Below, one piece after another: positions 1 to 64,000 of a stretch of 64,000 bases of DNA. Source of the DNA: Chloroflexota bacterium (GTDB taxonomy: Bacteria > Chloroflexota > Anaerolineae > JAAEKA01); assembly GCA_034717495.1 (NCBI GenBank), contig JAYELL010000001.1, positions 66,649 to 130,648 on the forward strand, given 5' to 3'. Under the pieces are notes generated by a model. That model was not told the origin of the DNA and searched no databases. It saw only the letters and a list, made by a program, of their open reading frames with translations. How positions within the stretch are numbered: position 1 is the first letter of the stretch; each line of letters opens with the position of its first letter. Position numbers and translations under genes: made by a program.

Positions 1-968
1 AAGCCACCAAAATCTACGGTGGCGGCTTTCTTCAGTCCGGTCCCCAGACCATTGCTCTTCAGGACTTCGACCTGACCATCGAGGAACGGCCGGCCTCCAT
101 TACCACTATTGCCGGCGAGAGCGGCAGTGGCAAAACCACCCTGGCCAATCTTGTCCTGGGTTTCATCGAGCTGACCTCCGGACAGATTCACTACAAGGGC
201 CGGGACATTGCCGACATGAACAAGGCCCAGAGGATGGCCTACCGGCGCGAGGTCCAGGCGGTCTTCCAGGATCCCTACGCAGTCTATAATCCCTTTTATC
301 GGGTCAAACATATTTTTGACATCGTGATCAAGAACTTCAAGCTGGCCCGCAACAAACAGGAGGCCAAGGACATCATCGAGGATGCGTTGAATGTGGTAGG
401 CATGCTCGGTGAAGAGGTGCTGGAGAAATATCCCCACCAGCTGAGCGGCGGGCAGCGCCAGCGCATGATGGTGGCACGGGCCTACATGTTGCAGCCAAGC
501 CTGATCGTGGCCGACGAGCCCGTTTCCATGGTGGATGCTTCCCTGCGAGCCATGATCCTGGACATCATGTTGCGGCTGCGGGATGAAAAGCATATTTCCT
601 TCCTCTACATCACCCATGATCTCAGCACTGCCTACCAGATTGGCGATGAGATCGACATTCTCTACCAGGGATCAATTGCCGAGAAAGGGGATACCGCCAA
701 GGTCATCGAGAATCCCAAACACCCCTACGTGCAGGAATTGATCGGCTCCATTCCGGTACCCGATCCCAATGAGCGCTGGGACACCGATCTGGTCCTGCCC
801 ACCGAGGAGGAGTTGCGGGCCCATGCCGACAGCGGTTGTCGTTTCTACCCCCGCTGCCCCCATGACATGGAGCGTTGTCTTGAAAAGCAGCCCTTCCTCT
901 ATCAGATCGATGGCAGCGAACACCTGGCTGCCTGTTATCTCTATGATGATCTTCCTGTCGGCGAGTGA
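1..968 (+). CDS. ABC transporter ATP-binding protein, oligopeptide/dipeptide (OppF/DppF-like) type; 5' end lies outside the window
   Basis: In-frame Walker A (ESGSGKTT, ~nt 117), ABC signature LSGGQRQR, Walker B IVADEPVSMVD. C-terminal Cys-rich extension (CRFYPRCPHDMERC) typical of Opp/Dpp ATPases. Reading frame is open from nt 1. Confidence 0.8.
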   Translation, partial: ATKIYGGGFLQSGPQTIALQDFDLTIEERPASITTIAGESGSGKTTLANLVLGFIELTSGQIHYKGRDIADMNKAQRMAYRREVQAVFQDPYAVYNPFYRVKHIFDIVIKNFKLARNKQEAKDIIEDALNVVGMLGEEVLEKYPHQLSGGQRQRMMVARAYMLQPSLIVADEPVSMVDASLRAMILDIMLRLRDEKHISFLYITHDLSTAYQIGDEIDILYQGSIAEKGDTAKVIENPKHPYVQELIGSIPVPDPNERWDTDLVLPTEEELRAHADSGCRFYPRCPHDMERCLEKQPFLYQIDGSEHLAACYLYDDLPVGE

Positions 969-1039
969 TTCTGCTCGCGGACAGAAGCGTTTCGGCCTGA
1001 TCCCCCTTGATGAGCGTACCGTCAATACGCGCTACTCGA

Positions 1040-1290
1040 CCATGATTGGTGTCCAACATTCCCCCCCAGCCCCCCACAGGGGGGAGCTGCCGGAAATTCC
1101 CCCCGTTGGGGGGTTAGGGGGGCAAGTCTGGACTCCCGCGTTCCCCGCGTTTGCGAGGATGACAGCGGGAGAAAAGCGTACACGCAATGATCGGTATCCA
1201 TTCCCCCCTCCCAGCCGCTGCAGGGGGGAGCTGCCGGAAATTCCCCCCGTTGGGGGGTTAGGGGGGTCAGTGGTGGTTCCCAACTATTTT
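1040..1290. repeat. G/C-rich intergenic repeat block. Contains a 45-bp direct repeat (x2, ~1077-1122 and ~1222-1267) and a REP-like hairpin unit (~1128-1170) that recurs at ~25385-25430.
   Basis: The unit 'aggggggagctgccggaaattccccccgttggggggttagggggg' occurs twice. 'ggactcccgcgttccccgcg..gcgaggatgacagcgggag' has a ctcccgc/gcgggag inverted stem and a second copy near 25.4 kb. Confidence 0.6.
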
Positions 1291-1303
1291 CCGAGGCTTC
1301 GTT

Positions 1304-2698
1304 ATGACTGACACAAGGTCCCTGGACCCCACACAACGAGCCAGAATAGCGATCATAGCCATTCTCGTGATCCCAACGCTTGCCCTTATTGCCTACTTTG
1401 CCTACGTTTTTGTGCTGCGCGACAGGCTGGCAACCTGCCCTCCCGACTGTCAGCAGACCGATCTGACCGATGCCAACCTGCGGCAAATGAACCTTGCCGG
1501 TGCCAATCTGAGTAGCGCCACCCTCTCCGGTGTTGATCTGGCCGGGGCTGATCTGAGGAAGACCAACCTCTATTTTGCCAACTTCAAGGATGCCAACCTT
1601 CAGGGCGCGGATCTGCGGGAAGCTGATCTCAGGGGTGCCTTGCTTCATGGCACAGACCTCAGTGGCGCCAATCTTCAGCAGGCGGACCTGGGCGGCAGCC
1701 GGATGGCCTGGGCAAATCTAAGCGAGGCGGACCTGCGCGGGACGATGTTTCGAGGCACTGAACTTTCGGGAGCCAACCTGAGAGGGGCGCGCCTGGACGT
1801 GTCGACCACGCTCAGTCCCAAGTGGCGACAGGTGTGGGAAATCGTCAACAACGACCAGACAGGCCGCCAGCTTGCAGGCGTGGATCTGCGGGGTGCCAAC
1901 CTGAGTGGAGCCATCCTGGAGTCTGCTGATCTGCGGCAGGCCGACCTGCGAGACGCTGTTCTGTCCGGAACCAACCTTGCCGGCGCTCAACTGGAAGGCG
2001 CCCGATTGCAGCAGTCAAGCATCGATGGCCTGACCCAGTTGCCGGCCAAATGGTTCCAGACCTGGCAGATCGTCAACGAGACAGAGGAAGGCCGCAGCCT
2101 GGCAGGTATCGATCTGTCAGCGGCCAATTTGCAGGCGGCATACCTGCGGGCTGCAGACCTCAGTGCGGCAAACCTGGATGAGGCTGTTCTGCAGGAAGCC
2201 GATCTGCGCCAGGCCGATCTGCGCCAGGCCAGTCTACGCGACGCGGATCTCACCGAGGCCAGCCTGCACCAGGCTGATTTGCAGGGCGCCGACCTGACCG
2301 GCACCAACCTCAGTGGAGTCGATCTGCGCGAGAGCGATCTTCGGCAGGCTATTCTGGATGAGACAACCCTGATCTCGGACGGTTGGCGTACTGTCTGGCA
2401 GATCGTCAACGGCGGTGCGGTTAATGGGCAGTTCTCAGGGGCTGTGCTAAGCTGGGCGGACCTGGTGGGTGCCGACTTGTCGGGTGCCAACCTGCAGGGC
2501 GCCGATCTCAGTAACGCACTGCTGAAAAGCGCCGATCTGGCTGACGCCGATCTGTCGGGCGCCAGCCTATGGGGTGCCGACTTGACAGGTGCAGACCTGA
2601 CGGGTGCCGATTTACGCAACGCTGACCTGCGCTGGGCTGTTCTGGAGAGAACCCTGTTGAACGGTGCAATGCTCGAAGGCGCGATCATGCCGGAGTGA
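1304..2698 (+). CDS. pentapeptide-repeat protein with N-terminal transmembrane anchor
   Basis: N-terminal hydrophobic segment (IAIIAILVIPTLALIAYFAYVFVL). It is followed by >60 tandem A(D/N)LxG pentapeptides (ANLSGANL, ADLRGADL, ...). Confidence 0.85.
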   Translation: MTDTRSLDPTQRARIAIIAILVIPTLALIAYFAYVFVLRDRLATCPPDCQQTDLTDANLRQMNLAGANLSSATLSGVDLAGADLRKTNLYFANFKDANLQGADLREADLRGALLHGTDLSGANLQQADLGGSRMAWANLSEADLRGTMFRGTELSGANLRGARLDVSTTLSPKWRQVWEIVNNDQTGRQLAGVDLRGANLSGAILESADLRQADLRDAVLSGTNLAGAQLEGARLQQSSIDGLTQLPAKWFQTWQIVNETEEGRSLAGIDLSAANLQAAYLRAADLSAANLDEAVLQEADLRQADLRQASLRDADLTEASLHQADLQGADLTGTNLSGVDLRESDLRQAILDETTLISDGWRTVWQIVNGGAVNGQFSGAVLSWADLVGADLSGANLQGADLSNALLKSADLADADLSGASLWGADLTGADLTGADLRNADLRWAVLERTLLNGAMLEGAIMPE

Positions 2699-2699
2699 T

Positions 2700-2890
2700 C
2701 GGAGGTTCAGAGGTTCAGAGTATCAGAGGACAAGAGTATCAGAGTATCGGAGAAACAGAGTAACACTATAACAGGGAGTTGGTGGGTCTCGCAGATTGTT
2801 GACACTCCGACCCTCTGACACTCCGAGACTCCGACTCTCTGACATCCTGACATAATGATATTATACCATTTTGACACTAAAAGGAGCCCC
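2700..2890 (+). repeat. 8-bp-phased repeat array immediately upstream of the GH38 gene; candidate promoter or leader element
   Basis: Tandem octamers of NNNCAGAG type (gttcagag gttcagag tatcagag ...) followed by GACANNNN type (gacactcc gaccctct gacactcc gagactcc gactctct gacatcct gacataat). The array ends in ttgacact + aaaaggag RBS + ATG. Confidence 0.55.
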
Positions 2891-2892
2891 CC

Positions 2893-5800
2893 ATGCTACA
2901 TGAAATGCGTTGGACCGAAACGAAAATCAGGCAGCGTCTTGAGCTGATCGAGCCGTTGGTTTACCGCCGACGTCAGCCGTTGGCATCCTTCAGGCACATG
3001 ACCTTGCCTGATCCCCTGACAGATCCGCCCATCGGCATCGAGGTGGATGACAGTGATTGGGAGACCATTGAGCCCGACTCCTATTGGGGCATCTGGATGA
3101 CCGACTACGCGCTGCGCACGTCGTTCCAGGTGCCGCAGGACTGGGATGCCGACAGCCCTGTTGCCCTCTACTTGCCTTTGGGCGAGGCAGGAGACTTCAG
3201 CCATCCAGAGGGGCTGGCCTATATCGACGGCGAGCCCTACGCGGCCTGCGACCGTCATCACCAGGAGATACTACTACCCGACAAATGGCGCGATGGAAAG
3301 TCGCACCTGCTGGCCTTGCATACCTGGACCGGACTGGGTGGCTGGCGATTTGATTCCCCGGCTACCAAGCTCTTCATGCGCACGTGCGAGGTAGTTCAGC
3401 TGGACCAGCCGACCCGCGATTTTGTGGCAACAGCCAGGGTAGCCCTGGGCATCGCCAGCGCCCTGGACGAGAACGCACCGGCCAAGGGAAACCTTCTCAA
3501 CGCCCTGGACGAGGCGTTCAAGATCCTCGATACGCGCGCGCCACTCGCCGACCGGTTTTACAACAGCGTTGCCCCAGCGCACGCCGCCCTGCAAGCAGGG
3601 ATCGATCTGGCCGGGGCACCGATGGACGTGGACGTCGTCGGCGTGGGACACGCCCACATCGATGTGGCCTGGTTGTGGACCCTGGGCCAGACTCGCCGGA
3701 AATCGGGCCGCACCTTCCATACGGTATTGCGCCTGATGGAACAGTTTCCCGATTATCACTTCGTCCAGAGCCAGCCCCAGCTGTACGACTATATCCAGGA
3801 GGACTATCCCGGGTTGCTGGATGCAATCAAGGAGCGTGTTGCCGAAGGCCGCTGGGAACCTCTGGGGGGCATGTGGGTAGAGGCAGACTGCAATCTGAGC
3901 GGCCCTGAATCCCTGGCGCGTCAGTTTTTGCTGGGCCGCACCTTTTTCCAGGAACACTTCGGCCGCGATGCCGACTCTCCGGTGCTGTGGCTGCCTGACG
4001 TTTTCGGCTATGCGTGGGCATTGCCCCAACTCATCAAACAGGCGGGCCTGGACTACTTCATGACCATCAAGATCGGTTGGAACCAATACAACCGGCTGCC
4101 CTACGACAGCTTCTGGTGGCAGGGGCTGGATGGCACCAGGGTATTGACCCACTTCAGCACGACGCCGGACGTGGGCGGTGGTTTTGGTGCCAGCACGTAC
4201 AACGCCATGGCGGTACCCGAACAGGCCATTACCACCTGGACCAATTTCCAGCAGAAGGAGCTGCAGCAAGAACTGCTGATGATCTTTGGTTACGGCGACG
4301 GTGGCGGTGGACCCACGAGGGAGATGTTGGAGAATTTCCGCGAGCTGGAGGCTTTTCCGGCGACACCACGGATGCGGCAGGACAGCGCCGGTGATTTCTT
4401 CCGCAACCTTGAAACGACCTCCGGAGACCGCCTTCCGACCTGGAATGCTGAGCTCTATTTCGAGCTTCATCGCGGCACCTACACTACCCAGAGTCGCAAT
4501 AAGCGAGCCAACCGCAAGAGCGAGTTCTTGCTGCATGATGCCGAATATCTGGCCACATTAGCCGCCATGCTGGATTCTGGATATGAGTATCCTGCTGCTA
4601 CCATACGAAAGGCCTGGGAGTTGGTCTGCCTCAATCAGTTCCACGACATCATCCCGGGAAGCAGTATCAACCCTGTGTACGTCGAGTCCCTGGAACAGTA
4701 TGCCGAGATCGAGGAGATGGGGTCTGGCGTGCGAGACAAGGCTTTGCAGGCGGTGGCAACAATAATCGGCAGCGATATCCTGGTTGTGAACCCCACCTCC
4801 TTTGTCCTGGATGATCTGGCCTACCTGCCCGAGCAACTGCAGGCTGGTGAGCGTCTGCAGCGGCCCGATGGCGTGCCGGTACCGACCCAGGTGGCTGACG
4901 GTGGCACATGGGCCGCTACGGGCGAACTGGCTCCATTCAGCGTAACCCCGCTCGCCGTGGCCGGCGGCAACCCACCGGAGTTGGACACAGAACTCAATGT
5001 TTCGCCCACGCTGCTCGAAAACGCCTACCTCCGGGTGGAACTTGACCCGGCCGGTGACATCGTGCGCATTCTCGACAAGGCAAACGATCGGGAGGTGCTG
5101 CCGGCTGGTACGGTTGCCAATCAGTTCCAGGCCCTGGAGGACCGGCCAATGAACTGGGATGCCTGGGATGTGGACATCTTCATCGACGACAAGATGTGGA
5201 CTGCAGAACCGGCAACCTCGGTCGAGGTCGTGGAGGCGGGTCCGCTGCGGGCCACCCTGGAGATCCGCCGGCGCGTTCTCAACAGCAATTACGTTCAGCG
5301 CATCTCGTTGAGTCACAACAGCGCTCGCCTGGACTTCGATACCCAAATCGACTGGCGGGAACGTCATATCATGCTCAAAGTGGCCTTCCCGGTGGAGGTC
5401 TTCTCACCGGTGGCGACCTATGAGATCCAATGGGGCAACGTCGAGCGGCCCACCCACAGCAACACCAGTTGGGATTGGGCCCGCTTCGAGACCTGCGCTC
5501 AGAAATGGGTCGATCTTAGCGAGGGTGGCTATGGTATCAGTCTGCTCAACGACTGCAAGTATGGCCACGACATCAAGGACAATGTGATGCGCATTAGCCT
5601 GCTGCGCGGTCCAACCAGTCCCGATCCCGAGGCCGACCAGGGTGAACATCGTTTTGCGTACAGCTTGCTTCCCCACGCCGGTGGTTGGGGCGAGACGACA
5701 ATCGCGGCAGCCTATGCCTTGAATGATCCGTTGATTGTGTGGGTCAACCCAGGTGAACTTGAATCGTCGGCTCAGGCTACTCAGGTTGATGACTCTGGTG

Positions 5801-6093
5801 ATCGCCGCGTTGCCGTGTCTTCCCATCCCTCCTTCGTCTCGGTCGACCAGCCCAACGTGGTGGTGGAGACGATCAAACGAGCCGAGGATGGCAATGGTTT
5901 GATTGTGCGTCTTTACGAAAGCCAGCGCCGCCGTGGTCTTGTCACATTGACGGCGGCCTTTGAGGTTGCAGAGGCCTGGCATGCCAATCTCTTGGAGGAG
6001 AATGAGACGGAGCTGGAGGCCAGCGGCAACCAGGTGACCCTGTCCATCAAGCCCTACGAAATCGTGACCGTGCGTCTCATCCCGGTCGCCTGA
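2893..6093 (+). CDS. alpha-mannosidase, glycoside hydrolase family 38
   Basis: 1066 aa with GH38 N-terminal catalytic motifs (VGHAHIDVAWLW, LPDVFGY), followed by the central and C-terminal beta-sandwich regions typical of MngB-like enzymes. RBS aaaaggag sits upstream. Confidence 0.85.
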   Translation: MLHEMRWTETKIRQRLELIEPLVYRRRQPLASFRHMTLPDPLTDPPIGIEVDDSDWETIEPDSYWGIWMTDYALRTSFQVPQDWDADSPVALYLPLGEAGDFSHPEGLAYIDGEPYAACDRHHQEILLPDKWRDGKSHLLALHTWTGLGGWRFDSPATKLFMRTCEVVQLDQPTRDFVATARVALGIASALDENAPAKGNLLNALDEAFKILDTRAPLADRFYNSVAPAHAALQAGIDLAGAPMDVDVVGVGHAHIDVAWLWTLGQTRRKSGRTFHTVLRLMEQFPDYHFVQSQPQLYDYIQEDYPGLLDAIKERVAEGRWEPLGGMWVEADCNLSGPESLARQFLLGRTFFQEHFGRDADSPVLWLPDVFGYAWALPQLIKQAGLDYFMTIKIGWNQYNRLPYDSFWWQGLDGTRVLTHFSTTPDVGGGFGASTYNAMAVPEQAITTWTNFQQKELQQELLMIFGYGDGGGGPTREMLENFRELEAFPATPRMRQDSAGDFFRNLETTSGDRLPTWNAELYFELHRGTYTTQSRNKRANRKSEFLLHDAEYLATLAAMLDSGYEYPAATIRKAWELVCLNQFHDIIPGSSINPVYVESLEQYAEIEEMGSGVRDKALQAVATIIGSDILVVNPTSFVLDDLAYLPEQLQAGERLQRPDGVPVPTQVADGGTWAATGELAPFSVTPLAVAGGNPPELDTELNVSPTLLENAYLRVELDPAGDIVRILDKANDREVLPAGTVANQFQALEDRPMNWDAWDVDIFIDDKMWTAEPATSVEVVEAGPLRATLEIRRRVLNSNYVQRISLSHNSARLDFDTQIDWRERHIMLKVAFPVEVFSPVATYEIQWGNVERPTHSNTSWDWARFETCAQKWVDLSEGGYGISLLNDCKYGHDIKDNVMRISLLRGPTSPDPEADQGEHRFAYSLLPHAGGWGETTIAAAYALNDPLIVWVNPGELESSAQATQVDDSGDRRVAVSSHPSFVSVDQPNVVVETIKRAEDGNGLIVRLYESQRRRGLVTLTAAFEVAEAWHANLLEENETELEASGNQVTLSIKPYEIVTVRLIPVA

Positions 6094-6103
6094 CGTCCCG
6101 GTA

Positions 6104-6240
6104 AGGGCATGATATCCCAACTACGGAGCCTTGCCACGCGTGACGCCGCCCCACGGGATATCATGCCCCTGGGTACCCGCCGACGCCCGGCCACACGTGA
6201 CGACGCCCCATGGGATATCTTGTCCCCTGGGTACCCGGTG
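6104..6240 (+). promoter_or_regulatory. hairpin plus tandem ~55-bp palindrome-rich direct repeat between the GH38 and epimerase genes; operator-like
   Basis: gggcatgatatccc (6106-6119) is the reverse complement of gggatatcatgccc (6161-6174). Two ~85%-identical copies 'cac(g/a)cgtgacg(c/a)cgcccca(c/t)gggatatc(a/t)tg(c/t)ccctgggtaccc' each carry the palindromes CACGCGTG/CACACGTG and GGGTACCC. Confidence 0.5.
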
Positions 6241-6264
6241 CCTGTCATCAAGGAGATCATCACC

Positions 6265-7074
6265 ATGCCAAATCCCATCGGTAACGTCCGTCAAAAGGTA
6301 AAGATCGCAGCCGGCCTGTTCTGGGCGGATTACGCAGTGCTGGGCGCGCAGGTTCAGGAATTGGAGGCGGCCGGCGTCGACTGGTTGCATATCGAAGTGC
6401 GCGATGGCACCTATATGGACTTCGGCATGCCTCGCGGTGGCTTCGATATCATCGAGGCGGTGCGCAAAAGCACCTCCCTTCCGATCGAGGCACAGTTACA
6501 GATGGTGCGGCCGAGCTTCGATGTCTTTCGGCAACTGGCAGACCTGGGCGTGGACCTGATCACACTGCCGGTCGAGACGATGGCTGAACTCACAATGCAA
6601 GCCATCACCTTCATCAAGGACGCTCTCGATCTGAAGGCCGGCGTCTGGGCCTGGCAGGGTGTGCCGATAGCCGCGTTCGAGCAATACCTGTTACCTTTCG
6701 TCGACATCATCGAGTACGAGAGTCGGGCTCATTTCTGGGTCAAGGAAACTGGCAAGAGCCCTCACACCATGGACCCGATCATGGTCGAAAACATCCATCG
6801 TCTGCACACCATGATTCTTGACGCGGGGCTGGAGGAAAGAATCGATCTGATGGAGGACGGTGGCTTGAACGCCGGCAATGTGGCTGAGTTCATCGAAGCA
6901 GGCATGACCGTGGGCGAGTTTTCATCGCCGCTGCTCAAGGGACCCGATGGCAAATATCAGCCTGGCATCGGCCAGATCGAAGCAGCTGTGGCAAGGCTGC
7001 GTGCAGTGATGGATAAGGCGAGCGATACCTATCGAAACGAAGATGGGCTGATCAGCAGCCAACAGAAGAGGTAG
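6265..7074 (+). CDS. ribulose-phosphate 3-epimerase family protein, divergent, with non-canonical metal-site residues
   Basis: Collinear with RPE: IAAGLFWADYAVLGAQV / DWLHIEVRDGTYMDF / LPIEAQLQMV match IAPSILSADF.. / DWxHxDVMDGHFVPN / LPxDVHLMV. The conserved Asp (HxDVMDG) is Glu here and the DVHLMV His is Gln. RBS aaggag; start chosen after the repeat region. Confidence 0.5.
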   Translation: MPNPIGNVRQKVKIAAGLFWADYAVLGAQVQELEAAGVDWLHIEVRDGTYMDFGMPRGGFDIIEAVRKSTSLPIEAQLQMVRPSFDVFRQLADLGVDLITLPVETMAELTMQAITFIKDALDLKAGVWAWQGVPIAAFEQYLLPFVDIIEYESRAHFWVKETGKSPHTMDPIMVENIHRLHTMILDAGLEERIDLMEDGGLNAGNVAEFIEAGMTVGEFSSPLLKGPDGKYQPGIGQIEAAVARLRAVMDKASDTYRNEDGLISSQQKR

Positions 7075-7078
7075 GCAG

Positions 7079-8221
7079 ATGAAACAACTGGGAATCGCCA
7101 TGATCGGCTATGGCGGAATCGGCCGCGTGCACGCGATGGCCTACCGGACGATCCCGTTCCATTATGGCCTGGCCGCAGACACGTTCAGGATCGTTGGTGT
7201 TGCCACCACTCAGGAGACTACAGCCCGCAAGGCCGCGGCTGAGATTGGTTGCGAAAACTGGACGAGCGATTATCGGGACCTGCTGGCGCGCGACGATGTG
7301 GATCTGGTCGACGTCTGCGTGCCAAATCATAAACATGAGGAAATCGTCGTAGCGGCTGCCGAAGCTGGAAAACATATCTACTGCGAAAAACCACTCTCGA
7401 TGGATGTTGCAGAGGGCAAGCGCATGGTAGCTGCTTGCGAGCTGGCGGGAATAAAAACCCAGATGACCTTCAATTTTCGCTTTTTCCCGGCGATTACACG
7501 GGCGCGGCAGTTGATGGAGCAGGGCTTCCTGGGGCGCATCTTCTCCTTTCGGGGCCGCTACTACCGCTCCAGCTACATTGACACCAATAAACCCCTCTCC
7601 TGGCGATTGCGCAAGGAGATCGCCGGCGGCGGTGCCCTCTTTGACCTTGGGTCCCACGTGCTCGACCTGGTCACCTACCTGTTGGGTGATTTTGGGTCGG
7701 TACAGGCAACCATCGACACATTGATCAGGGAACGCCCGATAGCTCCCGGGTCGGATGAGATGGCCCCGGTGGATGTGGATGATATTGCTCTGATGCATCT
7801 GCGCATGGCCGATGGCACCCTGGGTCTTGTCGAGATCTCCCGGATGGGTACAGGTGCCACCAATGACCTCCAGATCGAGATATTTGGCGATCGGGGCGCG
7901 ATGCGCTTCAATTCGACCGACCCCAGTTGGCTGGAAGTGTATGATCTGCGGGACCCTGGTCAACCACTGGGCGGCATGAGGGGATTCCGTAAACTGGAAA
8001 CGGTGCAGCGCCACGAGGGTCAGAAGTCGCCCGACTGGTCGATGCCGCCAGGTTTTGTGCGGGCTCATGCCGAGTGTCAATACCAGTTCTTGCGTGCGAT
8101 CGTCGACGATGTCTCTTCCAGCCCGTCGCTGGCCGACGGCTTGCGTGTGCAGGAGGCCATGGAGGCGGCCCTTCAGTCCTCGGCCCAGAATCGCTGGGTA
8201 ACGGTGGAGGAAGTGAGGTAG
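7079..8221 (+). CDS. Gfo/Idh/MocA family NAD(P)-dependent oxidoreductase
   Basis: N-terminal Rossmann motif IAMIGYGGIGRVHA, EKPLS motif, C-terminal alpha/beta domain; 380 aa. Confidence 0.8.
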   Translation: MKQLGIAMIGYGGIGRVHAMAYRTIPFHYGLAADTFRIVGVATTQETTARKAAAEIGCENWTSDYRDLLARDDVDLVDVCVPNHKHEEIVVAAAEAGKHIYCEKPLSMDVAEGKRMVAACELAGIKTQMTFNFRFFPAITRARQLMEQGFLGRIFSFRGRYYRSSYIDTNKPLSWRLRKEIAGGGALFDLGSHVLDLVTYLLGDFGSVQATIDTLIRERPIAPGSDEMAPVDVDDIALMHLRMADGTLGLVEISRMGTGATNDLQIEIFGDRGAMRFNSTDPSWLEVYDLRDPGQPLGGMRGFRKLETVQRHEGQKSPDWSMPPGFVRAHAECQYQFLRAIVDDVSSSPSLADGLRVQEAMEAALQSSAQNRWVTVEEVR

Positions 8222-8291
8222 GATGACACGGAGACGCGGCGACGCAGAGACACGGCGATATTCTGACATTCCGACATTCTGACACACTGGC
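8222..8291 (+). repeat. 8-bp-phased GACA-type repeat array upstream of the ROK kinase gene
   Basis: gatgacac ggagacgc ggcgacgc agagacac ggcgatat tctgacat tccgacat tctgacac, then ATG at 8292. Confidence 0.55.
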
Positions 8292-9254
8292 ATGCTGAAT
8301 CCCTGGGTTATCGGCGCCGATTTGGGCGGCACCAAGATCGAGTTGGGCCTGGTTGATCCTGAGAACCAGGTTGTGGCCCGGAGGCGCATTGCCACCGAGG
8401 CCGAAAAAGGGCCCGATCACGTGGTCAACGGAATCGCTGGCAGCGTCGGCGATCTTCGCGCTGCCCTGCCTTCAGGAGCGAAGATAGCAGCTCTGGCCAT
8501 CTGCTCGCCCGGTCCGCTCGATCACGAAAGCGGTGTGTTGATGGACCCGCCCAATCTTCGCGGCCTTCATAACACACCCTTGCGCCAAATGCTGGAGGAT
8601 CGACTGCAGATGCCGGTTGCCCTGGAGCATGATGCTAAGGCCGCTGCTCTGGGTGAGCTTAACTTCGGTGCCGGCCGCGGGGCATCCAGTATGGTCTATA
8701 TCGTCGTCGGTACCGGTGTGGGTGCGGCCATAATCCTGGATGGCAACATGGTCCGCGGCGAACATAACTTTGCCGGTGAGGTAGGGCATATCACCATTGA
8801 CCGCTACGGGGAGTTGTGCCACTGCGGAAGCCGGGGCTGTGCCGAAACCTTTATCAGCGGTCCTTCCCTTGCGAAACGATATCGCCAGGCCATGGAGAAT
8901 GAGGGCAGCGCTGTAGATGCCCGGCCCATCTCGGGAGAGTTTGTGTCGGAGCTGGCTGCCCAGGGTGACCACCTGGCTGAAACCGTTATGCAGGCCGCCG
9001 GCGAGGCGCTGGGACTGGTCGTCGCTTCCCTGGCGATGACTGTCAATGTCGACCTGTATGTCATTGGCGGTAGTGTGGTCAATGCAGGTGACCTGCTGCT
9101 CGAGCCCGCGCGCCGTACTGTCCCCCACTATACCTTCCAGTCGGTGGGTGACAACGTGCGCATTGTTGCAGCCGGGCTGGGGGGAGTTGGACCCGTTCTG
9201 GGCTGTGCGTGGCTTGCCCGGCAGATCGACCAGGAGGATTTGCTGCAAAAATGA
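8292..9254 (+). CDS. ROK family sugar kinase (glucokinase-like; no N-terminal HTH)
   Basis: Begins directly with the ATP-binding motif IGADLGGTKIELGLVD. ROK zinc motif HCGSRGCAETFISG. 320 aa with no wHTH extension, so kinase rather than repressor. Confidence 0.75.
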   Translation: MLNPWVIGADLGGTKIELGLVDPENQVVARRRIATEAEKGPDHVVNGIAGSVGDLRAALPSGAKIAALAICSPGPLDHESGVLMDPPNLRGLHNTPLRQMLEDRLQMPVALEHDAKAAALGELNFGAGRGASSMVYIVVGTGVGAAIILDGNMVRGEHNFAGEVGHITIDRYGELCHCGSRGCAETFISGPSLAKRYRQAMENEGSAVDARPISGEFVSELAAQGDHLAETVMQAAGEALGLVVASLAMTVNVDLYVIGGSVVNAGDLLLEPARRTVPHYTFQSVGDNVRIVAAGLGGVGPVLGCAWLARQIDQEDLLQK

Positions 9255-11683
9255 GACAAACCTTGCACCAGCTCAACGAAAATCCCCTATCAGCCTTTCC
9301 TCCAGAGTTGTGGCATTCTACACGGCCCTCTGAACGGGCGGCCCGCATCAAGGGCCGGTTGCTGAGCGATGAACGCCAGGTTGATATCGAGCGGGCTCGC
9401 TACGCGACAGAGAGCTACAGGGAAACCGAGGGACGGCCCATGCCTCTGCGTCGGGCCGCCATGCTGCTTCATCTGGTCCGCCACATGAGCATCGGCATTG
9501 AGCCCGACGAGTTGATCGTGGGCAACCGTTCCTTGTTACCCAGAATGGGAGTCATTGCGCCGGAGGGCGCCGTCGCCTGGATCGATCGGGAACTGGATAT
9601 CCTTTCCACTCGTCCCCAGGATCGCTTCAACATTCGTCCGGAGCAGCGTAGTGAGCTCCGCGAACAGATATTTCCCTATTGGCAGGGCAAAACCCTGGAG
9701 GATATGGTTGCCAGGCGCGTGCCCGATCATGTCAAGGTAGCGGTGAAGGGCAAAGCCTTCAGTCTGAACCAGACCGATCATGCTCAGGGCCACATCCTGC
9801 CTGACGTCGCCGGTTGGTTGAGGCTTGGGATCGGCGGCTTCAGGCGAAAAGTGATCGAGGCTCAAGGTGGTGCTGAAACTGCCGGGCAGGAGGTGTTTTA
9901 CAGGGCCTCGCTGATGGCTCTTGAGGCGGCTCAAACCTTCATACGCCGTTACGCCCATCTCGCCCGTCAGCAGGCCAACGACATGGCCGAACAGACCAGA
10001 AGGGCTGAGTTGGAAGAGATCGCCTCGGCGTGCGATCTGCTTTCTGAACGGCCACCTCGAACCTTCGGGCAGGCATTGCAGGCGGTCTGGTTTCTTTTTG
10101 TGCTTCTGCAGATCGAATCAAATGCCAGCAGTTTTTCGCCCGGGCGCCTGGACCAATACCTGTTGCCCTGCCTGGAGCGGGATATTGCCTCGGGTCGCCT
10201 CTCCCTTCCCGAGGCCCAGGAACTGTTGGAGCATCTTTGGTTGAAGTTCAATGAGATCGTCTTGCTGCGAAGTAGCAGCAGCGCCCGCTATTTCGCCGGT
10301 TTTCCCATCGGTTTCAACATCTCCCTGGGAGGACAGCTGGAAGAGGGCCGCGATGCCACCAATATGCTCAGCTACATGTGCCTCAGGGCCCAGGCCGACC
10401 TGGGTCTGACTCAACCCAATCTGTCGATCCGTATCCACCAAAACAGCCCTCAGGAGTTTCTGATGGCTGCCACTGCTGTCATCAGCAAGGGCAGTGGTAT
10501 GCCCCAGGTGTTCAACGATGAGGTGGTGATCCCGGGCCAGATAAACCGGGGGATTGCCCCGGTCGACGCCCGAAACTACGCGGCCGTCGGCTGCGTTGAG
10601 CTGTCCACACCGGGCAAGGCATTGGGCTGGAGTGATTCCTCTATGTTCAATATGATCAGGGTGTTGGAGCTGACGCTCTTTGGCGGCAGAGACCCAAAGA
10701 GCGGCGACCTGATCGGCCTCGAAACGCCTGCCGTGGACGAGATGGATAGCTTCGATGCCCTCGAGGCTGCCTATGACTTGCAGTTGGCTCACTTCGTCGA
10801 TCTGATGGTGCAAGGCTGCAATGTGGTGGACCGCATTCATGCCGAGGTTCTGCCGTCCCCCTTTCTGTCGCTGGTTATCGAGGACTGCATCGACCAGGGG
10901 GTTGACGTTACTGCCGGCGGTGCCCGCTACAATTTCTCCGGTCCCCAGGGTGTGCAGATTGCCAACGTTGCCGATAGCCTGGCTGCCATTTGCCAGGCCG
11001 TTTTCGAGGAGGCGTGGCTCTCGGGCAGTGAGCTGCTCGACGCGCTGCAAAACGATTTTGCCGGCGACGAACAACTGCGGCAACGGCTGATCAACCGGGT
11101 TCCAAAATATGGCAACGACGACGACCGCGTCGACAGGTTCGCCAAAAAATGGGCAGGCCGTTTTTGCCAGGAAGTTGGCCAATACCCGACGATGCGGGGC
11201 GGGACCTACCAGCCTGGTTTTTATACCGTCTCCGGGCACATGCCCATGGGCGCCCATGTAGGCGCGACGCCGGATGGCCGTCATGCTGGCACACCGCTGG
11301 CGGACGGCGGACTTTCGCCCGTGGCCGGCCAGGACCGCAAAGGGCCGACGGCGGTACTTAATTCGGTCGGCAAAATCAACCTGGAACTGGCTTCCAATGG
11401 CACCTTGCTGAATATGAAGTTTTTGCCTTCTTTTTTCGAGGGACAGCAGGCACTGGAGAAGTTCGTCTTGTTGTTGCGAGGGTTCTGTAGCTTGCGAATC
11501 CCTCACGTGCAGTTCAATGTCGTCTCGGCTGATACCCTGCGCCAGGCTCAGATGCATCCCGATCAGTATCGCCACTTGGTTATCCGGGTAGCCGGCTACA
11601 GTGCCTACTTCAGCGACCTGGACAAAGATCTGCAGAATGAGATTATCCGCCGTACCGGGTTTCCCGACATTCCGACATGCTGA
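9251..11683 (+). CDS. glycyl radical enzyme, eliminase/dehydratase clade (PFL-like fold)
   Basis: C-terminal glycyl-radical motif RVAGYSAYFSDL. Cys loop GCVE (VGCVELSTPGK), typical of single-Cys/Glu GRE eliminases (glycerol dehydratase, CutC, HypD type) rather than the PFL CC type. N-terminal region matches GRE eliminases (ERARYATESYRETEGRPMPLRRA...LIVGN). The ATG at 9251 overlaps the ROK stop. Confidence 0.85.
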   Translation: MRQTLHQLNENPLSAFPPELWHSTRPSERAARIKGRLLSDERQVDIERARYATESYRETEGRPMPLRRAAMLLHLVRHMSIGIEPDELIVGNRSLLPRMGVIAPEGAVAWIDRELDILSTRPQDRFNIRPEQRSELREQIFPYWQGKTLEDMVARRVPDHVKVAVKGKAFSLNQTDHAQGHILPDVAGWLRLGIGGFRRKVIEAQGGAETAGQEVFYRASLMALEAAQTFIRRYAHLARQQANDMAEQTRRAELEEIASACDLLSERPPRTFGQALQAVWFLFVLLQIESNASSFSPGRLDQYLLPCLERDIASGRLSLPEAQELLEHLWLKFNEIVLLRSSSSARYFAGFPIGFNISLGGQLEEGRDATNMLSYMCLRAQADLGLTQPNLSIRIHQNSPQEFLMAATAVISKGSGMPQVFNDEVVIPGQINRGIAPVDARNYAAVGCVELSTPGKALGWSDSSMFNMIRVLELTLFGGRDPKSGDLIGLETPAVDEMDSFDALEAAYDLQLAHFVDLMVQGCNVVDRIHAEVLPSPFLSLVIEDCIDQGVDVTAGGARYNFSGPQGVQIANVADSLAAICQAVFEEAWLSGSELLDALQNDFAGDEQLRQRLINRVPKYGNDDDRVDRFAKKWAGRFCQEVGQYPTMRGGTYQPGFYTVSGHMPMGAHVGATPDGRHAGTPLADGGLSPVAGQDRKGPTAVLNSVGKINLELASNGTLLNMKFLPSFFEGQQALEKFVLLLRGFCSLRIPHVQFNVVSADTLRQAQMHPDQYRHLVIRVAGYSAYFSDLDKDLQNEIIRRTGFPDIPTC

Positions 11684-11923
11684 CACGGTGACACGGCGAC
11701 ACGGTGACATGGCAAATGTGCAGGAGTCGAGGCTGTGCGTAGCCCCCTTTTTGGGTTAGCCGGGAGAGAGACACGGCGACGCGGTGACACGGCGACGCGG
11801 CGACGCGGTGACACGGCGACGCGGAGACGCGGTGACACGGCGATGCGGAGACGCGGTGACACGGCGACGCGGAGACACAGCGACACGGCGACATGCTGAC
11901 ATTCCGACCTGAGGAGGTGACAA
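11684..11923 (+). repeat. long 8-bp-phased GNGACNCG repeat array (about 28 octamers) upstream of the URO-D-like gene
   Basis: gacattccgacatgctgacacggtgacacggcgacacggtgacatggc ... gacacggcgacgcggtgacacggcgacgcggcgacgcggtgacacggcgacgcggagacgcggtgacacggcgatgcggagacgcggtgacacggcgacgcggagacacagcgacacggcgacatgctgacattccgac, then gaggaggtgacaaATG. Confidence 0.6.
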
Positions 11924-13156
11924 ATGCTAAGTTCGCGTGAACGGGTGATGATGGCTGTTAACCACCGGGAGCCCGATCGCGTACCGATCGATCTGGGCGG
12001 CCATCGCTCGTCCGGGATCATGGCGATTGCCTACAATCAGCTGAAGCGGCAGCTGGGAATCGACTCGGGCGACATCTACGTCTACGATTTTCTGCAGCAA
12101 TTGGCGATTATCGAGCCTGAGGTGTTGGACCGCTTTGGCGTCGACACAATCGAAATGGGGCGCGGGTTTGCACTTGAGCCGGAAGACTGGCAGGATTGGG
12201 TGTTGCCTGACGGGACCCCGTGCAAGATTCCCTCCTTCATTCACCCTGTTCGCGAAGGCAATGATTGGTACGTCTACCACGAGGATGGCACTCGAATCGC
12301 GGTTCAGAAAGAGAGCTGTTTATATGTGGAGCAGACCTGTTTCCCGCTTGCTGAGAGCGACGATCAGCTCTTTGACGATCTGGCAACGCCCCTGGAAAGG
12401 GTCATGTGGGCAGCCGTGGGTACCCCTCCGGCGCCCATTGGCTACGACGAACAGGGGCTGCAACAACTGGCTGCCGGGGCGAAGGCTCTGCGCGAGTCGA
12501 GCGATCGGGCCATAATCGGACTCTTCGGCGGGAACATCTACGAGTTGCCCCAGTGGCTCTTCAGCATGGAAAACTTTTATTACCTCATGGGCGCGGAGCC
12601 ACAGCGAGTACACCGGCTGTTGGACCAACTGGTAGCCATGCACTTGGAGAACCTGGAGAAGTTCCTGTCAGCGGTTGGGCCCTACATCGACATCATTCTT
12701 TTCGGCGACGACCTGGGTATGCAGAGTGGCCCCCAGTTCTCGCCTCGCATGTTCGAGACCTACTTCCAGCCTCGTTACACTCTGATGTGGGAAACGGCCA
12801 GACGCCTTGCCGATGTCAAGGTAATGCTGCATTGCTGCGGCAGTATCACGCGGTTATTGCCCGGCCTGATCGAAGCGGGGTTGGATATCATTCAGCCTGT
12901 CCAGACCAACGCACGGGATATGGAACCTGACCGGCTCAAGCGCGAGTTTGGCAAGGATATCTGTCTCTGGGGCGGTGGATGTGACACACAGCAGGTGTTG
13001 CCCTGCGGGTCACCCGAGGAGGTGGCCGAGAATGTTCGTCAGAACGTAGAGATCCTGGCGCCGCAAGGCGGCTACGTATTTCAGCAGATTCATAACGTGA
13101 TGGCCGATGTTCCGCCCGAAAATATCGTCGCCATGCTGGATGCTGTTAACCCCTGA
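11924..13156 (+). CDS. uroporphyrinogen decarboxylase (URO-D/MtaA) family protein
   Basis: N-terminus ERVMMAVNHREPDRVPIDLGG matches the URO-D family opening (ERVxAALxGxxxDRVP). C-terminal core FSPRMFETYFQPRY...VMLHCCGSITRLLPGLIEAGLDIIQPVQ...ICLWGG...PQGGYVFQQIHNV. Confidence 0.7.
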   Translation: MLSSRERVMMAVNHREPDRVPIDLGGHRSSGIMAIAYNQLKRQLGIDSGDIYVYDFLQQLAIIEPEVLDRFGVDTIEMGRGFALEPEDWQDWVLPDGTPCKIPSFIHPVREGNDWYVYHEDGTRIAVQKESCLYVEQTCFPLAESDDQLFDDLATPLERVMWAAVGTPPAPIGYDEQGLQQLAAGAKALRESSDRAIIGLFGGNIYELPQWLFSMENFYYLMGAEPQRVHRLLDQLVAMHLENLEKFLSAVGPYIDIILFGDDLGMQSGPQFSPRMFETYFQPRYTLMWETARRLADVKVMLHCCGSITRLLPGLIEAGLDIIQPVQTNARDMEPDRLKREFGKDICLWGGGCDTQQVLPCGSPEEVAENVRQNVEILAPQGGYVFQQIHNVMADVPPENIVAMLDAVNP

Positions 13157-13169
13157 GAACGGAGGCTTC

Positions 13170-14405
13170 ATGGCTGGAGCACAACGCGGGAATTCCAGAT
13201 TGCTCATCGCCTTGGCGTTCCTGAGCTTCATCGCAATGGGTCTGTTTGTCGGCTTGATGGGCGTGGCCTGGCCATCTATTCGCCTGAGCTATGGCATCCC
13301 TCTCGATGCCATAGGGGCTTTGTTTCTGTTTTCCATGGCCGCATCTCTGATCTTTAGCTTCAGTAGTGGCCGTCTGATAGCTGGCGTCGGATTAGGTGTC
13401 CTTCTGTTAATCGGCGGAATCCTGGCCTCTCTGGGTTTTTTGGGATACGCGGCAGCGCCCGCCTGGTGGACGATGATTCTGGCCGCGGCCATCGCCTCGG
13501 CGGGCACCACACTCATAAACACCGGCCTCAATACCTACTTCGCCATCATTTCCACGGCAAGTCTCATGAGCTGGCTCCACGCCAGCTTTGGTCTGGGCGC
13601 TACCATCAGTCCGATCGTGATGGCTGCTATGCTGAATGCCGGATATTCCTGGCGCTGGGGTTTCGCCTTCGTGGCACTCTGTTTCGCTGTTTTGTCCCTC
13701 CTCTACCTCTTCACCCGCAGGCACTGGCCTCTGCCAGAGCACAAGGCCTCCGACCAATCCACCGACGTACCGGTGCAGTCCAGCTACCGGGACAGCCTGA
13801 AACTTGCAGGCGTCTGGCTGAGCCTGTTGCTTTTTGCCGCCTTTACCGGCATGGAGGGGACCGCGGGCCAGTGGCCCTATGTGCTTTTCACCGAATCACG
13901 CGCTATAGATCCTGTCGTCGCCGGCCTGTGGGTCAGTATCTTTTGGGCCAGCATCACGATGGGCCGGCTGTTCTTTGGCGCGATCGTCGGTCGAACGGGC
14001 ACCGTCCCACTGATTCGCGCTTGCGGCGTGCTGATCGTCGCTGGATCGGCTCTGCTCTGGTGGAATCCCAGCAATACACTCAGTTTCGCAGGCCTCATCC
14101 TGATCGGTTTCGCTGCGTCCCCGTATTTCCCGGTGCTTGCCTCGGAAACACCCAGATTGTTTGGCCAGGAGAACGCCGCCAACATAATCGGATTCCAGAT
14201 TACTGCCGTTCGTCTGGGATTGGCTATCGTGCCGGCTTCCGTCGGGGTTCTGGCCCGCGCCGCCGGCCTGGAGACCATTGGCTTGTCGATGTTTGCAATT
14301 GCCGTTGCGGTTGTCGTATTATATGAGTTGACCCTGCGCACCACGGCGCGTGCCGAAACGGCGCTGCCCGAAGGCGAGGGGAGTTATGGAAAGGAACTAG
14401 CATGA
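13170..14405 (+). CDS. MFS transporter
   Basis: About 12 predicted TM helices; Gly/Ala-rich hydrophobic profile. The start at 13170 (RBS ggagg) follows the previous stop. Confidence 0.75.
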   Translation: MAGAQRGNSRLLIALAFLSFIAMGLFVGLMGVAWPSIRLSYGIPLDAIGALFLFSMAASLIFSFSSGRLIAGVGLGVLLLIGGILASLGFLGYAAAPAWWTMILAAAIASAGTTLINTGLNTYFAIISTASLMSWLHASFGLGATISPIVMAAMLNAGYSWRWGFAFVALCFAVLSLLYLFTRRHWPLPEHKASDQSTDVPVQSSYRDSLKLAGVWLSLLLFAAFTGMEGTAGQWPYVLFTESRAIDPVVAGLWVSIFWASITMGRLFFGAIVGRTGTVPLIRACGVLIVAGSALLWWNPSNTLSFAGLILIGFAASPYFPVLASETPRLFGQENAANIIGFQITAVRLGLAIVPASVGVLARAAGLETIGLSMFAIAVAVVVLYELTLRTTARAETALPEGEGSYGKELA

Positions 14406-15460
14406 CCAATTTATTGAAGGTAGGAGTTATCGGTGTCGGTGGTATCGCCAAATGGCACATGCCAGGATGGCAGGCATCTGAACATGCCGAGGTCGTTGCA
14501 GGCAGTGATATCGCCGGGGATGTGCTCGCTGGCTGGGGTGCAGAGTTTTCTGTCGACCGGCTCTACACCGATCCGGCGGATCTCTTTGCTGATCCAGACA
14601 TTGACATCATCGACATTTGCACGCCCAATATGTCCCACACGCCCCTGGTGATTGCGGCGCTGGACGCGGGAAAAAACGTCATCTGCGAGAAGCCGTTGGC
14701 TGCCACACCGGGGGAGATCGAGCAGATGATTGAGGCCCGCGATCGTTCCGGAAAACTTTTGATGACCGCACAACATTTCCGCTTCAAGGGTGTATCTCAG
14801 ACCATGAAGCAGGAGATCGAGGCGGGTGCGCTGGGAGATGTGTATCACGCGCGCAGCTGGCAATTGCGACGCAATGGCTTGTTTGTGCGGCCCAGTTTTA
14901 CGCGCAAGGAGTTCAGCGGGGGTGGCCCCTGTATCGACATCGGTGTACATATCCTCGACCTGTCGCTTTGGTTGATGGGCAATCCCCGGCCTGTGGCAGT
15001 GAGCGGTGTGGCCTGGGCGCCGTTGGCCCATCACGACAGGGCTTTTGCCAGTTGGACTGGCGAACTTATCCGCCCCGATTTCGATGTCGAGGACTATGCC
15101 GCCGCTTTCGTCAGATTCGACACCGGTGCCACGTTGATTCTTGAAGTGAGCTGGCTGCTGCATCACGATATCGAAGGGGAGGATTCTCAAGTGTGGCTCT
15201 ACGGCACCGAAGGTGGATGCCATTGGCCCAAGGCTCTGTTTCTCGAAACCAACTACGATTCAAAACAATTTTACAATCGCACGCTCAAGTTGACCGGGGA
15301 TGCCATGGAACCTCACGGGCTGGAGTGTGTGGCCTTTGCCGAGGCTGTGGCGGAAGGCAGGCCCTCACCCGTGCCGGCCGAACAGTCTCTTCAGGTCATG
15401 ACCATTTTGGATGGCATCTATCGCAGCCAGGAGACTGGACGCGAAATCTGGTTCGAATAA
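14402..15460 (+). CDS. Gfo/Idh/MocA family oxidoreductase
   Basis: VGVIGVGGIAKWHMPGW Rossmann N-terminus, CEKPLA motif; 352 aa. Confidence 0.8.
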   Translation: MTNLLKVGVIGVGGIAKWHMPGWQASEHAEVVAGSDIAGDVLAGWGAEFSVDRLYTDPADLFADPDIDIIDICTPNMSHTPLVIAALDAGKNVICEKPLAATPGEIEQMIEARDRSGKLLMTAQHFRFKGVSQTMKQEIEAGALGDVYHARSWQLRRNGLFVRPSFTRKEFSGGGPCIDIGVHILDLSLWLMGNPRPVAVSGVAWAPLAHHDRAFASWTGELIRPDFDVEDYAAAFVRFDTGATLILEVSWLLHHDIEGEDSQVWLYGTEGGCHWPKALFLETNYDSKQFYNRTLKLTGDAMEPHGLECVAFAEAVAEGRPSPVPAEQSLQVMTILDGIYRSQETGREIWFE

Positions 15461-15464
15461 AGGA

Positions 15465-16475
15465 ATGACAATTATGTTACGCACCGCAATGCTCGGCGTT
15501 GCCCATGTCCACGCCAATGGCTACGCCCGTCAGATTATCGAACATCCCGAAGCGCAGATCGTTTGTGTCTGGGATGACCAGGCTGACCGGGGAACGGCGG
15601 CCGCCGCCAGGTATGGAGTCCCGTTCGCCGATGACCTGGAGGCCCTTTTGAGTCGCCAGGATGTGGATGGTGTAGTGGTCAACGCGCCCACCGACCAGCA
15701 CCCTGAGATTCTAATAGCCGCAGCCGCTCATGGCAAACATATCTTCACCGAAAAAGCCCTCACGATCGCGACAGCCGACGCCGACCGGGTTGTCGACGCC
15801 GTCCACGCCAGTGGCATTAAGTTCATGATCTCCCTGCCAAGACGTACCTGGCCGGAAAGCCTGTTTTTCAAACAGGTGCTCGACGAGGGTTGGTTGGGCC
15901 GCGTCACCATGATGCGCGCGCGCCTGGCCCACCCCGGCGCGCTGGATCGATGGTTCAGCGGGCCGACCGCCTGGTTTGGCGACAGGGAGCAAGCGGGAGG
16001 CGGTGCATTGTTCGACCTGGGCTGTCACATCGTCGATCTGATGGGCTGGTTTCTCGGTGAGCCTGCCAGCGTCGTGGCAGTGACTCAGAATTTCAGCGGC
16101 GAATATGACATCGACGACCAGACCGTGGCCATCGTGCAGTTCAAGCAAGGTGCCCTGGGAATCCTGGACTGCACCTGGGTCCATCGGGCGGGCCCAAATC
16201 CTATTGAGATCTACGGCACGGAAGGCTACGCGGGCTATGATGGCCGGCGCGAGTCTATCCAGTTGATCAGCAACGAACTGCAGCCTGAGGGGATTCGCGG
16301 CAGCATTCACCCTCTGGAACTACCCGAGGCGCTGCCCTCTCCCATGGATCAGTGGATCAGCGCCGTGCTGCACGATACACCGATGACCATTGGCATCGAG
16401 GACGGCCGAAATCTTACGCGGCTCATGGAAGCGATCTACCAAGCTGCTGACAGTGGCTGCCAGGTTGTGGTTTGA
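15465..16475 (+). CDS. Gfo/Idh/MocA family oxidoreductase
   Basis: MLGVAHVHANGYARQI...TEKALT motif with dimerisation domain. The start could alternatively be the ATG at 15474. Confidence 0.75.
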   Translation: MTIMLRTAMLGVAHVHANGYARQIIEHPEAQIVCVWDDQADRGTAAAARYGVPFADDLEALLSRQDVDGVVVNAPTDQHPEILIAAAAHGKHIFTEKALTIATADADRVVDAVHASGIKFMISLPRRTWPESLFFKQVLDEGWLGRVTMMRARLAHPGALDRWFSGPTAWFGDREQAGGGALFDLGCHIVDLMGWFLGEPASVVAVTQNFSGEYDIDDQTVAIVQFKQGALGILDCTWVHRAGPNPIEIYGTEGYAGYDGRRESIQLISNELQPEGIRGSIHPLELPEALPSPMDQWISAVLHDTPMTIGIEDGRNLTRLMEAIYQAADSGCQVVV

Positions 16476-16527
16476 TGTCAATATGTCAGCATGTCAAAAT
16501 GACACAATGACATTCTGGAGAAAACCT
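16476..16527 (+). repeat. short GACA/TGTC octamer-type element upstream of the DHS-SIS gene
   Basis: gatgtcaatatgtcagcatgtcaaaatgacacaatgacattctggagaaaacct ATG. It shares the gacat(t)ccgacatgctgaca core seen at 8.26, 11.67, 11.89, 30.0 and 56.70 kb. Confidence 0.45.
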
Positions 16528-18249
16528 ATGCCTTTCCCGGCAATCGACACATCTCTCGTCCGCACCTACGCGCTGTCGGAACGACCGAGCCTGGTGGCCC
16601 TTGACCACCTTATCACACCGGAAATGCCGGTGCCGCCATTCGACAACCCGGAACTGGTCGAAGTAGCTACGCGAATCGTGGCTGCGCGCCAGGCGGGACG
16701 GCCTGTGATCTGGATGATCGGTGCTCATGTTGTGAAGCGTGGTCTGGCTCCGGTGCTCATCGACCTGATGCGGCGGGGCGTGATTACCCATCTGGCCAGC
16801 AATGGCGCAGCGCCGATCCATGACTTTGAGATTGCCTTGCTGGGCAATACCAGCGAGGATGTGTCCACAAGTCTTGAGGATGGCAGTTTCGGCATGGCGG
16901 AGGAAACGGGCGCTTTCATGAACCGGGCAATCCAGGCAGGCGCCCGCAGTGGTATCGGAGTTGGCGAGGCCCTGGGCCAATGGATTGCAGGGCATGATCG
17001 TTTTCGCTTCCGGGATCAGAGCCTGCTTTACTCTGCCTTCCACCTTGGAATCCCCTATACGGTGCATGTTGCGATTGGCACAGACATCATCCACCAGCAC
17101 CCGGAATGTGATTTCGCGGCCCTCGGTTGGGCCAGTGGTCAGGACTTCAAGGTCTTCACCAGTTCGGTCAGTCAACTGGAGGGTGGAGTCTTCTGTAACT
17201 TCGGTTCAGCGGTGATAGGTCCGGAGGTCTTCCTGAAGGCCCTTTCCATTGCTCGCAATCTGGGGCATAGGGTGCAGGTCTTCACTACGGCGAACTTCGA
17301 TATATTGCCCCTGGAGCAAGACTATCGTAAGCCCTCAACCGACGACCAGCCGACCTACTATTATCGACCGAAGAAGAATATTGTTATCCGGCCTACCTCC
17401 ATGGGTGGACGTGGCTACCACATCGTCGGTGATCACCGGGATACCATACCTAATTTGCATCATGAGGTAGTTCAAGGGCTCGCCGGTACGACCCTGCCCA
17501 ACCCACTGGATCGACGAAATGCAGCATTCGAAGGAGCTGGCGACCTGGAGATGCAATTTCCCAGGGCGGCCGCGTGCCTGTTGGGGGCGATCGAACGGCA
17601 ACCTGCTCTTGAGCCGGTGACGACCGCACTGATCGATGCTTTTCGTGTAGTAAATCTGGCTGAATCGACCGGTGGCACGCTTTTTCTCTGCGGAAACGGC
17701 GGAAGCATGGCAGACGCGCTGCACATTTCCGGCGAGCTACTGAAATCCTACGCCAGGAAACGATCTTTGGAGCAAGGCAGGTGCGATCGCTTGCTTCAGC
17801 AGCCCGATGGGGAACTGTTGGCTCGAAACCTGGAGCCTGGCCTGCGGGCAGTGGTTCTGGGCATCAACCCGTCGCTGGCCAGCGCCGTCGCCAACGACAT
17901 GCCCGATCGTGATATGAACCTGGCTCAGGAGTTGATGGCCCTGGCTCGTCCAGGCGACGTGCTGTTGGGCATCAGCACAAGCGGCAATGCCCGAAATGTG
18001 GCCTATGCCGCGCAGACTGCCCGCGCCCTCGGCGTCCATGTAATCGCTCTTACCGGCGAGGCCGGGGGCCTGCTCGCCGGCCTCGCCGATGTGGCCATCA
18101 AGGTTCCAGCTCAGCGCACCGACCGGGTCCAGGAGTTGCACATCCAGTGCTATCATACCCTGTGTGAAATGCTGGAGGAGCAGTTTTTTGGCGAGGAGGT
18201 TGGGCCATCGCAGGGATGTGTCCATCAACCGTTGGCCCTGTCACCTTGA
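16528..18249 (+). CDS. fusion protein: N-terminal deoxyhypusine-synthase-like (DHS-like NAD-binding) domain and C-terminal GmhA-type SIS domain (sedoheptulose-7-phosphate-isomerase-like)
   Basis: C-terminal ~190 aa is collinear with GmhA: LFLCGNGGSMADALHISGELL...VLLGISTSGNARNV...IALTGEAGG...VPAQRTDRVQELHIQCYHTLCE. N-terminal ~380 aa shows the DHS-like pattern (VIWMIGAHVVKRGLAPVLIDLMRRGVITHLASNGAAPIHDFEIALLG, compare IFLGYTSNLVSSGLRE..VDVLVTTAGGIEEDFIK). The domain assignment of the N-terminus is inferred from memory. Confidence 0.5.
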   Translation: MPFPAIDTSLVRTYALSERPSLVALDHLITPEMPVPPFDNPELVEVATRIVAARQAGRPVIWMIGAHVVKRGLAPVLIDLMRRGVITHLASNGAAPIHDFEIALLGNTSEDVSTSLEDGSFGMAEETGAFMNRAIQAGARSGIGVGEALGQWIAGHDRFRFRDQSLLYSAFHLGIPYTVHVAIGTDIIHQHPECDFAALGWASGQDFKVFTSSVSQLEGGVFCNFGSAVIGPEVFLKALSIARNLGHRVQVFTTANFDILPLEQDYRKPSTDDQPTYYYRPKKNIVIRPTSMGGRGYHIVGDHRDTIPNLHHEVVQGLAGTTLPNPLDRRNAAFEGAGDLEMQFPRAAACLLGAIERQPALEPVTTALIDAFRVVNLAESTGGTLFLCGNGGSMADALHISGELLKSYARKRSLEQGRCDRLLQQPDGELLARNLEPGLRAVVLGINPSLASAVANDMPDRDMNLAQELMALARPGDVLLGISTSGNARNVAYAAQTARALGVHVIALTGEAGGLLAGLADVAIKVPAQRTDRVQELHIQCYHTLCEMLEEQFFGEEVGPSQGCVHQPLALSP

Positions 18250-18406
18250 GCGGAAGTGCCTGATAGCTCATTGGACACGGAAAGTTGTTAGCGAAAGGTC
18301 CCAATCATGTGGGGCGAGATGCTTCGCTAGTCGCGCGTACGCGTGGTGTGCGACCTGTTCCACCGCTCAGCTTGACACGAGCCCACCACCCAGGAGAAGT
18401 TGAACC

Positions 18407-19363
18407 ATGCAACCACGAGATCGTTTCATCGCCGCCCTGGAGCGACGTCCCTTTACGGGCCGGGTACCCCATTTTGAACTGGTTTTTTATCTGACCATGG
18501 AGGCATTCGGCAGGGTTCATCCCGGACACCGAAGTTATCACCAGTGGATGCAGATGGATGAGGAGGAACGCCAGTTGCACCGGGTCGATATGGCCGGTCT
18601 TTATATCGCCACGGCAGAACGCTATGAGCACAGCGCCATCTTTCTCCATCCCAATCCAGACTCGCTGGAAGAGACCATTCGTCTGGTCGATCTTGTTCGG
18701 GAGCGTACCGGTGACCGCTACTTCCTCATGCGGCACGGGGACGCTACCTTCAGCATTCCCGACGGCACCACGATGGTGGATTTCGTCTACCGACTGGCCG
18801 ATGAGCCAGACAAGGTCAAAGCTGAGGCCCAGGAAAATGTAAACCATGCTCTTGAGCTCGCGGAGCAGCTGGCGAAACATGGAGAACTCGACGGATTCGC
18901 ACTCTGTGCGGATTACTGCTTCAACAGCGGGCCCTTTCTGAGTCCCAGGATGTTCTCGGAATTCATCACGCCCTATCTCACACAGCTTGTTCGCGGTTAT
19001 CGCCAACTGGGTTTCTACGTCATCAAACATACTGACGGCAACATCATGCCGATTATCGACGATCTGTTGGAGGGCGAACCCCATGCGCTGCATTCTCTGG
19101 ATCCGCAAGCCGGAATCGACATCGCCCAGGTTAAGCGGGATTTCGGCCATCGGGTCTGCCTGATTGGCAACGTCAATTGCGGGCTGTTGGATACCGGTAC
19201 CGAGGAAGAAGTCATCGAATCGGCCAGCTATGCGTTGAGGCACGGCATGCCCGGCGGAGGTTACATCTTTTCCACCAGCAATTGCATCTACACCGGCATG
19301 CGTCTCTCCCGCTACGAGTTGATGCTGGACGTCTGGCGCCGCGAGGGCAATTATGACGCGTAG
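18407..19363 (+). CDS. uroporphyrinogen decarboxylase (URO-D/MtaA) family protein, second paralog
   Basis: RDRFIAALERRPFTGRVPHFEL N-terminus. Strong C-terminal collinearity with URO-D/MtaA (FLSPRMFSEFITPY...IKHTDGNIMPIIDDLLEGEPHALHSLDPQAGIDIAQVKRDFGHRVCLIGNV...PGGGYIFSTSN). Preferred over the overlapping antisense ORF 18305-19243. Confidence 0.7.
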   Translation: MQPRDRFIAALERRPFTGRVPHFELVFYLTMEAFGRVHPGHRSYHQWMQMDEEERQLHRVDMAGLYIATAERYEHSAIFLHPNPDSLEETIRLVDLVRERTGDRYFLMRHGDATFSIPDGTTMVDFVYRLADEPDKVKAEAQENVNHALELAEQLAKHGELDGFALCADYCFNSGPFLSPRMFSEFITPYLTQLVRGYRQLGFYVIKHTDGNIMPIIDDLLEGEPHALHSLDPQAGIDIAQVKRDFGHRVCLIGNVNCGLLDTGTEEEVIESASYALRHGMPGGGYIFSTSNCIYTGMRLSRYELMLDVWRREGNYDA

Positions 19364-19371
19364 CGCGTAGA

Positions 19372-20430
19372 ATGAATCCTATGAAAAAACATCTATCGAC
19401 CGCTCGTCTGCAGGATATCCTCGATCGTTTCGGCGAGCTGCAAGTCGGCGTTATCGGTGATCTTGCACTCGATGCTTACTGGTATGCCGATATGACCCAG
19501 TCCTATCTTTCCCGCGAGACACCGCTTTTTCCACGGCCCGTGGTGCGCGAAGTGTACGCGCCCGGCGCGGGCGCCAACGTGGCCGACAACCTGGCGGCTC
19601 TCGGTGTGCGCAAGGTTGTCGCATTCTCCGTCATCGGTGATGACTGGCGCGGCCAACTCTTGCGACGGGAATTGACCGGGCGCGGTATCTCCGTCGAACA
19701 GCTGGTGGTCTCGGATCAACGAACGACCAGCTGCTACGTCAAACCGATCTTGATGGGCTTTGACTCGCAACAAGAGGACCCGCGTCTTGATTTCAGCAAC
19801 GCTGTCCCGCTCGATGGTCCGTCGGTGGAAGCGTTGATCGATCGGATTTCCAGGGAAATAACAAATCTGGACGCGCTGCTGGTTGCCGATCAATTCGAGC
19901 TGAATGGCATTATCGCGGACCCGGTTCTCGACGCGCTCAACCAATTGGCCGCCGATCATCCAGCTACCCACTTTGTTGTGGATTCGCGCCAGCGAATCGG
20001 CTTGTTCAGCCACATGGTGCTCAAGCCCAACTGGGTGGAGGCGGGGGCAGCAATTTACCCCCACCGTGACCCGCGGGATCTGAGCCAGGAGCAACTCGTT
20101 GAGGTCGGGAAACTATTGAGCCAGCGCAGCAGCCGGCCTGCTTTCATCACATTGAGTAACCGGGGCGCTCTGGTTTGCACGGAGGCTGAACAGGTCAGGG
20201 TACCGGCAGGACCTGTCCAGCCACCACTGGATCCGGTGGGCGCAGGCGATACATTTGTCGCTGCGCTGGCGGCATCTCTTGCAGCTGGGGCCGCGCCGGC
20301 CGAGGCGGCCGCGGTCGCCAATCTGGCGGCTTCCATCACCGTCGAAAAACTCAACCAGACCGGCACCGCTACACCCGAAGAGATCGTGGTTCGCTACGAA
20401 TTGGCCAGCACTCAGGAGGATTCCCGTTGA
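19372..20430 (+). CDS. PfkB-family sugar kinase resembling D-glycero-beta-D-manno-heptose-7-phosphate kinase (HldE domain I / HldA-like)
   Basis: VGVIGDLALDAYWYADMTQSYLSRETPLFPRPVVREVYAPGAGANVADNLAALG parallels HldE [46 protein letters not shown]. C-terminal PfkB motif DPVGAGDTFVAALAASLAAG. Confidence 0.7.
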   Translation: MNPMKKHLSTARLQDILDRFGELQVGVIGDLALDAYWYADMTQSYLSRETPLFPRPVVREVYAPGAGANVADNLAALGVRKVVAFSVIGDDWRGQLLRRELTGRGISVEQLVVSDQRTTSCYVKPILMGFDSQQEDPRLDFSNAVPLDGPSVEALIDRISREITNLDALLVADQFELNGIIADPVLDALNQLAADHPATHFVVDSRQRIGLFSHMVLKPNWVEAGAAIYPHRDPRDLSQEQLVEVGKLLSQRSSRPAFITLSNRGALVCTEAEQVRVPAGPVQPPLDPVGAGDTFVAALAASLAAGAAPAEAAAVANLAASITVEKLNQTGTATPEEIVVRYELASTQEDSR

Positions 20431-21284
20431 CCTTATCCCCAATCATCACTGCCGGCGAACTGCCGCCCCTGCCATGGCTGGAGGTCATCAATCCTTTGGC
20501 CCGTCTCGGGCAGGTGCGCCACGCCCTGTTCGACTTCGACGGTACTATCTCGGTCATTCGCAGGGGTTGGGAGCAGATCATGATTCCCTTGATGGTTGAG
20601 ATGATCTGCGAAGATCAGCCACCGTCGCCGGAGATCGAAGCGCAGGTGGAAGACTATGTGGATCTTTCGACCGGTATCCTGACAATCAAGCAGATGGAAT
20701 GGCTCGAACAAGCCGTGGTGCGGCACGACCTTGCCAGCAGAAAGTTGACTGCCCGCCAATACAAAACGATCTACAACGAACGATTGCTTCAACCGGTGCG
20801 AGCGCGCATGGCCCTGATGGAAGGAAGCGGCGATTCCCGCGAGACCCTGATGATTGCCGGAGTCCGGGCATTCCTGGAAGACCTTCAAGAGCGGGGCGTG
20901 AGTCTCTATCTGGCCAGCGGCTCCGATCACGTGTACGTGGTGGAAGAAGCCACAGCTCTGGGTGTTGCCGACTTTTTTGATGGACACATCTACGGGGCGC
21001 GCGATGACACAGAAGCCTATTCCAAGGATCGAATCATCTACCGCATTCTGGACGACCATGATCTGGCCGGCGAGCAGTTATTGGTTGTAGGGGATGGTCC
21101 GGTGGAGATCCGTCATGCCCGGGACAGGGGTGCCCTGGCCCTCGGTATTGCCGCCGACGAGGAACTGCGGCAGGGGCTCGATTCCCGTAAACGCCAACGG
21201 TTGTTGCTGGCCGGTGCCGACCTGCTGGTGACCGATTTTTTGCACCACGAGCAGTTGGCCGGGATTTTGGCCGGCGACGGGTAG
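20427..21284 (+). CDS. HAD superfamily phosphatase
   Basis: Motif I ALFDFDGTIS (DxDGT), motif II LASGS, motif IV VVGDGPVE..D; 285 aa. Translationally coupled to the upstream kinase by a 4-nt overlap. Confidence 0.65.
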   Translation: MTLSPIITAGELPPLPWLEVINPLARLGQVRHALFDFDGTISVIRRGWEQIMIPLMVEMICEDQPPSPEIEAQVEDYVDLSTGILTIKQMEWLEQAVVRHDLASRKLTARQYKTIYNERLLQPVRARMALMEGSGDSRETLMIAGVRAFLEDLQERGVSLYLASGSDHVYVVEEATALGVADFFDGHIYGARDDTEAYSKDRIIYRILDDHDLAGEQLLVVGDGPVEIRHARDRGALALGIAADEELRQGLDSRKRQRLLLAGADLLVTDFLHHEQLAGILAGDG

Positions 21285-21547
21285 GGGGGCGCGGCGACGG
21301 TTTGGACCACGAAGGCGCGAAGGATCGCGGATGACACGAAGCGCGAAGGAGACGAAGGACACGAAGGACACGGAGACATGGCGATAGGGCGACGGTTTGG
21401 ACCACGAAGGCGCGAAGGATCGCGGATGACACGAAGCGCGAAGGAGACGAAGGACACGGAGACACGGCGATAGGGCGACCCTGCGACTCTGAAACTCTGA
21501 GACTCTGAGACTCTGAGACTCGGGAACCCTGGAAGAAGGAACAACCA
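21285..21547 (+). repeat. octamer-phased repeat block with a ~100/86-bp tandem duplication and a (gactctga)n run, upstream of the GH2 gene
   Basis: 'gggcgacggtttggaccacgaaggcgcgaaggatcgcggatgacacgaagcgcgaaggagacgaaggacac..ggagaca(t/c)ggcgata' occurs twice (~21288-21387 and ~21388-21473). Then gactctgaaactctgagactctgagactctgagactc, then gaaggaacaaccaATG. Confidence 0.6.
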
Positions 21548-24079
21548 ATGCTCGACTTGAACGGATCCTGGAAACTCATGGACTTTGCACCCGGCCTGGG
21601 TGTGGCCGCCGGCGCGTTTAGCAGCGACTTCGATGATAGCGACTGGCCGCCGGTCGGCGTGCCGGGCGATGTGCACACTGCCCTGGTCCGGCAGGGACGC
21701 ATCGAACCACCCTTTTTTAACATGAATGTCGAGACCTGCCAATGGGTCGAGGACCAGGAGTGGTGGTACCGGCGAAGCTTTCAGATCGATGAACCAGTCC
21801 TGTCGCCAGGCTCGCGTTTCATTTTGCGATTCGATGGCCTTGACACATTTGCCACGATTTATCTAAACGGCGCCGAAATAGGCCAACATGCCAATATGTT
21901 CATCGGCAAGGAACTGGATGTGACCAGCGATCTCCGGCCGGGTGATAACCTGCTGGCCGTCTGCTTCGACCCGGTGATGCAACAAATAGGCGATCACTCG
22001 CTGGACGGGCAGTGGGCCAGCTATGGCGCCGAGCGTGTCTGGGCTCGCAAGGCCCAGTACAACTTCAGTTGGGACTGGGCACCTCGCCTTCTCAGCGCAG
22101 GCATCTGGCAGGATGTGATACTTAAGCGTTTTGAAGGTGCCCGGTTGGCGGATGTGTTTTTCAAGACCGTCATGTTCAACGAAGATCTGGCGCGTGTTGC
22201 CATCGATATTGACATAAACAGATGGACGAATAACCGCGAACTCGGCGTCGAGATCGTTCTGAGTCGAGGCGAACAAGAGTTGGTTGCAGCGGCACCTGTG
22301 TCCGGGAACCGGATAGAAATGGCGCTTGATGTTTTCGACCCGGCCATTTGGTGGACCCACGATCTGGGTGAGCCTGCACTTTACGACCTGGAGGTGCGTC
22401 TGCTGGGGCAGGAGGGGCTTCTGGACGTTTACCGGGACCAGGTTGGTATCCGTACCATCGAGGTAGACCAATCCCTCGATCCGGAGGAACCGGGCACCCG
22501 GTTCTTTACCTTCGTCCTTAATGGCGTGCCCCTCTTTGCCCGGGGTGCGGACTGGATTCCGGCCGATTCCTTCGTTGCCCAGGTGGATGAGGATCGCTAC
22601 CGCGACCTTCTGAGGCTGGCGGTGGAAGCCAACATGAACTGCCTGCGGGTGTGGGGTGGTGGCATCTACGAGAAACGGGCCTTCTATCAACTGTGCGACC
22701 AGTTTGGTCTGCTGGTCTGGCAGGATTTCATGTTTGCCTGCGCGCTCTATCCCGATTTCGATCCAGACTTCGTGGCGCAGATCGAAGTGGAGGCAGATGC
22801 CGTGGTTCGCCGTTTGCGCAACCATCCCTCCATCGCCATGTGGTGTGGCAGCAATGAAAACATATGGATCGACGACCTGGTCAACTGGGATGAGCCAGGC
22901 CGCGACTTCCCCGGAAAAACGATCTACCACCAGGTTTTACCGGACATCGTCGATCGATTGGACGGCACCCGTTTGTACTGGCCCTCCAGCCCCTTTGGCG
23001 GCAACGATCACAACGACGAGCGTCAGGGAAACCGGCACAATTGGCAGGTCTGGCATGGTGCTGAGTTGCCGCGTCGCTTTGGCGAGGAACCCCGGCGTGA
23101 TTTCTCGCCGGACGGCGTTTCCTTCCGGCACTATGGGCACGACATGGCTCGATTTATCAGCGAATTCGGCATGCATGCTTCGCCGGTGCTGGAAACTTTG
23201 CGGCGCAATGTTCCCGAAACCGGGCTGCGTTTCGCAAGCCCCGAGCTGCTCTATCGCAACAAGGACCGGCCAAAGGACAAGGGAAACATGTTGATGCGGG
23301 CCCACACGGGCTTACCCGCGTCCCTTCAGGAGTACGTCGATTTCTCCATGATTGCCCAGGCGGAGGGGCTCAAGTTCGCTCTTGAACATTACCGGCGGCG
23401 CAAGTTTCACTGCAGCGGCACTCTCTTCTGGCAACTGAACGACTGCTGGCCCGGCCTGAGTTGGAGCGTTCTTGACTACTATCACTTTGCGAAAGCCGGC
23501 TATTTTTACGCAAAACGGGCCTATGCCCCGCTGATGGCCTCCTTTCAGTCGGAAGTCGACGGCAGTGTTTCCTTGTGGGTTGTCAATGACACGTTGGCTG
23601 AGTTGCATGACTCGGCCCTGTGGACGCTGGCGACATTTGATGGCGAAACCATTCATCAGGGATCGCAAGGCTATTCCCTGGACGCAAACGTATCCCGCCT
23701 GGTGACCAGTATCCCTGCCGAGCTTTTGCGCCGGGCCGATCCCAGGGCAAGCTTTCTCCATGTTCGCTCGCAAGGCAGCCTGTTTCCAGATAACCGGCAC
23801 TTCTTTGTGGAAATCAAGGATCTGCTTCGGCCGCAAGCAAACCTGGAAGTAGGTATCAGCGAGGCGGAAAGGGGGCTGGATGTCCAGATATCCAGCGACC
23901 TGTTCGCCTACTTCGTTCAAGTCGTGGTCCCCGTCCAAGGCACACGCTTCTCTGACAACTACATCGATCTACTGCCGGGAGAGAAACGGCTTATTCAGGT
24001 CCGTCACGCCGGCGACCGTGCCTTGACGAAGGATGACGTTGTCGTATCCTGTCTCCCCGGAACCAGCGCCACGATATGA
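21548..24079 (+). CDS. beta-mannosidase, glycoside hydrolase family 2
   Basis: LNGSWKL..DSDWPPVGVPGDVHTALVRQGRIEPPFFNMNVETCQWVEDQEWWYRRSF matches the GH2 beta-mannosidase N-terminus (GxWxF..W..ITVPG..H..L...G.I.DP..G.NE....WVE...WWYR.F). 843 aa. Confidence 0.8.
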   Translation: MLDLNGSWKLMDFAPGLGVAAGAFSSDFDDSDWPPVGVPGDVHTALVRQGRIEPPFFNMNVETCQWVEDQEWWYRRSFQIDEPVLSPGSRFILRFDGLDTFATIYLNGAEIGQHANMFIGKELDVTSDLRPGDNLLAVCFDPVMQQIGDHSLDGQWASYGAERVWARKAQYNFSWDWAPRLLSAGIWQDVILKRFEGARLADVFFKTVMFNEDLARVAIDIDINRWTNNRELGVEIVLSRGEQELVAAAPVSGNRIEMALDVFDPAIWWTHDLGEPALYDLEVRLLGQEGLLDVYRDQVGIRTIEVDQSLDPEEPGTRFFTFVLNGVPLFARGADWIPADSFVAQVDEDRYRDLLRLAVEANMNCLRVWGGGIYEKRAFYQLCDQFGLLVWQDFMFACALYPDFDPDFVAQIEVEADAVVRRLRNHPSIAMWCGSNENIWIDDLVNWDEPGRDFPGKTIYHQVLPDIVDRLDGTRLYWPSSPFGGNDHNDERQGNRHNWQVWHGAELPRRFGEEPRRDFSPDGVSFRHYGHDMARFISEFGMHASPVLETLRRNVPETGLRFASPELLYRNKDRPKDKGNMLMRAHTGLPASLQEYVDFSMIAQAEGLKFALEHYRRRKFHCSGTLFWQLNDCWPGLSWSVLDYYHFAKAGYFYAKRAYAPLMASFQSEVDGSVSLWVVNDTLAELHDSALWTLATFDGETIHQGSQGYSLDANVSRLVTSIPAELLRRADPRASFLHVRSQGSLFPDNRHFFVEIKDLLRPQANLEVGISEAERGLDVQISSDLFAYFVQVVVPVQGTRFSDNYIDLLPGEKRLIQVRHAGDRALTKDDVVVSCLPGTSATI

Positions 24080-25290
24080 CAGATCGGCCCGTAGCAATAG
24101 ACCTGTCGCTGGCAGAAGAGCCGCTGGCGACATCCGGCGAAAGCGACACATTCCAACTCGATCAGGTGCTCACCATCGGCGTGGGGCACCTGACCCATGA
24201 TATCTTTACCGCATTTCTTGCACCCCTGCTTCCTCTGATCCAGACCAGGCTCGGCCTGGGCTACGCTATGGCCGGAAGCCTGGCGATTTTCGCCCAGCTG
24301 CCCAGTCTTCTCAACCCCTTCATCGGTTACATGGCGGACAGGGTCAGCGTACGCTATTTCGTCATTCTGGCGCCAGGTGTCAGCGCGACTCTTTACAGCC
24401 TGATAGGGCTGGCGCCAAGCTACGCTGCATTGGCCATTCTCTTGTTCGCAGCCGGTATCAGTATTGCTGCCTTTCACGCCCCCGCGCCGGCCATGGTTGC
24501 CAAGGTGTCTGGTCCCCGGGTCGGCACGGGAATGAGTGTCTTTATGGCTTCTGGCGAGTTGGCCCGGGCCATTGGTCCGATCTTCGCTGTGGCAGGGGTG
24601 GCGTGGTTCGGTTTAGAGGGCATATGGCGATTGGCCGTGCTGGGTTGGCTGGTATCTGCCTTCCTTTTCGTGCGCCTTCGGCGGGTTCCGGCGACGCCAA
24701 GGACCCCGGGAAACTCCGACATGGCTGACTTCTGGCATACAGCACGGCGTGTGTTTCCCTCTCTTACCTGGCTGGTTAGCGGACGAATCTTCATGTTGGC
24801 GGCAGTGACAACCTATTTGCCCATCTATATGAGCGATGAACGGGAGGCCGGCCTCTGGATGGCAGCAGCAGCCCTGACGATTCTGGAAGCCGCGGGGGTA
24901 GCCGGCGCGTTGCTGGCCGGTACGCTGAGCGACCGGCTGGGGCGTAAGCGGGTCCTGCTGGTGCTCATGAGCGTGGCGCCGCTTCTTTTGTTCGCTTTTG
25001 TGTCTGGCCCCGAGTGGCTGGCAGTACCCCTGCTGGTCGCTCTGGGGTTTACAGCTATTTCCCCGCAGCCGGTGCTGTTGGCTCTGGTGCAGGATCAGTT
25101 TCCCAGAAACCGCGCCCTGGCCAACGGCACCTTCCTGGCCATCAGCTTTGTCGTCCGGGCCGCGGGCATCTGGCTCGTTGGTGTTATTGCCGACAGCTAC
25201 GGGCTGAACAGTGCCTTTGCCTTCAGCGCCTTCTTTGCCTTGTTCAGTATTCCTTCAGTGTTTCTGTTGCCGTCGAAAGAGGTTGAATGA
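24076..25290 (+). CDS. MFS transporter
   Basis: 12-TM hydrophobic profile; overlaps the GH2 stop by 4 nt (translational coupling). Confidence 0.75.
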   Translation: MTDRPVAIDLSLAEEPLATSGESDTFQLDQVLTIGVGHLTHDIFTAFLAPLLPLIQTRLGLGYAMAGSLAIFAQLPSLLNPFIGYMADRVSVRYFVILAPGVSATLYSLIGLAPSYAALAILLFAAGISIAAFHAPAPAMVAKVSGPRVGTGMSVFMASGELARAIGPIFAVAGVAWFGLEGIWRLAVLGWLVSAFLFVRLRRVPATPRTPGNSDMADFWHTARRVFPSLTWLVSGRIFMLAAVTTYLPIYMSDEREAGLWMAAAALTILEAAGVAGALLAGTLSDRLGRKRVLLVLMSVAPLLLFAFVSGPEWLAVPLLVALGFTAISPQPVLLALVQDQFPRNRALANGTFLAISFVVRAAGIWLVGVIADSYGLNSAFAFSAFFALFSIPSVFLLPSKEVE

Positions 25291-25329
25291 GGCAGGTTCG
25301 GCCTGGCGGTCTGCAAAGAAACTCGCGAT

Positions 25330-25450
25330 TTCCCGACCAACCGAGTGTCATCCCCGCGCGGGCGGGGATCCAGGGCGTGAACTCCTGGACTCCCGCGTTC
25401 CCCGTGCTCGCGAGGATGACAGCGGGAGTGACGGATACGTGAGTTTGTTG
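25330..25450. repeat. hairpin-rich convergent-terminator region containing the second copy of the REP-like unit (ggactcccgcgttcccc..gcgaggatgacagcgggag)
   Basis: catccccgcgcgggcggggatc palindrome, followed by the unit shared with 1128-1170. Lies between convergent gene ends (MFS + strand, DUF362 - strand). Confidence 0.5.
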
Positions 25451-25778
25451 TACCGGCGATCCCGTTGCGGCGGTGGGATGGGTAACTCTCAATGACAAGA
25501 GAGGGCCTGTCACTGCGAGGAGATCGAGCGACGTCAGCGCGAGAGAAAGGGCTGCAGGAGCAATCCAGCGAGATCGACGTGGCAGTCTCATTCACGGTTG
25601 AGAGGATGGTTTGTTAACCGACTCTGAGATTGCCACGTCAGCACGCCACGCCAGCAGGTGTACCGTGAGGTAGCAGGCGGTGCGTGAGCCACGCCGGCCC
25701 GAACCCCGGCTCGCAATGACAGCAGACCTCTGTCACCGCGAGGAGTTCCTCTGAATTCCAACGAGATCTGATGAGTCC

Positions 25779-26891
25779 CTACGCCGTTGACGTCAATAGA
25801 ACCTCTCGAATCCGTCCGGCATACGCTGCGCTTTCCGCATCACCGGTAACAAAGCTGATCTGATCTGGCGATTTTACACCCAGGCCCAACTCCACCGCCC
25901 GGGCCAGCTGCTCCTGTTCGAACACGGATCCGCGCTCGACGTCGCGGGTGGTCTCAAACATGCGCAAGATGGCAACACCGGCAGCATCGATGGCAACGCG
26001 GTCGGTGCCCGCCAGAATGACTCCGGTTTCGGCCTTGGTGCCGGTGGCCGGTCCTCCCTTGACGAAGGCCTCCACGCCATCCAGAACGATAAGGGCCGGA
26101 TCATAGGCCGTATTGATTTCGGCGATCATCTTGCGCTGGTCGCTCGTGCCGTGCAGCTCGTTCATGAAGTTGTAAGAATCGTGATGTTTGGCGACGAACC
26201 CCACCGAATTCTTTAGCGAAAGGGTGAAATGCCCACCGTAGCGGTGGGTCTTCAGATTGCAGGTCTGCACCACGCATTCGGCATCCCGAAGCATCCTTGG
26301 TACAGGAAACCCCCGTGCCCAGTGGAACCCGTCGCCATCGATGATGGTCCAGGCATCGGCCGGCAGGTCCTCAAAGGCCACCGCCTCTGCACCAAATTCA
26401 TCAACTAATTCAAAGACACCTTTTTGCTCCATTACCCGATGGGTATTGCCCATGCCACTGCGATCAGCCAGGGTGATGGCGTGGGCCTCCATGTCGCTCA
26501 GGCTGGCAAGCAGTATTCGTAAAACGTCATCATGCGTGGAGCCGGGCGCGGGGTCAGCGCTGTTGAAGTTTGGTTTGAACAGCACATGACGGCCGCGAAC
26601 AGGGTTGATGCCCAGCAGCTCAAGCGCCTGGCGTACACCTGCTGCTCGATCGGTGGTGCTGACGAGAGCGATGGTTGCCAATGATTGATCAGGCGCGGCC
26701 GCGGGCGAAGATTGGGCTTTCGGCTTAGCGGAGGTTCCGGAAGAAGCCGGCTGGCCGGAGGCAGCGGGCGTATCGGTGGATCTGGCTGTCTCCCCGGGCG
26801 GAATCGGGTATGTGCAGGCGTCGGTCAGTGGCGCCAGGACCGCGGCGCTGCCCAGCGCGATCAGGTTCCTGCAGAATTGTCGGCGATTCAT
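25779..26891 (-). CDS. DUF362 domain protein with twin-arginine (Tat) signal peptide
   Basis: MNRRQFCRNLIALGSAAVLA Tat motif. Central VLFKPNFNSADPAPGSTHDDVLRILL..ITLADRSG matches DUF362. The Ser/Pro/Ala-rich linker after the signal suggests a lipoprotein or extracytoplasmic location. Start placed at the internal Met with RBS aaaggtgg. Confidence 0.55.
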   Translation of the reverse strand: MNRRQFCRNLIALGSAAVLAPLTDACTYPIPPGETARSTDTPAASGQPASSGTSAKPKAQSSPAAAPDQSLATIALVSTTDRAAGVRQALELLGINPVRGRHVLFKPNFNSADPAPGSTHDDVLRILLASLSDMEAHAITLADRSGMGNTHRVMEQKGVFELVDEFGAEAVAFEDLPADAWTIIDGDGFHWARGFPVPRMLRDAECVVQTCNLKTHRYGGHFTLSLKNSVGFVAKHHDSYNFMNELHGTSDQRKMIAEINTAYDPALIVLDGVEAFVKGGPATGTKAETGVILAGTDRVAIDAAGVAILRMFETTRDVERGSVFEQEQLARAVELGLGVKSPDQISFVTGDAESAAYAGRIREVLLTSTA

Positions 26892-26987
26892 CGGAGCACC
26901 ACCTTTCGATCCGAATCCGCGAAGTACTCGATAGTGCTTACCAGACCCACTGATCACGGTTTCCGGTGGCAGTTCCGGCGAGACCGA

Positions 26988-28208
26988 CTACGGTGCCCCC
27001 GAACCAGGACCAAGATGCTTCAACATGACAATTGGGTCTGAACCACTGGGGTTGTGGATGGTGACCCCTTCCTGCGCAGCCCGGTAGGAGACGAAGTACT
27101 CGTCGTAGGTCAATTGTCCGAAGCGAATCAAGGCCGGCGTCTCAATGGGCCACCTCTGGGCCGCTGGCTGGGACGACCCGGTCCCCATCGAGCCATGCCC
27201 TTGCACCACGATCAAACCGTAGGGACCGCTGTCCCGAATCGTAACCGTACGCCCTGGCAGAACGGTGAGTTCCTTGGCGGCGAAATATTCGTTGCCGTAA
27301 GTGATCCAGTTCTCCACGTACCCGGCCTCTTTCATCTCCTCCGGCGGTTTCACCGGAAGCGGATTCCTGAAAAATACCGCTTTGAAGTCGGGAATCGTGT
27401 TGATCTCCCAGTCCAGCATGGAAATGATGTAATCCATATCCTGTTTGTGCTTCTCGGGCACATGCATGACCAACTGCTCCCATCCGATGGGCATGTCGTT
27501 GGTCATCGACTCGAACATGGCATAGATATCGCTGGCCCACTGGGGCTCGTAGGTGCAGAGGCTTCCTGGTGCGTGCAACAGGCCCGGCGGTATGTACCAG
27601 CCTGTGCCCGTTTCCAGGCGATAGGCCCTGGACAGGTCGGTAATGCGGTTGTCCCCCTCGTTCCAGATTTCCAGGCAACGGATCACCTGTTCTTTGCTGG
27701 TTCCTGGCTCCAGGCCAAAGAAGGTGTGGGGGAAATCAGCGCCATAGTTGTTGAGTTGCGGCGGAAAGAAATAGGCCTCGGGTTTGGATTTCTGTCCCAC
27801 ATTGGCAGCGTGTTCCTCCATCTGATGCATGTGGTGGGGCAGTGGTCCTTTGTTGTCGAAGAACTTGGAGTAGATGGGCCAGCCGCCGTGTTTCTGCCAC
27901 ATGGCTTCGCCCAATAATTCAGCGCCCTCGTCCGCTACCAGGTCCGCCAACAGAACCCGCTGGGGATCGTCATTTTCCCCAGAAACCGCGTAACTCAAAC
28001 CTTCATTGGGAGTGGTCAACGGGCCGTTGTCCGCCCTGGTAGTGGATGACAACCAGCGCTCATCGATACCGCCCCGATGCGCACCGAAGGCGTAGTAGTC
28101 GTTTGGATGAAGTTTGATACGCCTGCCTGGAATGCAGAATACTCGAGGCACCCAGGTTGGTGCCAGCCGTAGAATACCCTTTCCTTGTTCAAGGATGTTG
28201 TTGGTCAT
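26988..28208 (-). CDS. bicupin-like protein, possibly a type-I mannose-6-phosphate-isomerase-like sugar isomerase
   Basis: Cupin motif 1-like GPLPHHMHQMEEHAANVG (G-x4-HxH-x3-E-x5-G) and motif 2-like GWYIPPGLLHAPG (PxG-x2-H). 406 aa is similar in size to ManA-type PMIs. The functional call is inference. Confidence 0.4.
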   Translation of the reverse strand: MTNNILEQGKGILRLAPTWVPRVFCIPGRRIKLHPNDYYAFGAHRGGIDERWLSSTTRADNGPLTTPNEGLSYAVSGENDDPQRVLLADLVADEGAELLGEAMWQKHGGWPIYSKFFDNKGPLPHHMHQMEEHAANVGQKSKPEAYFFPPQLNNYGADFPHTFFGLEPGTSKEQVIRCLEIWNEGDNRITDLSRAYRLETGTGWYIPPGLLHAPGSLCTYEPQWASDIYAMFESMTNDMPIGWEQLVMHVPEKHKQDMDYIISMLDWEINTIPDFKAVFFRNPLPVKPPEEMKEAGYVENWITYGNEYFAAKELTVLPGRTVTIRDSGPYGLIVVQGHGSMGTGSSQPAAQRWPIETPALIRFGQLTYDEYFVSYRAAQEGVTIHNPSGSDPIVMLKHLGPGSGAP

Positions 28209-28439
28209 GGTTGTTTCCTATTTCAGTTCAATGGCCGGAAGCTCGCCGACTGCCGCCTTGTCCAGTCGCTCGGAAGTTTTTCGATCGCTTTCTTCGACAA
28301 ACTCAAATATACCACCCCTTGCTCGATATGGTCAATCTGCTCGACCGGAACGGTGACATGGCTGATCGCCGATGACCGCCCGCAACCGACCACAAACCGC
28401 GGTCTGCGGTCCGCCGTCTGCTGTCTTCTGAAAGCCGCC

Positions 28440-28790
28440 TCATACCTGACCGAACTGCAGGTTCACCTTGTAATCATGTTGATCGATGATTTCTACCGCG
28501 AACAACTGTTCGTCCCGATCGTACACACCCCAGACCAGGTTTGGATCGATCGGAATCTCTGGTGTACCGGCGCCGGCGAGTTCAATGGTCAGGTGGGGGT
28601 GCCGTCGATGATGTTCGTAATCCAGACCTACAAGGGTAATCGATCCTGTTTGAGCTACGGGAGTCATGGAGCCTGTGCCTTGCTCTACATGAACCGATTT
28701 TCCACCGAAGTTCTGATTGAGCTCCTCGAAGAAAGCTGTCCATTGGGATGCGGGAATCATCCTGGGTTGGTGGGTGGGATCGTGATCCAT
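28440..28790 (-). CDS. small hypothetical protein (~116 aa)
   Basis: ORF only; start placed at the internal Met (MDHDPTHQ..). No recognisable motif. Confidence 0.3.
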   Translation of the reverse strand: MDHDPTHQPRMIPASQWTAFFEELNQNFGGKSVHVEQGTGSMTPVAQTGSITLVGLDYEHHRRHPHLTIELAGAGTPEIPIDPNLVWGVYDRDEQLFAVEIIDQHDYKVNLQFGQV

Positions 28791-28967
28791 AAGATTCTCC
28801 TTTTCGCCGGTAGTATTTTGGGGCCATCGAAGCTGAGCCGTCATGGGCCGGCATCATACCAATTTTACCCAGCTTCGTCGACCCCGCAAGTAGGTTTGCA
28901 TCGGTTGTTTCGCATGACCCGATCCGCCAATGCACCATCGCCCTGTTTCTCTTTTCGCCGCGTCCCT

Positions 28968-29957
28968 CTATTCCAGTGATTTTCGGTACTCCAACCAGGC
29001 CGGTAGTTCCTGGAAACCAAATCGAAGATTCAGCAGAAACATCGGGTTGTCTTCGTGATTGTCAGTACGGATTTCGGGCGGCCCACCTTCGGACGATGTC
29101 AGGGATTTGGCATAGGAGATCGCCTGCACCTTGAGAGCGGTTGCGATACCCTGGCGCCGATAGTCGCGCAGAACGCCGGTTAGCCCTGTATAGAGGATGG
29201 TGTCGGTTGCCTCGCTTGCCCAAAGGTTTGTCAGACCTATGTAGCGGTCTTCGTCGAGCGCAACCAGAAAGCCGTTGGGCATCAGGTTGGGGTTATCTTC
29301 GAGCCTCTTAGCGAAATGTTCGAAGGGTACGGGTGTAAAGTCGTCATGCCACGGGATATCCTGCATGATTATACGATCCAGATCGAATAATCGCCGGAGG
29401 TGGTCGGGATAGATGGCATCCAACTCGCCAAAGGTTCGGATGGTGATACCCGAATCCTGCATGGCCTGAACCACGCCGGAGAACCGCTCAGGCTCAAACG
29501 CTGCCGGGTCCAAAACCGAGCATGGCGAACGGGAGGCCATCTGGAAGCCACGGTCTTCCAGAAACCGTTGGCCTTCCGGCTTGTCCTCCCGGGTGAGGGC
29601 ATCGATTGAACGGGGATCGGAAGGCTGCAGCTCTGCAATAATATGGTCGTAGAGCATCCCGCCGATACCCTGTTGCTGGAAATCTGGAAGGATCAGGATT
29701 TCCAGGTAGTACTTCCGGGGATCGAACGCCCAGGACATGTGGCCATATTCGGCGAACGCAACACACTGAACGGGCTCGGCGGCAATCTTTTCCCGAATCA
29801 CCAACACCCGTCGAAAGAGATGCTCCGGTATCCGTTGCCTGTCCCGGCGTGCCTGGAAGGAGACGTTGACAGGCATATCGGGCCAGATGGCGTTTCGGAT
29901 CGCCACGATGGCCTCGTAATCTTCGGAGCTGCCATTGAAGGGTCTGGTACTGAACAT
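28968..29957 (-). CDS. GNAT family N-acetyltransferase, tandem two-domain
   Basis: Two acetyl-CoA-binding signatures: QQQGIGGMLYDHI and RRQGIATALKVQAISYA. 329 aa is consistent with duplicated GNAT folds. Confidence 0.7.
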   Translation of the reverse strand: MFSTRPFNGSSEDYEAIVAIRNAIWPDMPVNVSFQARRDRQRIPEHLFRRVLVIREKIAAEPVQCVAFAEYGHMSWAFDPRKYYLEILILPDFQQQGIGGMLYDHIIAELQPSDPRSIDALTREDKPEGQRFLEDRGFQMASRSPCSVLDPAAFEPERFSGVVQAMQDSGITIRTFGELDAIYPDHLRRLFDLDRIIMQDIPWHDDFTPVPFEHFAKRLEDNPNLMPNGFLVALDEDRYIGLTNLWASEATDTILYTGLTGVLRDYRRQGIATALKVQAISYAKSLTSSEGGPPEIRTDNHEDNPMFLLNLRFGFQELPAWLEYRKSLE

Positions 29958-30314
29958 CGTTTCCTCCAGTCGAGAATAGATATCCTGTCAGCTGCCTATG
30001 GCAGCATGTCGGAATGTCAAAATGCCAGAACGGGAACAGGAGTTTTCGTAGGTCCGGCTACCAGCCGGACGATCTGGTGTACCAGAGATGTCACGCTGAT
30101 AGCGATGACCTACAAAACTCGCGTTCGCAAATTGGCTTCAGTTTTTTTCACCGGTTCACCGTGTCCTCGTATCGCCGTGTCGGACAAGGGCTTGGATTCC
30201 GATGGGGCCGAACTGACGCCAGACGCGCAGACTTCCGGTCCCGCCAGGAGATCGGAAGTCTGATTGAACGATGGCTTTCAGGCCGGAATCCGATCGGCCT
30301 GCCGGTCTTCGGGA

Positions 30315-31088
30315 TTAGCCCAGATCCTCTGTCGCTGCTGCTGCGCCCAGTTCGGCAGCGCCTTCGGCGATCTCGGCGATTCCTTCAGCCTCAATCTCCG
30401 CGGCAATCTCAGCATCCTCGGCGGCCATTGCCAGCTCGTCGATGCCCTCCAGGCCCAGTAAGAATCCCCCAGCAGCCAGTTCGGCCGCGCGCTCCGAGGC
30501 CAGCTCGGAAGCAGCAATCCGAAGCGCTCCCTCGTCGATCTCCTCAATGCCCAACTCGGCGATGTGCAGACCGGTGGCATCCATTAGTTCTGCCAGGCTC
30601 TGCTGAGCGGCTGATCGCAGAATAACATCCCCGGCGATCTCCTGCAATCTGGCTCCGCGATCACCCAGCACTGCGCTCAACACCGGCATCTCCAGCGCAT
30701 CCACCACATCACCGATGGTCTGAAGCTCTCCCGCCATGCGGCCCAGCTCCAGGCCCCGGTCCAGGTCTCCCAGGCTCATCAGACCAACCGCAGCGCTCAT
30801 GGCGCTGACATCGTCTGAGGCCATCAACAGCTCGGCGCCCTCAGCCAGATCGGTGACCCCGGCCTCACCGACCACATCGGCCAACGCCGCCAGGCGATCT
30901 GCCACGATCTCGGCGTCAACCGCCCTGGTCAAATCGGAGGCGGCGGCCATTGCTTCGGCCACGGCCAGATCGGCCACTTCCTCTCCCAACTCGAGGGTAT
31001 CGAGACCCTCTTCCACCAACTCATCACCTTCTGCGGCTATAAAGGTTGCAGCTGCTTCAGCGGCCGTATCCTTGTCTTTCTTTGCCAT
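30315..31088 (-). CDS. highly acidic Ala/Glu/Leu/Gly-rich low-complexity protein of unknown function
   Basis: 257 aa with ~25% Ala and >20% Glu+Asp, almost no basic residues after the N-terminal MAKKDKD, and degenerate internal repeats (AELxxxG, EIAAEIEAEGIAEIAEGAAELGAAAATEDLG). Good RBS aaaggag. Confidence 0.5.
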   Translation of the reverse strand: MAKKDKDTAAEAAATFIAAEGDELVEEGLDTLELGEEVADLAVAEAMAAASDLTRAVDAEIVADRLAALADVVGEAGVTDLAEGAELLMASDDVSAMSAAVGLMSLGDLDRGLELGRMAGELQTIGDVVDALEMPVLSAVLGDRGARLQEIAGDVILRSAAQQSLAELMDATGLHIAELGIEEIDEGALRIAASELASERAAELAAGGFLLGLEGIDELAMAAEDAEIAAEIEAEGIAEIAEGAAELGAAAATEDLG

Positions 31089-31150
31089 GTTCCATTTTCT
31101 CCTTTTGGAATATTGATTGCCCTCGCAGGCAAGCGAAAACTGATTGAACT

Positions 31151-31648
31151 CTACAAGCCCAGACCTGAACTGAGTTCCGCCAGGGCAGCCTTCTCCTGGT
31201 CACTGACGCGCACGCTGCCGATTCCTAAGAATCCACCCTCGCGTCCCGCCTCGGCCGTCGCCTGAGCGACACCCATTATCCACTTTTTGTAGCCCGTGGC
31301 TTCTTCTGCACTGCCTTTTTCTGCCACCAGGTTGGCGGCTTCTTCGATCTCGGTCAGCATGGCGGCCTTGGTAGCTTCCGGATCCTTCTTCTGCTCGTCG
31401 GTGAGGTCGAAATCCGATTTGGCGTCCTTGTCCTTGGATTTATCCTGGAAATCGGCCACCAATGCACCGACCAGGTCTTGAGCGTCCTCGGGCACGGGCT
31501 GTGCCAGGATCGCCTTGCTCATACCGGCGGTCTCTTTGAATACACTGGTCACGGCCAGATCGGCGATGATAAGATAGGTGCCGGCCAAAATCGGGGCCTG
31601 CATGAGTTGGCCCCACTCTTCCGCGGTATAATCTGTTTTCGTGGTCAC
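31151..31648 (-). CDS. hypothetical protein (165 aa), co-transcribed upstream of the acidic protein
   Basis: ORF with an N-terminal amphipathic or hydrophobic stretch (APILAGTYLIIADLAVTSVF) and a charged Lys/Asp/Glu-rich middle. No family recognised. Confidence 0.45.
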   Translation of the reverse strand: MTTKTDYTAEEWGQLMQAPILAGTYLIIADLAVTSVFKETAGMSKAILAQPVPEDAQDLVGALVADFQDKSKDKDAKSDFDLTDEQKKDPEATKAAMLTEIEEAANLVAEKGSAEEATGYKKWIMGVAQATAEAGREGGFLGIGSVRVSDQEKAALAELSSGLGL

Positions 31649-31933
31649 AATTCTCTCCCTGGTTTGGATGGCGTTGAGGCTTCAGCCGGTTTCGTGTCTG
31701 ACCGACCAAAGCATACTGAACAATTGCCGTTTCGTACATGGATTGCTCCGATTATACCCGCGGCATGCTGATAGCGCAAAAAATCAGTTTCTCAGACCTG
31801 GGTTATTCCCGCAGATAGCGCATAGTCCCTGTGTATTCCCAGGCGGGATTTCATTTGACAGCGCGACACCGCTGTGTTATCATCTCTTTGCAACATCTGT
31901 TCAAGCCTGTTCATCTGTTCAAGTGAGGCGCCG

Positions 31934-32971
31934 ATGCGTTCCGATGCCGACAGGCACACGCTCTTGTACAAGATCGCCAAGGCCTATTACGAGGACGGGC
32001 TCACCCAGCACCAGATCGGTCGACGCTTTAGTCTCTCCCGCGTCAAGGTCTCGCGCCTTTTGCAGGAGGCACGAGATGAACGAGTTGTCCAGATTGCCAT
32101 CGTTTCTTCCATTGACTCCAACGCGGACCTCGAACGTGAACTGGAAGCTCGCTTTGACCTTCTGGAGGCCGTCGTCGTCACCCCTGCGGACTACAGTGCT
32201 CCCGTGATTCTTCAGGAACTGGGTACTGCAGCGGCTAATCATCTGATGCGCTGCCTGCAGGGCAAGGAGATTGTGGCCCTGAGCTGGGGCACTACCCTGC
32301 ATGCCGTGATCGAGGCGCTGCCCGCTCAGAACTGGCCCGATCTGAAGGTCGTGCAGATCCTTGGTGGCGTTGGTGATCCAGAGGTCGAAGTTCATGGCAA
32401 CGATCTCTCCCGCCGGATGGCTCAATCCTTTGGCGCCCAACTTCGTTTCATGCCATCCCCGGGTATCGTTGGCAGCAGGCAAGTGCGCGACGCGTTGATC
32501 GGCGATCCCCAGATTGCGTCAAGCCTGGCATTGGGCCAACGGGCCGACGTGGCGCTGGTAGGCATCGGTGTGCCTATCCCGGGATCGGTGGTCGACCGGG
32601 CAGGTATTCTATCGAAGGATGAGATCGTCGAGTTGGCGAACCTCGCTGCTGTGGGTGACATTGCTCTGCGATTCTTCGACAAAAACGGCCAACCCACCCA
32701 GCACGCGATCAACGATCGTATCGTTGGCCTGGATATCGACCAAATGAGGCGGATACCCCGCAGGATCGGTGTGGCTGGTGGTAGTGACAAACACCAGGCG
32801 ATTGGCGCAGTGCTGCGTGGCGGCCTCGTCAATGTTATCGTGACCGATGAGCGCAGCGCCAGATATCTGCTCACCAGCTCCGGAAAGGCCCCGGATTCAG
32901 CCAACGGGATAGCAGCTCAGGCGACGATTGGCAACACCGTGCGATCGCCTGGCGAACTGGTTCATGGGTGA
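31934..32971 (+). CDS. SorC/DeoR-family sugar-binding transcriptional regulator
   Basis: N-terminal HTH LLYKIAKAYYEDGLTQHQIGRRFSLSRVKVSRLLQEARDERVVQIAI, followed by a ~250-aa sugar-phosphate-binding domain, as in CggR/DeoR(Bsu)/LsrR. Confidence 0.75.
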   Translation: MRSDADRHTLLYKIAKAYYEDGLTQHQIGRRFSLSRVKVSRLLQEARDERVVQIAIVSSIDSNADLERELEARFDLLEAVVVTPADYSAPVILQELGTAAANHLMRCLQGKEIVALSWGTTLHAVIEALPAQNWPDLKVVQILGGVGDPEVEVHGNDLSRRMAQSFGAQLRFMPSPGIVGSRQVRDALIGDPQIASSLALGQRADVALVGIGVPIPGSVVDRAGILSKDEIVELANLAAVGDIALRFFDKNGQPTQHAINDRIVGLDIDQMRRIPRRIGVAGGSDKHQAIGAVLRGGLVNVIVTDERSARYLLTSSGKAPDSANGIAAQATIGNTVRSPGELVHG

Positions 32972-33010
32972 AGGATTATCAGGATAACCTCCTGGAAGGG
33001 TAGTGGATTC

Positions 33011-34567
33011 ATGTCAGATTATCTTCTTGGTCTCGACTATGGCACCGGCGGTGCCAAGGCCTGTATTATCGACCCGGAGGGCAACGTCCTGGGCTTTGCT
33101 TTCGAGGAATATCCTTTCTATCATGACCATCCCGGCTGGTCGGAGCACGATCCCGATCGCTACTGGACTGTCGCCTGCCAAATGATCCAGGAATGCATCT
33201 CGCAGGCTCGCATTCAACCAGCCGAAATCAAGGGGCTTGCAGTTTCTTCCGCCTTGCCTTCCATGGTAATGGTGGACGAGCAGCACCAGCCAATTCATCG
33301 CGCCTACAACCTGATGGATAGGCGTGCAACCCGGGAGGTTGAATGGCTCAAGGAGAATATCGGCGAGCAACGGATCATGGATATCACGGCCAATCGTATC
33401 GAGGATCATCCTGCCCTGGTCAACCTGTTATGGGAAAAGACCAACCGTCCCGAGTCCTATGGGCAGATCTGGAAAGCCCTTACCATCGATGGTTTTATCA
33501 CCCTCAAGTTGACCGGCAGGCCGGTGGTTTGTCACGGCGGCGCGCCCTTCTACGGCGTGGCCTACAACCTGGTCGAGGAGAGCTTCGACCAACAGATGTT
33601 GAACGACATCGGGATCGATGGCAGCCTGATACCGGAGATCCATCGCAGCGAGGAGATCATCGGCGAGGTGACCTCTGCCGCCGCCGCTGAGACGGGCCTG
33701 GCAGCGGGCACGCTGGTCTGCGCCGGACAGGTTGACTTCAATGCCAGTTGCATCGCTGCCGGCATCGTCGACGAAGGCGACATCATGAGCAACCTGGGCA
33801 CGGTTGGCAACTTCGGCGTCATATTCACCGACAAGGCCTTCCCCTATTCACCTGTGGGCCTCTCCATGATTAACCTGGCCTTTACCGTGGACTCGGCCAA
33901 TACCTTGATGACCATTCCCTCGACCACCACCGGCGGCCAGTCGATTCGCTATCTGCGGGACGAATTTTCCAAGTACGAGATCGAGGTGGAGCGGGTGCTG
34001 GGTATCAGTTCGTATGATCTGCTCAATATGCAGGCAGCCGAGGTTCCCTTGGGCAGCGACGGTTTGATCATTCTCCCCTACCTGATGGGTGAACGAACGC
34101 CCATTTGGGATACCACTGCCCGGGGTGTCATCTTCGGTCTCTCGTTGAACCATACCAAGGGCCACATCGTACGTGCCATGATGGAGGCGGTAGCCTTTGC
34201 CCTGTACGACTCCTACCGCCTGATCGAAACATCTGGATTGAAGCTGAACACCCCCATGGTGCTCAACGAGGGTGGCGCGGTCAGCAAGCTCTGGCGCCAG
34301 ATCATTACAGATGTGTTCAACGTGCCCACAGTGCTGGTCAAACGACGGACAGGTGCTCCCTTTGGCGACGCAATCCTTGCCGGGGTGGCTACTGGTGTTT
34401 TCGACGATTATTCAGTTGCGAAGCAGTGGGCAGAATATGTCGACCGCATGGAGCCGATTCCAGGCAACCACCAGCGCTACATGCCTTATTTCGACCTTTA
34501 CAAAGACCTTTATGAACATGTCAAGGAGGATTTCAAAACGTTGGCGAAGCTACGAGGACAGCTATAG
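33011..34567 (+). CDS. FGGY-family carbohydrate kinase (xylulokinase/LsrK-like)
   Basis: [17 protein letters not shown]-terminal motif; FGGY domain 2 ([18 protein letters not shown]); 518 aa. Confidence 0.85.
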
Positions 34568-34584
34568 CAGATGAAAGGAAGAAA

Positions 34585-35403
34585 ATGAGCACCTCCCTCG
34601 GCAAGCAGGTGCGGCTGCACAGGTTGCAGAACCCGCAGTCGGGCCGGATCCTGACGATAGCCATTGACCATGCGCCCAGCTATGGCGTGCTGCCCGGCCT
34701 GGAGGATATCCAGGCGGTGATCGACCGCGTGGCCGCTGGCGGCCCCGACGCGGTCATGCTGATGAAAGGTCCTGCCCAGCGCTGTTTTGCGCCGTATGCA
34801 GGTGATATATCGTTGATACTCAAGTCGTCGACGCTGTCCCCATTCCATCCGACGCAAGACGTTTGGGTGAACCCGGTTGAGGATGCGCTTCGTTTGGGTG
34901 CAGACGCGATTTCCATGGCTCTGACTGTGGGCAGCGAGCAGCAGGCGGCGCTGGTGTCCAACCTGGCAGCGCTGGTACGGGAAGCGGAGCAGGTTGGGCT
35001 GCCCGTGATCGTACACGCCTACCCGAACGGCGAACTGGTGCCGCCAGACCAGATCTATTCGGCGGAACAGGTCAGCTACGCGGCTCGCCTGGGCATGGAG
35101 TTGGGCGTCGACATTGTCAAGACCTTCTACACCGGTTCGGCTGAGAGCTTCGGCACCGTAGTGGAGGCGGCCGCGCCTGCCCTAGTCGTGGCTGCCGGGG
35201 GACCGCGCCTGGATAGCGACGCCGATGTGTTGACTATGGCGTTCGCGGTCAAGGAGGCGGGCGCGGCGGGCCTGACGTTTGGGCGCAACGTGTGGCAGAG
35301 TGACAGCGCCCCATCCACGATCCGCGCGCTGGCGGCCGTGCTGCACGAGGAGGCTTCGGTAGACGAGGCGCTGGCGTTGTTGCCATCACAGGAAAGTGTT
35401 TGA
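34585..35403 (+). CDS. DhnA/FbaB-type class I aldolase family protein (LsrF/ADH-synthase-like)
   Basis: RLHRLQNPQSGRILTIAIDHAPSYG opening and the ~270-aa length match archaeal-type class I FBP aldolase, LsrF and DhnA. Confidence 0.7.
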   Translation: MSTSLGKQVRLHRLQNPQSGRILTIAIDHAPSYGVLPGLEDIQAVIDRVAAGGPDAVMLMKGPAQRCFAPYAGDISLILKSSTLSPFHPTQDVWVNPVEDALRLGADAISMALTVGSEQQAALVSNLAALVREAEQVGLPVIVHAYPNGELVPPDQIYSAEQVSYAARLGMELGVDIVKTFYTGSAESFGTVVEAAAPALVVAAGGPRLDSDADVLTMAFAVKEAGAAGLTFGRNVWQSDSAPSTIRALAAVLHEEASVDEALALLPSQESV

Positions 35404-36290
35404 TCATGCCGCTGGTCAATTTCAGGGAAATCCTGCAGGATGCCACCGATGACCGATACGGTGTGCCATGTCTTCTCGGTGGCAACCTTGAAATGGTCGT
35501 TGGCCAGATCAGGGCAGCAGAGGCATGTAATTCGCCCTTGATCCTCGCCTTCAATCAGGCCGTTACACCTGATGTGCCTATGTCTATCGGTCTGCCGATG
35601 ATTGTCAATGCGGCGCGAGAGGCTGCCGTGCCGGTAGCAACCATCCTGGATCACGGGATGCACCTTGAGCCAGTGGTGCAGGCCATTCACCTGGGAAGTT
35701 CCTCGGTGATGTACGACGGGTCTGGCCTGCCCTTCGAGGAAAATGTGCGACAGACGGCGGAAATCGTGCGGATCGCCCATTCCGTCGGGGTCGGCGTTGA
35801 GGCAGAACTGGGCGGCATAGGTGGCTCGTCACTGGAGGTAGGTGCGGCTGGACCCGAGCCGAGTTTCACCGATCCCGAAATGGCTGCAGAGTTCGTCGAA
35901 AGGACCGGCATCGATGCGCTGGCAGTCTCTTTTGGCAATGCCCATGGCCCTTATCAGGCAGATCCCGAGCTTGAACTGGACAGGGTTAAAAGAATCCGTG
36001 AACTGGTCTCGATCCCGCTGGTGATGCACGGCGCCTCCGGCCTGGTTGACAGCCAGTATCGGGAGATTGTAGAGAGTGGAATCAGCAAGATCAACTATTA
36101 CACAGCCATGGCTCGCGATGCCGCCCGGGATTTACGGGACTTGATGCTTGAGACCGAAGAGAACGGCCTCATTTATCACCACATTATTAAACGATCTATC
36201 GATTTCTATTATCAGGAAACAGAAAGATTACTTGTTGTTTTGGGTTGTGCCGGCAGGATTGCTGCCGGTGAGCGATTCAGGACTTACTGA
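35400..36290 (+). CDS. class II fructose/tagatose-bisphosphate aldolase family protein (GatY/KbaY-like)
   Basis: NFREILQDA..YGVP, SVMYDGSGLPFEENV (class II M(I/L)DGS motif), HGASG; 296 aa. Confidence 0.8.
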   Translation: MIMPLVNFREILQDATDDRYGVPCLLGGNLEMVVGQIRAAEACNSPLILAFNQAVTPDVPMSIGLPMIVNAAREAAVPVATILDHGMHLEPVVQAIHLGSSSVMYDGSGLPFEENVRQTAEIVRIAHSVGVGVEAELGGIGGSSLEVGAAGPEPSFTDPEMAAEFVERTGIDALAVSFGNAHGPYQADPELELDRVKRIRELVSIPLVMHGASGLVDSQYREIVESGISKINYYTAMARDAARDLRDLMLETEENGLIYHHIIKRSIDFYYQETERLLVVLGCAGRIAAGERFRTY

Positions 36291-36302
36291 AGGAAGTTCA
36301 GA

Positions 36303-37601
36303 ATGGAACTCTATGAAAACCTGTCGAAGCTGGAAGCAGCCGGTACGCCGATCCGGGTGGGCCTGGTAGGTTGCGGCCAGATGGGATCGGGCATGGTCCA
36401 TGTCACCAATCAGATGGCCGGCATGAAAACCCGCGCGATCGCCGATATCGATGTCCAACTTCCCATCAAAACCTTCCGCAAGATCGGTGTTCCGGAGTCG
36501 GATATCTGCGTCACAGCCAATCGTGGCGAGGCGCAGGATGCGTTGGCCCAGGGCAAGGTATTGGTGACCGAGGATGCCCTGCTTCTGACCCAGCTGGATG
36601 GCCTCGACAGTATCGTCGAAGCGACAGGATACACGGAGATCGGCGCTCAGGTCGCGTGGCATAGCATCATGAACGCCAAAAACGTAGTGATGCTTAACGT
36701 GGAAACCGATGTGACGGTCGGCGTATACCTTAACGAGTTGGCCAGACAGGTGGGTTGTGTGTACACAGTGGCCAGCGGCGACGAGCCCGGTGTGTGCAAG
36801 ATGTTGTACAACTTTGCCCGCAGTCTTGGCTTCGAAGTGGTATGCCTGGGCAAGGGTAAAAACAACGTCATCGACTACTATGCCACGCCCGATACCTGTC
36901 GCGAGGAAGCCCTCGGCAAGGGCATGAATCCCAAGATGTTGGCGGCATTCAAGGATGGTACCAAGACCATGGTTGAACTGGCTGCCATGTCCAACGCTAC
37001 TGGACTGGTACCCGATGTGCCTGGCACCCATGGCCAGAAGGTCGACCTGCCCGATCTCAACAAGATGCTTGTGCCGGTGAAGGACGGCGGCATCTTGAGC
37101 CAGCCCGGTTGTGTTGAGTACACCACTGGAAAGGTGGCGCCAGGTGTCTTTGCCGTCATTACCTCCCCAGACCGGCGAATTCGTGTCGATATGAAGTTCC
37201 TGGCCATGGGTGATGGTCCCTACTATACGCTGTATCGGCCTTATCATCTGTGCAACGTCGAGACGCCCATCTCCATTGCTGAGGCGGTCATCTACGGTGA
37301 AACAACGCTTGTTTCCAGGGACCTGGTATCAGAGGTGGTTGCCATCGCCAAACGGGATCTGGCGCCCGGAGACGTGGTAGATGACCTGGGAGGCTTCGAT
37401 TTCTTCAACCGTATCTACGCCTACGGGCAGGCTAAGGCGGCCAGGGGCATTCCCATGGGCCTGACGCCGGGCGGCACCGTGCTGAAGTCTATTGCCAAGG
37501 GCGAGATGTTCACTGAGGATAATTTCGCACCCGATTCCAGCCGCTTTGCCTTCAAGTTGCGCACCATTCAGGACGAAATGCTGGCGAGACGTGATTCGTG
37601 A
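36303..37601 (+). CDS. NAD(P)-binding oxidoreductase with C-terminal SAF domain (COG4091, homoserine-dehydrogenase-like)
   Basis: [15 protein letters not shown] Rossmann motif; ~430 aa with a C-terminal SAF-like region. The family assignment is from memory. Confidence 0.55.
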
Positions 37602-37692
37602 AACCTGAAGCGCCGTGCGTGATCCGGTGTGCGCGGGACGCCATACCTGACACGCATCACGCACTAACCAGCATATCTTTGAGAAATTACCT

Positions 37693-38757
37693 ATGACACC
37701 CACTACCATGCAAGCTGTAGTCGTGCGAGCGCCGATGGAATTTGGCGTGGAGGAAGTGCCCCTGCCTCAGGTGGACCCGGGTGGCCTTCTCCTTCAGGTT
37801 GAGGCCTGCGGTCTATGTGGTTCAGACCTGCGCACGTTGAGGGGCGGCCATCGTAAGGTGACCTTTCCCTGGATCATCGGTCACGAGATTTGCGGCACCG
37901 TTGTCGAAACGGGCACAGACTACCGCGGTCCCTGGCAACCCGGTCAGCAGCTTGCCGTAGGGCCCATCGTCTACTGCGGAACCTGCGACTTTTGCCAGGA
38001 TGGGCGATACGAGTTGTGCGAGAACTACCGCGAGATCGCCCAGGCCTGGCCTGGCGGCCTGGCAGATTACATCGCGCTTCCCCCGGAGAGCATTCGTCTC
38101 GGCAACGTTCGGGCAGTGTCCGCAGGAGTCGACCCTGCCTTCGCTGCCATCACCGAGCCTATCTCTTCCTGTCTGAGCGCGCAGGAGAAGGGCCAGGTAG
38201 GCTTGGGCGATACCGTGATGGTCATTGGTTCGGGACCAGTCGGTTGTATCCACATTGCCCTGGCCCGTGCACGCGGTGCCTCGAAGATATTCATTGCCGA
38301 TATCGTCGATGAAAGGCTCAGGCTGGCGGAAGCGTTCGAGCCTGACGCAACGATCAACGTTTCCGAACGCGATCTGGTGGAGGAAGTGCGAAGACTGACC
38401 GGCGGCAAGGGGGCCGATGTGACGGTGACAGCAACCCCGGCGCCTGTTGCCCAGGTCCAGGCTGTCGAACTGACCAGAAAGGGTGGTCGTATTCTACTGT
38501 TCGGTGGTCTACCCAAGGATCGCAGCAAACCCGGCGTGGATATGAATATTGTCCACTACAATGCCTTGCATCTCATCGGCACGACCATTTTTGCTCCCCG
38601 GCATCACCGGCTGGCGGTGCAGTTGGTCGAGTCGGGGCGGTTTCCCATGGACAAACTGGTTACCCACAGGTTTCCACTGTCCGAGTTCAACGCCGGCGCA
38701 ACTATGGCGCTGGAAGGAAAGGTCTTGAAGGCTGTTTTCCTGCCTGGTGTTGGCTGA
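37693..38757 (+). CDS. zinc-dependent medium-chain dehydrogenase (sorbitol/threonine-DH-like)
   Basis: [15 protein letters not shown] with GHEICG zinc ligands; second Zn site [15 protein letters not shown]; GSGPVG NAD motif. Confidence 0.8.
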
Positions 38758-38789
38758 TACCGGCTGTCAAGCAGCTAACTGGTGATTTC

Positions 38790-39881
38790 GTGATCGCAAA
38801 CATTACACAATCTCAGGTTCTCCAACGTCTTCAGGAGCATGGATTGCAGCACACTGTCGTGGAACTCGATGGCGGCGCGCGTATTGTTGTAATGCAGCGG
38901 GGCGGCCGAATTCTGGGCCCATTCCTCCCTGGCGACGGTGGCAGCATTCTCTGGCTCAACGATGTTTGGGCCGACTCCGATGCCTTCAGTGCCTATCTTG
39001 CCGGCAACGAGTGGAACCTGGGTGGTGAACGTGTATGGATCGCACCGGAAATCCAGTTCAGTGTACGCGATCGCTACGATTTCTGGAACACGGTGCAATG
39101 TCCCCCGGCAGTTGATCCGGGAAACTATTCGCTGGATCAGGCGTCAGCGGGCGAGGTCACACTGTGCCAGCGCATGGTGTTGGAGGCCTACAATATTGCC
39201 AGCGGGAGCAAAGAACTGTATCTCAAGCGGCATATCCGGCCAGCAGCCAACCCGTTGCGGGCATTGAGCCAGTTCAAAGAGCTGATGGATGGTGTCGGCT
39301 ACGCGGGCTACGAGCATGCTGTTGAGCTGTCGGAAACGACATCAGATGACATTGTGAGTGAAGGCTGGAGCCTGCTCCAGTTGCATGCGGGTGGTATTCT
39401 GATTATTCCGGCTTCCCCCAAGGTGGAGTACAGTGATTATTTTGACCCTATTGACTCGGATCACCAGACAATTCATCAGGATGCTGGTTATGTGGCCGTT
39501 CGCATCAGCGGCCGGCGGCAATTCAAGGTGGGGTACAAGTCGGCGCACGTGCAGGGGCGACTTGCCTATCTCAGTCGCCTGAACGACAGCCATTTCTACC
39601 TGCTCATCCGCAACTTCTTCAACAACCCTTCGTCACTCTATGCGGAGGAACCACCTCATCTACCGGGTTGCCGAGGCCATTCGATTCATGTCTACAACGA
39701 CGATGGTGATTTCGGCGGCTTTGGCGAACTGGAGGTCATGGCGCAGACGATCGGCGGTGAAACGGGCCGGCGCAGCAGCAGCGAGCAGTTCCTGTTCTGG
39801 CTGTTTGTAGGGCCGGGCGATCGGCTAGAGCTGCTGGCCGAACATCTGTTGGGCGTGCGCTTGATCGTGGACCTGCCCTGA
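38790..39881 (+). CDS. hypothetical protein (363 aa)
   Basis: ORF in-operon between the dehydrogenase and isomerase genes. No motif recognised with confidence. Confidence 0.4.
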   Translation: MIANITQSQVLQRLQEHGLQHTVVELDGGARIVVMQRGGRILGPFLPGDGGSILWLNDVWADSDAFSAYLAGNEWNLGGERVWIAPEIQFSVRDRYDFWNTVQCPPAVDPGNYSLDQASAGEVTLCQRMVLEAYNIASGSKELYLKRHIRPAANPLRALSQFKELMDGVGYAGYEHAVELSETTSDDIVSEGWSLLQLHAGGILIIPASPKVEYSDYFDPIDSDHQTIHQDAGYVAVRISGRRQFKVGYKSAHVQGRLAYLSRLNDSHFYLLIRNFFNNPSSLYAEEPPHLPGCRGHSIHVYNDDGDFGGFGELEVMAQTIGGETGRRSSSEQFLFWLFVGPGDRLELLAEHLLGVRLIVDLP

Positions 39882-39976
39882 TCCCAGTCAGGCTACGGCT
39901 TGAACAGTTGGAATCCACTAACAAATCACCTGCTACTCACAGTGAACCGGACACCTTTCAAAGGAGAAACGATGCG

Positions 39977-41407
39977 ATGAACGTCATGGACAGGAAGACC
40001 ACCTTTGGCCTGATCGTAGGCTCGCGAGGGTTCTTCAATTCGGAACTGGCGGTGCAGGGCCGCAAGGACCTGCTGGCAAAGCTGGACGAACTGGGCTTCA
40101 ACTACGTCATCCCGCCCGAAGATGCCACGCCCAACGGCGTTATCGAAACCTACGCCGATGCCAAGATTTGCGCCGAACTGTTCAAGCAGCGCCGGGATGA
40201 TATCGATGGCGTTGTCGTGGTGCTGCCCAACTTCAGCGACGAGATGGGCGTTGTGTTCACCCTTGATATGGCCAGGCTCGACGTGCCGGTGATGGTGCAG
40301 GCTTGCGACGATGAGGATCCCATGAAGCTGCTCATCGACCAACGGCGGGATTCCTTCTGCGGAAAGATATCGGTCTGCAACAACCTCTACCAGTTCGGTA
40401 TTCCCTTTACCGACACAACCTATCACACCTGCACGATCGGCAGCGATCTCTTTTCGAAGGACCTGGACAGGTTCGCCCGCATCTGCCGGGTCGTAAAGGG
40501 CCTGACCAACATGCGGATCGGCGCCATTGGTGCCCGTCCGACTCCGTTCCACACCTGCCGTTACAGCGAGAAACTGCTCCAGAGCACCGGCGTCACGGTA
40601 GTCACCGTCGATCTTTCCGAAATGATGGCTTCAGCCAATGCGCTACGCCAGGGCGGCGCGCAGGCGGTGACCGACAAGGTGGACCAGATCCGGGCCTATG
40701 GCACCATCCCGGACTATATCCAGGATGAGGCCATCATTCGACAGGCTGCCTGGTCCGTTGCCGTAGAGACTTGGATGGCCGAAAACGAGTGCGATGCCAG
40801 TGCCATCCAATGCTGGACCTCGATCCAGCTCAACTATGGCTGCGCCACCTGTTTGACTATGAGCATGATGGGTGAGAAGTTGATGCCCAGCGCCTGCGAG
40901 GTAGACATCACTGGAGCGGTGTCCATGTATGCCTTGGTACTGGCCTCGGGCAATGCCGCTGGCTTTCTGGACTGGAACAACAATTACGGTGAAGACCGGG
41001 ACATGTGCATCAACACTCATTGCAGTAACTATCCCAAGAGCTTTATCGGCGAGACTCCGGAGATCTCCAACCTGGACGTGATCGGCGCGAGCGTTGGGGC
41101 TGACAAATCCTTCGGCGCTGTCAAGGGCCAGGTGGTTGCCGGGCCGATGACCTTTTTCCGCATGTCTACCGATGATACCCGGGGCGTGATCAAGTCGTAT
41201 GTGGGCGAAGGTGAATTCACCGATGATCCCACCAATATTCAGGGCGGCTCTGCCGTCTGCCGGATCGGCAACCTGCAGCAGATGATGAAGTATGTCTGCA
41301 AGAACGGCTTCGAGCACCACGTTGCCCAGGTACGCGGCAATTGGGCCGACGTCCTGGAGGAAGCGATCGCGACCTACCTGGGTTGGGATCTGTACCGGCA
41401 CCGGTAG
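39977..41407 (+). CDS. L-fucose isomerase-like family protein (short FucI/AraA-like)
   Basis: FGLIVGSRGFFNSELAVQGRKDLLAKLDELGFNYV...DGVVVVLPNFSDEMGV pattern of the short L-fucose-isomerase-like family; ~475 aa. Start at the ATG preceded by aaaggag. Confidence 0.6.
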   Translation: MNVMDRKTTFGLIVGSRGFFNSELAVQGRKDLLAKLDELGFNYVIPPEDATPNGVIETYADAKICAELFKQRRDDIDGVVVVLPNFSDEMGVVFTLDMARLDVPVMVQACDDEDPMKLLIDQRRDSFCGKISVCNNLYQFGIPFTDTTYHTCTIGSDLFSKDLDRFARICRVVKGLTNMRIGAIGARPTPFHTCRYSEKLLQSTGVTVVTVDLSEMMASANALRQGGAQAVTDKVDQIRAYGTIPDYIQDEAIIRQAAWSVAVETWMAENECDASAIQCWTSIQLNYGCATCLTMSMMGEKLMPSACEVDITGAVSMYALVLASGNAAGFLDWNNNYGEDRDMCINTHCSNYPKSFIGETPEISNLDVIGASVGADKSFGAVKGQVVAGPMTFFRMSTDDTRGVIKSYVGEGEFTDDPTNIQGGSAVCRIGNLQQMMKYVCKNGFEHHVAQVRGNWADVLEEAIATYLGWDLYRHR

Positions 41408-41555
41408 CGCACTGTGGTCAGCAATCAGTGATCGCTTATCTGTGACCTGATCACCGAATAGCGATTACCGGTGACTGAAAAGAAGGAGGTGATGCCAGGA
41501 AAGAAAACATCAATTCGGCCGAATCGCTCATCGCGACCATTCACTTAGGAGGATT

Positions 41556-43061
41556 ATGATGAGCAAGAGCGATCTAAATCGACGCCAATTCCTGCGCTAC
41601 AGCGCCATCGCTGGTGCGGGAGTGGCCGCGGCTGCCTGTGCACAACCTGCAGCTCCACCGGCAGCGCAGCCGGTAGAACCTGAGGCTGAAGCGCCGGCGG
41701 CTGCTCCTGAAGCGGAGGCCCCTGCTGCCGAGGAAGTGACGCTGGATGTCATGTCCCTCGCAGAGTACGAGGGGCCCTACCGGGAGATATGGAACATCTT
41801 CGAGGCCGGCCATCCGGGCATCAAGATCAATGTGTTCTCGATCAACGAGGACACGGCTGCTGCCTACGAGGCCAAGGTTGCCGGTGGTTACCTGGCCGCT
41901 ATCGAGCTGACCCAGGAGATGCAGATCTTCTTCGACAAAAACAACTACGAAATGGCCATCAACCTGGGCGAGCTGGACTTCCCCTGGTGGGATCGCTGGC
42001 AGTTCGATGTCAAGAACATCTGGGCAGATCTGCACGGCCTGCCCGGACCGAGGTCCCTGGACGTCTTCCAGGGTTTTGTGATGACCTGGCAGTACAACCA
42101 GGAACTCATGGAGCAGTCCGGCCTGGATCCCCATACCGACGTCAAGTCATGGGATGATCTGAAGAAATGGCTGGGAGATGGCGCCGAGTGGGTTGCCAAG
42201 ACCGACGGCGTGGACTGGTTCTACAACCAGGCCTGGCACAATTGGGTCTTCGGCAATAACTACATGGATGCCCTGCCCCTGGCCTTCGCCGATGGTCAGC
42301 GCGATCGCCAGGTCGATTGCTGGCTGGGTCGGACCAAGTTCAATGCGGAGGATTCGCCCTATCGCCATGCCTACGAGTTCTTCCTCGCGGCCAATGACGA
42401 AGGTTGGATGCCGCCCAGCATGTGGACCCGCCAGTGGGAGGGCGACATGGAAGCCTCCTACATCGCCGGCAACTCCGTCATGATGTTGCACGGCCCCTGG
42501 GTGTGGGACAAGGCCCTGGCCGCCGGTTCCGACTTCGCTGTCAACGACATGCAGGAAGGCTTACCGGTCACACCGCCCGCTGAGGGACAGGTTCCGTGGA
42601 TGCAGAGCGCACTGCCGCCTAACATCGACAACCAGTGGTTCCTGCGAATCGGCAACGAAGATACCCCCCACTGGGCACAGACCCAGGAGGCCTGGAACTG
42701 GTTCTGGAGCCCCGAGGCTGTGCCCTTCAAGGCTCAGGCCGAAGGGCGCTGGCCGCTGTATGACCTGGATGAACCGCTCGAACTGCAAGGACCGCAGTTT
42801 GTGCATGTCCTCAGTCAGATCGGCACACCCGGTGGAATCTGGGAAGATGCTCAGTTCGAGCAGAACCCGACCGGGAACCTGATGGCAAGCCCTTATCGCC
42901 TCAAGGGTTCCAAGGGTGTCTGGGACTGGGAGTCAAACAGCAACAACGAGGTGTTCGCCGACGTGTTGCAGGGCAAGATCACCGTTCAGCAAGCTCTGGA
43001 CATTGCCCAGCGCAACTGGGAAGAAAGCTTCGAGATTCCGGAAGAGGTCACCAACGGCTGA
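41556..43061 (+). CDS. ABC transporter extracellular solute-binding protein (CUT1 sugar type) with Tat/lipoprotein signal
   Basis: NRRQFLRYSAIAGAGVAAAAC signal with lipobox Cys, a Pro/Ala/Glu-rich linker, and a ~450-aa SBP body. RBS aggagg. Confidence 0.8.
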   Translation: MMSKSDLNRRQFLRYSAIAGAGVAAAACAQPAAPPAAQPVEPEAEAPAAAPEAEAPAAEEVTLDVMSLAEYEGPYREIWNIFEAGHPGIKINVFSINEDTAAAYEAKVAGGYLAAIELTQEMQIFFDKNNYEMAINLGELDFPWWDRWQFDVKNIWADLHGLPGPRSLDVFQGFVMTWQYNQELMEQSGLDPHTDVKSWDDLKKWLGDGAEWVAKTDGVDWFYNQAWHNWVFGNNYMDALPLAFADGQRDRQVDCWLGRTKFNAEDSPYRHAYEFFLAANDEGWMPPSMWTRQWEGDMEASYIAGNSVMMLHGPWVWDKALAAGSDFAVNDMQEGLPVTPPAEGQVPWMQSALPPNIDNQWFLRIGNEDTPHWAQTQEAWNWFWSPEAVPFKAQAEGRWPLYDLDEPLELQGPQFVHVLSQIGTPGGIWEDAQFEQNPTGNLMASPYRLKGSKGVWDWESNSNNEVFADVLQGKITVQQALDIAQRNWEESFEIPEEVTNG

Positions 43062-43176
43062 CATTCCTGCGTTCGTGGTGGGTGGCCTGGTGTCACCAAC
43101 CGGTCACCCACCACATTCCTGAGGCGTGGTAAGCCTTACGATTCGCGTACCAGGCAGTTCGCCAGCGGAGATGCTT

Positions 43177-44130
43177 ATGGCACCAACAACCGGACAGCAG
43201 TCCAACGGGATTACGGATAAATCAGGCAATCAACCCAGGATAAGCAAGCTGGAACGACGGCGTATTCTTCGTGATTGGGCCTTCATCACGCCGCAGCTCT
43301 TTCTTTTCGTCCTATTGACGATTGTGCCCTTCTTCGTCGCCATCCCGATCCTGTTCACCGACATGTCCCAGTTTAACGATCCAGCGATCAATCCGGTTGG
43401 ATTGCGCAATTTCACGGCAATTTTCGATAATCCCAGTGTGCAACGTGACTATTTCCCGGCGCTGCGACGCACCCTTATCTTTGTGGTCTTTAATTATACG
43501 ACGGTATATATCTTTGGATTGTCGCTGGCATTGCTCATGTACGAGGTTGGTTTCCGGGGCGGATTCTTCACCATCGTCTATCTGCCACTCATGGTGTCGG
43601 GTCTGGCGGTTGGTTACATGGCCGTGATGCTCTTCAGCCAGGAAACCGGAACGGCAAACCTGTTGCTTCAGGAAGTTGGGTTGTTGAAAAAACCGATTGA
43701 TATCTTTTCTGCCGAGGGGACTGCCTTTATCTTGCCGGGCCTGGTTGGCTGGCGATACGCCGGCTACAACATGGCGATTTTTCTGGCTGGGCTTTTGGCG
43801 ATTCCCAAGGAAACCATCGAGGCATCCATCGTAGACGGCGCGAGTTACTGGCAGCGCCTCTGGAAGGTCTATTTTCCCCAGATGCTGCCATCCTTTGTGC
43901 TGGCCACGACAATGTGTTTGATCGGCTCCTTCGCCGTTTTCGACGAACTGGTGGCCATGGGTGCTCTTTACGTCAATCCAGAGGCCAAGCTGTTAAGCAT
44001 TCTGTTCTTCACCTATGGGTTTCAGGTTGAACGGCTGGCCATGGGTATGACACTGGCAGTCGAGACCTTCCTGCCCCTGGTGGTTCTTGGTGTCGCTCTG
44101 CAGCGACTGCAGCGACGGCTGCAATACTAA
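43177..44130 (+). CDS. ABC transporter permease (MalF/UgpA-like)
   Basis: 6 TM segments; EAA-loop region (AIPKETIEASIVDGAS). Confidence 0.8.
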   Translation: MAPTTGQQSNGITDKSGNQPRISKLERRRILRDWAFITPQLFLFVLLTIVPFFVAIPILFTDMSQFNDPAINPVGLRNFTAIFDNPSVQRDYFPALRRTLIFVVFNYTTVYIFGLSLALLMYEVGFRGGFFTIVYLPLMVSGLAVGYMAVMLFSQETGTANLLLQEVGLLKKPIDIFSAEGTAFILPGLVGWRYAGYNMAIFLAGLLAIPKETIEASIVDGASYWQRLWKVYFPQMLPSFVLATTMCLIGSFAVFDELVAMGALYVNPEAKLLSILFFTYGFQVERLAMGMTLAVETFLPLVVLGVALQRLQRRLQY

Positions 44131-44150
44131 CAGCGAGGAGATCAGTTGCC

Positions 44151-45269
44151 ATGTCAGGCTCTGCTACTGCTTCGGATCAGCGATCCATTCGGCAACCCAT
44201 GTTGTCCTCTACCAATCGCAAACGACTCGTTCGGATACTTGCCGTCACGGTGATGCTAGTCTATACTCTCCTCACATTGTTTCCCTTTTACACACTTTTT
44301 ATCCGGTCGTTCGTCAGCACCAAGGACTCGACTGATCTCCACCTTTGGATCCCGGAGGCGGATGAAGTAAATTTGGACGCCCAGGTCGGTAACCTGGCGG
44401 TGTTCTACGATCTCGACCTCAAGGACCTGAAGGAGGCCTTCGGTATTCCGCAAACGGAATTCCTGATGGCGCGTACCTCGCTGCGCCAAATCGGTGAGAG
44501 GTACGACGTTCCTGAGGCACAAATCCGAGACTTCTTTGCGGGATTCTATACCTTCAACGGCTGGAAAACCTTGCTAACGGGCGAATTGTATGGCACCAGC
44601 TTCTGGGGCGCACTGTTCAGAACGCTTATTGTGACGGCCACCAGTCTTGCCCTGGGCATAGTCCTGTCAATATTTACCGGGTATGGCCTGGCAGGGTTGA
44701 GACGCAAGGATCAGATGCTTGTCTACAATCTATACCTGCTGCAGATGGTTATCCCAGCCATGCTTATCTTATTGCCTCAGTTTTTGATGATTCAGTGGTT
44801 CGCCAAGCTGATCCCCGGTTATGGCGATCCCGGAACCACGCGTCAAGCGCTGCAGCTTGGCTCGATTGTGCTCATCAACATCAAGGGCACTGCCCTATCG
44901 ACCATGATTCTTACGGCAGCCATCTCCGGTATTCCCAAGGAACTGGAGGACTCGGCCCAGATCGACGGTGCCAGCAGTATGCAGTACATTCGTTACATCC
45001 TGTTACCGCTGTTGAAGGTGCCAATCGTCAGTCTGATTGTTATTATGTTGCCCCTGATCTATAACCAGTTCCTTGAGCCCTACGTGTATCTGGACCCCGC
45101 CAACTCAACCCTTTTGCCCTTCACCCAGAGCGCCGTGGGTCAATTTTCGACCAACTTCCAACTCATCTACTCCGCTATCTTCGCCTCGGTGGTGCCGTTA
45201 GTGATTGTTTATCTGCTTTTCCGCAGCTTCTTCGTGGAGGGTGTGATGGCGGGGGCAATCAAAGGATAG
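44151..45269 (+). CDS. ABC transporter permease (MalG/UgpE-like)
   Basis: TM profile; EAA motif (SGIPKELEDSAQIDGAS). Confidence 0.8.
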   Translation: MSGSATASDQRSIRQPMLSSTNRKRLVRILAVTVMLVYTLLTLFPFYTLFIRSFVSTKDSTDLHLWIPEADEVNLDAQVGNLAVFYDLDLKDLKEAFGIPQTEFLMARTSLRQIGERYDVPEAQIRDFFAGFYTFNGWKTLLTGELYGTSFWGALFRTLIVTATSLALGIVLSIFTGYGLAGLRRKDQMLVYNLYLLQMVIPAMLILLPQFLMIQWFAKLIPGYGDPGTTRQALQLGSIVLINIKGTALSTMILTAAISGIPKELEDSAQIDGASSMQYIRYILLPLLKVPIVSLIVIMLPLIYNQFLEPYVYLDPANSTLLPFTQSAVGQFSTNFQLIYSAIFASVVPLVIVYLLFRSFFVEGVMAGAIKG

Positions 45270-45272
45270 CAT

Positions 45273-46922
45273 ATGCCGAGAGGCAAACCCCAACGCGTCG
45301 TCTTTCAGCCCAATACCTATCGCGGCTTCCAGCGCGGAGCTAACCAGATTGTCAATGCAGTGCGTCCTACATTGGGCCCGCGCTCGCGCACCGTGGTGAT
45401 TCAGCGAGAATTGGACGACAAGACCCCCGAGATGCTGGATGACGGCGGCACCATTGTGAAGCGAATCATCGCGCTTGCTGACCGGGACGAGGATGTGGGC
45501 GCCATGTTCGTTCGCGAGATGCTCTGGCGTTTACATGATGAGGTGGGAGATGGCACAGCCGCCGCCGCCGTGCTGTTCCAGTCGATCTATAACCAGGGCA
45601 TTCGTTACCTGGCTTCCGGCGGTAACGCCCGGATATTGGAGAAGCACCTGACGGAAGGACTCCAGATCATACTGGACCAACTGGGCGGGATGACCGAGCC
45701 GGTATCCGGCAAGCAGCAGTTGGCCCACCTGGCCGAAACGATCTGCTACGATCCGGCCATGGCCAGGCTACTGGGTGAGATATTTGACATAATCGGCGAG
45801 TTCGGAAGGCTCGAGATCCGCAAAGGGCGGACCCGGGATATGCGGCGTGAGTATGTGGAAGGGATGTACTGGGAGCGCGGCCTGATGTCCCGCCAGATGA
45901 TCACCGATCACGCCAGGACGCGCAGCGAACTGCAGAACCCCCATATTCTGATCAGTGATTTGCAGATAGATGATCCCGCGCAATTGCTGCCGTTACTGGA
46001 GATGGCGAAACGGGAAAACATCAAGGGACTGCTGATCGTCGCGGGCAAGATCAGCGACAACGCGCTCTCCATTCTGTTGGCAAATCGGCAAGAGGAGGGA
46101 TTCCAACCGGTTGCTGTCACGACGCCTGGCTATGGGGTGGAAGCGCAGCTTTGGGCCCTGGAAGACCTGGCTATCCTGACCGGTGGTCGTTCCTTCATCC
46201 AGGTGGCGGGAGATACCTTTGACGGTGTTCAACCCGAGGATCTGGGCAACGCCCGGCGCGCCTGGGCAGATTTGAAGAACTTCGGCATCATCGGCGGTGG
46301 CGGCGGCGCCAGGGCGTTGCGTAATCACATTGCTACCGTGCGCGCCTCTTATGATAACACGAAAAACCTGGTGTTGGTCGATAAGCTGAGAGAGCGGATC
46401 GGTAAGTTGCTGGGCGGATCGGCAACGCTATGGGTTGGCGCCAATACGGAATTGGAAGTGGATTTTCGAAAGGCAGTGGCCGACCGGACCGCGGCGGCCA
46501 TGCGTACCGCCATGCTCGACGGAATCGTTCCTGGAGGGGGCGTTGCCTTGTTGGCCTGTCGCCCCGCTCTCCGGGAGCGATTGCAGCAAAGCGAGAGCGT
46601 CGACGAACGAGCAGCCTTCCAAATATTGATCAAGGCACTGGAGGCACCGATTCGTGCCATTCTGCAGAACGCCGGGCTCGACGCAAGCGACGTGATGGCC
46701 GACATCCGGCTGGCCGGAAATGGCTACGGATTCGATGTGACGACTGAGACTGTAGTCAACATGAAGGAGGCTGGCATCGTCGACGCGACCGCCGTGCAAA
46801 AGGCAGCTGTCTTTTCAGCCGTTTCCGGTGCAGCTCTGGCCCTGACGGTCGATGTTATCGTCCACCACAGGCAGCCTGAACGGCAGATCAAGCGCGAGCC
46901 TGCCACGAGAAAGCGCCTCTGA
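45273..46922 (+). CDS. divergent GroEL/Cpn60-family protein (chaperonin paralog) with altered nucleotide-binding loop
   Basis: Collinear with GroEL over its full length: TLGPRSRTVVI (TLGPKGRNVVL), GDGTAAAAVLFQSI (GDGTTTATVLAQAI), WERGLMS (FDRGYLS), TPGYGVEAQ..LAILTGG (APGFGDRRK..IATLTGG), VPGGGVAL (VAGGGVAL), C-terminal VDATAVQKAAVFSAVSGAAL. The phosphate-binding Thr triplet reads AAA, and there is no GGM tail. No groES is adjacent; the start is 4 nt after the permease stop. Confidence 0.75.
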   Translation: MPRGKPQRVVFQPNTYRGFQRGANQIVNAVRPTLGPRSRTVVIQRELDDKTPEMLDDGGTIVKRIIALADRDEDVGAMFVREMLWRLHDEVGDGTAAAAVLFQSIYNQGIRYLASGGNARILEKHLTEGLQIILDQLGGMTEPVSGKQQLAHLAETICYDPAMARLLGEIFDIIGEFGRLEIRKGRTRDMRREYVEGMYWERGLMSRQMITDHARTRSELQNPHILISDLQIDDPAQLLPLLEMAKRENIKGLLIVAGKISDNALSILLANRQEEGFQPVAVTTPGYGVEAQLWALEDLAILTGGRSFIQVAGDTFDGVQPEDLGNARRAWADLKNFGIIGGGGGARALRNHIATVRASYDNTKNLVLVDKLRERIGKLLGGSATLWVGANTELEVDFRKAVADRTAAAMRTAMLDGIVPGGGVALLACRPALRERLQQSESVDERAAFQILIKALEAPIRAILQNAGLDASDVMADIRLAGNGYGFDVTTETVVNMKEAGIVDATAVQKAAVFSAVSGAALALTVDVIVHHRQPERQIKREPATRKRL

Positions 46923-46937
46923 GGGAAGCAGCTCGTT

Positions 46938-47882
46938 ATGACTAACGAAACCCAACTCCAGAATTACGTTCACTTGCTTGTCGTCTCCCCAGACTTTGCA
47001 GCCGACAGCACTTGCTTTGCCGCTCGGAATTCGGGTCTCCTGCGATCCACTGATGGCGGCCGTAGTTGGCAGGATGCCTATGAATCGATGGACCTCCAGA
47101 GCCAGCTGCCGACGTCAGCCGTTGCGCTCTCTCCCGATTTTCAGCGTGATGGGCACCTCTTTGCCGGCGCGCCCGGTGGCATTCTGCGATCCCTGGATCG
47201 GGGCGATACCTGGCAGGTAGCCCTCCTTGGCTCTCCCCCTCCCTTCGTGTCAGATCTGGCTGTGTCACCCAACTACAGGCGCGATGGCACGCTGTTTGCC
47301 GCGACTCTCGATGATGGCGTCTTTCGCTCCGCAGATCGCGCAACGAGCTGGGCATCATGGAATTTTGGCCTGCTTGATTTGGCCGTGATGGCACTGGCAA
47401 TTTCCCCCGGTTATACCGACGACGAGACTCTCTACGCTGCAACGGAAACGGGGATCTTTCGCAGCACCAACGGGGGGCGTGCCTGGCGCGAGCTGGCTTT
47501 TCCCACCGATCTTGCACCTGTTCTCCGCCTGGCCATATCACCCGATTTCGCCGAGGATAAAACGATCTTCGCCGGCACAGAATTGAATGGTTTGTTCCGC
47601 TCCAGGGATTCTGGTCAGACATGGTTCCCCCTGGGTCAGGATGAGCTGGCAGGCGCCATCAATGGCATCGTGCTTTCCCCTCAATATCCGGAAGACCCGT
47701 CGTTACTTGTGCTGCGGGGGGACTCTGTCATGGTCTCGCGCGATGACGGCGAATCCTGGGAGGCGCGATCGCTCGATCTGACTCCCCAAGGGGTTGTCTC
47801 TGCGGTGGCCGCTCCCTGGGGTTTCCATCCTTCGGCACCCCTGCTGCTTGGTTTGATCGGCGGCGAGCTCCTGCGGCTTTGA
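46938..47882 (+). CDS. BNR/Asp-box repeat beta-propeller protein (Ycf48/sialidase-like fold)
   Basis: Six SxDxGxTW-type repeats: STDGGRSW, SLDRGDTW, SADRATSW, STNGGRAW, SRDSGQTW, SRDDGESW. Confidence 0.65.
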   Translation: MTNETQLQNYVHLLVVSPDFAADSTCFAARNSGLLRSTDGGRSWQDAYESMDLQSQLPTSAVALSPDFQRDGHLFAGAPGGILRSLDRGDTWQVALLGSPPPFVSDLAVSPNYRRDGTLFAATLDDGVFRSADRATSWASWNFGLLDLAVMALAISPGYTDDETLYAATETGIFRSTNGGRAWRELAFPTDLAPVLRLAISPDFAEDKTIFAGTELNGLFRSRDSGQTWFPLGQDELAGAINGIVLSPQYPEDPSLLVLRGDSVMVSRDDGESWEARSLDLTPQGVVSAVAAPWGFHPSAPLLLGLIGGELLRL

Positions 47883-47883
47883 C

Positions 47884-48768
47884 CAGTTGCCTGCCGGGCA
47901 GCGGCCTCTCTTGGGCCGCGTTTAGGGTAACGATTTGGCTGGCGTTTTCGCCGATCTCGGTGCCCATGACGTGGGTGCCGTGGCTGGGGAAGCCTGGATA
48001 GGCGCCAACCGGGAAAGGAGACGGTGTACCAGAGACACTGGCCAGGCTGCGGGCATCCCACCAGTTGTAGTCATGGTCAAAGGGACCGGACAGCGTGCCA
48101 CTCTGGTTGCCTCGATACTGGCGCACCAGGGCCTCGTGGCTGTAGCGAACGCCCGTATCGATATTGGCTGCAACGATACCCTCGCCGCGAACGCTGTAGG
48201 TGTTCCATACCTGATCGGCGCCGATTTTGGCCACACGCCAGGCAAGCGCTTCGGAGTTTCCCGGGATAGCTTTTGTTGGCTCGATAACGGGATTGGGTGC
48301 CTGCACCCTGGGTTCGGCGATAATTTCCCTTACTTCCGGATAGGTGGCAAGGGCATTGGCTGCCTGCCGGTCCCCCTGAACCACGATCACGTTGGCGATC
48401 CAGTAGGGCTTTAAGTATGAAACCGTGCCAGCCAGGGCTTCGGCTTGCAGCGCCTACATTATTATTCTCCGTTGGCTGCTTTCCGCTGTGTCCCGCAGGG
48501 TGTCCTACACGAACTGGCCCCGGGCTGCCCAATCGTCGATCTCTTTGGCCCGACTCAGATTGGCCCGTGCATTCATGATCACGAAGAACCGCGCCTGGCC
48601 ACTTTCTGATGTGGCAATTGCCTCGATGAGCGTGCTGTCGACTGGGGCCGCATGGGCAGACGGGAGAAGGCCTGTCGGACTCGTCAACGGCATTCGAGAG
48701 CCATAAAATGGGATCAGGAAGATCACCGTCATCGCCGAAAGGAGAGCGACAATTCTGCCAAGCGTCAT
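47884..48768 (-). pseudogene. subtilisin-like (S8) serine peptidase remnant: signal peptide, propeptide and Asp/His motifs present, frameshifted, 3' half missing
   Basis: ORF 48505-48846(-) encodes the signal peptide MTLGRIVALLSAMTVIFLIPF after RBS ggagg. A different frame (47728-48390) carries S8 motifs NIDTGV (Asp) and HGTHVMGT (His), then degenerates. The Ser motif region would fall inside the BNR gene, so the gene is truncated. Confidence 0.55.
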
Positions 48769-48901
48769 GAGCACCTCCTGGTGCGGGCATGGGGACGCGC
48801 TGAGCGGAAATCTGACCTTAGGATGTTTGTTCGCGCGTCCTGACAACGGGGCATTCTAACCCAGAAAATTCAGGGCAGGCAAAGGAACAATAGAGTTTCT
48901 C

Positions 48902-49918
48902 TCAAAGATCGTCTCGCACCAGAATCCCTTTCTGAACCATGCCCGGGTTTTCCGTCATGGCTTTGAAGACCTGGGGTGCGTCCCAGAGGTTGAACTCGGT
49001 CGCCACGCGGGGATAGGTGATTGCCCCCGCCGCCATCAGCTCCAATGCCTCCGGAAAACAGTCTACCGACGCCCGGGATCCAAGGATGGTCATCTCCTTG
49101 CGGGTGAAATCGAGGGCGGGCAGGCTGACGGTTGTCCCCTGTTTAACCAGGCCAAGGATCACGATTCGCCCACCGGCGGCTACCAGGTCGACGGTTTGTT
49201 CCATGACCCGGGGGCTACCGGTGGCTTCAATCACCACAGGGAAACCCTCGCCGTCGGTTCGGTCCAGCACAGTTTCCAGCAAGTTGGCGTCAGCCAGAAC
49301 TGTATCCGCACCAAATTCGGCGGCAGTCCTCAGGCGTTCGGGCACGATATCTGTCGCCAGGACCCTGGCGCCGCGGGCCCGGGCCACCTCGATCACGGAC
49401 AGGCCGATAGGCCCTGTACCCAGCACCAGCACATTCTCGCTACCCACGCCGCCGCGACGACAGGCCTGCACGCCGATGGCGACCGGCTCGGCAAAGGAGG
49501 CTTCGGACAACGACAGGCCAGGTGGCACCGGATGTATCAGTTCAACCGGCGCTGTCAGATACTCGGCATATCCGCCTGGAAGATGGGCTCCGATGATGCG
49601 TAGATTGGCACAGCAATTGGACTTGCCGATGCGGCAGGGATAGCACTCGCCGCAGCCGATGAAGGGTTCGACGACCACCTGCGTTCCTGGAATCAACTCC
49701 TCGACACGGTTGCCAACCTCAACTGCTTGTCCAGCGATTTCATGTCCACAGATCATGGGGTAGATGACGTAGGGGTTTTTGCCCGTGTACGCGTAGAGAT
49801 CGCCAGCACAGATTCCTGCTGCCCCGACCTCGACCAGGACCTCTCGGGGTCCAGGAACAGGTTTTTCCCAGCTGCCGATCATTGAGTCGAAAGGGCCATT
49901 GATGATGAAAGCGCGCAT
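48902..49918 (-). CDS. zinc-dependent medium-chain alcohol/polyol dehydrogenase
   Basis: GICAGDLY..GHEIAG zinc ligands; CGECYPCRIGKSNCC structural Zn site; GTGPIG NAD motif. Confidence 0.8.
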   Translation of the reverse strand: MRAFIINGPFDSMIGSWEKPVPGPREVLVEVGAAGICAGDLYAYTGKNPYVIYPMICGHEIAGQAVEVGNRVEELIPGTQVVVEPFIGCGECYPCRIGKSNCCANLRIIGAHLPGGYAEYLTAPVELIHPVPPGLSLSEASFAEPVAIGVQACRRGGVGSENVLVLGTGPIGLSVIEVARARGARVLATDIVPERLRTAAEFGADTVLADANLLETVLDRTDGEGFPVVIEATGSPRVMEQTVDLVAAGGRIVILGLVKQGTTVSLPALDFTRKEMTILGSRASVDCFPEALELMAAGAITYPRVATEFNLWDAPQVFKAMTENPGMVQKGILVRDDL

Positions 49919-49985
49919 GGGTGATCTCCTGTTCGTGGGAACTCATTAGAGCGCATTGGTTCTCGTCGGAGCTTGGTGGAAACTC

Positions 49986-51035
49986 CTAAGAGCTCCCTAC
50001 TCCGTACTCATCCAAACTGACAACCTGGTTCCGCGCCGCCGACTCGTAGGCGGCATACACCAATTGCATCGTTTTCAGATTGTCCTCGCCAGTGTTTTCG
50101 GGCGGTTCACCCGAGCGAAACGCCCGCAGGAAATCCTGGTGAATCGGCACCATGCTGGCGTGGTTCACATCGTAAGCAGGGTCGGCCCAGGCATAGTGGG
50201 GGGGAGGAATGCGCCAGACCCGGGTGCCACCGTCCCTGGTCAGATGGATCCAGAAATCTGCCTTCAATTCCACGGTTCCCAATTCTCCCTCGATGAAAAT
50301 GATTTCTTCGGGAAAGTGCTCCCAGGCGACCTTGCTGACGAAACTCATGTCCACGCTACAGATGATGTCACCCATTCGCAGCAGGGCCGAAGCTACATCC
50401 TCTGCCAGGATATCATCCCGCACCCGGGAATGCTGGCAGTAGATGCTCTGGGCCTCGCCGAAAAAGAAGCGCGCCAGGTCGAACTGGTGGCTGCCCTGAT
50501 CGGCCACGATCAAACGAGGCAGTGTCTTGAGCAATGGCTGATTATCCCAGACGAAAGGCGCCAGGGCATGAAGGAATTGAAACCTGCCCCGGAACGGCTT
50601 GCCGATCTGGCCCTCGTCGATGACCCGTTTGACCTCGCGAATGGGGTGTTGCCAGCGATAGTTTTCGTGTACAAACAAGGAAACACCTGCATCTCTGCAG
50701 ACGGCCACCATCTGCTGTGCAGTCTGGTAGTCAGGTGCCATCGGTTTTTGGCAGATAACCGGCACCCCATACTGGGCTGCCAGTTCCACCAGGGCAGCAT
50801 GGGCTGCCACTTCGGTGATGATATCGACAAAATCCAGCTGCTCCTGTTGGAACAGGGTTTCGGCATCCCGGTAGACCTGTGGCACGCCAAACTTTTCGGC
50901 CACCGCCAGCGCTCTGCTGTGGGTTCGATTCCAGACCGCGACCAACTCCACACCACCGACCTCAAACCAGGCCGGGATCTGGTAGTGTGACCAGAAACCG
51001 GTGCCAAGCACCGCAAACCTCAACTTATCGGACAT
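49986..51035 (-). CDS. Gfo/Idh/MocA family oxidoreductase
   Basis: LRFAVLGTGFWSHYQ Rossmann N-terminus; CQKPMA motif; start at the internal Met (MSDKLRF). Confidence 0.8.
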   Translation of the reverse strand: MSDKLRFAVLGTGFWSHYQIPAWFEVGGVELVAVWNRTHSRALAVAEKFGVPQVYRDAETLFQQEQLDFVDIITEVAAHAALVELAAQYGVPVICQKPMAPDYQTAQQMVAVCRDAGVSLFVHENYRWQHPIREVKRVIDEGQIGKPFRGRFQFLHALAPFVWDNQPLLKTLPRLIVADQGSHQFDLARFFFGEAQSIYCQHSRVRDDILAEDVASALLRMGDIICSVDMSFVSKVAWEHFPEEIIFIEGELGTVELKADFWIHLTRDGGTRVWRIPPPHYAWADPAYDVNHASMVPIHQDFLRAFRSGEPPENTGEDNLKTMQLVYAAYESAARNQVVSLDEYGVGSS

Positions 51036-51206
51036 GACAACAGCTCCTCTGTCCAGCAATGCGTTTACAGAACATGCATTTCCTTGTCTACTGTTCTCAA
51101 AGTGGCGCTCTACCTCACGGATCGGCTAGCTAGCTCACGCACCGTCTGCTGACGTCACGCACCGCTTGCTGCCTCTCGGCACGCCTGCTGGCGTAGCGTG
51201 CTGCCG

Positions 51207-51322
51207 TGGCCGGTCTTTGCGAAGCACCCCGCAGCGCCAGCGAAGTGGGCCCGACCGTGCCAGCCTGCATTTTCATCGTTGCTGGTGCGCCAACGTTCAT
51301 GTTGACTTGTCTACTTGTTTCC
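51207..51322. repeat. left copy of a 116-bp near-identical inverted repeat (partner at 62368-62483), followed by cttgtttc/cttatcta octamer repeats to ~51347
   Basis: The reverse complement of 51207-51322 equals 62368-62483 with 2 mismatches (catgaacgttggcgcacc vs catgatcgttggcacacc). Confidence 0.8.
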
Positions 51323-51356
51323 TTATCTACTTATCTACTTGTTTCCTTGTCCCCCC

Positions 51357-52388
51357 TCACAACTCAAACAGAACCTTCATCGTCTCACTCGACCGGACCA
51401 GTTCAAATCCACGCTCATATTCCTCCAGTGGCAAGACATGGCTGATGAGCGGCTTCAGATTGATCATTCCTGCCTCCACCAGCTGTACCATGCGCCGCCA
51501 GGTCTCCCACGTGCGGCCCATGGTGCCAAATAGCTTGATCTCGCGGCGGGTCAAGGCGAAGAAGGGATTGATTGACACCGGTGCATCGAAGGTGCCGATC
51601 GTGACCACAGTACCGGCATTGCGAACCAGAGCCAGGGCCTGTTCCAGTCCCGATTGTGTGGCTGCTGCTTCGATTACGAAGTCAGCGCCCCGCCCATCGG
51701 TCATCGCCTGAACCCTGGCGACGGGATCCTCCCGGCTGGCATCGACCACGGTGCCAGCACCGATCGTTGTGGCCAGCTCGAGACGGGGCGCTGACAGATC
51801 GGTCAGGATCACGGTGGCGCCATAGGCTGCCAGCGTCTGGCCTGCCAGGATTCCAATGGGTCCACAGCCGACCACTACGGCGGTGTCGCCTGGATCGTGG
51901 GGCTCGACTTCGACCGCGTGGACGGCGATACCCAGGTTCTCCAGCAGCGCACCCTCGGCCATCCCCAGGCTGTCGGGCATTCTGCAGAGCGACCCCTCGG
52001 GAAGCACCCCGTATTCGGCGAAGGCTCCCCGTTGTTTGCCGTAGATTTCCCGTTCCAAACACATGTTGGTGGCACCTTTGCGGCAGAGAAAACAATGGCC
52101 GCAATGGATCAGTGGATCGACTACGATGCGGTCGCCCGGTTGGAAGCGCTTGACGGCATTGCCAACCTCGGCCACAACACCCGATACCTCGTGGCCCAGT
52201 ACTGTGGGCAGCTTCAATGTCGAATCGTTGGCGGCCCACTCGTTCCAATCGTAGACCTTGACCTCGCCCACGCAGATGGCGCAGTACGCGACCTTGAACA
52301 GAACGTCGTTGGGATGTTCGATGCCGGGCCTTGGAAGGTCTCGCAGCCAAAGCCCGGGCCCCGGCCGCTCTTTCACGAGGGCCTTCAT
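51357..52388 (-). CDS. zinc-dependent medium-chain dehydrogenase (threonine/sorbitol-DH-like)
   Basis: CAICVGEV..GHEVSG; CGHCFLCRKGATNMC; GCGPIG. Confidence 0.8.
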   Translation of the reverse strand: MKALVKERPGPGLWLRDLPRPGIEHPNDVLFKVAYCAICVGEVKVYDWNEWAANDSTLKLPTVLGHEVSGVVAEVGNAVKRFQPGDRIVVDPLIHCGHCFLCRKGATNMCLEREIYGKQRGAFAEYGVLPEGSLCRMPDSLGMAEGALLENLGIAVHAVEVEPHDPGDTAVVVGCGPIGILAGQTLAAYGATVILTDLSAPRLELATTIGAGTVVDASREDPVARVQAMTDGRGADFVIEAAATQSGLEQALALVRNAGTVVTIGTFDAPVSINPFFALTRREIKLFGTMGRTWETWRRMVQLVEAGMINLKPLISHVLPLEEYERGFELVRSSETMKVLFEL

Positions 52389-52389
52389 G

Positions 52390-53142
52390 TCAGCATCCCT
52401 CCCTGTCTACGACTGGCGCGGCCAGCTGGGCGTATCGCTCCGTATTTTTTCGCATCTGCTCAAGATTGTCGCGCATGGCCTGCCGGGCTCCCTCGGCATC
52501 ACGTGCTTCGATTCGTTCGAGCAGCCGTCTGTGATGGGGGATGTTGTCTTTCCAGGGATCGAGAAAGACCGTCACCAATGCAATGTATTCGTACAGGAGG
52601 TCGCGGATGGAGTCCATCAGGACGATCAAGAGAGGATTGTGGGTCATTGCTGCGATTGCCCTGTGGAACTCGGTGTCGTGGACCGCCAGCAGTTCGACGT
52701 CGGCCTGAGCCGCTTCCATGCTTTCGAAGATTGCCCTGAGGTGGGCTAATTCTCCGTCGGTGGCCTGGCAGGCGGCAAGGCCACCAGTCTCTACCTCCAG
52801 TATCGACCGCACCTGGTGAAGGTCGTGAAAGGAAATCGTTCCGCTTCCGTGGGCTCGCAAGTAGAGACCCAGGGGCTCCATCACCTGTTGGCTGGTCAGC
52901 TGCCGGACCTGGGTACCGACGCCGTGTTGTGTTTCCAATAAGCCCTTGGCTACAAGGATGCCCACCGCCTCACGCACGACGGTACGGCTGACGCCGAGTT
53001 GTTCGGCAAGTTCCCTTTCCGGGGGCAGTCGCGTTTCCGGTGCCAGGTCACCCTGGACGATCAGCCCTTCGATTTCCAGGACTACCTGGTCAACCAGGTT
53101 TTCTTTTGTTCCGACTGCCCGAAACGGGCTGCCTGGGTTCAT
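52390..53142 (-). CDS. GntR-family transcriptional regulator (FadR/FCD subfamily)
   Basis: N-terminal wHTH (LPPERELAEQLGVSRTVVREAVGILVAKGLLE) with a C-terminal all-helical FCD-type domain. Confidence 0.8.
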   Translation of the reverse strand: MNPGSPFRAVGTKENLVDQVVLEIEGLIVQGDLAPETRLPPERELAEQLGVSRTVVREAVGILVAKGLLETQHGVGTQVRQLTSQQVMEPLGLYLRAHGSGTISFHDLHQVRSILEVETGGLAACQATDGELAHLRAIFESMEAAQADVELLAVHDTEFHRAIAAMTHNPLLIVLMDSIRDLLYEYIALVTVFLDPWKDNIPHHRRLLERIEARDAEGARQAMRDNLEQMRKNTERYAQLAAPVVDREGC

Positions 53143-53173
53143 GGAGTCTCTCCCGAAGCTGTGGTCTTGGACA

Positions 53174-53950
53174 TCAGCCGATCCTTTGCGCCATCAGAGG
53201 CATGTACAGGCTTTGAGCGCCATCGACGCTGACAACCTGACCGCTAACGTGCCCTGCGTCTTCTGAGGCAAAATAAGCGACCAGATGGGCATGGTCGCTT
53301 GGATCTGCCATCTTGCCGGCTGGGATGAGGGCCGTCATGGCGTCCAGATCGAGGTTGCGGTCGACCGCCGATTCTGCGAGCATCTCTGTCCAGGTCATTC
53401 CCGGGCAGACGGCGTTGACGGTAATCCCGTGAGGTGCCATTTCTACTGCCAGGCAACGGGTGAAGTGATTGACAGCAGCCTTGGCGGAACAATAGCCGAT
53501 CTGCTTTTCGCGGGCGATGATTCCGGCAATAGACGATATGTTTACGATTCTCCCGCCGGATCGGGGTATCATGCGCCGGATGGCAGCCTGTGAACAGAGG
53601 AATACCCCCTTGGCGTCCACATCGAAGCAGGTGTCCCAGTCGGCTTCGCTCATATCCGCGGTAGGTCCGGTGCGCAGGGCGCCTGCGTTGTTGACAAGCA
53701 GCCACAGGGGACCCAGCCGATCTTCAGTTTGTGCCACCATGCGCTCGACAGCGGTTTTTTGGCTGACGTCGGCGCGGATGGCGATGGACTGATAGCCTGC
53801 GGTCTGGAGGGTTTCGGCGGTCTGCTCGACCTCCCTGGAGCGTGCGGCCACTGCCACGGCCATGCCCTTCGAGGCAAGCACCCGGGCGATCTCGCGGCCA
53901 ATCCCTTTGCTGGCACCTGTTACCAACGCTACCTTGCCTTGCAGATCCAT
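53174..53950 (-). CDS. SDR-family oxidoreductase
   Basis: TGASKGIG Gly motif, NNAG, YxxxK (YCSAKAA). Confidence 0.85.
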   Translation of the reverse strand: MDLQGKVALVTGASKGIGREIARVLASKGMAVAVAARSREVEQTAETLQTAGYQSIAIRADVSQKTAVERMVAQTEDRLGPLWLLVNNAGALRTGPTADMSEADWDTCFDVDAKGVFLCSQAAIRRMIPRSGGRIVNISSIAGIIAREKQIGYCSAKAAVNHFTRCLAVEMAPHGITVNAVCPGMTWTEMLAESAVDRNLDLDAMTALIPAGKMADPSDHAHLVAYFASEDAGHVSGQVVSVDGAQSLYMPLMAQRIG

Positions 53951-53973
53951 AATAATTCACCTCCACCGGTGCC

Positions 53974-54735
53974 TCACATTGCAGTCATGCCACCATCCAC
54001 CACGTAGAAACCGCCAGTGCAAAAACTGGACTCGTCGGAGGCGAGGAACACCGCCAGACCCACCACATCTTCGGGCTGGCCGATTCGGCCCATGGGAATG
54101 GCTTCGGCCAGGCGTTGCGGGACCCCCTCGTCCTCGAGCACGGCGGAGATCATCGGCGTTTCGGTGGTGCCGGGACAAAGAGAGTTGACCCGAATGTTGT
54201 CGCGGGCATAATCTATGGCCATGATCCGTGTCAGCCCGATCACGCCACCTTTGCTGGCGCTGTAAGCGGTGTACCCTGGAGCGCAGGCGCGATAGCCGGT
54301 CGGAGACCCGACGAGGATGATGGACCCTCCGCCTTGCTGAAGCATAAACGGGATAACGGCCTTGGCGCAAAGCCATGAACCCTTCAGATTCACGGCAACC
54401 GTGCGGTCCCAAATATCCTCGGACAGCTCGTGGGCCCGACTATCGGCGCGCATAAACTGGATACCGGCATTGTTGTAGAGAATATCGACCCTGCCGAATC
54501 GTTGAATGGCCACGTCAACCATGGCCTGCACACCGGCGAATTGCGTGACATCGGTCATGATGAAGGTGGCTACGCCGCCGGCATCCTGGATGATCGAAGC
54601 TGTCTCGCGGCAGAGGTTCCGCTTGATGTCAGCAAGCACCAGTCTGGCGCCCTCTTTCGCATAGCCAGTGGCTACAGCTCGACCCATTCCTGCGCCTGCG
54701 CCAGTAACGATGGCTACTTTATCCTTCAATCTCAT
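53974..54735 (-). CDS. SDR-family oxidoreductase
   Basis: TGAGAGMG, NNAG, YSASKGG; RBS gaggag before the chosen Met. Confidence 0.85.
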   Translation of the reverse strand: MRLKDKVAIVTGAGAGMGRAVATGYAKEGARLVLADIKRNLCRETASIIQDAGGVATFIMTDVTQFAGVQAMVDVAIQRFGRVDILYNNAGIQFMRADSRAHELSEDIWDRTVAVNLKGSWLCAKAVIPFMLQQGGGSIILVGSPTGYRACAPGYTAYSASKGGVIGLTRIMAIDYARDNIRVNSLCPGTTETPMISAVLEDEGVPQRLAEAIPMGRIGQPEDVVGLAVFLASDESSFCTGGFYVVDGGMTAM

Positions 54736-54811
54736 GGTGGACTCCTCTTCATTTTCCACGCCATTGACGCCAACTATCCATTCTTAGTAACCCATCGATC
54801 GAACACTTTGT

Positions 54812-55612
54812 TTACGCGTCAATGTCGCGTAGCCACGATCCACCAGCTTCAAAACCACCGTCGATGATGATGTTTTGGCCGGTGATGTAGGAGGAGGCGT
54901 TGGAGGCGAGCAGCAACGTGACACCAACCAAATCCGATGGGTTCCCCGGGCGCCGTGCAGGAATCCGCTGTCGGAACCAGCGTGCTTTTTCCTCATCTTG
55001 CCAGAGCGGCCGGGAGAGGGGAGTCAGCATGAAACCAGGCGAGATGCAGTTGATCTGGATGTTATCCGGTGCCCATTCCACCGCCATCGCCTTGGTCAGC
55101 TGAGCCATTCCTCCCTTGCTGGCGCCATAGACGGAAACAGTGTCAAGGGCAAAGGTAATGTTGATCGACCCGACATGGATAATCTTGCCGCCACCCTGAG
55201 AGCGCATGATCGCGTGGGCAGCCTGGCTCAGGAAGAAGACGCTACGCAGATTGACCGCCGTGATGATCTCCCAGTCCTCCTCGGTGACTTCGGAAATTGG
55301 CTTGCGGCGATTGGTAGCCGCGCAGTTGATCAGGATATCGAGGCGGCCGGTGGCTGCGACCAGGTCGTCCACGAGATGGCGGCAAGCATCGACATCGGCC
55401 ACGTCCGCGACCAGTGGCACGGCCTTTTGACCGGCTTGCTCGACCATGTCGCAGGCGATTCGCACCCGTCCGAGATCGCGGCCGTGTACGCCGACGGTTG
55501 CGCCTGCATCAGCCAATGCCCCTGCCAGCACTTGTCCGATACCGCCTGAGGCGCCGGTGAGCAGGGCTGTCTTGCCGCCCAAAGAAAAAAGTCTCTCAAC
55601 AAACGAGCTCAT
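54812..55612 (-). CDS. SDR-family oxidoreductase
   Basis: TGASGGIG, NCAA, YGASKGG. Confidence 0.85.
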   Translation of the reverse strand: MSSFVERLFSLGGKTALLTGASGGIGQVLAGALADAGATVGVHGRDLGRVRIACDMVEQAGQKAVPLVADVADVDACRHLVDDLVAATGRLDILINCAATNRRKPISEVTEEDWEIITAVNLRSVFFLSQAAHAIMRSQGGGKIIHVGSINITFALDTVSVYGASKGGMAQLTKAMAVEWAPDNIQINCISPGFMLTPLSRPLWQDEEKARWFRQRIPARRPGNPSDLVGVTLLLASNASSYITGQNIIIDGGFEAGGSWLRDIDA

Positions 55613-55718
55613 GATTTCCGTTTCCTTGCCTGCTGATTATTGCCTGGAACCCGATCCGGATTGTTCGGCCAACCTTGTTTCTACGGGCAGCACATCAATC
55701 CGGAATCAGCGGTACCAT

Positions 55719-56681
55719 CTAGACCACCCGGTACAGCGGTTCGTCGCCACGCAGCGCCCGCAGGCAGTTTTCCAGGCACATTTTCCCTTGCTTGCGCTGG
55801 GCGTCGACGGTACGGCCGCCCAGGTGAGCGGTGAGCACGACGTTATTGAGGTCGAGCAGGGGACTGTCGACCGGGGGTTCCGTGACAAAGGCGTCCAGGC
55901 CGGCTCCTGCAATCTGACCTTCCTGAAGAGCAGTGACCAGCGCCTCTTCGTCCACCAGCGCGCCGCGGGCGGTATTGACCAGTATTGCCGTTGGTTTCAT
56001 CATGTCCAGCTCGCTGGCTCCAATCAGTGGCCCATCGATCATTTCGACTGCCGCGTGCAGCGACACAACGTCGGCTTGAGCGATCAGCTCGGCAAGAGAC
56101 GCGAAAGTAACCCCATTTTCGGCCGCCCATGCAGAATCCGGGTAAGGGTCGAAGGCCAGAACGGTCATGCCAAAGGATCGTGCCCGCAAGCAGACTTGCT
56201 TGCCGATTCGTCCCAGCCCGACGACTCCCATTTTTTTGTCCTGCAATTCCATGCCATAGACTGCCTGCCAACCACCCTGGCAAACATCGTTGTGGCTGCG
56301 CACCACACCACGTGCCACAGCCAGCAACAGGGCCATGGTCAGGTCTGCTACCGAGTGATGGTTGGTGCCCGGCGTGGCGGAAACGACAATGCCTCGGGCC
56401 TGGGCTGCATCCAGATCGATGGTCTCCAATCCTACGCCATGTTTGGCAATCGTGCGTAAACTCACGGCCGCGTCGATCACCTCGGCCGTGAGTTCATCGG
56501 TGCCGGTGATGATGGCGTCCATGCCGGGCAGAATCTCAAGCAATTCCTCGGCCCGGTAGGCTCGTCCGACGCTGTTAGGGATGACCTCGCAGCCAGCTTG
56601 TTTGAGTTGTGTGATATGCTCGGGAATTCGTTTTCCAAAGGAACGAGAGCCGATCAGCACTCGCCATTTTCTTTCGGTCAT
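55719..56681 (-). CDS. D-isomer-specific 2-hydroxyacid dehydrogenase family protein
   Basis: GVVGLGRIGKQV NAD motif; catalytic region RGALVDEEAL..; substrate-binding N- and C-lobes; RBS aaagga. Confidence 0.8.
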   Translation of the reverse strand: MTERKWRVLIGSRSFGKRIPEHITQLKQAGCEVIPNSVGRAYRAEELLEILPGMDAIITGTDELTAEVIDAAVSLRTIAKHGVGLETIDLDAAQARGIVVSATPGTNHHSVADLTMALLLAVARGVVRSHNDVCQGGWQAVYGMELQDKKMGVVGLGRIGKQVCLRARSFGMTVLAFDPYPDSAWAAENGVTFASLAELIAQADVVSLHAAVEMIDGPLIGASELDMMKPTAILVNTARGALVDEEALVTALQEGQIAGAGLDAFVTEPPVDSPLLDLNNVVLTAHLGGRTVDAQRKQGKMCLENCLRALRGDEPLYRVV

Positions 56682-56689
56682 CCGTTGTC

Positions 56690-56975
56690 CTTTCGTTATG
56701 TCGGAATGTCATCATGCCATCATGTCATTGCGCTGTCACCGCGTCACCGTGTCTTCCTTTCGCCGTGTCTCCCTATCTCTACGTCTCCGTGTCTCCCTAT
56801 CGCCGCGTCCCCGTGTCGCCCTATCGCCGTGTCACCGCGTCTCCCTATCTCTACGTCTCCGTGTCTCCCTATCGCCGCGTCCCCGTGTCTCCCTATCGCC
56901 GCGTCACCGCGTCTCCCTATCGCCGCGTCACCGCGTCTCCCTATCGCCGCGTCACCGCGTTTGTCTCAAGAATCG
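56690..56975 (-). repeat. long 8-bp-phased repeat array (24-bp super-period, about 33 octamers) upstream of the minus-strand dehydrogenase operon
   Basis: On the top strand (cgccgcgt caccgcgt ctccctat)n. In gene sense this reads gacgcggtgacgcggcgatagggagac..., the same family as 11684-11923. It ends in gacattccgacat 15 nt before the ATG at 56681. Confidence 0.6.
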
Positions 56976-56982
56976 TTCAACC

Positions 56983-57648
56983 TCACCGCTGCTCCTCTAT
57001 CAGATTCCGCATCTCCACCACCTCGGCTGCCATGTCAGGCACACGGTAGATGCCACCACCAAAGGCGATGGATGTGGCGCCGGCTGCCAGGAGATCAGGA
57101 AGATGTTGGCGCTTGACGCTGCCAGCAATCTGAATGTCGAACGCCACGCCGGCGCTATCGGCCAGAGAGCGAGCCGTGCTTAGCCGTGGCAGAACCAGGG
57201 GATTGAACACAGCCCCTCGGCTCCCCTCGCCCGTCACCCGGGAAAGCAGAAGGATGGCATCCACCAGGGTGATTACGGGCTCCAGCAAGGCCAGCGGCGT
57301 TCCCAGCGTGAAGGCCAGGCCCACGGTCACGCCCAGCTCGCGCACGAAGAAGAGATCCTCGTAGGGCATGGTCGAACTCTCCACATGGAAGAGTATCAGA
57401 TCTGCGCCTGCGTCGGCCAGTTGCGGCGCCACATGGCGTACATTAGTCACGCCCAGATGTACCTCAAAGGGTAACGCCGTCAGCGGTCGCAAGGCAGCAA
57501 TGGTGCGGGGTGAAAAACCCAGGTCGGCGACAAAATGACCGTCGAAGACGTCGTGATGGATGAAATCGAGCCCGGCCGCTTCCAGCCGTGCGATCTCATC
57601 AGCCAATCGCCCGTGATCGCCATTGAAGAGAGCCGCACCCAGCCGCAT
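56983..57648 (-). CDS. ribulose-phosphate 3-epimerase family protein (canonical metal site)
   Basis: FIHHDVFDGHFVADLGF (HxDxxDGHFV) and EVHLGV present; about 220 aa from the internal Met (MRLGAALF). Confidence 0.7.
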   Translation of the reverse strand: MRLGAALFNGDHGRLADEIARLEAAGLDFIHHDVFDGHFVADLGFSPRTIAALRPLTALPFEVHLGVTNVRHVAPQLADAGADLILFHVESSTMPYEDLFFVRELGVTVGLAFTLGTPLALLEPVITLVDAILLLSRVTGEGSRGAVFNPLVLPRLSTARSLADSAGVAFDIQIAGSVKRQHLPDLLAAGATSIAFGGGIYRVPDMAAEVVEMRNLIEEQR

Positions 57649-57728
57649 GCCAGTGCCATTTTTGAATTGCTGCTCCATAGGTAAATCCTCGATTTTGCCA
57701 CTCCAAAAAAGCCTGAATGTGTCAGGTC

Positions 57729-58391
57729 CTAAGCCTCCGGCTCAATGGCTATGGCGCGCACCGGACACGAGTCGAGGCCTACGACCGGCCATGGCAGAGC
57801 GATCAGGAAGATCCGCTGCTGCTGCAATTCGGTCAGGTTGGTCAGGCATTCGATGATAGGTACGCCGGCGTTCATGGTCAGGCGGTGGTTGGGATGATGG
57901 CTGACACCGCGTACCTCGAAACCGGAACTATCGGTGCCCAGGCAGTTGATTTTTCGATTCTCCACCAGCCATCGTACCGCCTCTTCGGTGATATAAGGAC
58001 GATCGTGGGAGGTTGGCGTTCGATACTGGGTGTGGCGACCCGTCATAGTCAACACGCGGTCTCCAACCTGGATATTGCCGGCGTCCTGCATTTCCTCCAG
58101 CGTGATTGCTTCGTTGACGCCCTTGTGGCGGAAATCCAGGACGATGGCCGGGCCCATCAGGTTTTCAATGGTGAGACTGGCAGTGTCGCCGCCATCTTCG
58201 ACAAAGTGCAGGGGTGCTTCCACATGCGTCCCGACATGGGACCACATGTACACAGTCTTCATGATATCGCCTTCGGAACCCTTGCGTTGATCGCGCTGGG
58301 AAATCTCCAGCGTATATTGTTCTTTGAAGGGATGCAGAACGTGGGTAAGATCTACGATCCTGCCTGTCGGAATGCTGACCTGGTTGAACAT
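57729..58391 (-). CDS. cyclase-family protein (kynurenine-formamidase-like fold)
   Basis: SHVGTHVEAPLHF matches the cyclase HxGTHxDAPxH motif; 220 aa. Confidence 0.7.
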   Translation of the reverse strand: MFNQVSIPTGRIVDLTHVLHPFKEQYTLEISQRDQRKGSEGDIMKTVYMWSHVGTHVEAPLHFVEDGGDTASLTIENLMGPAIVLDFRHKGVNEAITLEEMQDAGNIQVGDRVLTMTGRHTQYRTPTSHDRPYITEEAVRWLVENRKINCLGTDSSGFEVRGVSHHPNHRLTMNAGVPIIECLTNLTELQQQRIFLIALPWPVVGLDSCPVRAIAIEPEA

Positions 58392-58464
58392 CTGTGGTAT
58401 GTGCTCCTTTTGCTACTGTCGGTCCGGGCAAAACTTCAGCCCGGCCTCGTCTGATTCACTGAAG

Positions 58465-59511
58465 TTACGCAGGCTGTTGCCGGTCGCCTGACCGACCAGA
58501 CTCAACTCTGATACCCGGCGCACCAGTGGTGACCGGAAGACCCCGCCCGCCGGCTTCGTTGATGGCCGCTACGACGCCGGCCTGGTCGTCCGGTGCAGCC
58601 AGCGCGATGATAATGCCTCCGCCGCCGGCGCCGGATATCTTGGCGCCCAGTGCTCCCGCGCCGATCGCCGCCTCGATGAGAGCGTCGTTTTCGGGGGCCG
58701 ATGTTCCGATTTTGTCCTGGATCAGTTGGTGGAGATTGAATAAATGGCCAAGGCTGAAAAGGTCGTGATTGCTCAACTCCTTTTCGATCTGGTTTGACAA
58801 CCAGCCCATGTCGCCAAAAAGATGCATCTTGGCAGGATGGGCTTCCAGATATTTTCGTACGATGGTGTTGAGTTTGGCGGTGCTGCGATCCTCGACGAAG
58901 GCCTGGCCCACCACCAGTGGCAAGGCCTTCTGTATGGCCAGGGGCTGCGCCCCATCTTCTACTGTGTAGCGGACCAGACCGCCCAACGCGATAGTGCTGC
59001 TGTCCAGACTGGAGGCGATACCTCCGTGGGCAATGATATCGCCCTGCCAGGCCACAAAGATTACATCGTCCGGAGTTGGCTGGTAGCCAGCCAGATGGAA
59101 GGCTGCCAGCGCCATAGCAGTGGAGGCTGCGGCGCCGGACCCGAGGCCTGAACTGATAGGGACATCGGAAAACCATTCGATGTCCAGGCCCGGACCACCG
59201 ACCTGCTCGATCACGTGGGCCAGCACGTAGCGGGTAGGTGCAAAAAAGTCCCTGGCCATCTCCCGTATCGCGTCCAACTGCCCGGTCTCCCGTAACCTGT
59301 CCACGTCAGCTTTGAAGGCGAAAAGACGATCCCGGGAACAGGTTTCGAAGCGTTCTCCCGATCGCAAGGTGAAATGTTGATCCGAGCGAGTCTTTGCCCG
59401 ACAGGTCGTACGCATGTCGACGGCGGTGCAGAGTGCCGGCTGCCGGCGGTTTACCCCATGATCGCCGCAGAGGATGATCTTGGCGGGCGCTGATGTGACG
59501 ATGCTTGTCAT
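58465..59511 (-). CDS. GHMP-family kinase
   Basis: N-terminal APAKIILCGDH; motif 2 PISSGLGSGAAAS; C-terminal GAKISGAGGGG. Confidence 0.75.
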   Translation of the reverse strand: MTSIVTSAPAKIILCGDHGVNRRQPALCTAVDMRTTCRAKTRSDQHFTLRSGERFETCSRDRLFAFKADVDRLRETGQLDAIREMARDFFAPTRYVLAHVIEQVGGPGLDIEWFSDVPISSGLGSGAAASTAMALAAFHLAGYQPTPDDVIFVAWQGDIIAHGGIASSLDSSTIALGGLVRYTVEDGAQPLAIQKALPLVVGQAFVEDRSTAKLNTIVRKYLEAHPAKMHLFGDMGWLSNQIEKELSNHDLFSLGHLFNLHQLIQDKIGTSAPENDALIEAAIGAGALGAKISGAGGGGIIIALAAPDDQAGVVAAINEAGGRGLPVTTGAPGIRVESGRSGDRQQPA

Positions 59512-59515
59512 GATC

Positions 59516-61612
59516 TCATTTTTCGATGGAATCGATCCGGGCGATGGCGTAAGGTCGGAGATTCAGAGTCAACGTGCCCGCAGAGGTTTCGGTGACTTCT
59601 CCGTCGCTCAGGCGGAAGGTTTCAGGGAATCGCATCGCCTCCTCGCCATTGGTTTCATCCAGGACTCTGACGTCGACCCTCCCGGGTAATCCGGAGGTGG
59701 CTACCTGCTGCATTTCATTGCTCAGGTTGGCGACCAGCACCCTGACCCTGTTGCCATAGCGCATTGCAAGTGAATCCACAAGAAGAGGGTTGCGGGATTC
59801 CGTCGGGATTACCTCTCCGCCGGCGAACTCGCCTACATCAGCCAATACGTGATACACAGGAAATACGGAGCCGGGGATCGATTGAAAATACTCTGGAAGA
59901 GGCGAACCCGCTTGTGTCTCCATTACCCCTCGCCACCCGACAGTCTCGAAGTAGGTCGTGCTCAGAGCGCCGGCCTCCGCGAGGAATTTCAGGCTGCCCA
60001 GGGTCCAGCCTGCGCCAAAGAGGGACATCTGTCGCTCATCCACTTCGGCAGGCAGTTGGCCGGTGGGCCTCTGCTCTTCCGGTTCGCTGGCATAGGGATT
60101 GAAGCGCATCTTTAGTGTCACTGGTGTAACAGCAATGGGCAGGTTGCCTGTGATCTGTTGAGCACTTTTGACCGTAGCTGCCTGGGCTGCCAATGTCTCC
60201 ATCAGGGAAGAATTGTCGAAGGCGTGGACCTGTGGATTGACCGAATAACAGGCCAAATCAGATGCTTGCATTTGTGGACGCACCTGGTTCAGCTGGGTGA
60301 AGAACTGGTTGGTTCCCGCGCCGAAGCGGGCTGTCGGATCATAAGTTGCCAGTCGGTCACGAGCCAATCCGACCCATCTGTTCGACGTGGCAGCCTCATC
60401 ATCATGGAAGATGAGCCAGGCCCAGACGGGCGGCTTCAAATTCTGGAGGATCCGTGCAAATTCCGTAAGTTCTTTCTGAGCGTTGTTGGAGAGAAAGAGG
60501 GCAATCTCCAGTGCTACATCGAGTTGCCTGGCTTCTGCAATGGCCTGCCGTAACTTGGATTGGTAACCCGAATGTGAAAGCCTTACTCCTACCCGAAGAT
60601 GGGCAAGGTTGAGAGCCGCTAAACGCTCCAGTTCATTTTCTGTCAGAGGCATTCCGTGGCTTGCGATTCCCAGCCCGACCCGCGGCAGACGCCTGCCGGC
60701 GTCTTTGCCAAGCGAGATCGTCACGGCAGACTGCCCGGCGGACTGAGCCTGCAGCGGAACATTGCCCTCCAGGGCCAGTGATATCCTTTGAAAAATCCTG
60801 GTGCCCTTGGAGACTTCGACCGGGAAGGGCAAGCGAAGGGGCGTACTATATGTCTTGAAGGAGGCGTCGGTCCAATTGCGCTGATCCTCCATCTCGAAGA
60901 TATCACCCTCAAACCGTAGCCCGGCCCACAGATTCGCTTGGACCTGGTGCTTCACGGCTCTCATTTCCTCGAATGGGTGAAGCGGTTTCACCTGGCCGTC
61001 GACAATCAGTTGGGGGGCGATGGACATCGGAAAAGCGCTGTCGTCTGTGGTGCCATCAACGTGTTCTATCTGGCAAAGGGCGCCGGCGCACCTCATCGGA
61101 TGCAGAACGCAGAAGCCGATCCGGCTGCGAAGAAATGTGGAATGGGCCTGTCCATCCATGCTGAAGGTGATCGTGCCATCCGGCGCGCCCGTGATCACTC
61201 CATGCCAGCGGAAGTCGATGCCGCCCTCCCGGTTGTGGGCGTCGTAGGTGATCTGGAAGCGGTCGCCATCGATTTCGAGGCGTTCGTTGGTCAGCACCGG
61301 TGCGACCGTGCCCCAGTTTTTGTCTCGCACGGCGACATACACCCTGCGCAGGATCTCCTGGTCACCCAGCCGCACGTAGCGCAGATCGCCGGCTTGATAG
61401 ATTAGGGCCAGGGGGCCGGCGCGCAATGAAACCTTCTCGGGAAGAGAATCCTGGGCACCGTAGCGAAGCACATTTCGAGGGAGGCGCATAGGGCATGGCT
61501 CCAAACTGTGGAGATCGGCAGCTGATGTGGTAGGAGGTATGACCACTTCCACTATATCATATCGCGAGCTCTTTGTCCAGGTCAGATTGATGTCGCCGTC
61601 GATGCGGCTCAT
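59516..61612 (-). CDS. large hypothetical protein (up to 698 aa) heading an operon with the GHMP kinase, cyclase and RPE genes
   Basis: Long ORF with coding-like composition; 4-nt gap to the GHMP kinase gene. No family recognised. The start is ambiguous: Met at 61612, or an internal Met at 61489 with ggag 9 nt upstream. Confidence 0.45.
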   Translation of the reverse strand: MSRIDGDINLTWTKSSRYDIVEVVIPPTTSAADLHSLEPCPMRLPRNVLRYGAQDSLPEKVSLRAGPLALIYQAGDLRYVRLGDQEILRRVYVAVRDKNWGTVAPVLTNERLEIDGDRFQITYDAHNREGGIDFRWHGVITGAPDGTITFSMDGQAHSTFLRSRIGFCVLHPMRCAGALCQIEHVDGTTDDSAFPMSIAPQLIVDGQVKPLHPFEEMRAVKHQVQANLWAGLRFEGDIFEMEDQRNWTDASFKTYSTPLRLPFPVEVSKGTRIFQRISLALEGNVPLQAQSAGQSAVTISLGKDAGRRLPRVGLGIASHGMPLTENELERLAALNLAHLRVGVRLSHSGYQSKLRQAIAEARQLDVALEIALFLSNNAQKELTEFARILQNLKPPVWAWLIFHDDEAATSNRWVGLARDRLATYDPTARFGAGTNQFFTQLNQVRPQMQASDLACYSVNPQVHAFDNSSLMETLAAQAATVKSAQQITGNLPIAVTPVTLKMRFNPYASEPEEQRPTGQLPAEVDERQMSLFGAGWTLGSLKFLAEAGALSTTYFETVGWRGVMETQAGSPLPEYFQSIPGSVFPVYHVLADVGEFAGGEVIPTESRNPLLVDSLAMRYGNRVRVLVANLSNEMQQVATSGLPGRVDVRVLDETNGEEAMRFPETFRLSDGEVTETSAGTLTLNLRPYAIARIDSIEK

Positions 61613-61803
61613 TGCTCATACGGAGTTGGTCGCCAAAACCGGATTCGCTTCATGTCTCTGGCTGCTATTCCATTGATCATCCTTCGGTGTGGTATAATTT
61701 GTGGCGTTCCGAATCCATCCAACCTCCCCTAACCGGCGAGGGCAGTTTTCCACTACCCTCTCGGAGGAGCAAGCGCAGCAACTCAAGGATGCCCTCAAGG
61801 AAA

Positions 61804-62352
61804 ATGAGTGAGCCCTCTGATCTCAGCCTTTTTCATCGGCTGTTCGACAAATCATATCCTGCTATCCGTTTCTTTTACGAAAGGGTCATGGGTCACGTCT
61901 GGTTCAGCCAGATCACGCCACAGCTCTGGTTGGGTGGCGCGCCCACCTACAAACGTGACTACCAGGTACTGCTGGAGTATGGTATCAGCGCCGTGCTAAA
62001 CGTACGGGCCGAACGGGCCGATGAAACCTTCTTTTATGATCAGCACGACATTACCCACGTGCGCTACCTGGTGCCCGATGTTTCGATACCGGACGAGAAA
62101 ATCCTTAGCGAGGCGGTCGATTGGATCAAATCCCAGGTGGAGGATGATCGGGTTGTTCTGGTTCACTGCGCGAAAGGCCGGGGTCGGTCTGCGACCCTGC
62201 TGGCCGCCTATCTGATGCGTGAAGAGGGCATGACCTTCGACCAGGCCAATGAGCTGTTGAAGACCAAACGCTCCCTGACCAAGTTGCAGTCGCGACATCG
62301 CCAGGTTTTAGAGGGATGGATGGAGACGCAGCAGCAAGGGGGAAGTAAATAA
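61804..62352 (+). CDS. dual-specificity / Cys-based protein phosphatase
   Basis: Catalytic P-loop VHCAKGRGRSAT (HCx5R(S/T)). 182 aa from the Met preceded by aaggaaa. Confidence 0.7.
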   Translation: MSEPSDLSLFHRLFDKSYPAIRFFYERVMGHVWFSQITPQLWLGGAPTYKRDYQVLLEYGISAVLNVRAERADETFFYDQHDITHVRYLVPDVSIPDEKILSEAVDWIKSQVEDDRVVLVHCAKGRGRSATLLAAYLMREEGMTFDQANELLKTKRSLTKLQSRHRQVLEGWMETQQQGGSK

Positions 62353-62367
62353 GTAGAGAAGTAAACA

Positions 62368-62483
62368 AGGAAACAAGTAGACAAGTCAACATGATCGTTG
62401 GCACACCAGCAACGATGAAAATGCAGGCTGGCACGGTCGGGCCCACTTCGCTGGCGCTGCGGGGTGCTTCGCAAAGACCGGCC
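62368..62483. repeat. right copy of the 116-bp inverted repeat (partner at 51207-51322), flanked by gtaaacaa/ggaaacaa and gggaagta/gtaagtat octamer repeats
   Basis: See the left copy. In sense orientation relative to the downstream squalene-synthase-like gene (start 62537), as the left copy is relative to the Gfo gene (start 51035). Confidence 0.8.
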
Positions 62484-62536
62484 AGAGCGGCTATTCACAG
62501 TACAGTGGGAAGTAAACAAGAGGTAAGTATGCAAGT

Positions 62537-63622
62537 ATGAGTGAGGACTTTGTGATTCTGGAACAAGAGCGGTTGTATCTGCAATCCTCTATGAACGGCG
62601 TGTCTCGTTCCTTCGCCATCGTGGTGCCAAATCTTGAACCACCGCTTGATGACTATTTTGCCACCGCCTATCTTATCTGCCGGGTTGTCGATAACATCGA
62701 AGACTGCACCCACCCGTTTTACTGGCAGCAGCAGCGTTTTAGCGAATTCCACCAACTGCTTTCCCATCCTGAATCGGCCCGAGAGATCCTGGCTGTCTGG
62801 GATCAGGAATCCTGGCCAGGCTTGACGATCGAAGAGGTGGCCATGATGGGAACGCAGTACGGTGCGCCACTGTGGAAGATCTACGCGGCCATACCCGAAA
62901 GCGAAAGAGCGTCGATAGCCAAATGGGCTGGGACGATGGCAGATGGCATGTGTCGCGTTGAAGATCCTGATTTGGTGCCTCGGCTGATCGACCATGATGG
63001 TGTGTCGATGCTGGCCGACGCAGAGGACTATAATGGTTACTGCTATTATGTTGCCGGGACGGTCGGGCAAATGGCCACGGAACTGGCGATCTCCCATTAC
63101 CAGTTTCCAGATGACGTTGCGACCCTGCTTTTCGATAACGCCGAGGCCTGTGGACGCAGTCTGCAAAAGACCAATATCGTCAAGGATTTCGTCAAGGATC
63201 TGGAACGGGGTGTTTCCTACCTTCCCGATCAATGGCTACGACAGACCGGCTATAGCCCATTACGCCTGGCGGGAGCCCCGGTGGCGTGGAAGTATCAGGT
63301 GCTTGACGATGTCATGCAAGAGCTTCGCGACGCCACCCGTTATCTCGTTTCACTGCCATACAGCGCTTCCGGATATCGTATGGCCGCGCTGCTATGTCTG
63401 CTTCCAGCCTACCAAACACTTTTGCTGGCAGCGAAAAGGCAGGACAAACTGTTTACGGAGAAACATCAGATCAAGATTTCTCGCACGACCATGGCAAAAT
63501 GCAAGTGGGATGCCAAATCCATGATTGCCGATAATGAGGCTGTTCGACGTTACAGCCAGCGGATGGAGACGGCGGTTGCCGCTGCCTTTGGCGCAGCCGT
63601 TCCTGCCCCTGGGCGTCTGTAA
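62537..63622 (+). CDS. squalene/phytoene synthase family protein
   Basis: YCYYVAGTVG motif (canonical YCYxVAGTVG) and first Asp-rich region VVDNIEDC; 361 aa. Confidence 0.8.
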   Translation: MSEDFVILEQERLYLQSSMNGVSRSFAIVVPNLEPPLDDYFATAYLICRVVDNIEDCTHPFYWQQQRFSEFHQLLSHPESAREILAVWDQESWPGLTIEEVAMMGTQYGAPLWKIYAAIPESERASIAKWAGTMADGMCRVEDPDLVPRLIDHDGVSMLADAEDYNGYCYYVAGTVGQMATELAISHYQFPDDVATLLFDNAEACGRSLQKTNIVKDFVKDLERGVSYLPDQWLRQTGYSPLRLAGAPVAWKYQVLDDVMQELRDATRYLVSLPYSASGYRMAALLCLLPAYQTLLLAAKRQDKLFTEKHQIKISRTTMAKCKWDAKSMIADNEAVRRYSQRMETAVAAAFGAAVPAPGRL

Positions 63623-63643
63623 GCTGATTCAGCAGGTGCCGGT

Positions 63644-64000
63644 TTGACCAACGACATTGGTTTCGAATATTATCAAACTCCAAAGGGATTGGTGCGGCGT
63701 TACTTTCAAACGCTGGGCCAGCTGTCCGGTCTTTTTTATGGATACAGCTATTCCTACGTACAGGAGAGAAAGGCAGCGGGCACGGCGCGGGCGCTCAAGG
63801 TTCTGCTTCTGCGATTTTATCTTTTCATTGGCTGGCCTTTTGTCGATCGGAACCTGGTGCAGCAGCCCTTTAACGAACAGTTTCGCGTTCGCCTTGAGAG
63901 GATGGGACCCACTTATATCAAATTGGGCCAGATTCTGAGCCTGCGAGAGGACCTTCTGCCGAAGGCATTGACCGACGAATTGAAGAATCTGCTCACTGAA
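63644..64000 (+). CDS. ABC1/UbiB-family atypical kinase, 5' portion (continues beyond the window; non-ATG start)
   Basis: The frame opens at the upstream gene's stop (63620-22) and contains GPTYIKLGQILSLREDLLP, matching the UbiB/ABC1 GPxxIKxGQxLSxRxDLLP motif. No in-frame ATG before 63902, so TTG 63644, TTG 63689 or GTG 63692 are candidate starts. Confidence 0.5.
   Translation, partial: MTNDIGFEYYQTPKGLVRRYFQTLGQLSGLFYGYSYSYVQERKAAGTARALKVLLLRFYLFIGWPFVDRNLVQQPFNEQFRVRLERMGPTYIKLGQILSLREDLLPKALTDELKNLLTE

Follow-up and report, generated by a model that had tools for sequence, protein, structure and literature searches.

Specialised GroEL paralogs are known from Actinobacteria, Firmicutes, Cyanobacteria, Chlamydiae and α-Proteobacteria, and many bacteria carry groEL copies without an adjacent groES (reviewed in PMC5904260). 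Among the former, chlamydial GroEL2 and GroEL3 are divergent paralogs that lack a groES, are not heat-shock regulated and are presumed to have specialised roles (PMC5904260). GroEL-like proteins encoded within operons are exemplified by MmoG, of the soluble methane monooxygenase, and the mycobacterial MimG, each of them required if a particular enzyme is to be expressed in functional form (PMC7994243). To these may be added a conserved and apparently undescribed two-gene module of Chloroflexota, consisting of a GroEL-like protein and a β-propeller. A literature search, weighted to openly readable journals, gave no earlier description of the clade to which this GroEL-like protein belongs, which thus appears to be new.

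The module was analysed in a 64-kb stretch of Chloroflexota DNA, hereafter the window (Table 1). As with MmoG and MimG, a GroEL homolog without a GroES of its own lies inside a catabolic cluster with which it is presumably co-expressed. The comparison, which is one of gene context, also brings out differences: the setting here is a sugar ABC operon, or elsewhere a stand-alone pair, rather than a monooxygenase cluster, and the constant neighbour is a β-propeller. The chlamydial paralogs come from a different phylum and have a different partner gene, and membership of either chlamydial group was rejected, the scores with NF038370 and NF038369 being 77.2 and 133.2 bits against cut-offs of 600. 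Assignment to the group II/III chaperonins (thermosome/CCT) failed too, with 24-65 bits against cut-offs of 400-800 and matches confined to the C-terminal equatorial part.

Table 1. Features of the locus, numbered from the first nucleotide of the window.
Feature	Position	Strand	Basis or remark
Sugar-catabolic genes	31874..41407	+	profile matches
Solute-binding lipoprotein, Tat signal and lipobox, no Pfam match	41556..43061	+	orthologs precede permeases in related loci
ABC permease 1, BPD_transp_1, MalF/UgpA-like	43126..44130	+	profile matches
ABC permease 2, BPD_transp_1, MalG-like, 372 aa	44151..45269	+	stop 3 nt before GroEL-like start
GroEL-like paralog, three-domain chaperonin fold	45273..46922	+	ORF with ATG start, 549 aa; Pfam; NCBIfam; AF2 model
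D56-D57, equivalents of K51-D52	45438..45443	+	alignment
Phosphate-loop equivalent GDGTAAAAVLF (E. coli G86-A96)	45546..45578	+	alignment
Arg405, replacing catalytic Asp398 (helix M) of GroEL	46485..46487	+	alignment
Basic C-terminal tail HHRQPERQIKREPATRKRL replacing GGM repeats	46863..46919	+	family consensus ends ...KRKRL
Seven-bladed BNR/Asp-box β-propeller, partner gene	46938..47882	+	314 aa; Pfam BNR, Sortilin-Vps10, PSII_BNR
WNFGLLDL, most conserved non-repeat stretch, blade 3-4 loop	47358..47381	+	114-sequence alignment

The GroEL-like protein and its nucleotide site

The collinearity with GroEL that the initial annotation had ascribed to the 549-residue product was borne out from end to end by both Pfam and NCBIfam profiles. 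Cpn60_TCP1 (PF00118) matched residues 27-532 with 150.8 bits, the gathering score being 34.3, and the NCBIfam GroEL models aligned with residues 7-538. The score with the GroEL equivalog model TIGR02348, 372.1 bits, nevertheless lies below its cut-off of 582.1, and the sole GroEL subfamily cut-off passed was that of the loosest model, NF009487 (389.5 vs 352). Identity to E. coli GroEL is 29-33 %. The AF2 model (pLDDT 88.6) superimposed on GroEL/Hsp60 subunits with TM scores of 0.85-0.88 and rmsd values of 2.6-3.4 Å; whole-length collinearity and the three-domain fold are shared with GroEL/Cpn60 (PDB 1AON/1KP8; TM up to 0.88). Since AlphaFold may favour the GroES-bound state, the resemblance of the model to GroES-bound GroEL subunits is not taken as a sign of a locked conformation.

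The phosphate-binding loop does read GDGTAAAAVLF (residues 92-102), as initially annotated, and so departs from the GroEL motif GDGTTTATVLA. Residues D93 and T95, corresponding to D87 and T89 of E. coli GroEL, are retained, and A96, A97 and A99 take the place of T90, T91 and T93. Counts over 120 close relatives, whose family consensus is GDGTATAAVLF, place these substitutions in perspective: Ala is found at positions 90 and 93 in 120/120, and the T91A change to which attention had first been drawn is rare (4/120). Position 51, a Lys in E. coli, is Asp in 119 of the 120, and at position 52 Asn predominates (85/120), the present protein being among those that keep Asp (D57). The Asp52 and Asp87 of the Mg/water site are therefore both present here, as D57 and D93, and D87 is invariant across the family.

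Inspection of the Asp398 equivalent revealed a change more telling than the Thr-loop substitution. Every one of the 120 close homologs has Arg at this position, as do most of the roughly 125 more distant representatives, among which, at 33-54 % identity, the same signature recurs. The rest of the nucleotide-binding scaffold is kept in the family, as in GroEL (T30-L-G-P, G-D87-G-T89, G414-G-G and D495). The loop had been called degenerate; the substitutions are real, but they represent a remodelled signature, strictly conserved in a large clade, rather than decay. Co-variation between D51 and R398 is weak: the association of acidic 51 with basic 398 gave a Fisher p of 0.058 and that of acidic 398 with non-acidic 51 a p of 0.002, values not corrected for phylogeny and amounting to a hint only.

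In GroEL itself the D398A mutant binds ATP normally and retains 3 % of the ATPase activity (PMC3326522). Given that precedent, D398R, which is invariant, together with K51D, T90A and T93A, predicts that ATP hydrolysis is impaired, in line with the initial suggestion; the protein would bind ATP and hydrolyse it slowly or not at all. This expectation derives from E. coli mutants, and Arg398 and Asp51 could enable some other catalytic arrangement.

Features associated with chaperonin movement and client binding are largely those of GroEL. The hinge glycines G192, G374, G375 and G410 and the inter-subunit R197–E386 bridge are conserved in the family, R452 is kept, and the apical groove is partly hydrophobic with its hydrophobic positions conserved. 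Inter-ring contacts survive only in part (V464 becomes Glu/Asp and E434 Pro), and on the preferred reading the protein would still form a GroEL-type ring. Surface chemistry, on the other hand, sets it apart from GroEL. The acidic cavity wall is lost in the family, its residues being neutral or basic, and the pI is 8.3 with a net charge of +2 and a tail of +4, compared with a pI of 4.85 and a net charge of -19 for E. coli GroEL. No Gly-Met-rich tail is present in the protein, confirming the absence of GGM repeats; the C-terminus is instead HHRQPERQIKREPATRKRL, and the median net charge of the last 20 residues is +4 in the family against -1 in E. coli. By contrast, one study states that bacteria with multiple chaperonins retain at least one copy carrying the GGM tail (PMC11978752).

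A β-propeller as the constant neighbour

The gene following that of the GroEL-like protein begins at 46938, 15 nt past the stop, exactly as first reported, and encodes the BNR propeller. Neighbourhoods fetched ±10 kb around each match show that this arrangement is conserved in relatives: of the 79 loci fetched, 65 have an orthologous propeller as the next gene after that of the GroEL-like protein, equivalent to 63 of 75 distinct genome loci. The reciprocal test found the GroEL-like gene directly upstream in 52/58 propeller loci. A distant subfamily also keeps the pairing, both of its proteins having diverged in step (42.5 % and 40 %). Since 12 of the 75 distinct loci have no propeller in this position, its presence is not strictly obligatory in cis. 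The constant partner of the GroEL-like gene is nonetheless the propeller and not the sugar operon.

GroES, by comparison, is missing. A tblastn search of the window, for which GroES and GroEL of E. coli served as queries, found no groES, as the initial annotation had noted, and no second groEL, and GroES was absent from all 167 related loci (1.76 Mb). Control by heat shock through CIRCE/HrcA was also considered and rejected: allowing up to 4 mismatches, 1.3 Mb of loci gave one weak, distant and irrelevant match, with none in the window and no operator near the GroEL-like/propeller pair. The absence of an adjacent groES and CIRCE and the presence of a β-propeller partner thus join the altered site (Arg for D398, Asp for K51, Ala for T90 and T93 and, here, T91), the missing GGM tail, the non-acidic cavity wall and the basic pI as differences from GroEL/Cpn60.

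These observations bear on whether the gene is simply a second housekeeping groEL whose GroES is encoded elsewhere. The database name, 'chaperonin GroEL', the passing of NF009487 and the frequency in bacteria of groEL without adjacent groES (PMC5904260) would agree with that reading. It sits poorly, however, with the failed equivalog cut-off and the low identity to canonical GroEL, with Arg398 throughout the clade, with the loss of the GGM tail and acidic cavity and the pI of 8.3, and with the lack of a CIRCE operator and the conserved synteny with a partner other than GroES. We consider it extremely improbable. The synteny excludes the scenario of a second housekeeping groEL without conserved neighbours that had been held against the initial annotation, whose view of the gene as a divergent paralog is upheld by the same set of results.

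The propeller was modelled by AF2 with a pLDDT of 92.5 and finds its structural neighbours in the PDB among GH74 propeller domains, Ycf48 and WD40 propellers. It is very acidic, with a pI of about 4.3-4.4 and a net charge of -21, and complementary in this respect to the basic GroEL-like protein (net +2). No signal peptide was found in it, so it is assigned to the cytoplasm. Within the WNFGLLDL stretch N142, F143, G144, L145, D147 and L148 are invariant in the 114 sequences aligned, and the motif is a candidate for docking.

Two possible identities for the propeller were rejected. With Ycf48/HCF136 it shares the seven-bladed BNR-type architecture, a length of about 310-330 aa and TM values of ~0.7 to 2XBG, 5OJ3 and 5OJR; identity is 14-16 %, nothing beyond the fold is shared, and the score with the Ycf48 equivalog is 43.4 bits against a cut-off of 326. 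It is moreover cytoplasmic, lacking a signal peptide, rather than lumenal or periplasmic, and its hosts are Chloroflexota instead of oxygenic phototrophs; most of these hosts come from non-phototrophic lineages. GH74 xyloglucanases possess two tandem seven-bladed propellers (~700 aa or more) with a catalytic cleft, whereas the present protein is a single propeller of 314 aa, and TM values normalised to GH74 targets are 0.31-0.36. The JGI family name of the propeller is 'photosystem II stability/assembly factor-like'.

An association between chaperonins and propellers has parallels in eukaryotes. CCT/TRiC is a group II chaperonin with WD40 propeller clients, and BBS6, BBS10 and BBS12 are chaperonin-like proteins, also of group II, in which the ATP site is degenerate. 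By analogy, the chaperonin fold here may likewise be tied to seven-bladed propellers; the present protein, unlike those, derives from group I and is related to them only at the level of the superfamily.

Sugar operons and the proposed module

The genes upstream in the window are as originally listed. The catabolic set comprises a SorC-type regulator, an FGGY kinase, a DeoC-type aldolase, a class II aldolase, a DRL-type oxidoreductase, a Zn-ADH, DUF6786 and a fucose-isomerase-like protein, followed by the binding protein and two permeases, and the best promoter-like site is at 31855-31883. Three nucleotides (CAT) separate the stop of the second permease gene from the GroEL-like gene, which begins at the fourth, consistent with the 4 nt first quoted, and there is no terminator between the two. 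Co-transcription with the transporter genes is consequently plausible.

Gene order from DRL through ADH, DUF6786, isomerase, SBP and both permeases to the GroEL-like gene is kept in relatives down to 48 % identity. A permease stands in front of the GroEL-like gene in ~30/79 genome loci and 9/33 metagenome loci, these copies representing essentially one subclade. The distant subfamily is found behind a different CUT1 transporter, adjoining GH116 and GH172 genes, and another subclade comes after cytoplasmic sulfatases. Within 4 kb of the pair, permease genes occur at 4.7 times the density seen at greater distances. In over half of the loci, however, neither a transporter nor a common enzyme adjoins the pair, and the flanks are highly diverse. 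The notion of a chaperonin hard-wired into a carbohydrate operon must hence be modified: the main tie is to the propeller, but the link to sugars is real and recurs in the distant subfamily.

Much of this gene context would suit a factor devoted to folding or assembling an enzyme of the sugar operon or a component of its transporter, comparable to MmoG/MimG (PMC7994243), with the propeller as an additional client or passenger. The 3-nt gap without terminator, the gene order conserved to 48 % identity, the placement of the distant subfamily and of the sulfatase-linked subclade, and the density of permeases near the pair all point that way. Against it stand the many loci without adjoining transporter or common enzyme and the fact that only the propeller travels with the GroEL-like gene everywhere; further, as the transporter-linked copies are essentially one subclade, much of the transporter synteny could stem from one insertion. 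We hold this to be possible, if unlikely.

A role outside protein folding can also be envisaged, in which an ATP-binding, non-hydrolysing scaffold joins the propeller in a complex with a regulatory or structural task; one example would be an accessory of CUT1 importers that senses ATP or a ligand. The rebuilt site is strictly conserved rather than decayed, the cavity chemistry is altered, association with two unrelated CUT1 systems recurs, and no ABC ATPase gene was found in the transporter operons examined. CUT1 operons often lack such a gene and share an ATPase encoded elsewhere, so this last point carries little weight. The conservation of the hinges, the apical groove and R197-E386 favours retained chaperonin movements and client binding instead, and many loci have no transporter nearby, making a complex of this kind quite improbable.

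Our preferred reading, to which we assign a probability of roughly 0.55, is that the GroEL-like protein binds ATP, hydrolyses it poorly and serves the propeller as a dedicated chaperonin-like holder, the two making up one module. Its ring would not use GroES, and it would act as the holder or assembly partner of the acidic propeller rather than offer a folding cage to proteins at large, the propeller in turn being an obligate client or stable partner. We infer the tie between the two from their adjacency and the complementarity of charge predicted from their sequences. In the window the module closes a SorC-regulated operon for sugar catabolism and ABC uptake, of which its genes are the final two, and would on that account be made on sugar import and not on heat shock. 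The recurrent position behind sugar ABC permeases hints at a role in transport or sugar metabolism for which this reading does not account. A more elaborate version, in which a basic heptameric ring independent of GroES docks the acidic, pseudo-sevenfold propeller on or in its cavity, the binding of ATP and not its hydrolysis serves as a switch, the propeller acts as a GroES-replacing lid or cofactor or as a permanently held functional subunit with WNFGLLDL in the apical groove, and this new kind of two-component machine is coupled to sugar uptake in Chloroflexota, we regard as distinctly unlikely.

No described paralog combines an invariant Asp398-to-Arg change with a cavity and a tail that are basic and with a conserved β-propeller in place of GroES. 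Should the pair form a complex, it would exemplify a chaperonin fold put to a new use in which binding of the nucleotide no longer depends on its hydrolysis, and would offer a bacterial counterpart of the link between chaperonin and propeller in eukaryotic CCT.

Extent and annotation of the clade

The clade is large and, where its hosts are named, almost wholly from Chloroflexota. Its close members fall into more than 120 clusters when grouped at 90 % identity, some 125 full-length representatives were examined at the 50 % level, and at least 231 loci occur among GTDB species representatives. Natural fusions of the GroEL-like protein and the propeller were not found among the representatives and loci examined. 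Six long representatives (625-1081 aa, five of them 830-1081 aa) proved to be canonical tandem or partly duplicated GroELs which carry GDGTTTAT and E-D and lie outside the clade, and a 769-aa ORF in locus L027 arose from reading through out of frame where the assembly is frameshifted. Neither protein matched the defence systems of PADLOC, PHROGs yielded only generic groEL, and Rfam at gathering thresholds revealed no RNA element in the window. The GroEL-like protein is labelled 'chaperonin GroEL' in databases. Under that annotation the clade has remained hidden, automated pipelines miscalling its genes as housekeeping groEL, with consequences for cpn60-based marker surveys and for the metabolic reconstruction of Chloroflexota.

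A clade derived from GroEL whose catalytic centre is rebuilt

The GroEL-like genes form a deep, conserved, GroEL-derived clade having a rebuilt catalytic centre, a basic cavity, no GroES and no GGM tail. Judged on its sequence, the window's protein is not a housekeeping GroEL: in line with the initial annotation, which called it a divergent paralog, it falls short of the GroEL equivalog model (372 bits, cut-off 582) and has 32 % identity to E. coli GroEL. It scores 150.8 bits against Cpn60_TCP1, the NCBIfam GroEL models cover residues 7-538, and its catalytic regions align without gaps to those of solved GroELs. The C-terminus lacks GGM repeats and reads HHRQPERQIKREPATRKRL.

Residues were compared across 120 family clusters aligned with E. 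coli GroEL, whose reference sequence was confirmed against PDB chains. The catalytic Asp398 is replaced by Arg (Arg405 in the window protein), and both Thr90 and Thr93 by Ala, in 120/120 clusters; Lys51 is Asp in 119/120, and Asp52 is Asn in 85/120, remaining Asp (Asp57) in the window protein. Thr91 is mostly kept, the Ala of the window protein being rare (4/120). The T30-L-G-P, G86-D87-G88-T89 and G414-G-G segments, I493 and D495 are retained. The loop substitutions first reported for the window protein are real, with Asp87 and Thr89 preserved. From the retained pocket residues together with the conserved replacements, the nucleotide pocket appears intact and the hydrolytic residues are rebuilt, in a strictly conserved manner. 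The D398A mutant of GroEL binds ATP normally with 3 % of wild-type ATPase (PMC3326522).

Elsewhere in the family, the hinge glycines never vary (G192, G374, G375, G410), R197 and E386 remain as the inter-subunit pair, and the hydrophobic apical groove is preserved (L199, S201, M204, F/L234, L237, I259, L263, A264). What is gone is the acidic wall of the cavity, D253 becoming Lys, E255 Ser, and D359 and D361 hydrophobic residues. Inter-ring contacts are kept in part: R452 and S463 remain, V464 is Glu/Asp and E434 is Pro. Family members are basic, with a median pI of 8.3 and a net charge of +2 (tail +4), against 4.85 and -19 for E. coli GroEL. The AF2 model (pLDDT 88.6) has the GroEL fold and superposes best on GroES-bound subunits (TM 0.85-0.88), worse on apo rings (TM ~0.60), a preference to be read with caution.

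Among 5.8 billion proteins searched, clusters of ~550 aa with 57-72 % identity number more than 120; those with a named source belong to MAGs of Chloroflexota/Anaerolineae and carry the label 'chaperonin GroEL'. When 1.84 billion cluster representatives were searched exhaustively with HMMER, the best 150 matches lay at 33-54 % identity; among ~125 full-length distant representatives aligned, nearly all have D51, A90, A93 and R398, position 398 sometimes being Gln, Lys or Asn, and lack GGM tails. With one genome per GTDB species, at least 231 loci were confirmed through the clade-specific pattern GDGTATA[AT][VI], a lower bound because the window's own protein falls outside it. Chloroflexota account for nearly all of the best 80 of these 231 (Anaerolineae, Caldilineaceae, Ardenticatenia, Chloroflexia, Thermoflexales, Thermomicrobiales, Roseiflexaceae), two stray bins bearing other names. 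Six long entries (625-1081 aa), being tandem or partly duplicated canonical GroELs, are irrelevant to the clade. Library proteins P0194, P0209, P0227, P0248 and P0259 (830-1081 aa) carry two canonical modules in tandem, both with GDGTTTAT, and are either genuine fusions or run-on gene calls.

GroES is absent from 167/167 loci (1.76 Mb), as is any canonical GroEL nearby, and 1.3 Mb of loci hold no CIRCE operator close to the pair; searches with E. coli GroES and GroEL likewise found no groES or second groEL in the 64-kb window. That the gene is an ordinary second GroEL, the explanation we rank last, is very improbable. Among the closest known kinds are specialised GroEL paralogs that lack GroES, for instance chlamydial GroEL2/3, to which the present protein does not belong. 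Five phyla with multiple chaperonins, Chloroflexi not included, are named in a review on atypical chaperonins of type I (PMC5904260), and in the open-access literature we found no earlier account of the clade or of GroEL paired with a propeller.

A near-constant propeller partner

Synteny with the BNR protein, recorded in the window by the initial annotation, is conserved in relatives. Of 87 loci, 79 have enough sequence, and in 65 of these a propeller ortholog (45-71 % identity) lies directly 3' in the same orientation; among distinct loci the figure is 63/75. Synteny counts, here and below, are phylogenetically non-independent. Reciprocally, among 80 metagenome loci chosen by propeller alone, the GroEL-like gene is directly 5' in 52 of the 58 with enough upstream sequence. 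The partners co-diverge: in a distant subfamily (three loci, 41-42 % identical), propeller (40 %) and GroEL-like protein (42.5 %) have diverged in step.

The 314-aa propeller lacks a signal peptide and contains six full SPxF…D.T.FA…G.FRS.DGG.SW repeats plus a partial closing blade, modelled by AF2 as seven blades (pLDDT 92.5). The nearest solved structures, at 11-17 % identity, are single GH74 xyloglucanase propeller domains, Ycf48 and WD40 propellers (among them β'-COP, RACK1, Gβ5). A Ycf48 equivalog was ruled out (43 vs 326 bits), as was a GH74 enzyme, which has two propellers rather than one. The most conserved non-repeat stretches are WNFGLLDL (141-148) and NGGRAWRE (178-185), in blades 3-4. 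Members of the propeller family are strongly acidic, with a median pI of 4.3 and a net charge of -21.

Ranked first, at a probability of roughly 0.55, is a model in which the GroEL-like protein and the propeller are dedicated partners. The former would still form rings and bind ATP, with poor hydrolysis extrapolated from E. coli mutants, and would bind the acidic propeller as client or stable partner. The boldest reading, in which the pseudo-sevenfold propeller takes the place of GroES and docks on a heptameric ring, seems unlikely. MmoG and MimG, also among the closest known kinds, are GroEL-like proteins embedded in operons and specific for a client (PMC7994243). Ranked second, and rather unlikely, is that the protein serves an enzyme of the operon or a part of the transporter in the manner of MmoG.

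The two genes in the window share one reading frame, probably by coincidence since gene gaps vary in other loci, and no natural fusion was found. In L027, a related locus on a 1.1-Mb contig, the propeller gene is broken across two frames, with the GroEL-like ORF running on off-frame, most likely through an assembly indel error.

Recurrent position behind sugar-uptake genes

The GroEL-like gene recurs at the 3' end of sugar-uptake operons. Upstream in the window lie a Tat-lipoprotein binding protein and a further permease, and also a SorC regulator, an FGGY kinase, two aldolases, two oxidoreductases, DUF6786 and a fucose-isomerase-like gene. The top promoter-like site (11/12) lies ahead of the SorC gene, and neither the permease–GroEL-like gap nor the GroEL-like–propeller gap holds a convincing terminator; the window's protein would be co-expressed with sugar uptake. 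The factual statements of the initial annotation (loop, missing GGM and groES, tight permease and BNR gaps, operon genes) are all borne out.

Coordinates of features in the window and in related loci (L numbers)
Feature	Locus	Coordinates	Strand	Remarks
Fucose-isomerase-like gene	window	39908-41407		
Transporter genes	window	41556-45269		
Solute-binding protein	window	41556-43061		501 aa
Second permease, MalG-type	window	44151-45269	+	372 aa; BPD_transp_1; ends 3 nt before GroEL-like ATG
GroEL-like gene	window	45273-46922	+	ORF, 549 aa
Loop GDGTAAAAVLF	window	45546-45578		
Shared-frame junction	window	46920-46937		only TGA and five codons between
BNR/Asp-box propeller gene	window	46938-47882	+	starts 15 nt past GroEL-like stop
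Region 3' of propeller	window	47883-48901		~1 kb
ORF	window	47935-48414	+	no Pfam match
ORF	window	47728-48390	-	no Pfam match
ORF	window	48077-48790	-	237 aa; no Pfam match
Split propeller gene	L027	11650-12600		
Apionate-lactonase/GHMP-kinase genes	L004	14520-17537		
Apionate-lactonase/GHMP-kinase genes	L006	19331-21653		
Membrane protein	L168	5268-5975		
Membrane protein	L169	5281-5994		
Membrane protein	L170	444-1136		
Convergent gene	L168	8642-9310	-	
Convergent gene	L169	9542-10264	-	
Convergent gene	L170	3776-4447	-	

The permease gene is directly 5' in only ~30/79 genome loci and 9/33 metagenome loci, the transporter-linked copies making up essentially one subclade of a crude neighbour-joining tree with E. 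coli as its sole root. Within 4 kb of the pair, the density of permease genes is 4.7-fold that at 4-10 kb, a figure that ignores shared ancestry. Ranked third, as an improbable reading, is that the protein does not act as a chaperone and has a regulatory or scaffolding part beside CUT1 importers. The sugar link is not a one-off, since the distant subfamily sits behind a different sugar transporter, only 23-24 % identical to the window's: SBP_bac_1, two permeases and a 235-aa membrane protein precede the pair, with LacI, GH116 or GH172 genes nearby. At other loci the flanks are highly varied, and the pair is often solitary, preceded by a gap of its own.

In one subclade the pair lies directly 3' of cytoplasmic sulfatases (L065, L070, L072, L074, L076, L080, L083; one or two genes without signal peptides, positions -1 to -3) and 5' of a HisKA_7TM histidine kinase, a creatininase-family gene and a PAC2-family gene.

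The transporter operons of the window and of L001, L002, L004, L006, L168 and L169 comprise a binding protein and two permeases without an ATPase subunit, probably the shared-ATPase habit of CUT1 systems; the GroEL-like gene holds the slot where an ATPase gene might be expected. The window's binding protein matched no Pfam binding-protein domain; its twin-arginine signal leads into AAAC, which resembles a lipobox, and a linker rich in Pro, Ala and Glu, and orthologs (59-84 % identity) are kept in related operons. As the BPD_transp_1 match begins only at residue 169, the second permease has a long N-terminal extension when set beside MalG-type permeases from the distant subfamily (L168), which measure ~300 aa. 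That subfamily's membrane protein, between permease and GroEL-like gene, is conserved and polytopic (230-237 aa) with no Pfam match, and a conserved convergent gene past the propeller encodes 222-240 aa with a lipoprotein-like signal. The window's region 3' of the propeller holds no convincing gene and nothing in Rfam, its 237-aa ORF resembling an Arg/Gly/Pro-rich off-frame artefact. The fucose-isomerase-like gene bears a weak likeness to sulfoquinovose isomerase (108 vs cut-off 700 bits). In relatives, apionate-lactonase (Apionate_lact_N/M/C) and GHMP-kinase genes adjoin the conserved sugar operon, hinting at a pathway for a branched pentose (for example apiose) or related sugar acid.

Follow-up and report, generated by a model that had tools for sequence, protein, structure and literature searches.

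Near-identical inverted repeats around an 11-kb interval in an uncultured Chloroflexota genome: probable copies of an intercistronic spacer module

Introduction

In the genome of an uncultured member of the Chloroflexota, two near-identical sequences face each other in inverted orientation at a distance of 11 kb, on either side of a run of sugar-acid and redox genes. This raises the question of whether the two arms delimit a unit, e.g., a mobile or invertible segment, or whether each of them belongs to the spacer between genes in which it sits. An earlier note on this DNA had proposed a duplicated promoter or structured 5' leader, the ends of a transposase-less mobile or invertible segment, or a substrate for inversion by recombination. 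Here we examine these proposals, along with others that the locus suggests, in a 64-kb window (the whole stretch of DNA that was analysed), in terms of repeat structure, gene setting, folding and comparison with related genomes.

Results

An inverted-repeat search of the window placed the arms at 51200..51353 (the left copy, minus strand) and 62338..62491 (the right copy, plus strand), 154 nt that are 92% complementary, and blastn aligned the same pair over 149 nt at 94%. Alignment of the two, with a check of register and mismatches, gave a core of 118 nt in which 51207..51324 (minus strand) pairs with 62367..62484 (plus strand) with two mismatches, at 51288 and 51296; 81 nt are identical between the copies (51207-51287 and 62404-62484). 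The near-perfect inverted pair is thus confirmed, as is its left start at 51207, while the right arm had been given as 62368-62483 and is one base off, 51207 being paired with 62484. A 69-mer from the core has two exact matches in the window compared with 0 expected (100 shuffles), and a covariance model of the core, run with filters off, found no further diverged copies in the 64 kb.

The gene names that had been proposed for this region all agreed with Pfam. On the minus strand, ten co-directional genes (51357..61612), assigned from Pfam and NCBIfam matches and from the contexts of their homologs, encode a lactonase-like protein (698 aa), a GHMP kinase, a cyclase, an RPE-like protein, a 2-HADH, three SDRs, a GntR/FCD regulator and a ZnADH. 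As judged from these homologies, the genes are a D-apionate-lactonase-type sugar-acid catabolic operon, which runs on into a Gfo/Idh/MocA oxidoreductase (Gfo, MEA3334354.1; 49986..51035, minus strand) and then ZnADH2 (48902-49918, minus strand). Gfo, which lies downstream of the left copy, was identified by Pfam, a 100% match to P0121 and synteny, and is a member of the conserved operon. On the plus strand, a dual-specificity phosphatase (DSP; 61789..62352, with an approximate start at ATG 61789 or 61804) is co-directional with a gene of the squalene/phytoene-synthase family (SQS-like, MEA3334366.1; 62537..63622) downstream of the right copy. The 11-kb interval had been described as one gene block; its genes are not all co-oriented, given the DSP, for which both the HCxxGxxR motif in the plus frame and the Pfam DSPc match indicate the plus strand. 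Divergence of the two gene strings at ~61.6 kb is the sole reason why the copies face in opposite directions.

Read in the sense of each string, the layout of the two sites is alike, i.e., ZnADH, module, Gfo on the minus strand and DSP, module, SQS-like gene on the plus strand. On the left, homology between the copies begins immediately after the ZnADH TGA (0 nt); on the right, it begins 15 nt ahead of the DSP TAA. The left copy takes up the 5' portion of the ZnADH-Gfo spacer, which is 321 nt long (51036-51356), and the right copy, with the DSP C-terminus read from the sequence, starts in the last five codons of DSP (stop 62350-62352) and leaves 45 nt up to the SQS-like ATG. From the core to the next ATG there are 171 nt on the left (Gfo ATG 51035) compared with 52 nt on the right (SQS ATG 62537). 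Each copy does sit upstream of an outward-facing gene in the same sense, as had been described. What fixes the position of the module is the upstream stop and not the downstream start. The NCBI accessions from Gfo (...354) to SQS (...366) are consecutive with 11 genes between them, therefore nothing is annotated in the spacers.

Four relatives (L062, L084, L085 and L087) carry ZnADH-Gfo-(SDR)-ZnADH2 contiguously in a single operon of the D-apionate-lactonase type, with ZnADH-Gfo spacers of 12 nt (L084), 9 nt (L085), 71 nt (L087) and ~100 nt (L062) compared with 321 nt here. Neither blastn nor the covariance model matched the core to any of these four spacers, the model found no homolog of it in 720 kb of related loci, and it was not found upstream of Gfo orthologs (76-78% identical) or SQS orthologs (61-65%). 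Because the four relatives keep ZnADH and Gfo adjacent without the core, the left copy is, on this comparative evidence, a lineage-specific insertion inside the operon and no block boundary. Exact scans with words from the core returned 0 matches in genome contigs (48-mer), metagenome contigs (24-mer) and viral contigs (19-mer). The one match of a 21-mer in metagenome contigs fell in AT-rich coding sequence with no likeness beyond the word itself and was rejected. Recent duplication or conversion, which the earlier note had deduced from near-identity, is supported by the absence of the core from the orthologous spacer of the four relatives and from the collections searched. The L062 spacer has only ~10 nt (GGTGCGTGAG, and GTGAAAC after the stop) in common with that of the window, which is too little to tell the direction of duplication.

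Spacers elsewhere in this genome are also rich in repeats. The RPE-HADH spacer of the same operon is a 301-nt octamer array here compared with 10 nt in L084, further dispersed spacer repeats occur in the same 64 kb, where several repeat families fill the spacers, and spacers of the relatives hold 7-nt versions of tandem arrays. The left spacer also contains a 10-nt direct repeat of the octamer family, AGTAGACAAG, that encloses ~250 nt; nothing corresponds to it at the right copy. The literature that we consulted held nothing specific on octamer arrays in Chloroflexi.

The source is a metagenome-assembled genome, and a k-mer graph does not fix the orientation of an interval between inverted repeats that are longer than k. 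A repeat-induced misjoin or a duplicated graph node is nevertheless hardly credible as the origin of the pair, given that the copies differ at two core positions and throughout their octamer arrays, that their flanks differ, and that the ZnADH-Gfo junction agrees with the synteny of four independent genomes.

Near-identical inverted ends around accessory-looking catabolic genes have the geometry, and the geometry alone, of a mobile element or genomic islet lacking a transposase, with the arms as its terminal inverted repeats and the 11-kb block as its cargo. Compared with the relatives for such a unit, the window showed synteny running through the left arm, which splits a conserved operon that is syntenic on both sides, and breaking on the right where the lactonase gene starts, which is 0.7 kb inward of the right arm; DSP lies outside the operon in every relative. 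GC content and skew run on through both arms with no compositional step. No transposase, recombinase, invertase, integrase or Y1/HUH transposase was present among the called ORFs scanned in the 64-kb window. The ends of the module (GGGGGGACAAGG... and ...AAAGACCGGCCA) are not complementary as MITE-type terminal inverted repeats would be, nor are the ends of the core, the hairpins of the module all being internal; no direct repeats flank the arms, with no target-site duplication in the flanking bases (TGTGA and CGGCA on the left, AGCAA and GAGCG on the right). The proposed mobile segment is not borne out on these grounds, and we regard its chances as close to negligible.

Two further types of element were considered and rejected. 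In an integron attC site, R'' (RYYYAAC) and R' (GTTRRRY) stand at opposite ends of an imperfect palindrome that is accompanied by an integrase; here AGTCAAC and GTTGGCG are approximate matches only, with 6 nt between them, and both stand at the same end of the core, with no integrase in the scanned ORFs. The motifs likewise misfit a hairpin-ended element of the IS200/IS605 type, for which no TnpA was found, and single-strand transposition is argued against because the copies take opposite orientations on one replichore.

The pair might instead be a working substrate for inversion of the 11 kb, whether through RecA or through a recombinase gene located elsewhere, which would swap the upstream unit (the sugar-acid operon or DSP) that reads into Gfo/ZnADH2 and into SQS/UbiB. 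The copies, 11 kb from each other, share inverted identity that is perfect over 81 nt and 98% over 118 nt, and recombination between them is possible in principle; 81 identical nt exceeds the usual length for homologous recombination and is enough for RecA. Inversion would also restore intact gene-spacer-gene junctions, because each copy sits stop-to-start in the same sense. However, the assembled orientation is the ancestral one, as in the four relatives, and inversion would cut Gfo and ZnADH2 off their conserved operon. The arms, at 118-154 nt, are far longer than the 10-30 bp of site-specific inverton repeats, and the ORFs scanned in the window include no recombinase or invertase. A working inversion substrate is accordingly quite unlikely, and the invertible segment of the earlier note finds no support.

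In the sense of transcription, which for the left copy is the minus strand, the module of ~150 nt runs from a G-run through five or six purine-rich octamers of an AAG type to the GC-rich core of 116-118 nt. TRF located the 8-nt tandem repeats at 51305..51351 (minus strand, 5.9 copies; sense units AAGGAAAC, AAGTAGAC and AAGTAGAT) and at 62343..62391 (plus strand, 6.1 copies; AAGTAAAT, AAGTAGAG, AAGTAAAC, AAGGAAAC and AAGTAGAC), the latter array being recovered by the inverted-repeat search as well, and a pattern search found this type of octamer at those two places only within the window. Octamer-phased repeats had been described as flanking both copies; they are present at both, with full arrays on the inner (block) side only. 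The cores are 98% identical between the copies compared with ~83% for the adjoining octamer arrays, a difference that could reflect selection or homogenisation instead of neutrality. In the left spacer only, the core is adjoined by another GC-rich repeat module (51155..51210, minus strand), which blastn aligned to 25632-25687 at 87.5% identity; because this second module abuts the core, the left spacer is a repeat mosaic.

The 3' end of the module is a GC-rich stem-loop of 58 nt (62427..62484, plus strand), whose left equivalent (51207..51262, minus strand) has lost the closing C-G pair and is otherwise the same. It folds at -29.6 kcal/mol with 77% of the ensemble (z -2.2, 6/200 shuffles), and homology between the copies stops at its base. 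Folding of the whole module gave z-scores of -1.1 to +0.3, no better than shuffles. A small hairpin, ATCGTTG-(9 nt)-CAACGAT, has a 7-bp stem in the right copy (62394..62416, plus strand). Its left equivalent (51275-51297) holds both core substitutions, of which one falls in the loop and the other breaks a pair without a compensating change. The hairpin with a 7-8-bp stem that had been noted in the core consequently holds for the right copy, with a stem weakened by substitution in the left one; the GGGCCC palindrome was found in both cores (51247-51252 and 62439-62444).

These structures bear on whether the module is a duplicated cis-regulatory element (promoter, operator or structured 5' leader RNA) by which Gfo and the SQS-like gene would come under common control. 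The same-sense position of both copies upstream of a gene would fit such a role, as would a core kept at 98% identity while the flanking octamers drifted, the presence of the well-defined 58-nt hairpin and of a small palindrome, and a GntR/FCD regulator encoded in the operon. However, a search for sigma-70-like -35/-10 pairs (16-18-nt spacing) gave 0 sites on both strands of 50900-51500 and 62200-62700. The best candidate by eye, TTGACT-N17/18-(A/G)T(C/T)TAC(T), is on the inward strand and without the -11 A. A textbook extended -10, TGGTATAAT, precedes DSP at 61690-61698, which suggests that canonical -10 elements are used here. Rfam 15 returned 0 matches over the window at the gathering score and at E<=10 only a chance miRNA match (E 1.1), and ARAGORN found nothing. 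Between the core and the region upstream of the operon itself there is no common k-mer of at least 9 nt that might serve as a shared operator. The weak folding of the whole element, the uncompensated break in the small hairpin, the absence of the element upstream of Gfo and SQS orthologs and a position set by the upstream stop instead of the downstream start also stand against a promoter or structured leader. We consider these readings weakly disfavoured, and common control through a duplicated regulatory element unlikely.

The core might alternatively encode a small protein or leader peptide. ATG ORFs are present in the sense direction in both copies (56 aa on the left, 51300-51130; 49 aa on the right, 62391-62540), with the first 31 residues in common, and the stop of the right one overlaps the SQS ATG (ATGA), which would permit translational coupling. 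Against this, no Shine-Dalgarno-like sequence precedes the ATG, both substitutions are non-synonymous (N2I and A5T), the C-terminal halves are unrelated between the copies, the NCBI record annotates no such ORF, and the opposite strand is likewise largely open in all three frames, which is expected at ~60% GC. Six-frame peptides of the core had no match at E<=1 among 5.8 billion proteins. A gene remnant was dropped on that result, together with the small protein, to which we give very little credence.

Discussion

Taken together, we favour, at a probability of roughly 0.6, the reading that the arms are two copies of a private non-coding spacer module between co-transcribed genes, acquired recently in this lineage, and that the 11 kb is not a unit. 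The left copy, at least, would have been inserted into a conserved sugar-acid operon, at an intercistronic gap that is normally short. Copying may have been of a copy-paste kind, either by gene conversion or template switching that started in octamer tracts of similar sequence, or by a trans-acting mobiliser; alternatively, with two copies at a distance of 11 kb, the duplication could have been purely local. The module would be transcribed within polycistronic mRNA, where its terminal hairpin, if functional, might act by analogy with REP/BIME elements to shield the 3' end of the upstream cistron and partly uncouple the downstream one. The module could just as well be neutral.

Among known systems, the spacer module most resembles intercistronic repeats of the REP/BIME/BOX type. 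As with REP/BIME, ERIC and the BOX elements of Streptococcus pneumoniae, the module is non-coding, bears hairpins and lies between co-transcribed genes or just past stops; it is modular and mosaic, with its G-run, octamer array and core and a second family abutting the left copy; and it is missing from the orthologous spacers of relatives and expected in polycistronic mRNA. Two hallmarks of REP/BIME are seen here, i.e., a probably transcribed intergenic spacer, both copies running from a stop to a co-directional start, and a stable imperfect palindrome in the form of the 58-nt stem-loop. However, REP/BIME/BOX families comprise tens to hundreds of copies compared with two in 64 kb, the module has no sequence similarity to any described REP/BIME/ERIC/BOX family, and its core is 116 nt of complex sequence compared with a REP/BIME palindrome of ~35 nt. 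Furthermore, no RAYT-type transposase, as found in REP systems, was seen in the scanned ORFs of the window, and the host is an uncultured member of the Chloroflexota, unlike those of the enterobacterial REP/BIME and pneumococcal BOX.

Other comparisons hold in part. MITEs such as Correia/NEMIS in Neisseria are similarly ~150 nt, non-autonomous, intergenic and inserted relative to relatives, but neither copy of the module has terminal inverted repeats or a target-site duplication. Invertons (Hin/Gin/Cin and the invertible promoters of Bacteroides) and IS- or rRNA-mediated inversions also have inverted repeats that bracket a segment, and the repeat is long enough for homologous recombination. 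Compared with invertons, however, the repeats are ~5-10 times longer, there is no recombinase nearby, and the interval is 11 kb with most of a conserved operon instead of a promoter or variable gene end. Short tandemly repeated repetitive (STRR) sequences are intergenic heptamer arrays of heterocystous cyanobacteria. They recall the flanking octamer arrays only, in having a period of 7-8 nt and occupying intergenic spacers at many loci, but the period here is 8 instead of 7, the phylum is another one and the purine-rich strand of the arrays is the sense strand of the downstream gene.

A more ambitious reading would make the module a new lineage-restricted intercistronic control element, copied recently to give the terminal genes of the sugar-acid operon (Gfo/ZnADH2) and the isoprenoid-synthase/UbiB pair a common post-transcriptional handle, with RecA flipping the 11 kb as an operon-rewiring switch that swaps the promoters feeding the downstream genes. 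We regard this combination as very improbable.

With the spacer-module reading, a candidate mobile or invertible island is removed and the pair becomes a by-product of a repeat-rich spacer landscape. This has little direct consequence, and its modest value lies in the spacer context. In this uncultured Chloroflexota lineage, operon gaps that are tight in relatives (9-100 nt) have swollen to ~300 nt, the extra sequence being made up of 8-nt arrays and private hairpin modules. To our knowledge, there are hardly any descriptions of REP/BIME/STRR biology beyond Proteobacteria, Firmicutes and cyanobacteria. If these spacers are transcribed and set the relative expression of cistrons, they would be a Chloroflexota counterpart of that biology.

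Results

Two copies of a module in intercistronic spacers

Two copies of a module of about 150 nt, consisting of a G-run, AAG-type octamers and a near-identical core of 116-118 nt, lie in opposite orientation in the window. A repeat search delimited the arms at 51200-51353 and 62338-62491 (154 nt, 92% complementary, 10,984 nt between them), and blastn aligned 149 nt at 94%. The cores, at 51207-51324 (-) and 62367-62484 (+), have two mismatches, at 51288 and 51296, and are perfectly identical over 81 nt (51207-51287 and 62404-62484), while a 69-mer taken from the core has two exact matches in the window and none in 100 shuffles. The near-perfect inverted repeat pair described in an earlier note on this sequence is therefore confirmed; its right arm was shifted by one base, the correct register pairing 51207 with 62484. 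The GGGCCC and the small hairpin reported in the core are both present, as are 8-nt tandem repeats beside each copy (51305-51351 and 62343-62391, about six units each). These octamers, AAGGAAAC / AAGTAGAC on the sense strand, occur in the window solely at the two module loci, and a covariance model built from both copies and run with filters off detected no diverged further copy anywhere in the 64 kb. Conservation between the copies is 98% in the core versus about 83% in the octamers, which could reflect slippage-driven decay of the array, recent conversion or selection. Recent duplication, also proposed previously, is supported.

Pfam confirmed every gene name assigned earlier. The dual-specificity phosphatase (DSP), listed earlier among the genes of the 11-kb segment, is encoded on the plus strand, with an HCxxGxxR motif in the plus frame of 61612-62352 (DSPc, E 2e-19). 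The minus-strand string runs from a lactonase-like gene of 698 aa (start 61612) through GHMP kinase, cyclase, an RPE-like gene, 2-HADH, three SDRs, GntR/FCD and a Zn-ADH (ZnADH, stop 51357) to the left copy, followed by the Gfo/Idh/MocA oxidoreductase (Gfo, ATG 51035) and a second Zn-ADH (ZnADH2, 48902-49918). On the plus strand, DSP (~61789-62352) is followed by the right copy and a squalene/phytoene-synthase family gene (SQS-like, ATG 62537). The copies are inverted because these strings are transcribed away from each other from 61.6 kb. An NCBI protein of 100% identity exists both for the SQS-like protein (MEA3334366.1) and for Gfo (MEA3334354.1), and the twelve-step gap between the accessions corresponds to the eleven genes called between them, which implies that the spacers contain no annotated feature. 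Their next-best homologs are only 63-64% (SQS) and 76-78% (Gfo) identical, which indicates that no close relative is present in the collections searched, and none above 90% amino-acid identity.

In the sense of transcription, alignment shows that both spacers run from the upstream stop through the G-run, AAG octamers, core and a variable tail to the next start codon. On the left, homology sets in 0 nt past the ZnADH TGA, and on the right inside the five final codons of DSP (..GGG GGA AGT AAA TAA); it ends 171 nt (left) versus 52 nt (right) before the next ATG. The module thus keeps its position relative to the 3' end of the preceding gene and not relative to the 5' end of the following one.

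Comparison with related loci

The string of genes bearing the left copy looks, from its sequence, like a D-apiose/apionate-type catabolic operon. This reading draws on the 698-aa protein (59516-61612, -), previously listed as an unknown, which is D-apionate-lactonase-like, on Gfo homologs of which some are named D-apiose dehydrogenase by JGI, and on an apiosidase gene that adjoins the cluster in the related locus L084. The match of the 698-aa protein to the NCBIfam model for D-apionate lactonase (ApnL) has an E of 1e-96 but falls short of the equivalog cut-off; its homologs carry the Pfam domains Apionate_lact_N/M/C, and the window protein itself had no match in a local Pfam copy.

Gene order is common to four independent genomes (loci L062, L084, L085 and L087) at 54-87% amino-acid identity: lactonase, GHMP, cyclase, RPE, (Gfo2), 2-HADH, SDRs, (GntR), ZnADH, Gfo, (SDR), ZnADH2. 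The ZnADH-Gfo gap measures 321 nt in the window versus ~100 nt in L062, 12 in L084, 9 in L085 and 71 in L087, and neither blastn nor the covariance model found a core in these four gaps. The short core-free gaps show that the left copy was inserted within a conserved operon. On the right-hand side, the core is absent upstream of SQS orthologs, whose upstream neighbours are variable, and the point where synteny breaks is the start of the lactonase gene and not the right arm; in L062 the place of the DSP is taken by a divergent SorC-like regulator.

These comparisons bear on the proposal that the repeats bound a mobile or invertible 11-kb block. Neither GC content (0.57-0.60) nor skew shows a step at either arm, a scan of ~50 window ORFs revealed no transposase, integrase or invertase domain (~10 of these ORFs gave no Pfam hit under the thresholds applied), and the module lacks both terminal inverted repeats and a target-site duplication. 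Taken with the insertion of the left arm in a conserved operon and the off-arm synteny break, this leads us to reject the mobile block and leaves a dedicated inversion system unsupported. The 81 identical inverted nucleotides are nevertheless a plausible RecA substrate. The assembled orientation of the 11-kb interval is the ancestral one, and its inversion would regenerate intact gene-spacer-gene junctions with the upstream units swapped.

Promoter, leader and coding readings

The module had also been put forward as a duplicated promoter or structured leader. Its one conspicuous feature is a GC-rich stem-loop of 58 nt at the 3' end (62427-62484, +; 51207-51262, -), which folds at -29.6 kcal/mol, accounts for 77% of the ensemble and has a z of -2.2, and the homology between the copies ends exactly at the base of this structure. 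Upstream of it, the right copy has the small hairpin intact, whereas in the left copy one of the two substitutions weakens that hairpin. As a whole, the module folded no better than shuffles on either strand (z -1.1 to +0.3), no Rfam family was matched at gathering score (a lone chance match had E 1.1), no sigma-70-like site was found on either strand of either copy, and together these results disfavour a promoter or structured leader. The module contains no tRNA or tmRNA.

An extended -10 element, TGGTATAAT, has two exact occurrences, at 61690-61698 (+) and 2860-2868 (-). The former precedes the start of DSP by ~100 nt, which suggests that canonical -10 elements are in use here, and it is the likely promoter of a DSP-SQS-UbiB unit; DSP and SQS may form one transcription unit. 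The latter is inside an octamer-array spacer upstream of a GH38 gene.

A coding role is unlikely. The single ATG-initiated sense ORF (56 and 49 aa at the two copies) has no ribosome-binding site, its C-termini are unrelated between copies, both inter-copy substitutions are non-synonymous, and six-frame core peptides had no match among 5.8 billion proteins. Exact core words were absent from genome, metagenome and viral collections apart from a single 21-mer that matched an AT-rich gene by chance.

Spacer repeats across the window

Strict 8-nt arrays occupy further spacers, at 2697-2853, 11655-11716, 11764-11902, 21293-21541 and 56706-56960, in addition to those of the module (51300-51354 and 62342-62393). 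Their units are of the types GACACGGN / GACGCGGN / GAGACTCT; purines predominate on the strand that is sense for the downstream gene, and an array often begins directly at the stop codon of the gene before it. No tract of period 6, 7 or 9-12 in the window exceeded the threshold that the 8-nt arrays pass. The arrays resemble the heptamer repeats of cyanobacteria known as STRR, and we found no literature on such octamer arrays in Chloroflexi. The RPE-to-2-HADH gap (56682-56982) is filled by 301 nt of octamer array, in which a higher-order unit of 72 nt recurs at 92% identity, versus 10 nt in L084, and is a second swollen intercistronic spacer in the same operon as ZnADH-Gfo. Corresponding intra-operon spacers of related Chloroflexota loci contain 7-nt (some 8- or 9-nt) arrays (L087 5181-5319 and 9930-10000; L088 1-194; L001, L009, L038, L041), frequently an array and then its own reverse complement, a layout expected to give long imperfect hairpins.

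A 21-nt motif, TGACATTCCGACATGCTGACA, built from three GACA units at 8-nt spacing, is present four times at <=3 mismatches against 0 expected (8264-8284, +; 11665-11685, +; 16484-16504, -; 29999-30019, -), with variants near 11882 and 56700. At least some copies are in spacers upstream of start codons, and the motif could serve as a promoter-proximal element or as a binding site for a regulator. Low-copy intergenic repeat pairs of 86-93% identity were found at 51155-51210 / 25632-25687, 1128-1171 / 25385-25428 and 1042-1122 / 1187-1266, the last containing C6...G6 hairpins. The first is GC-rich (87.5% identical) and directly follows the left core, making the left spacer a mosaic of repeat modules. 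A terminator-like hairpin with a T-run (GGCTGTGCGTAGCCCCCTTTTTGGG) at 11730-11765 separates the pair of octamer arrays in the spacer at 11684-11923, whose order of array, hairpin, array, Shine-Dalgarno and ATG parallels both module-bearing spacers.

Discussion

Given the repeat-rich spacers across the window, we read the module as one more of the lineage's spacer-repeat family, and its best reading is as a private non-coding spacer repeat of this lineage that was copied into two intercistronic gaps. Copying could have proceeded by conversion, or by template switching, that started within octamer tracts resembling each other, which fits because homology fades into mutable octamers on one side and stops sharply at the hairpin on the other; a trans-acting mobiliser elsewhere in the genome would be an alternative route.

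The closest described analogues are the REP/BIME, ERIC and BOX elements. REP-like terminal hairpins on polycistronic mRNA act as barriers to 3'-to-5' decay or as processing sites, uncoupling the downstream cistron. By analogy, the terminal hairpin of the module would serve as such a barrier or site, and the module may equally be neutral. The module is an orphan, previously undescribed intercistronic repeat element from a phylum that has been sampled poorly, and the landscape of octamer arrays around it is more notable than the module itself.
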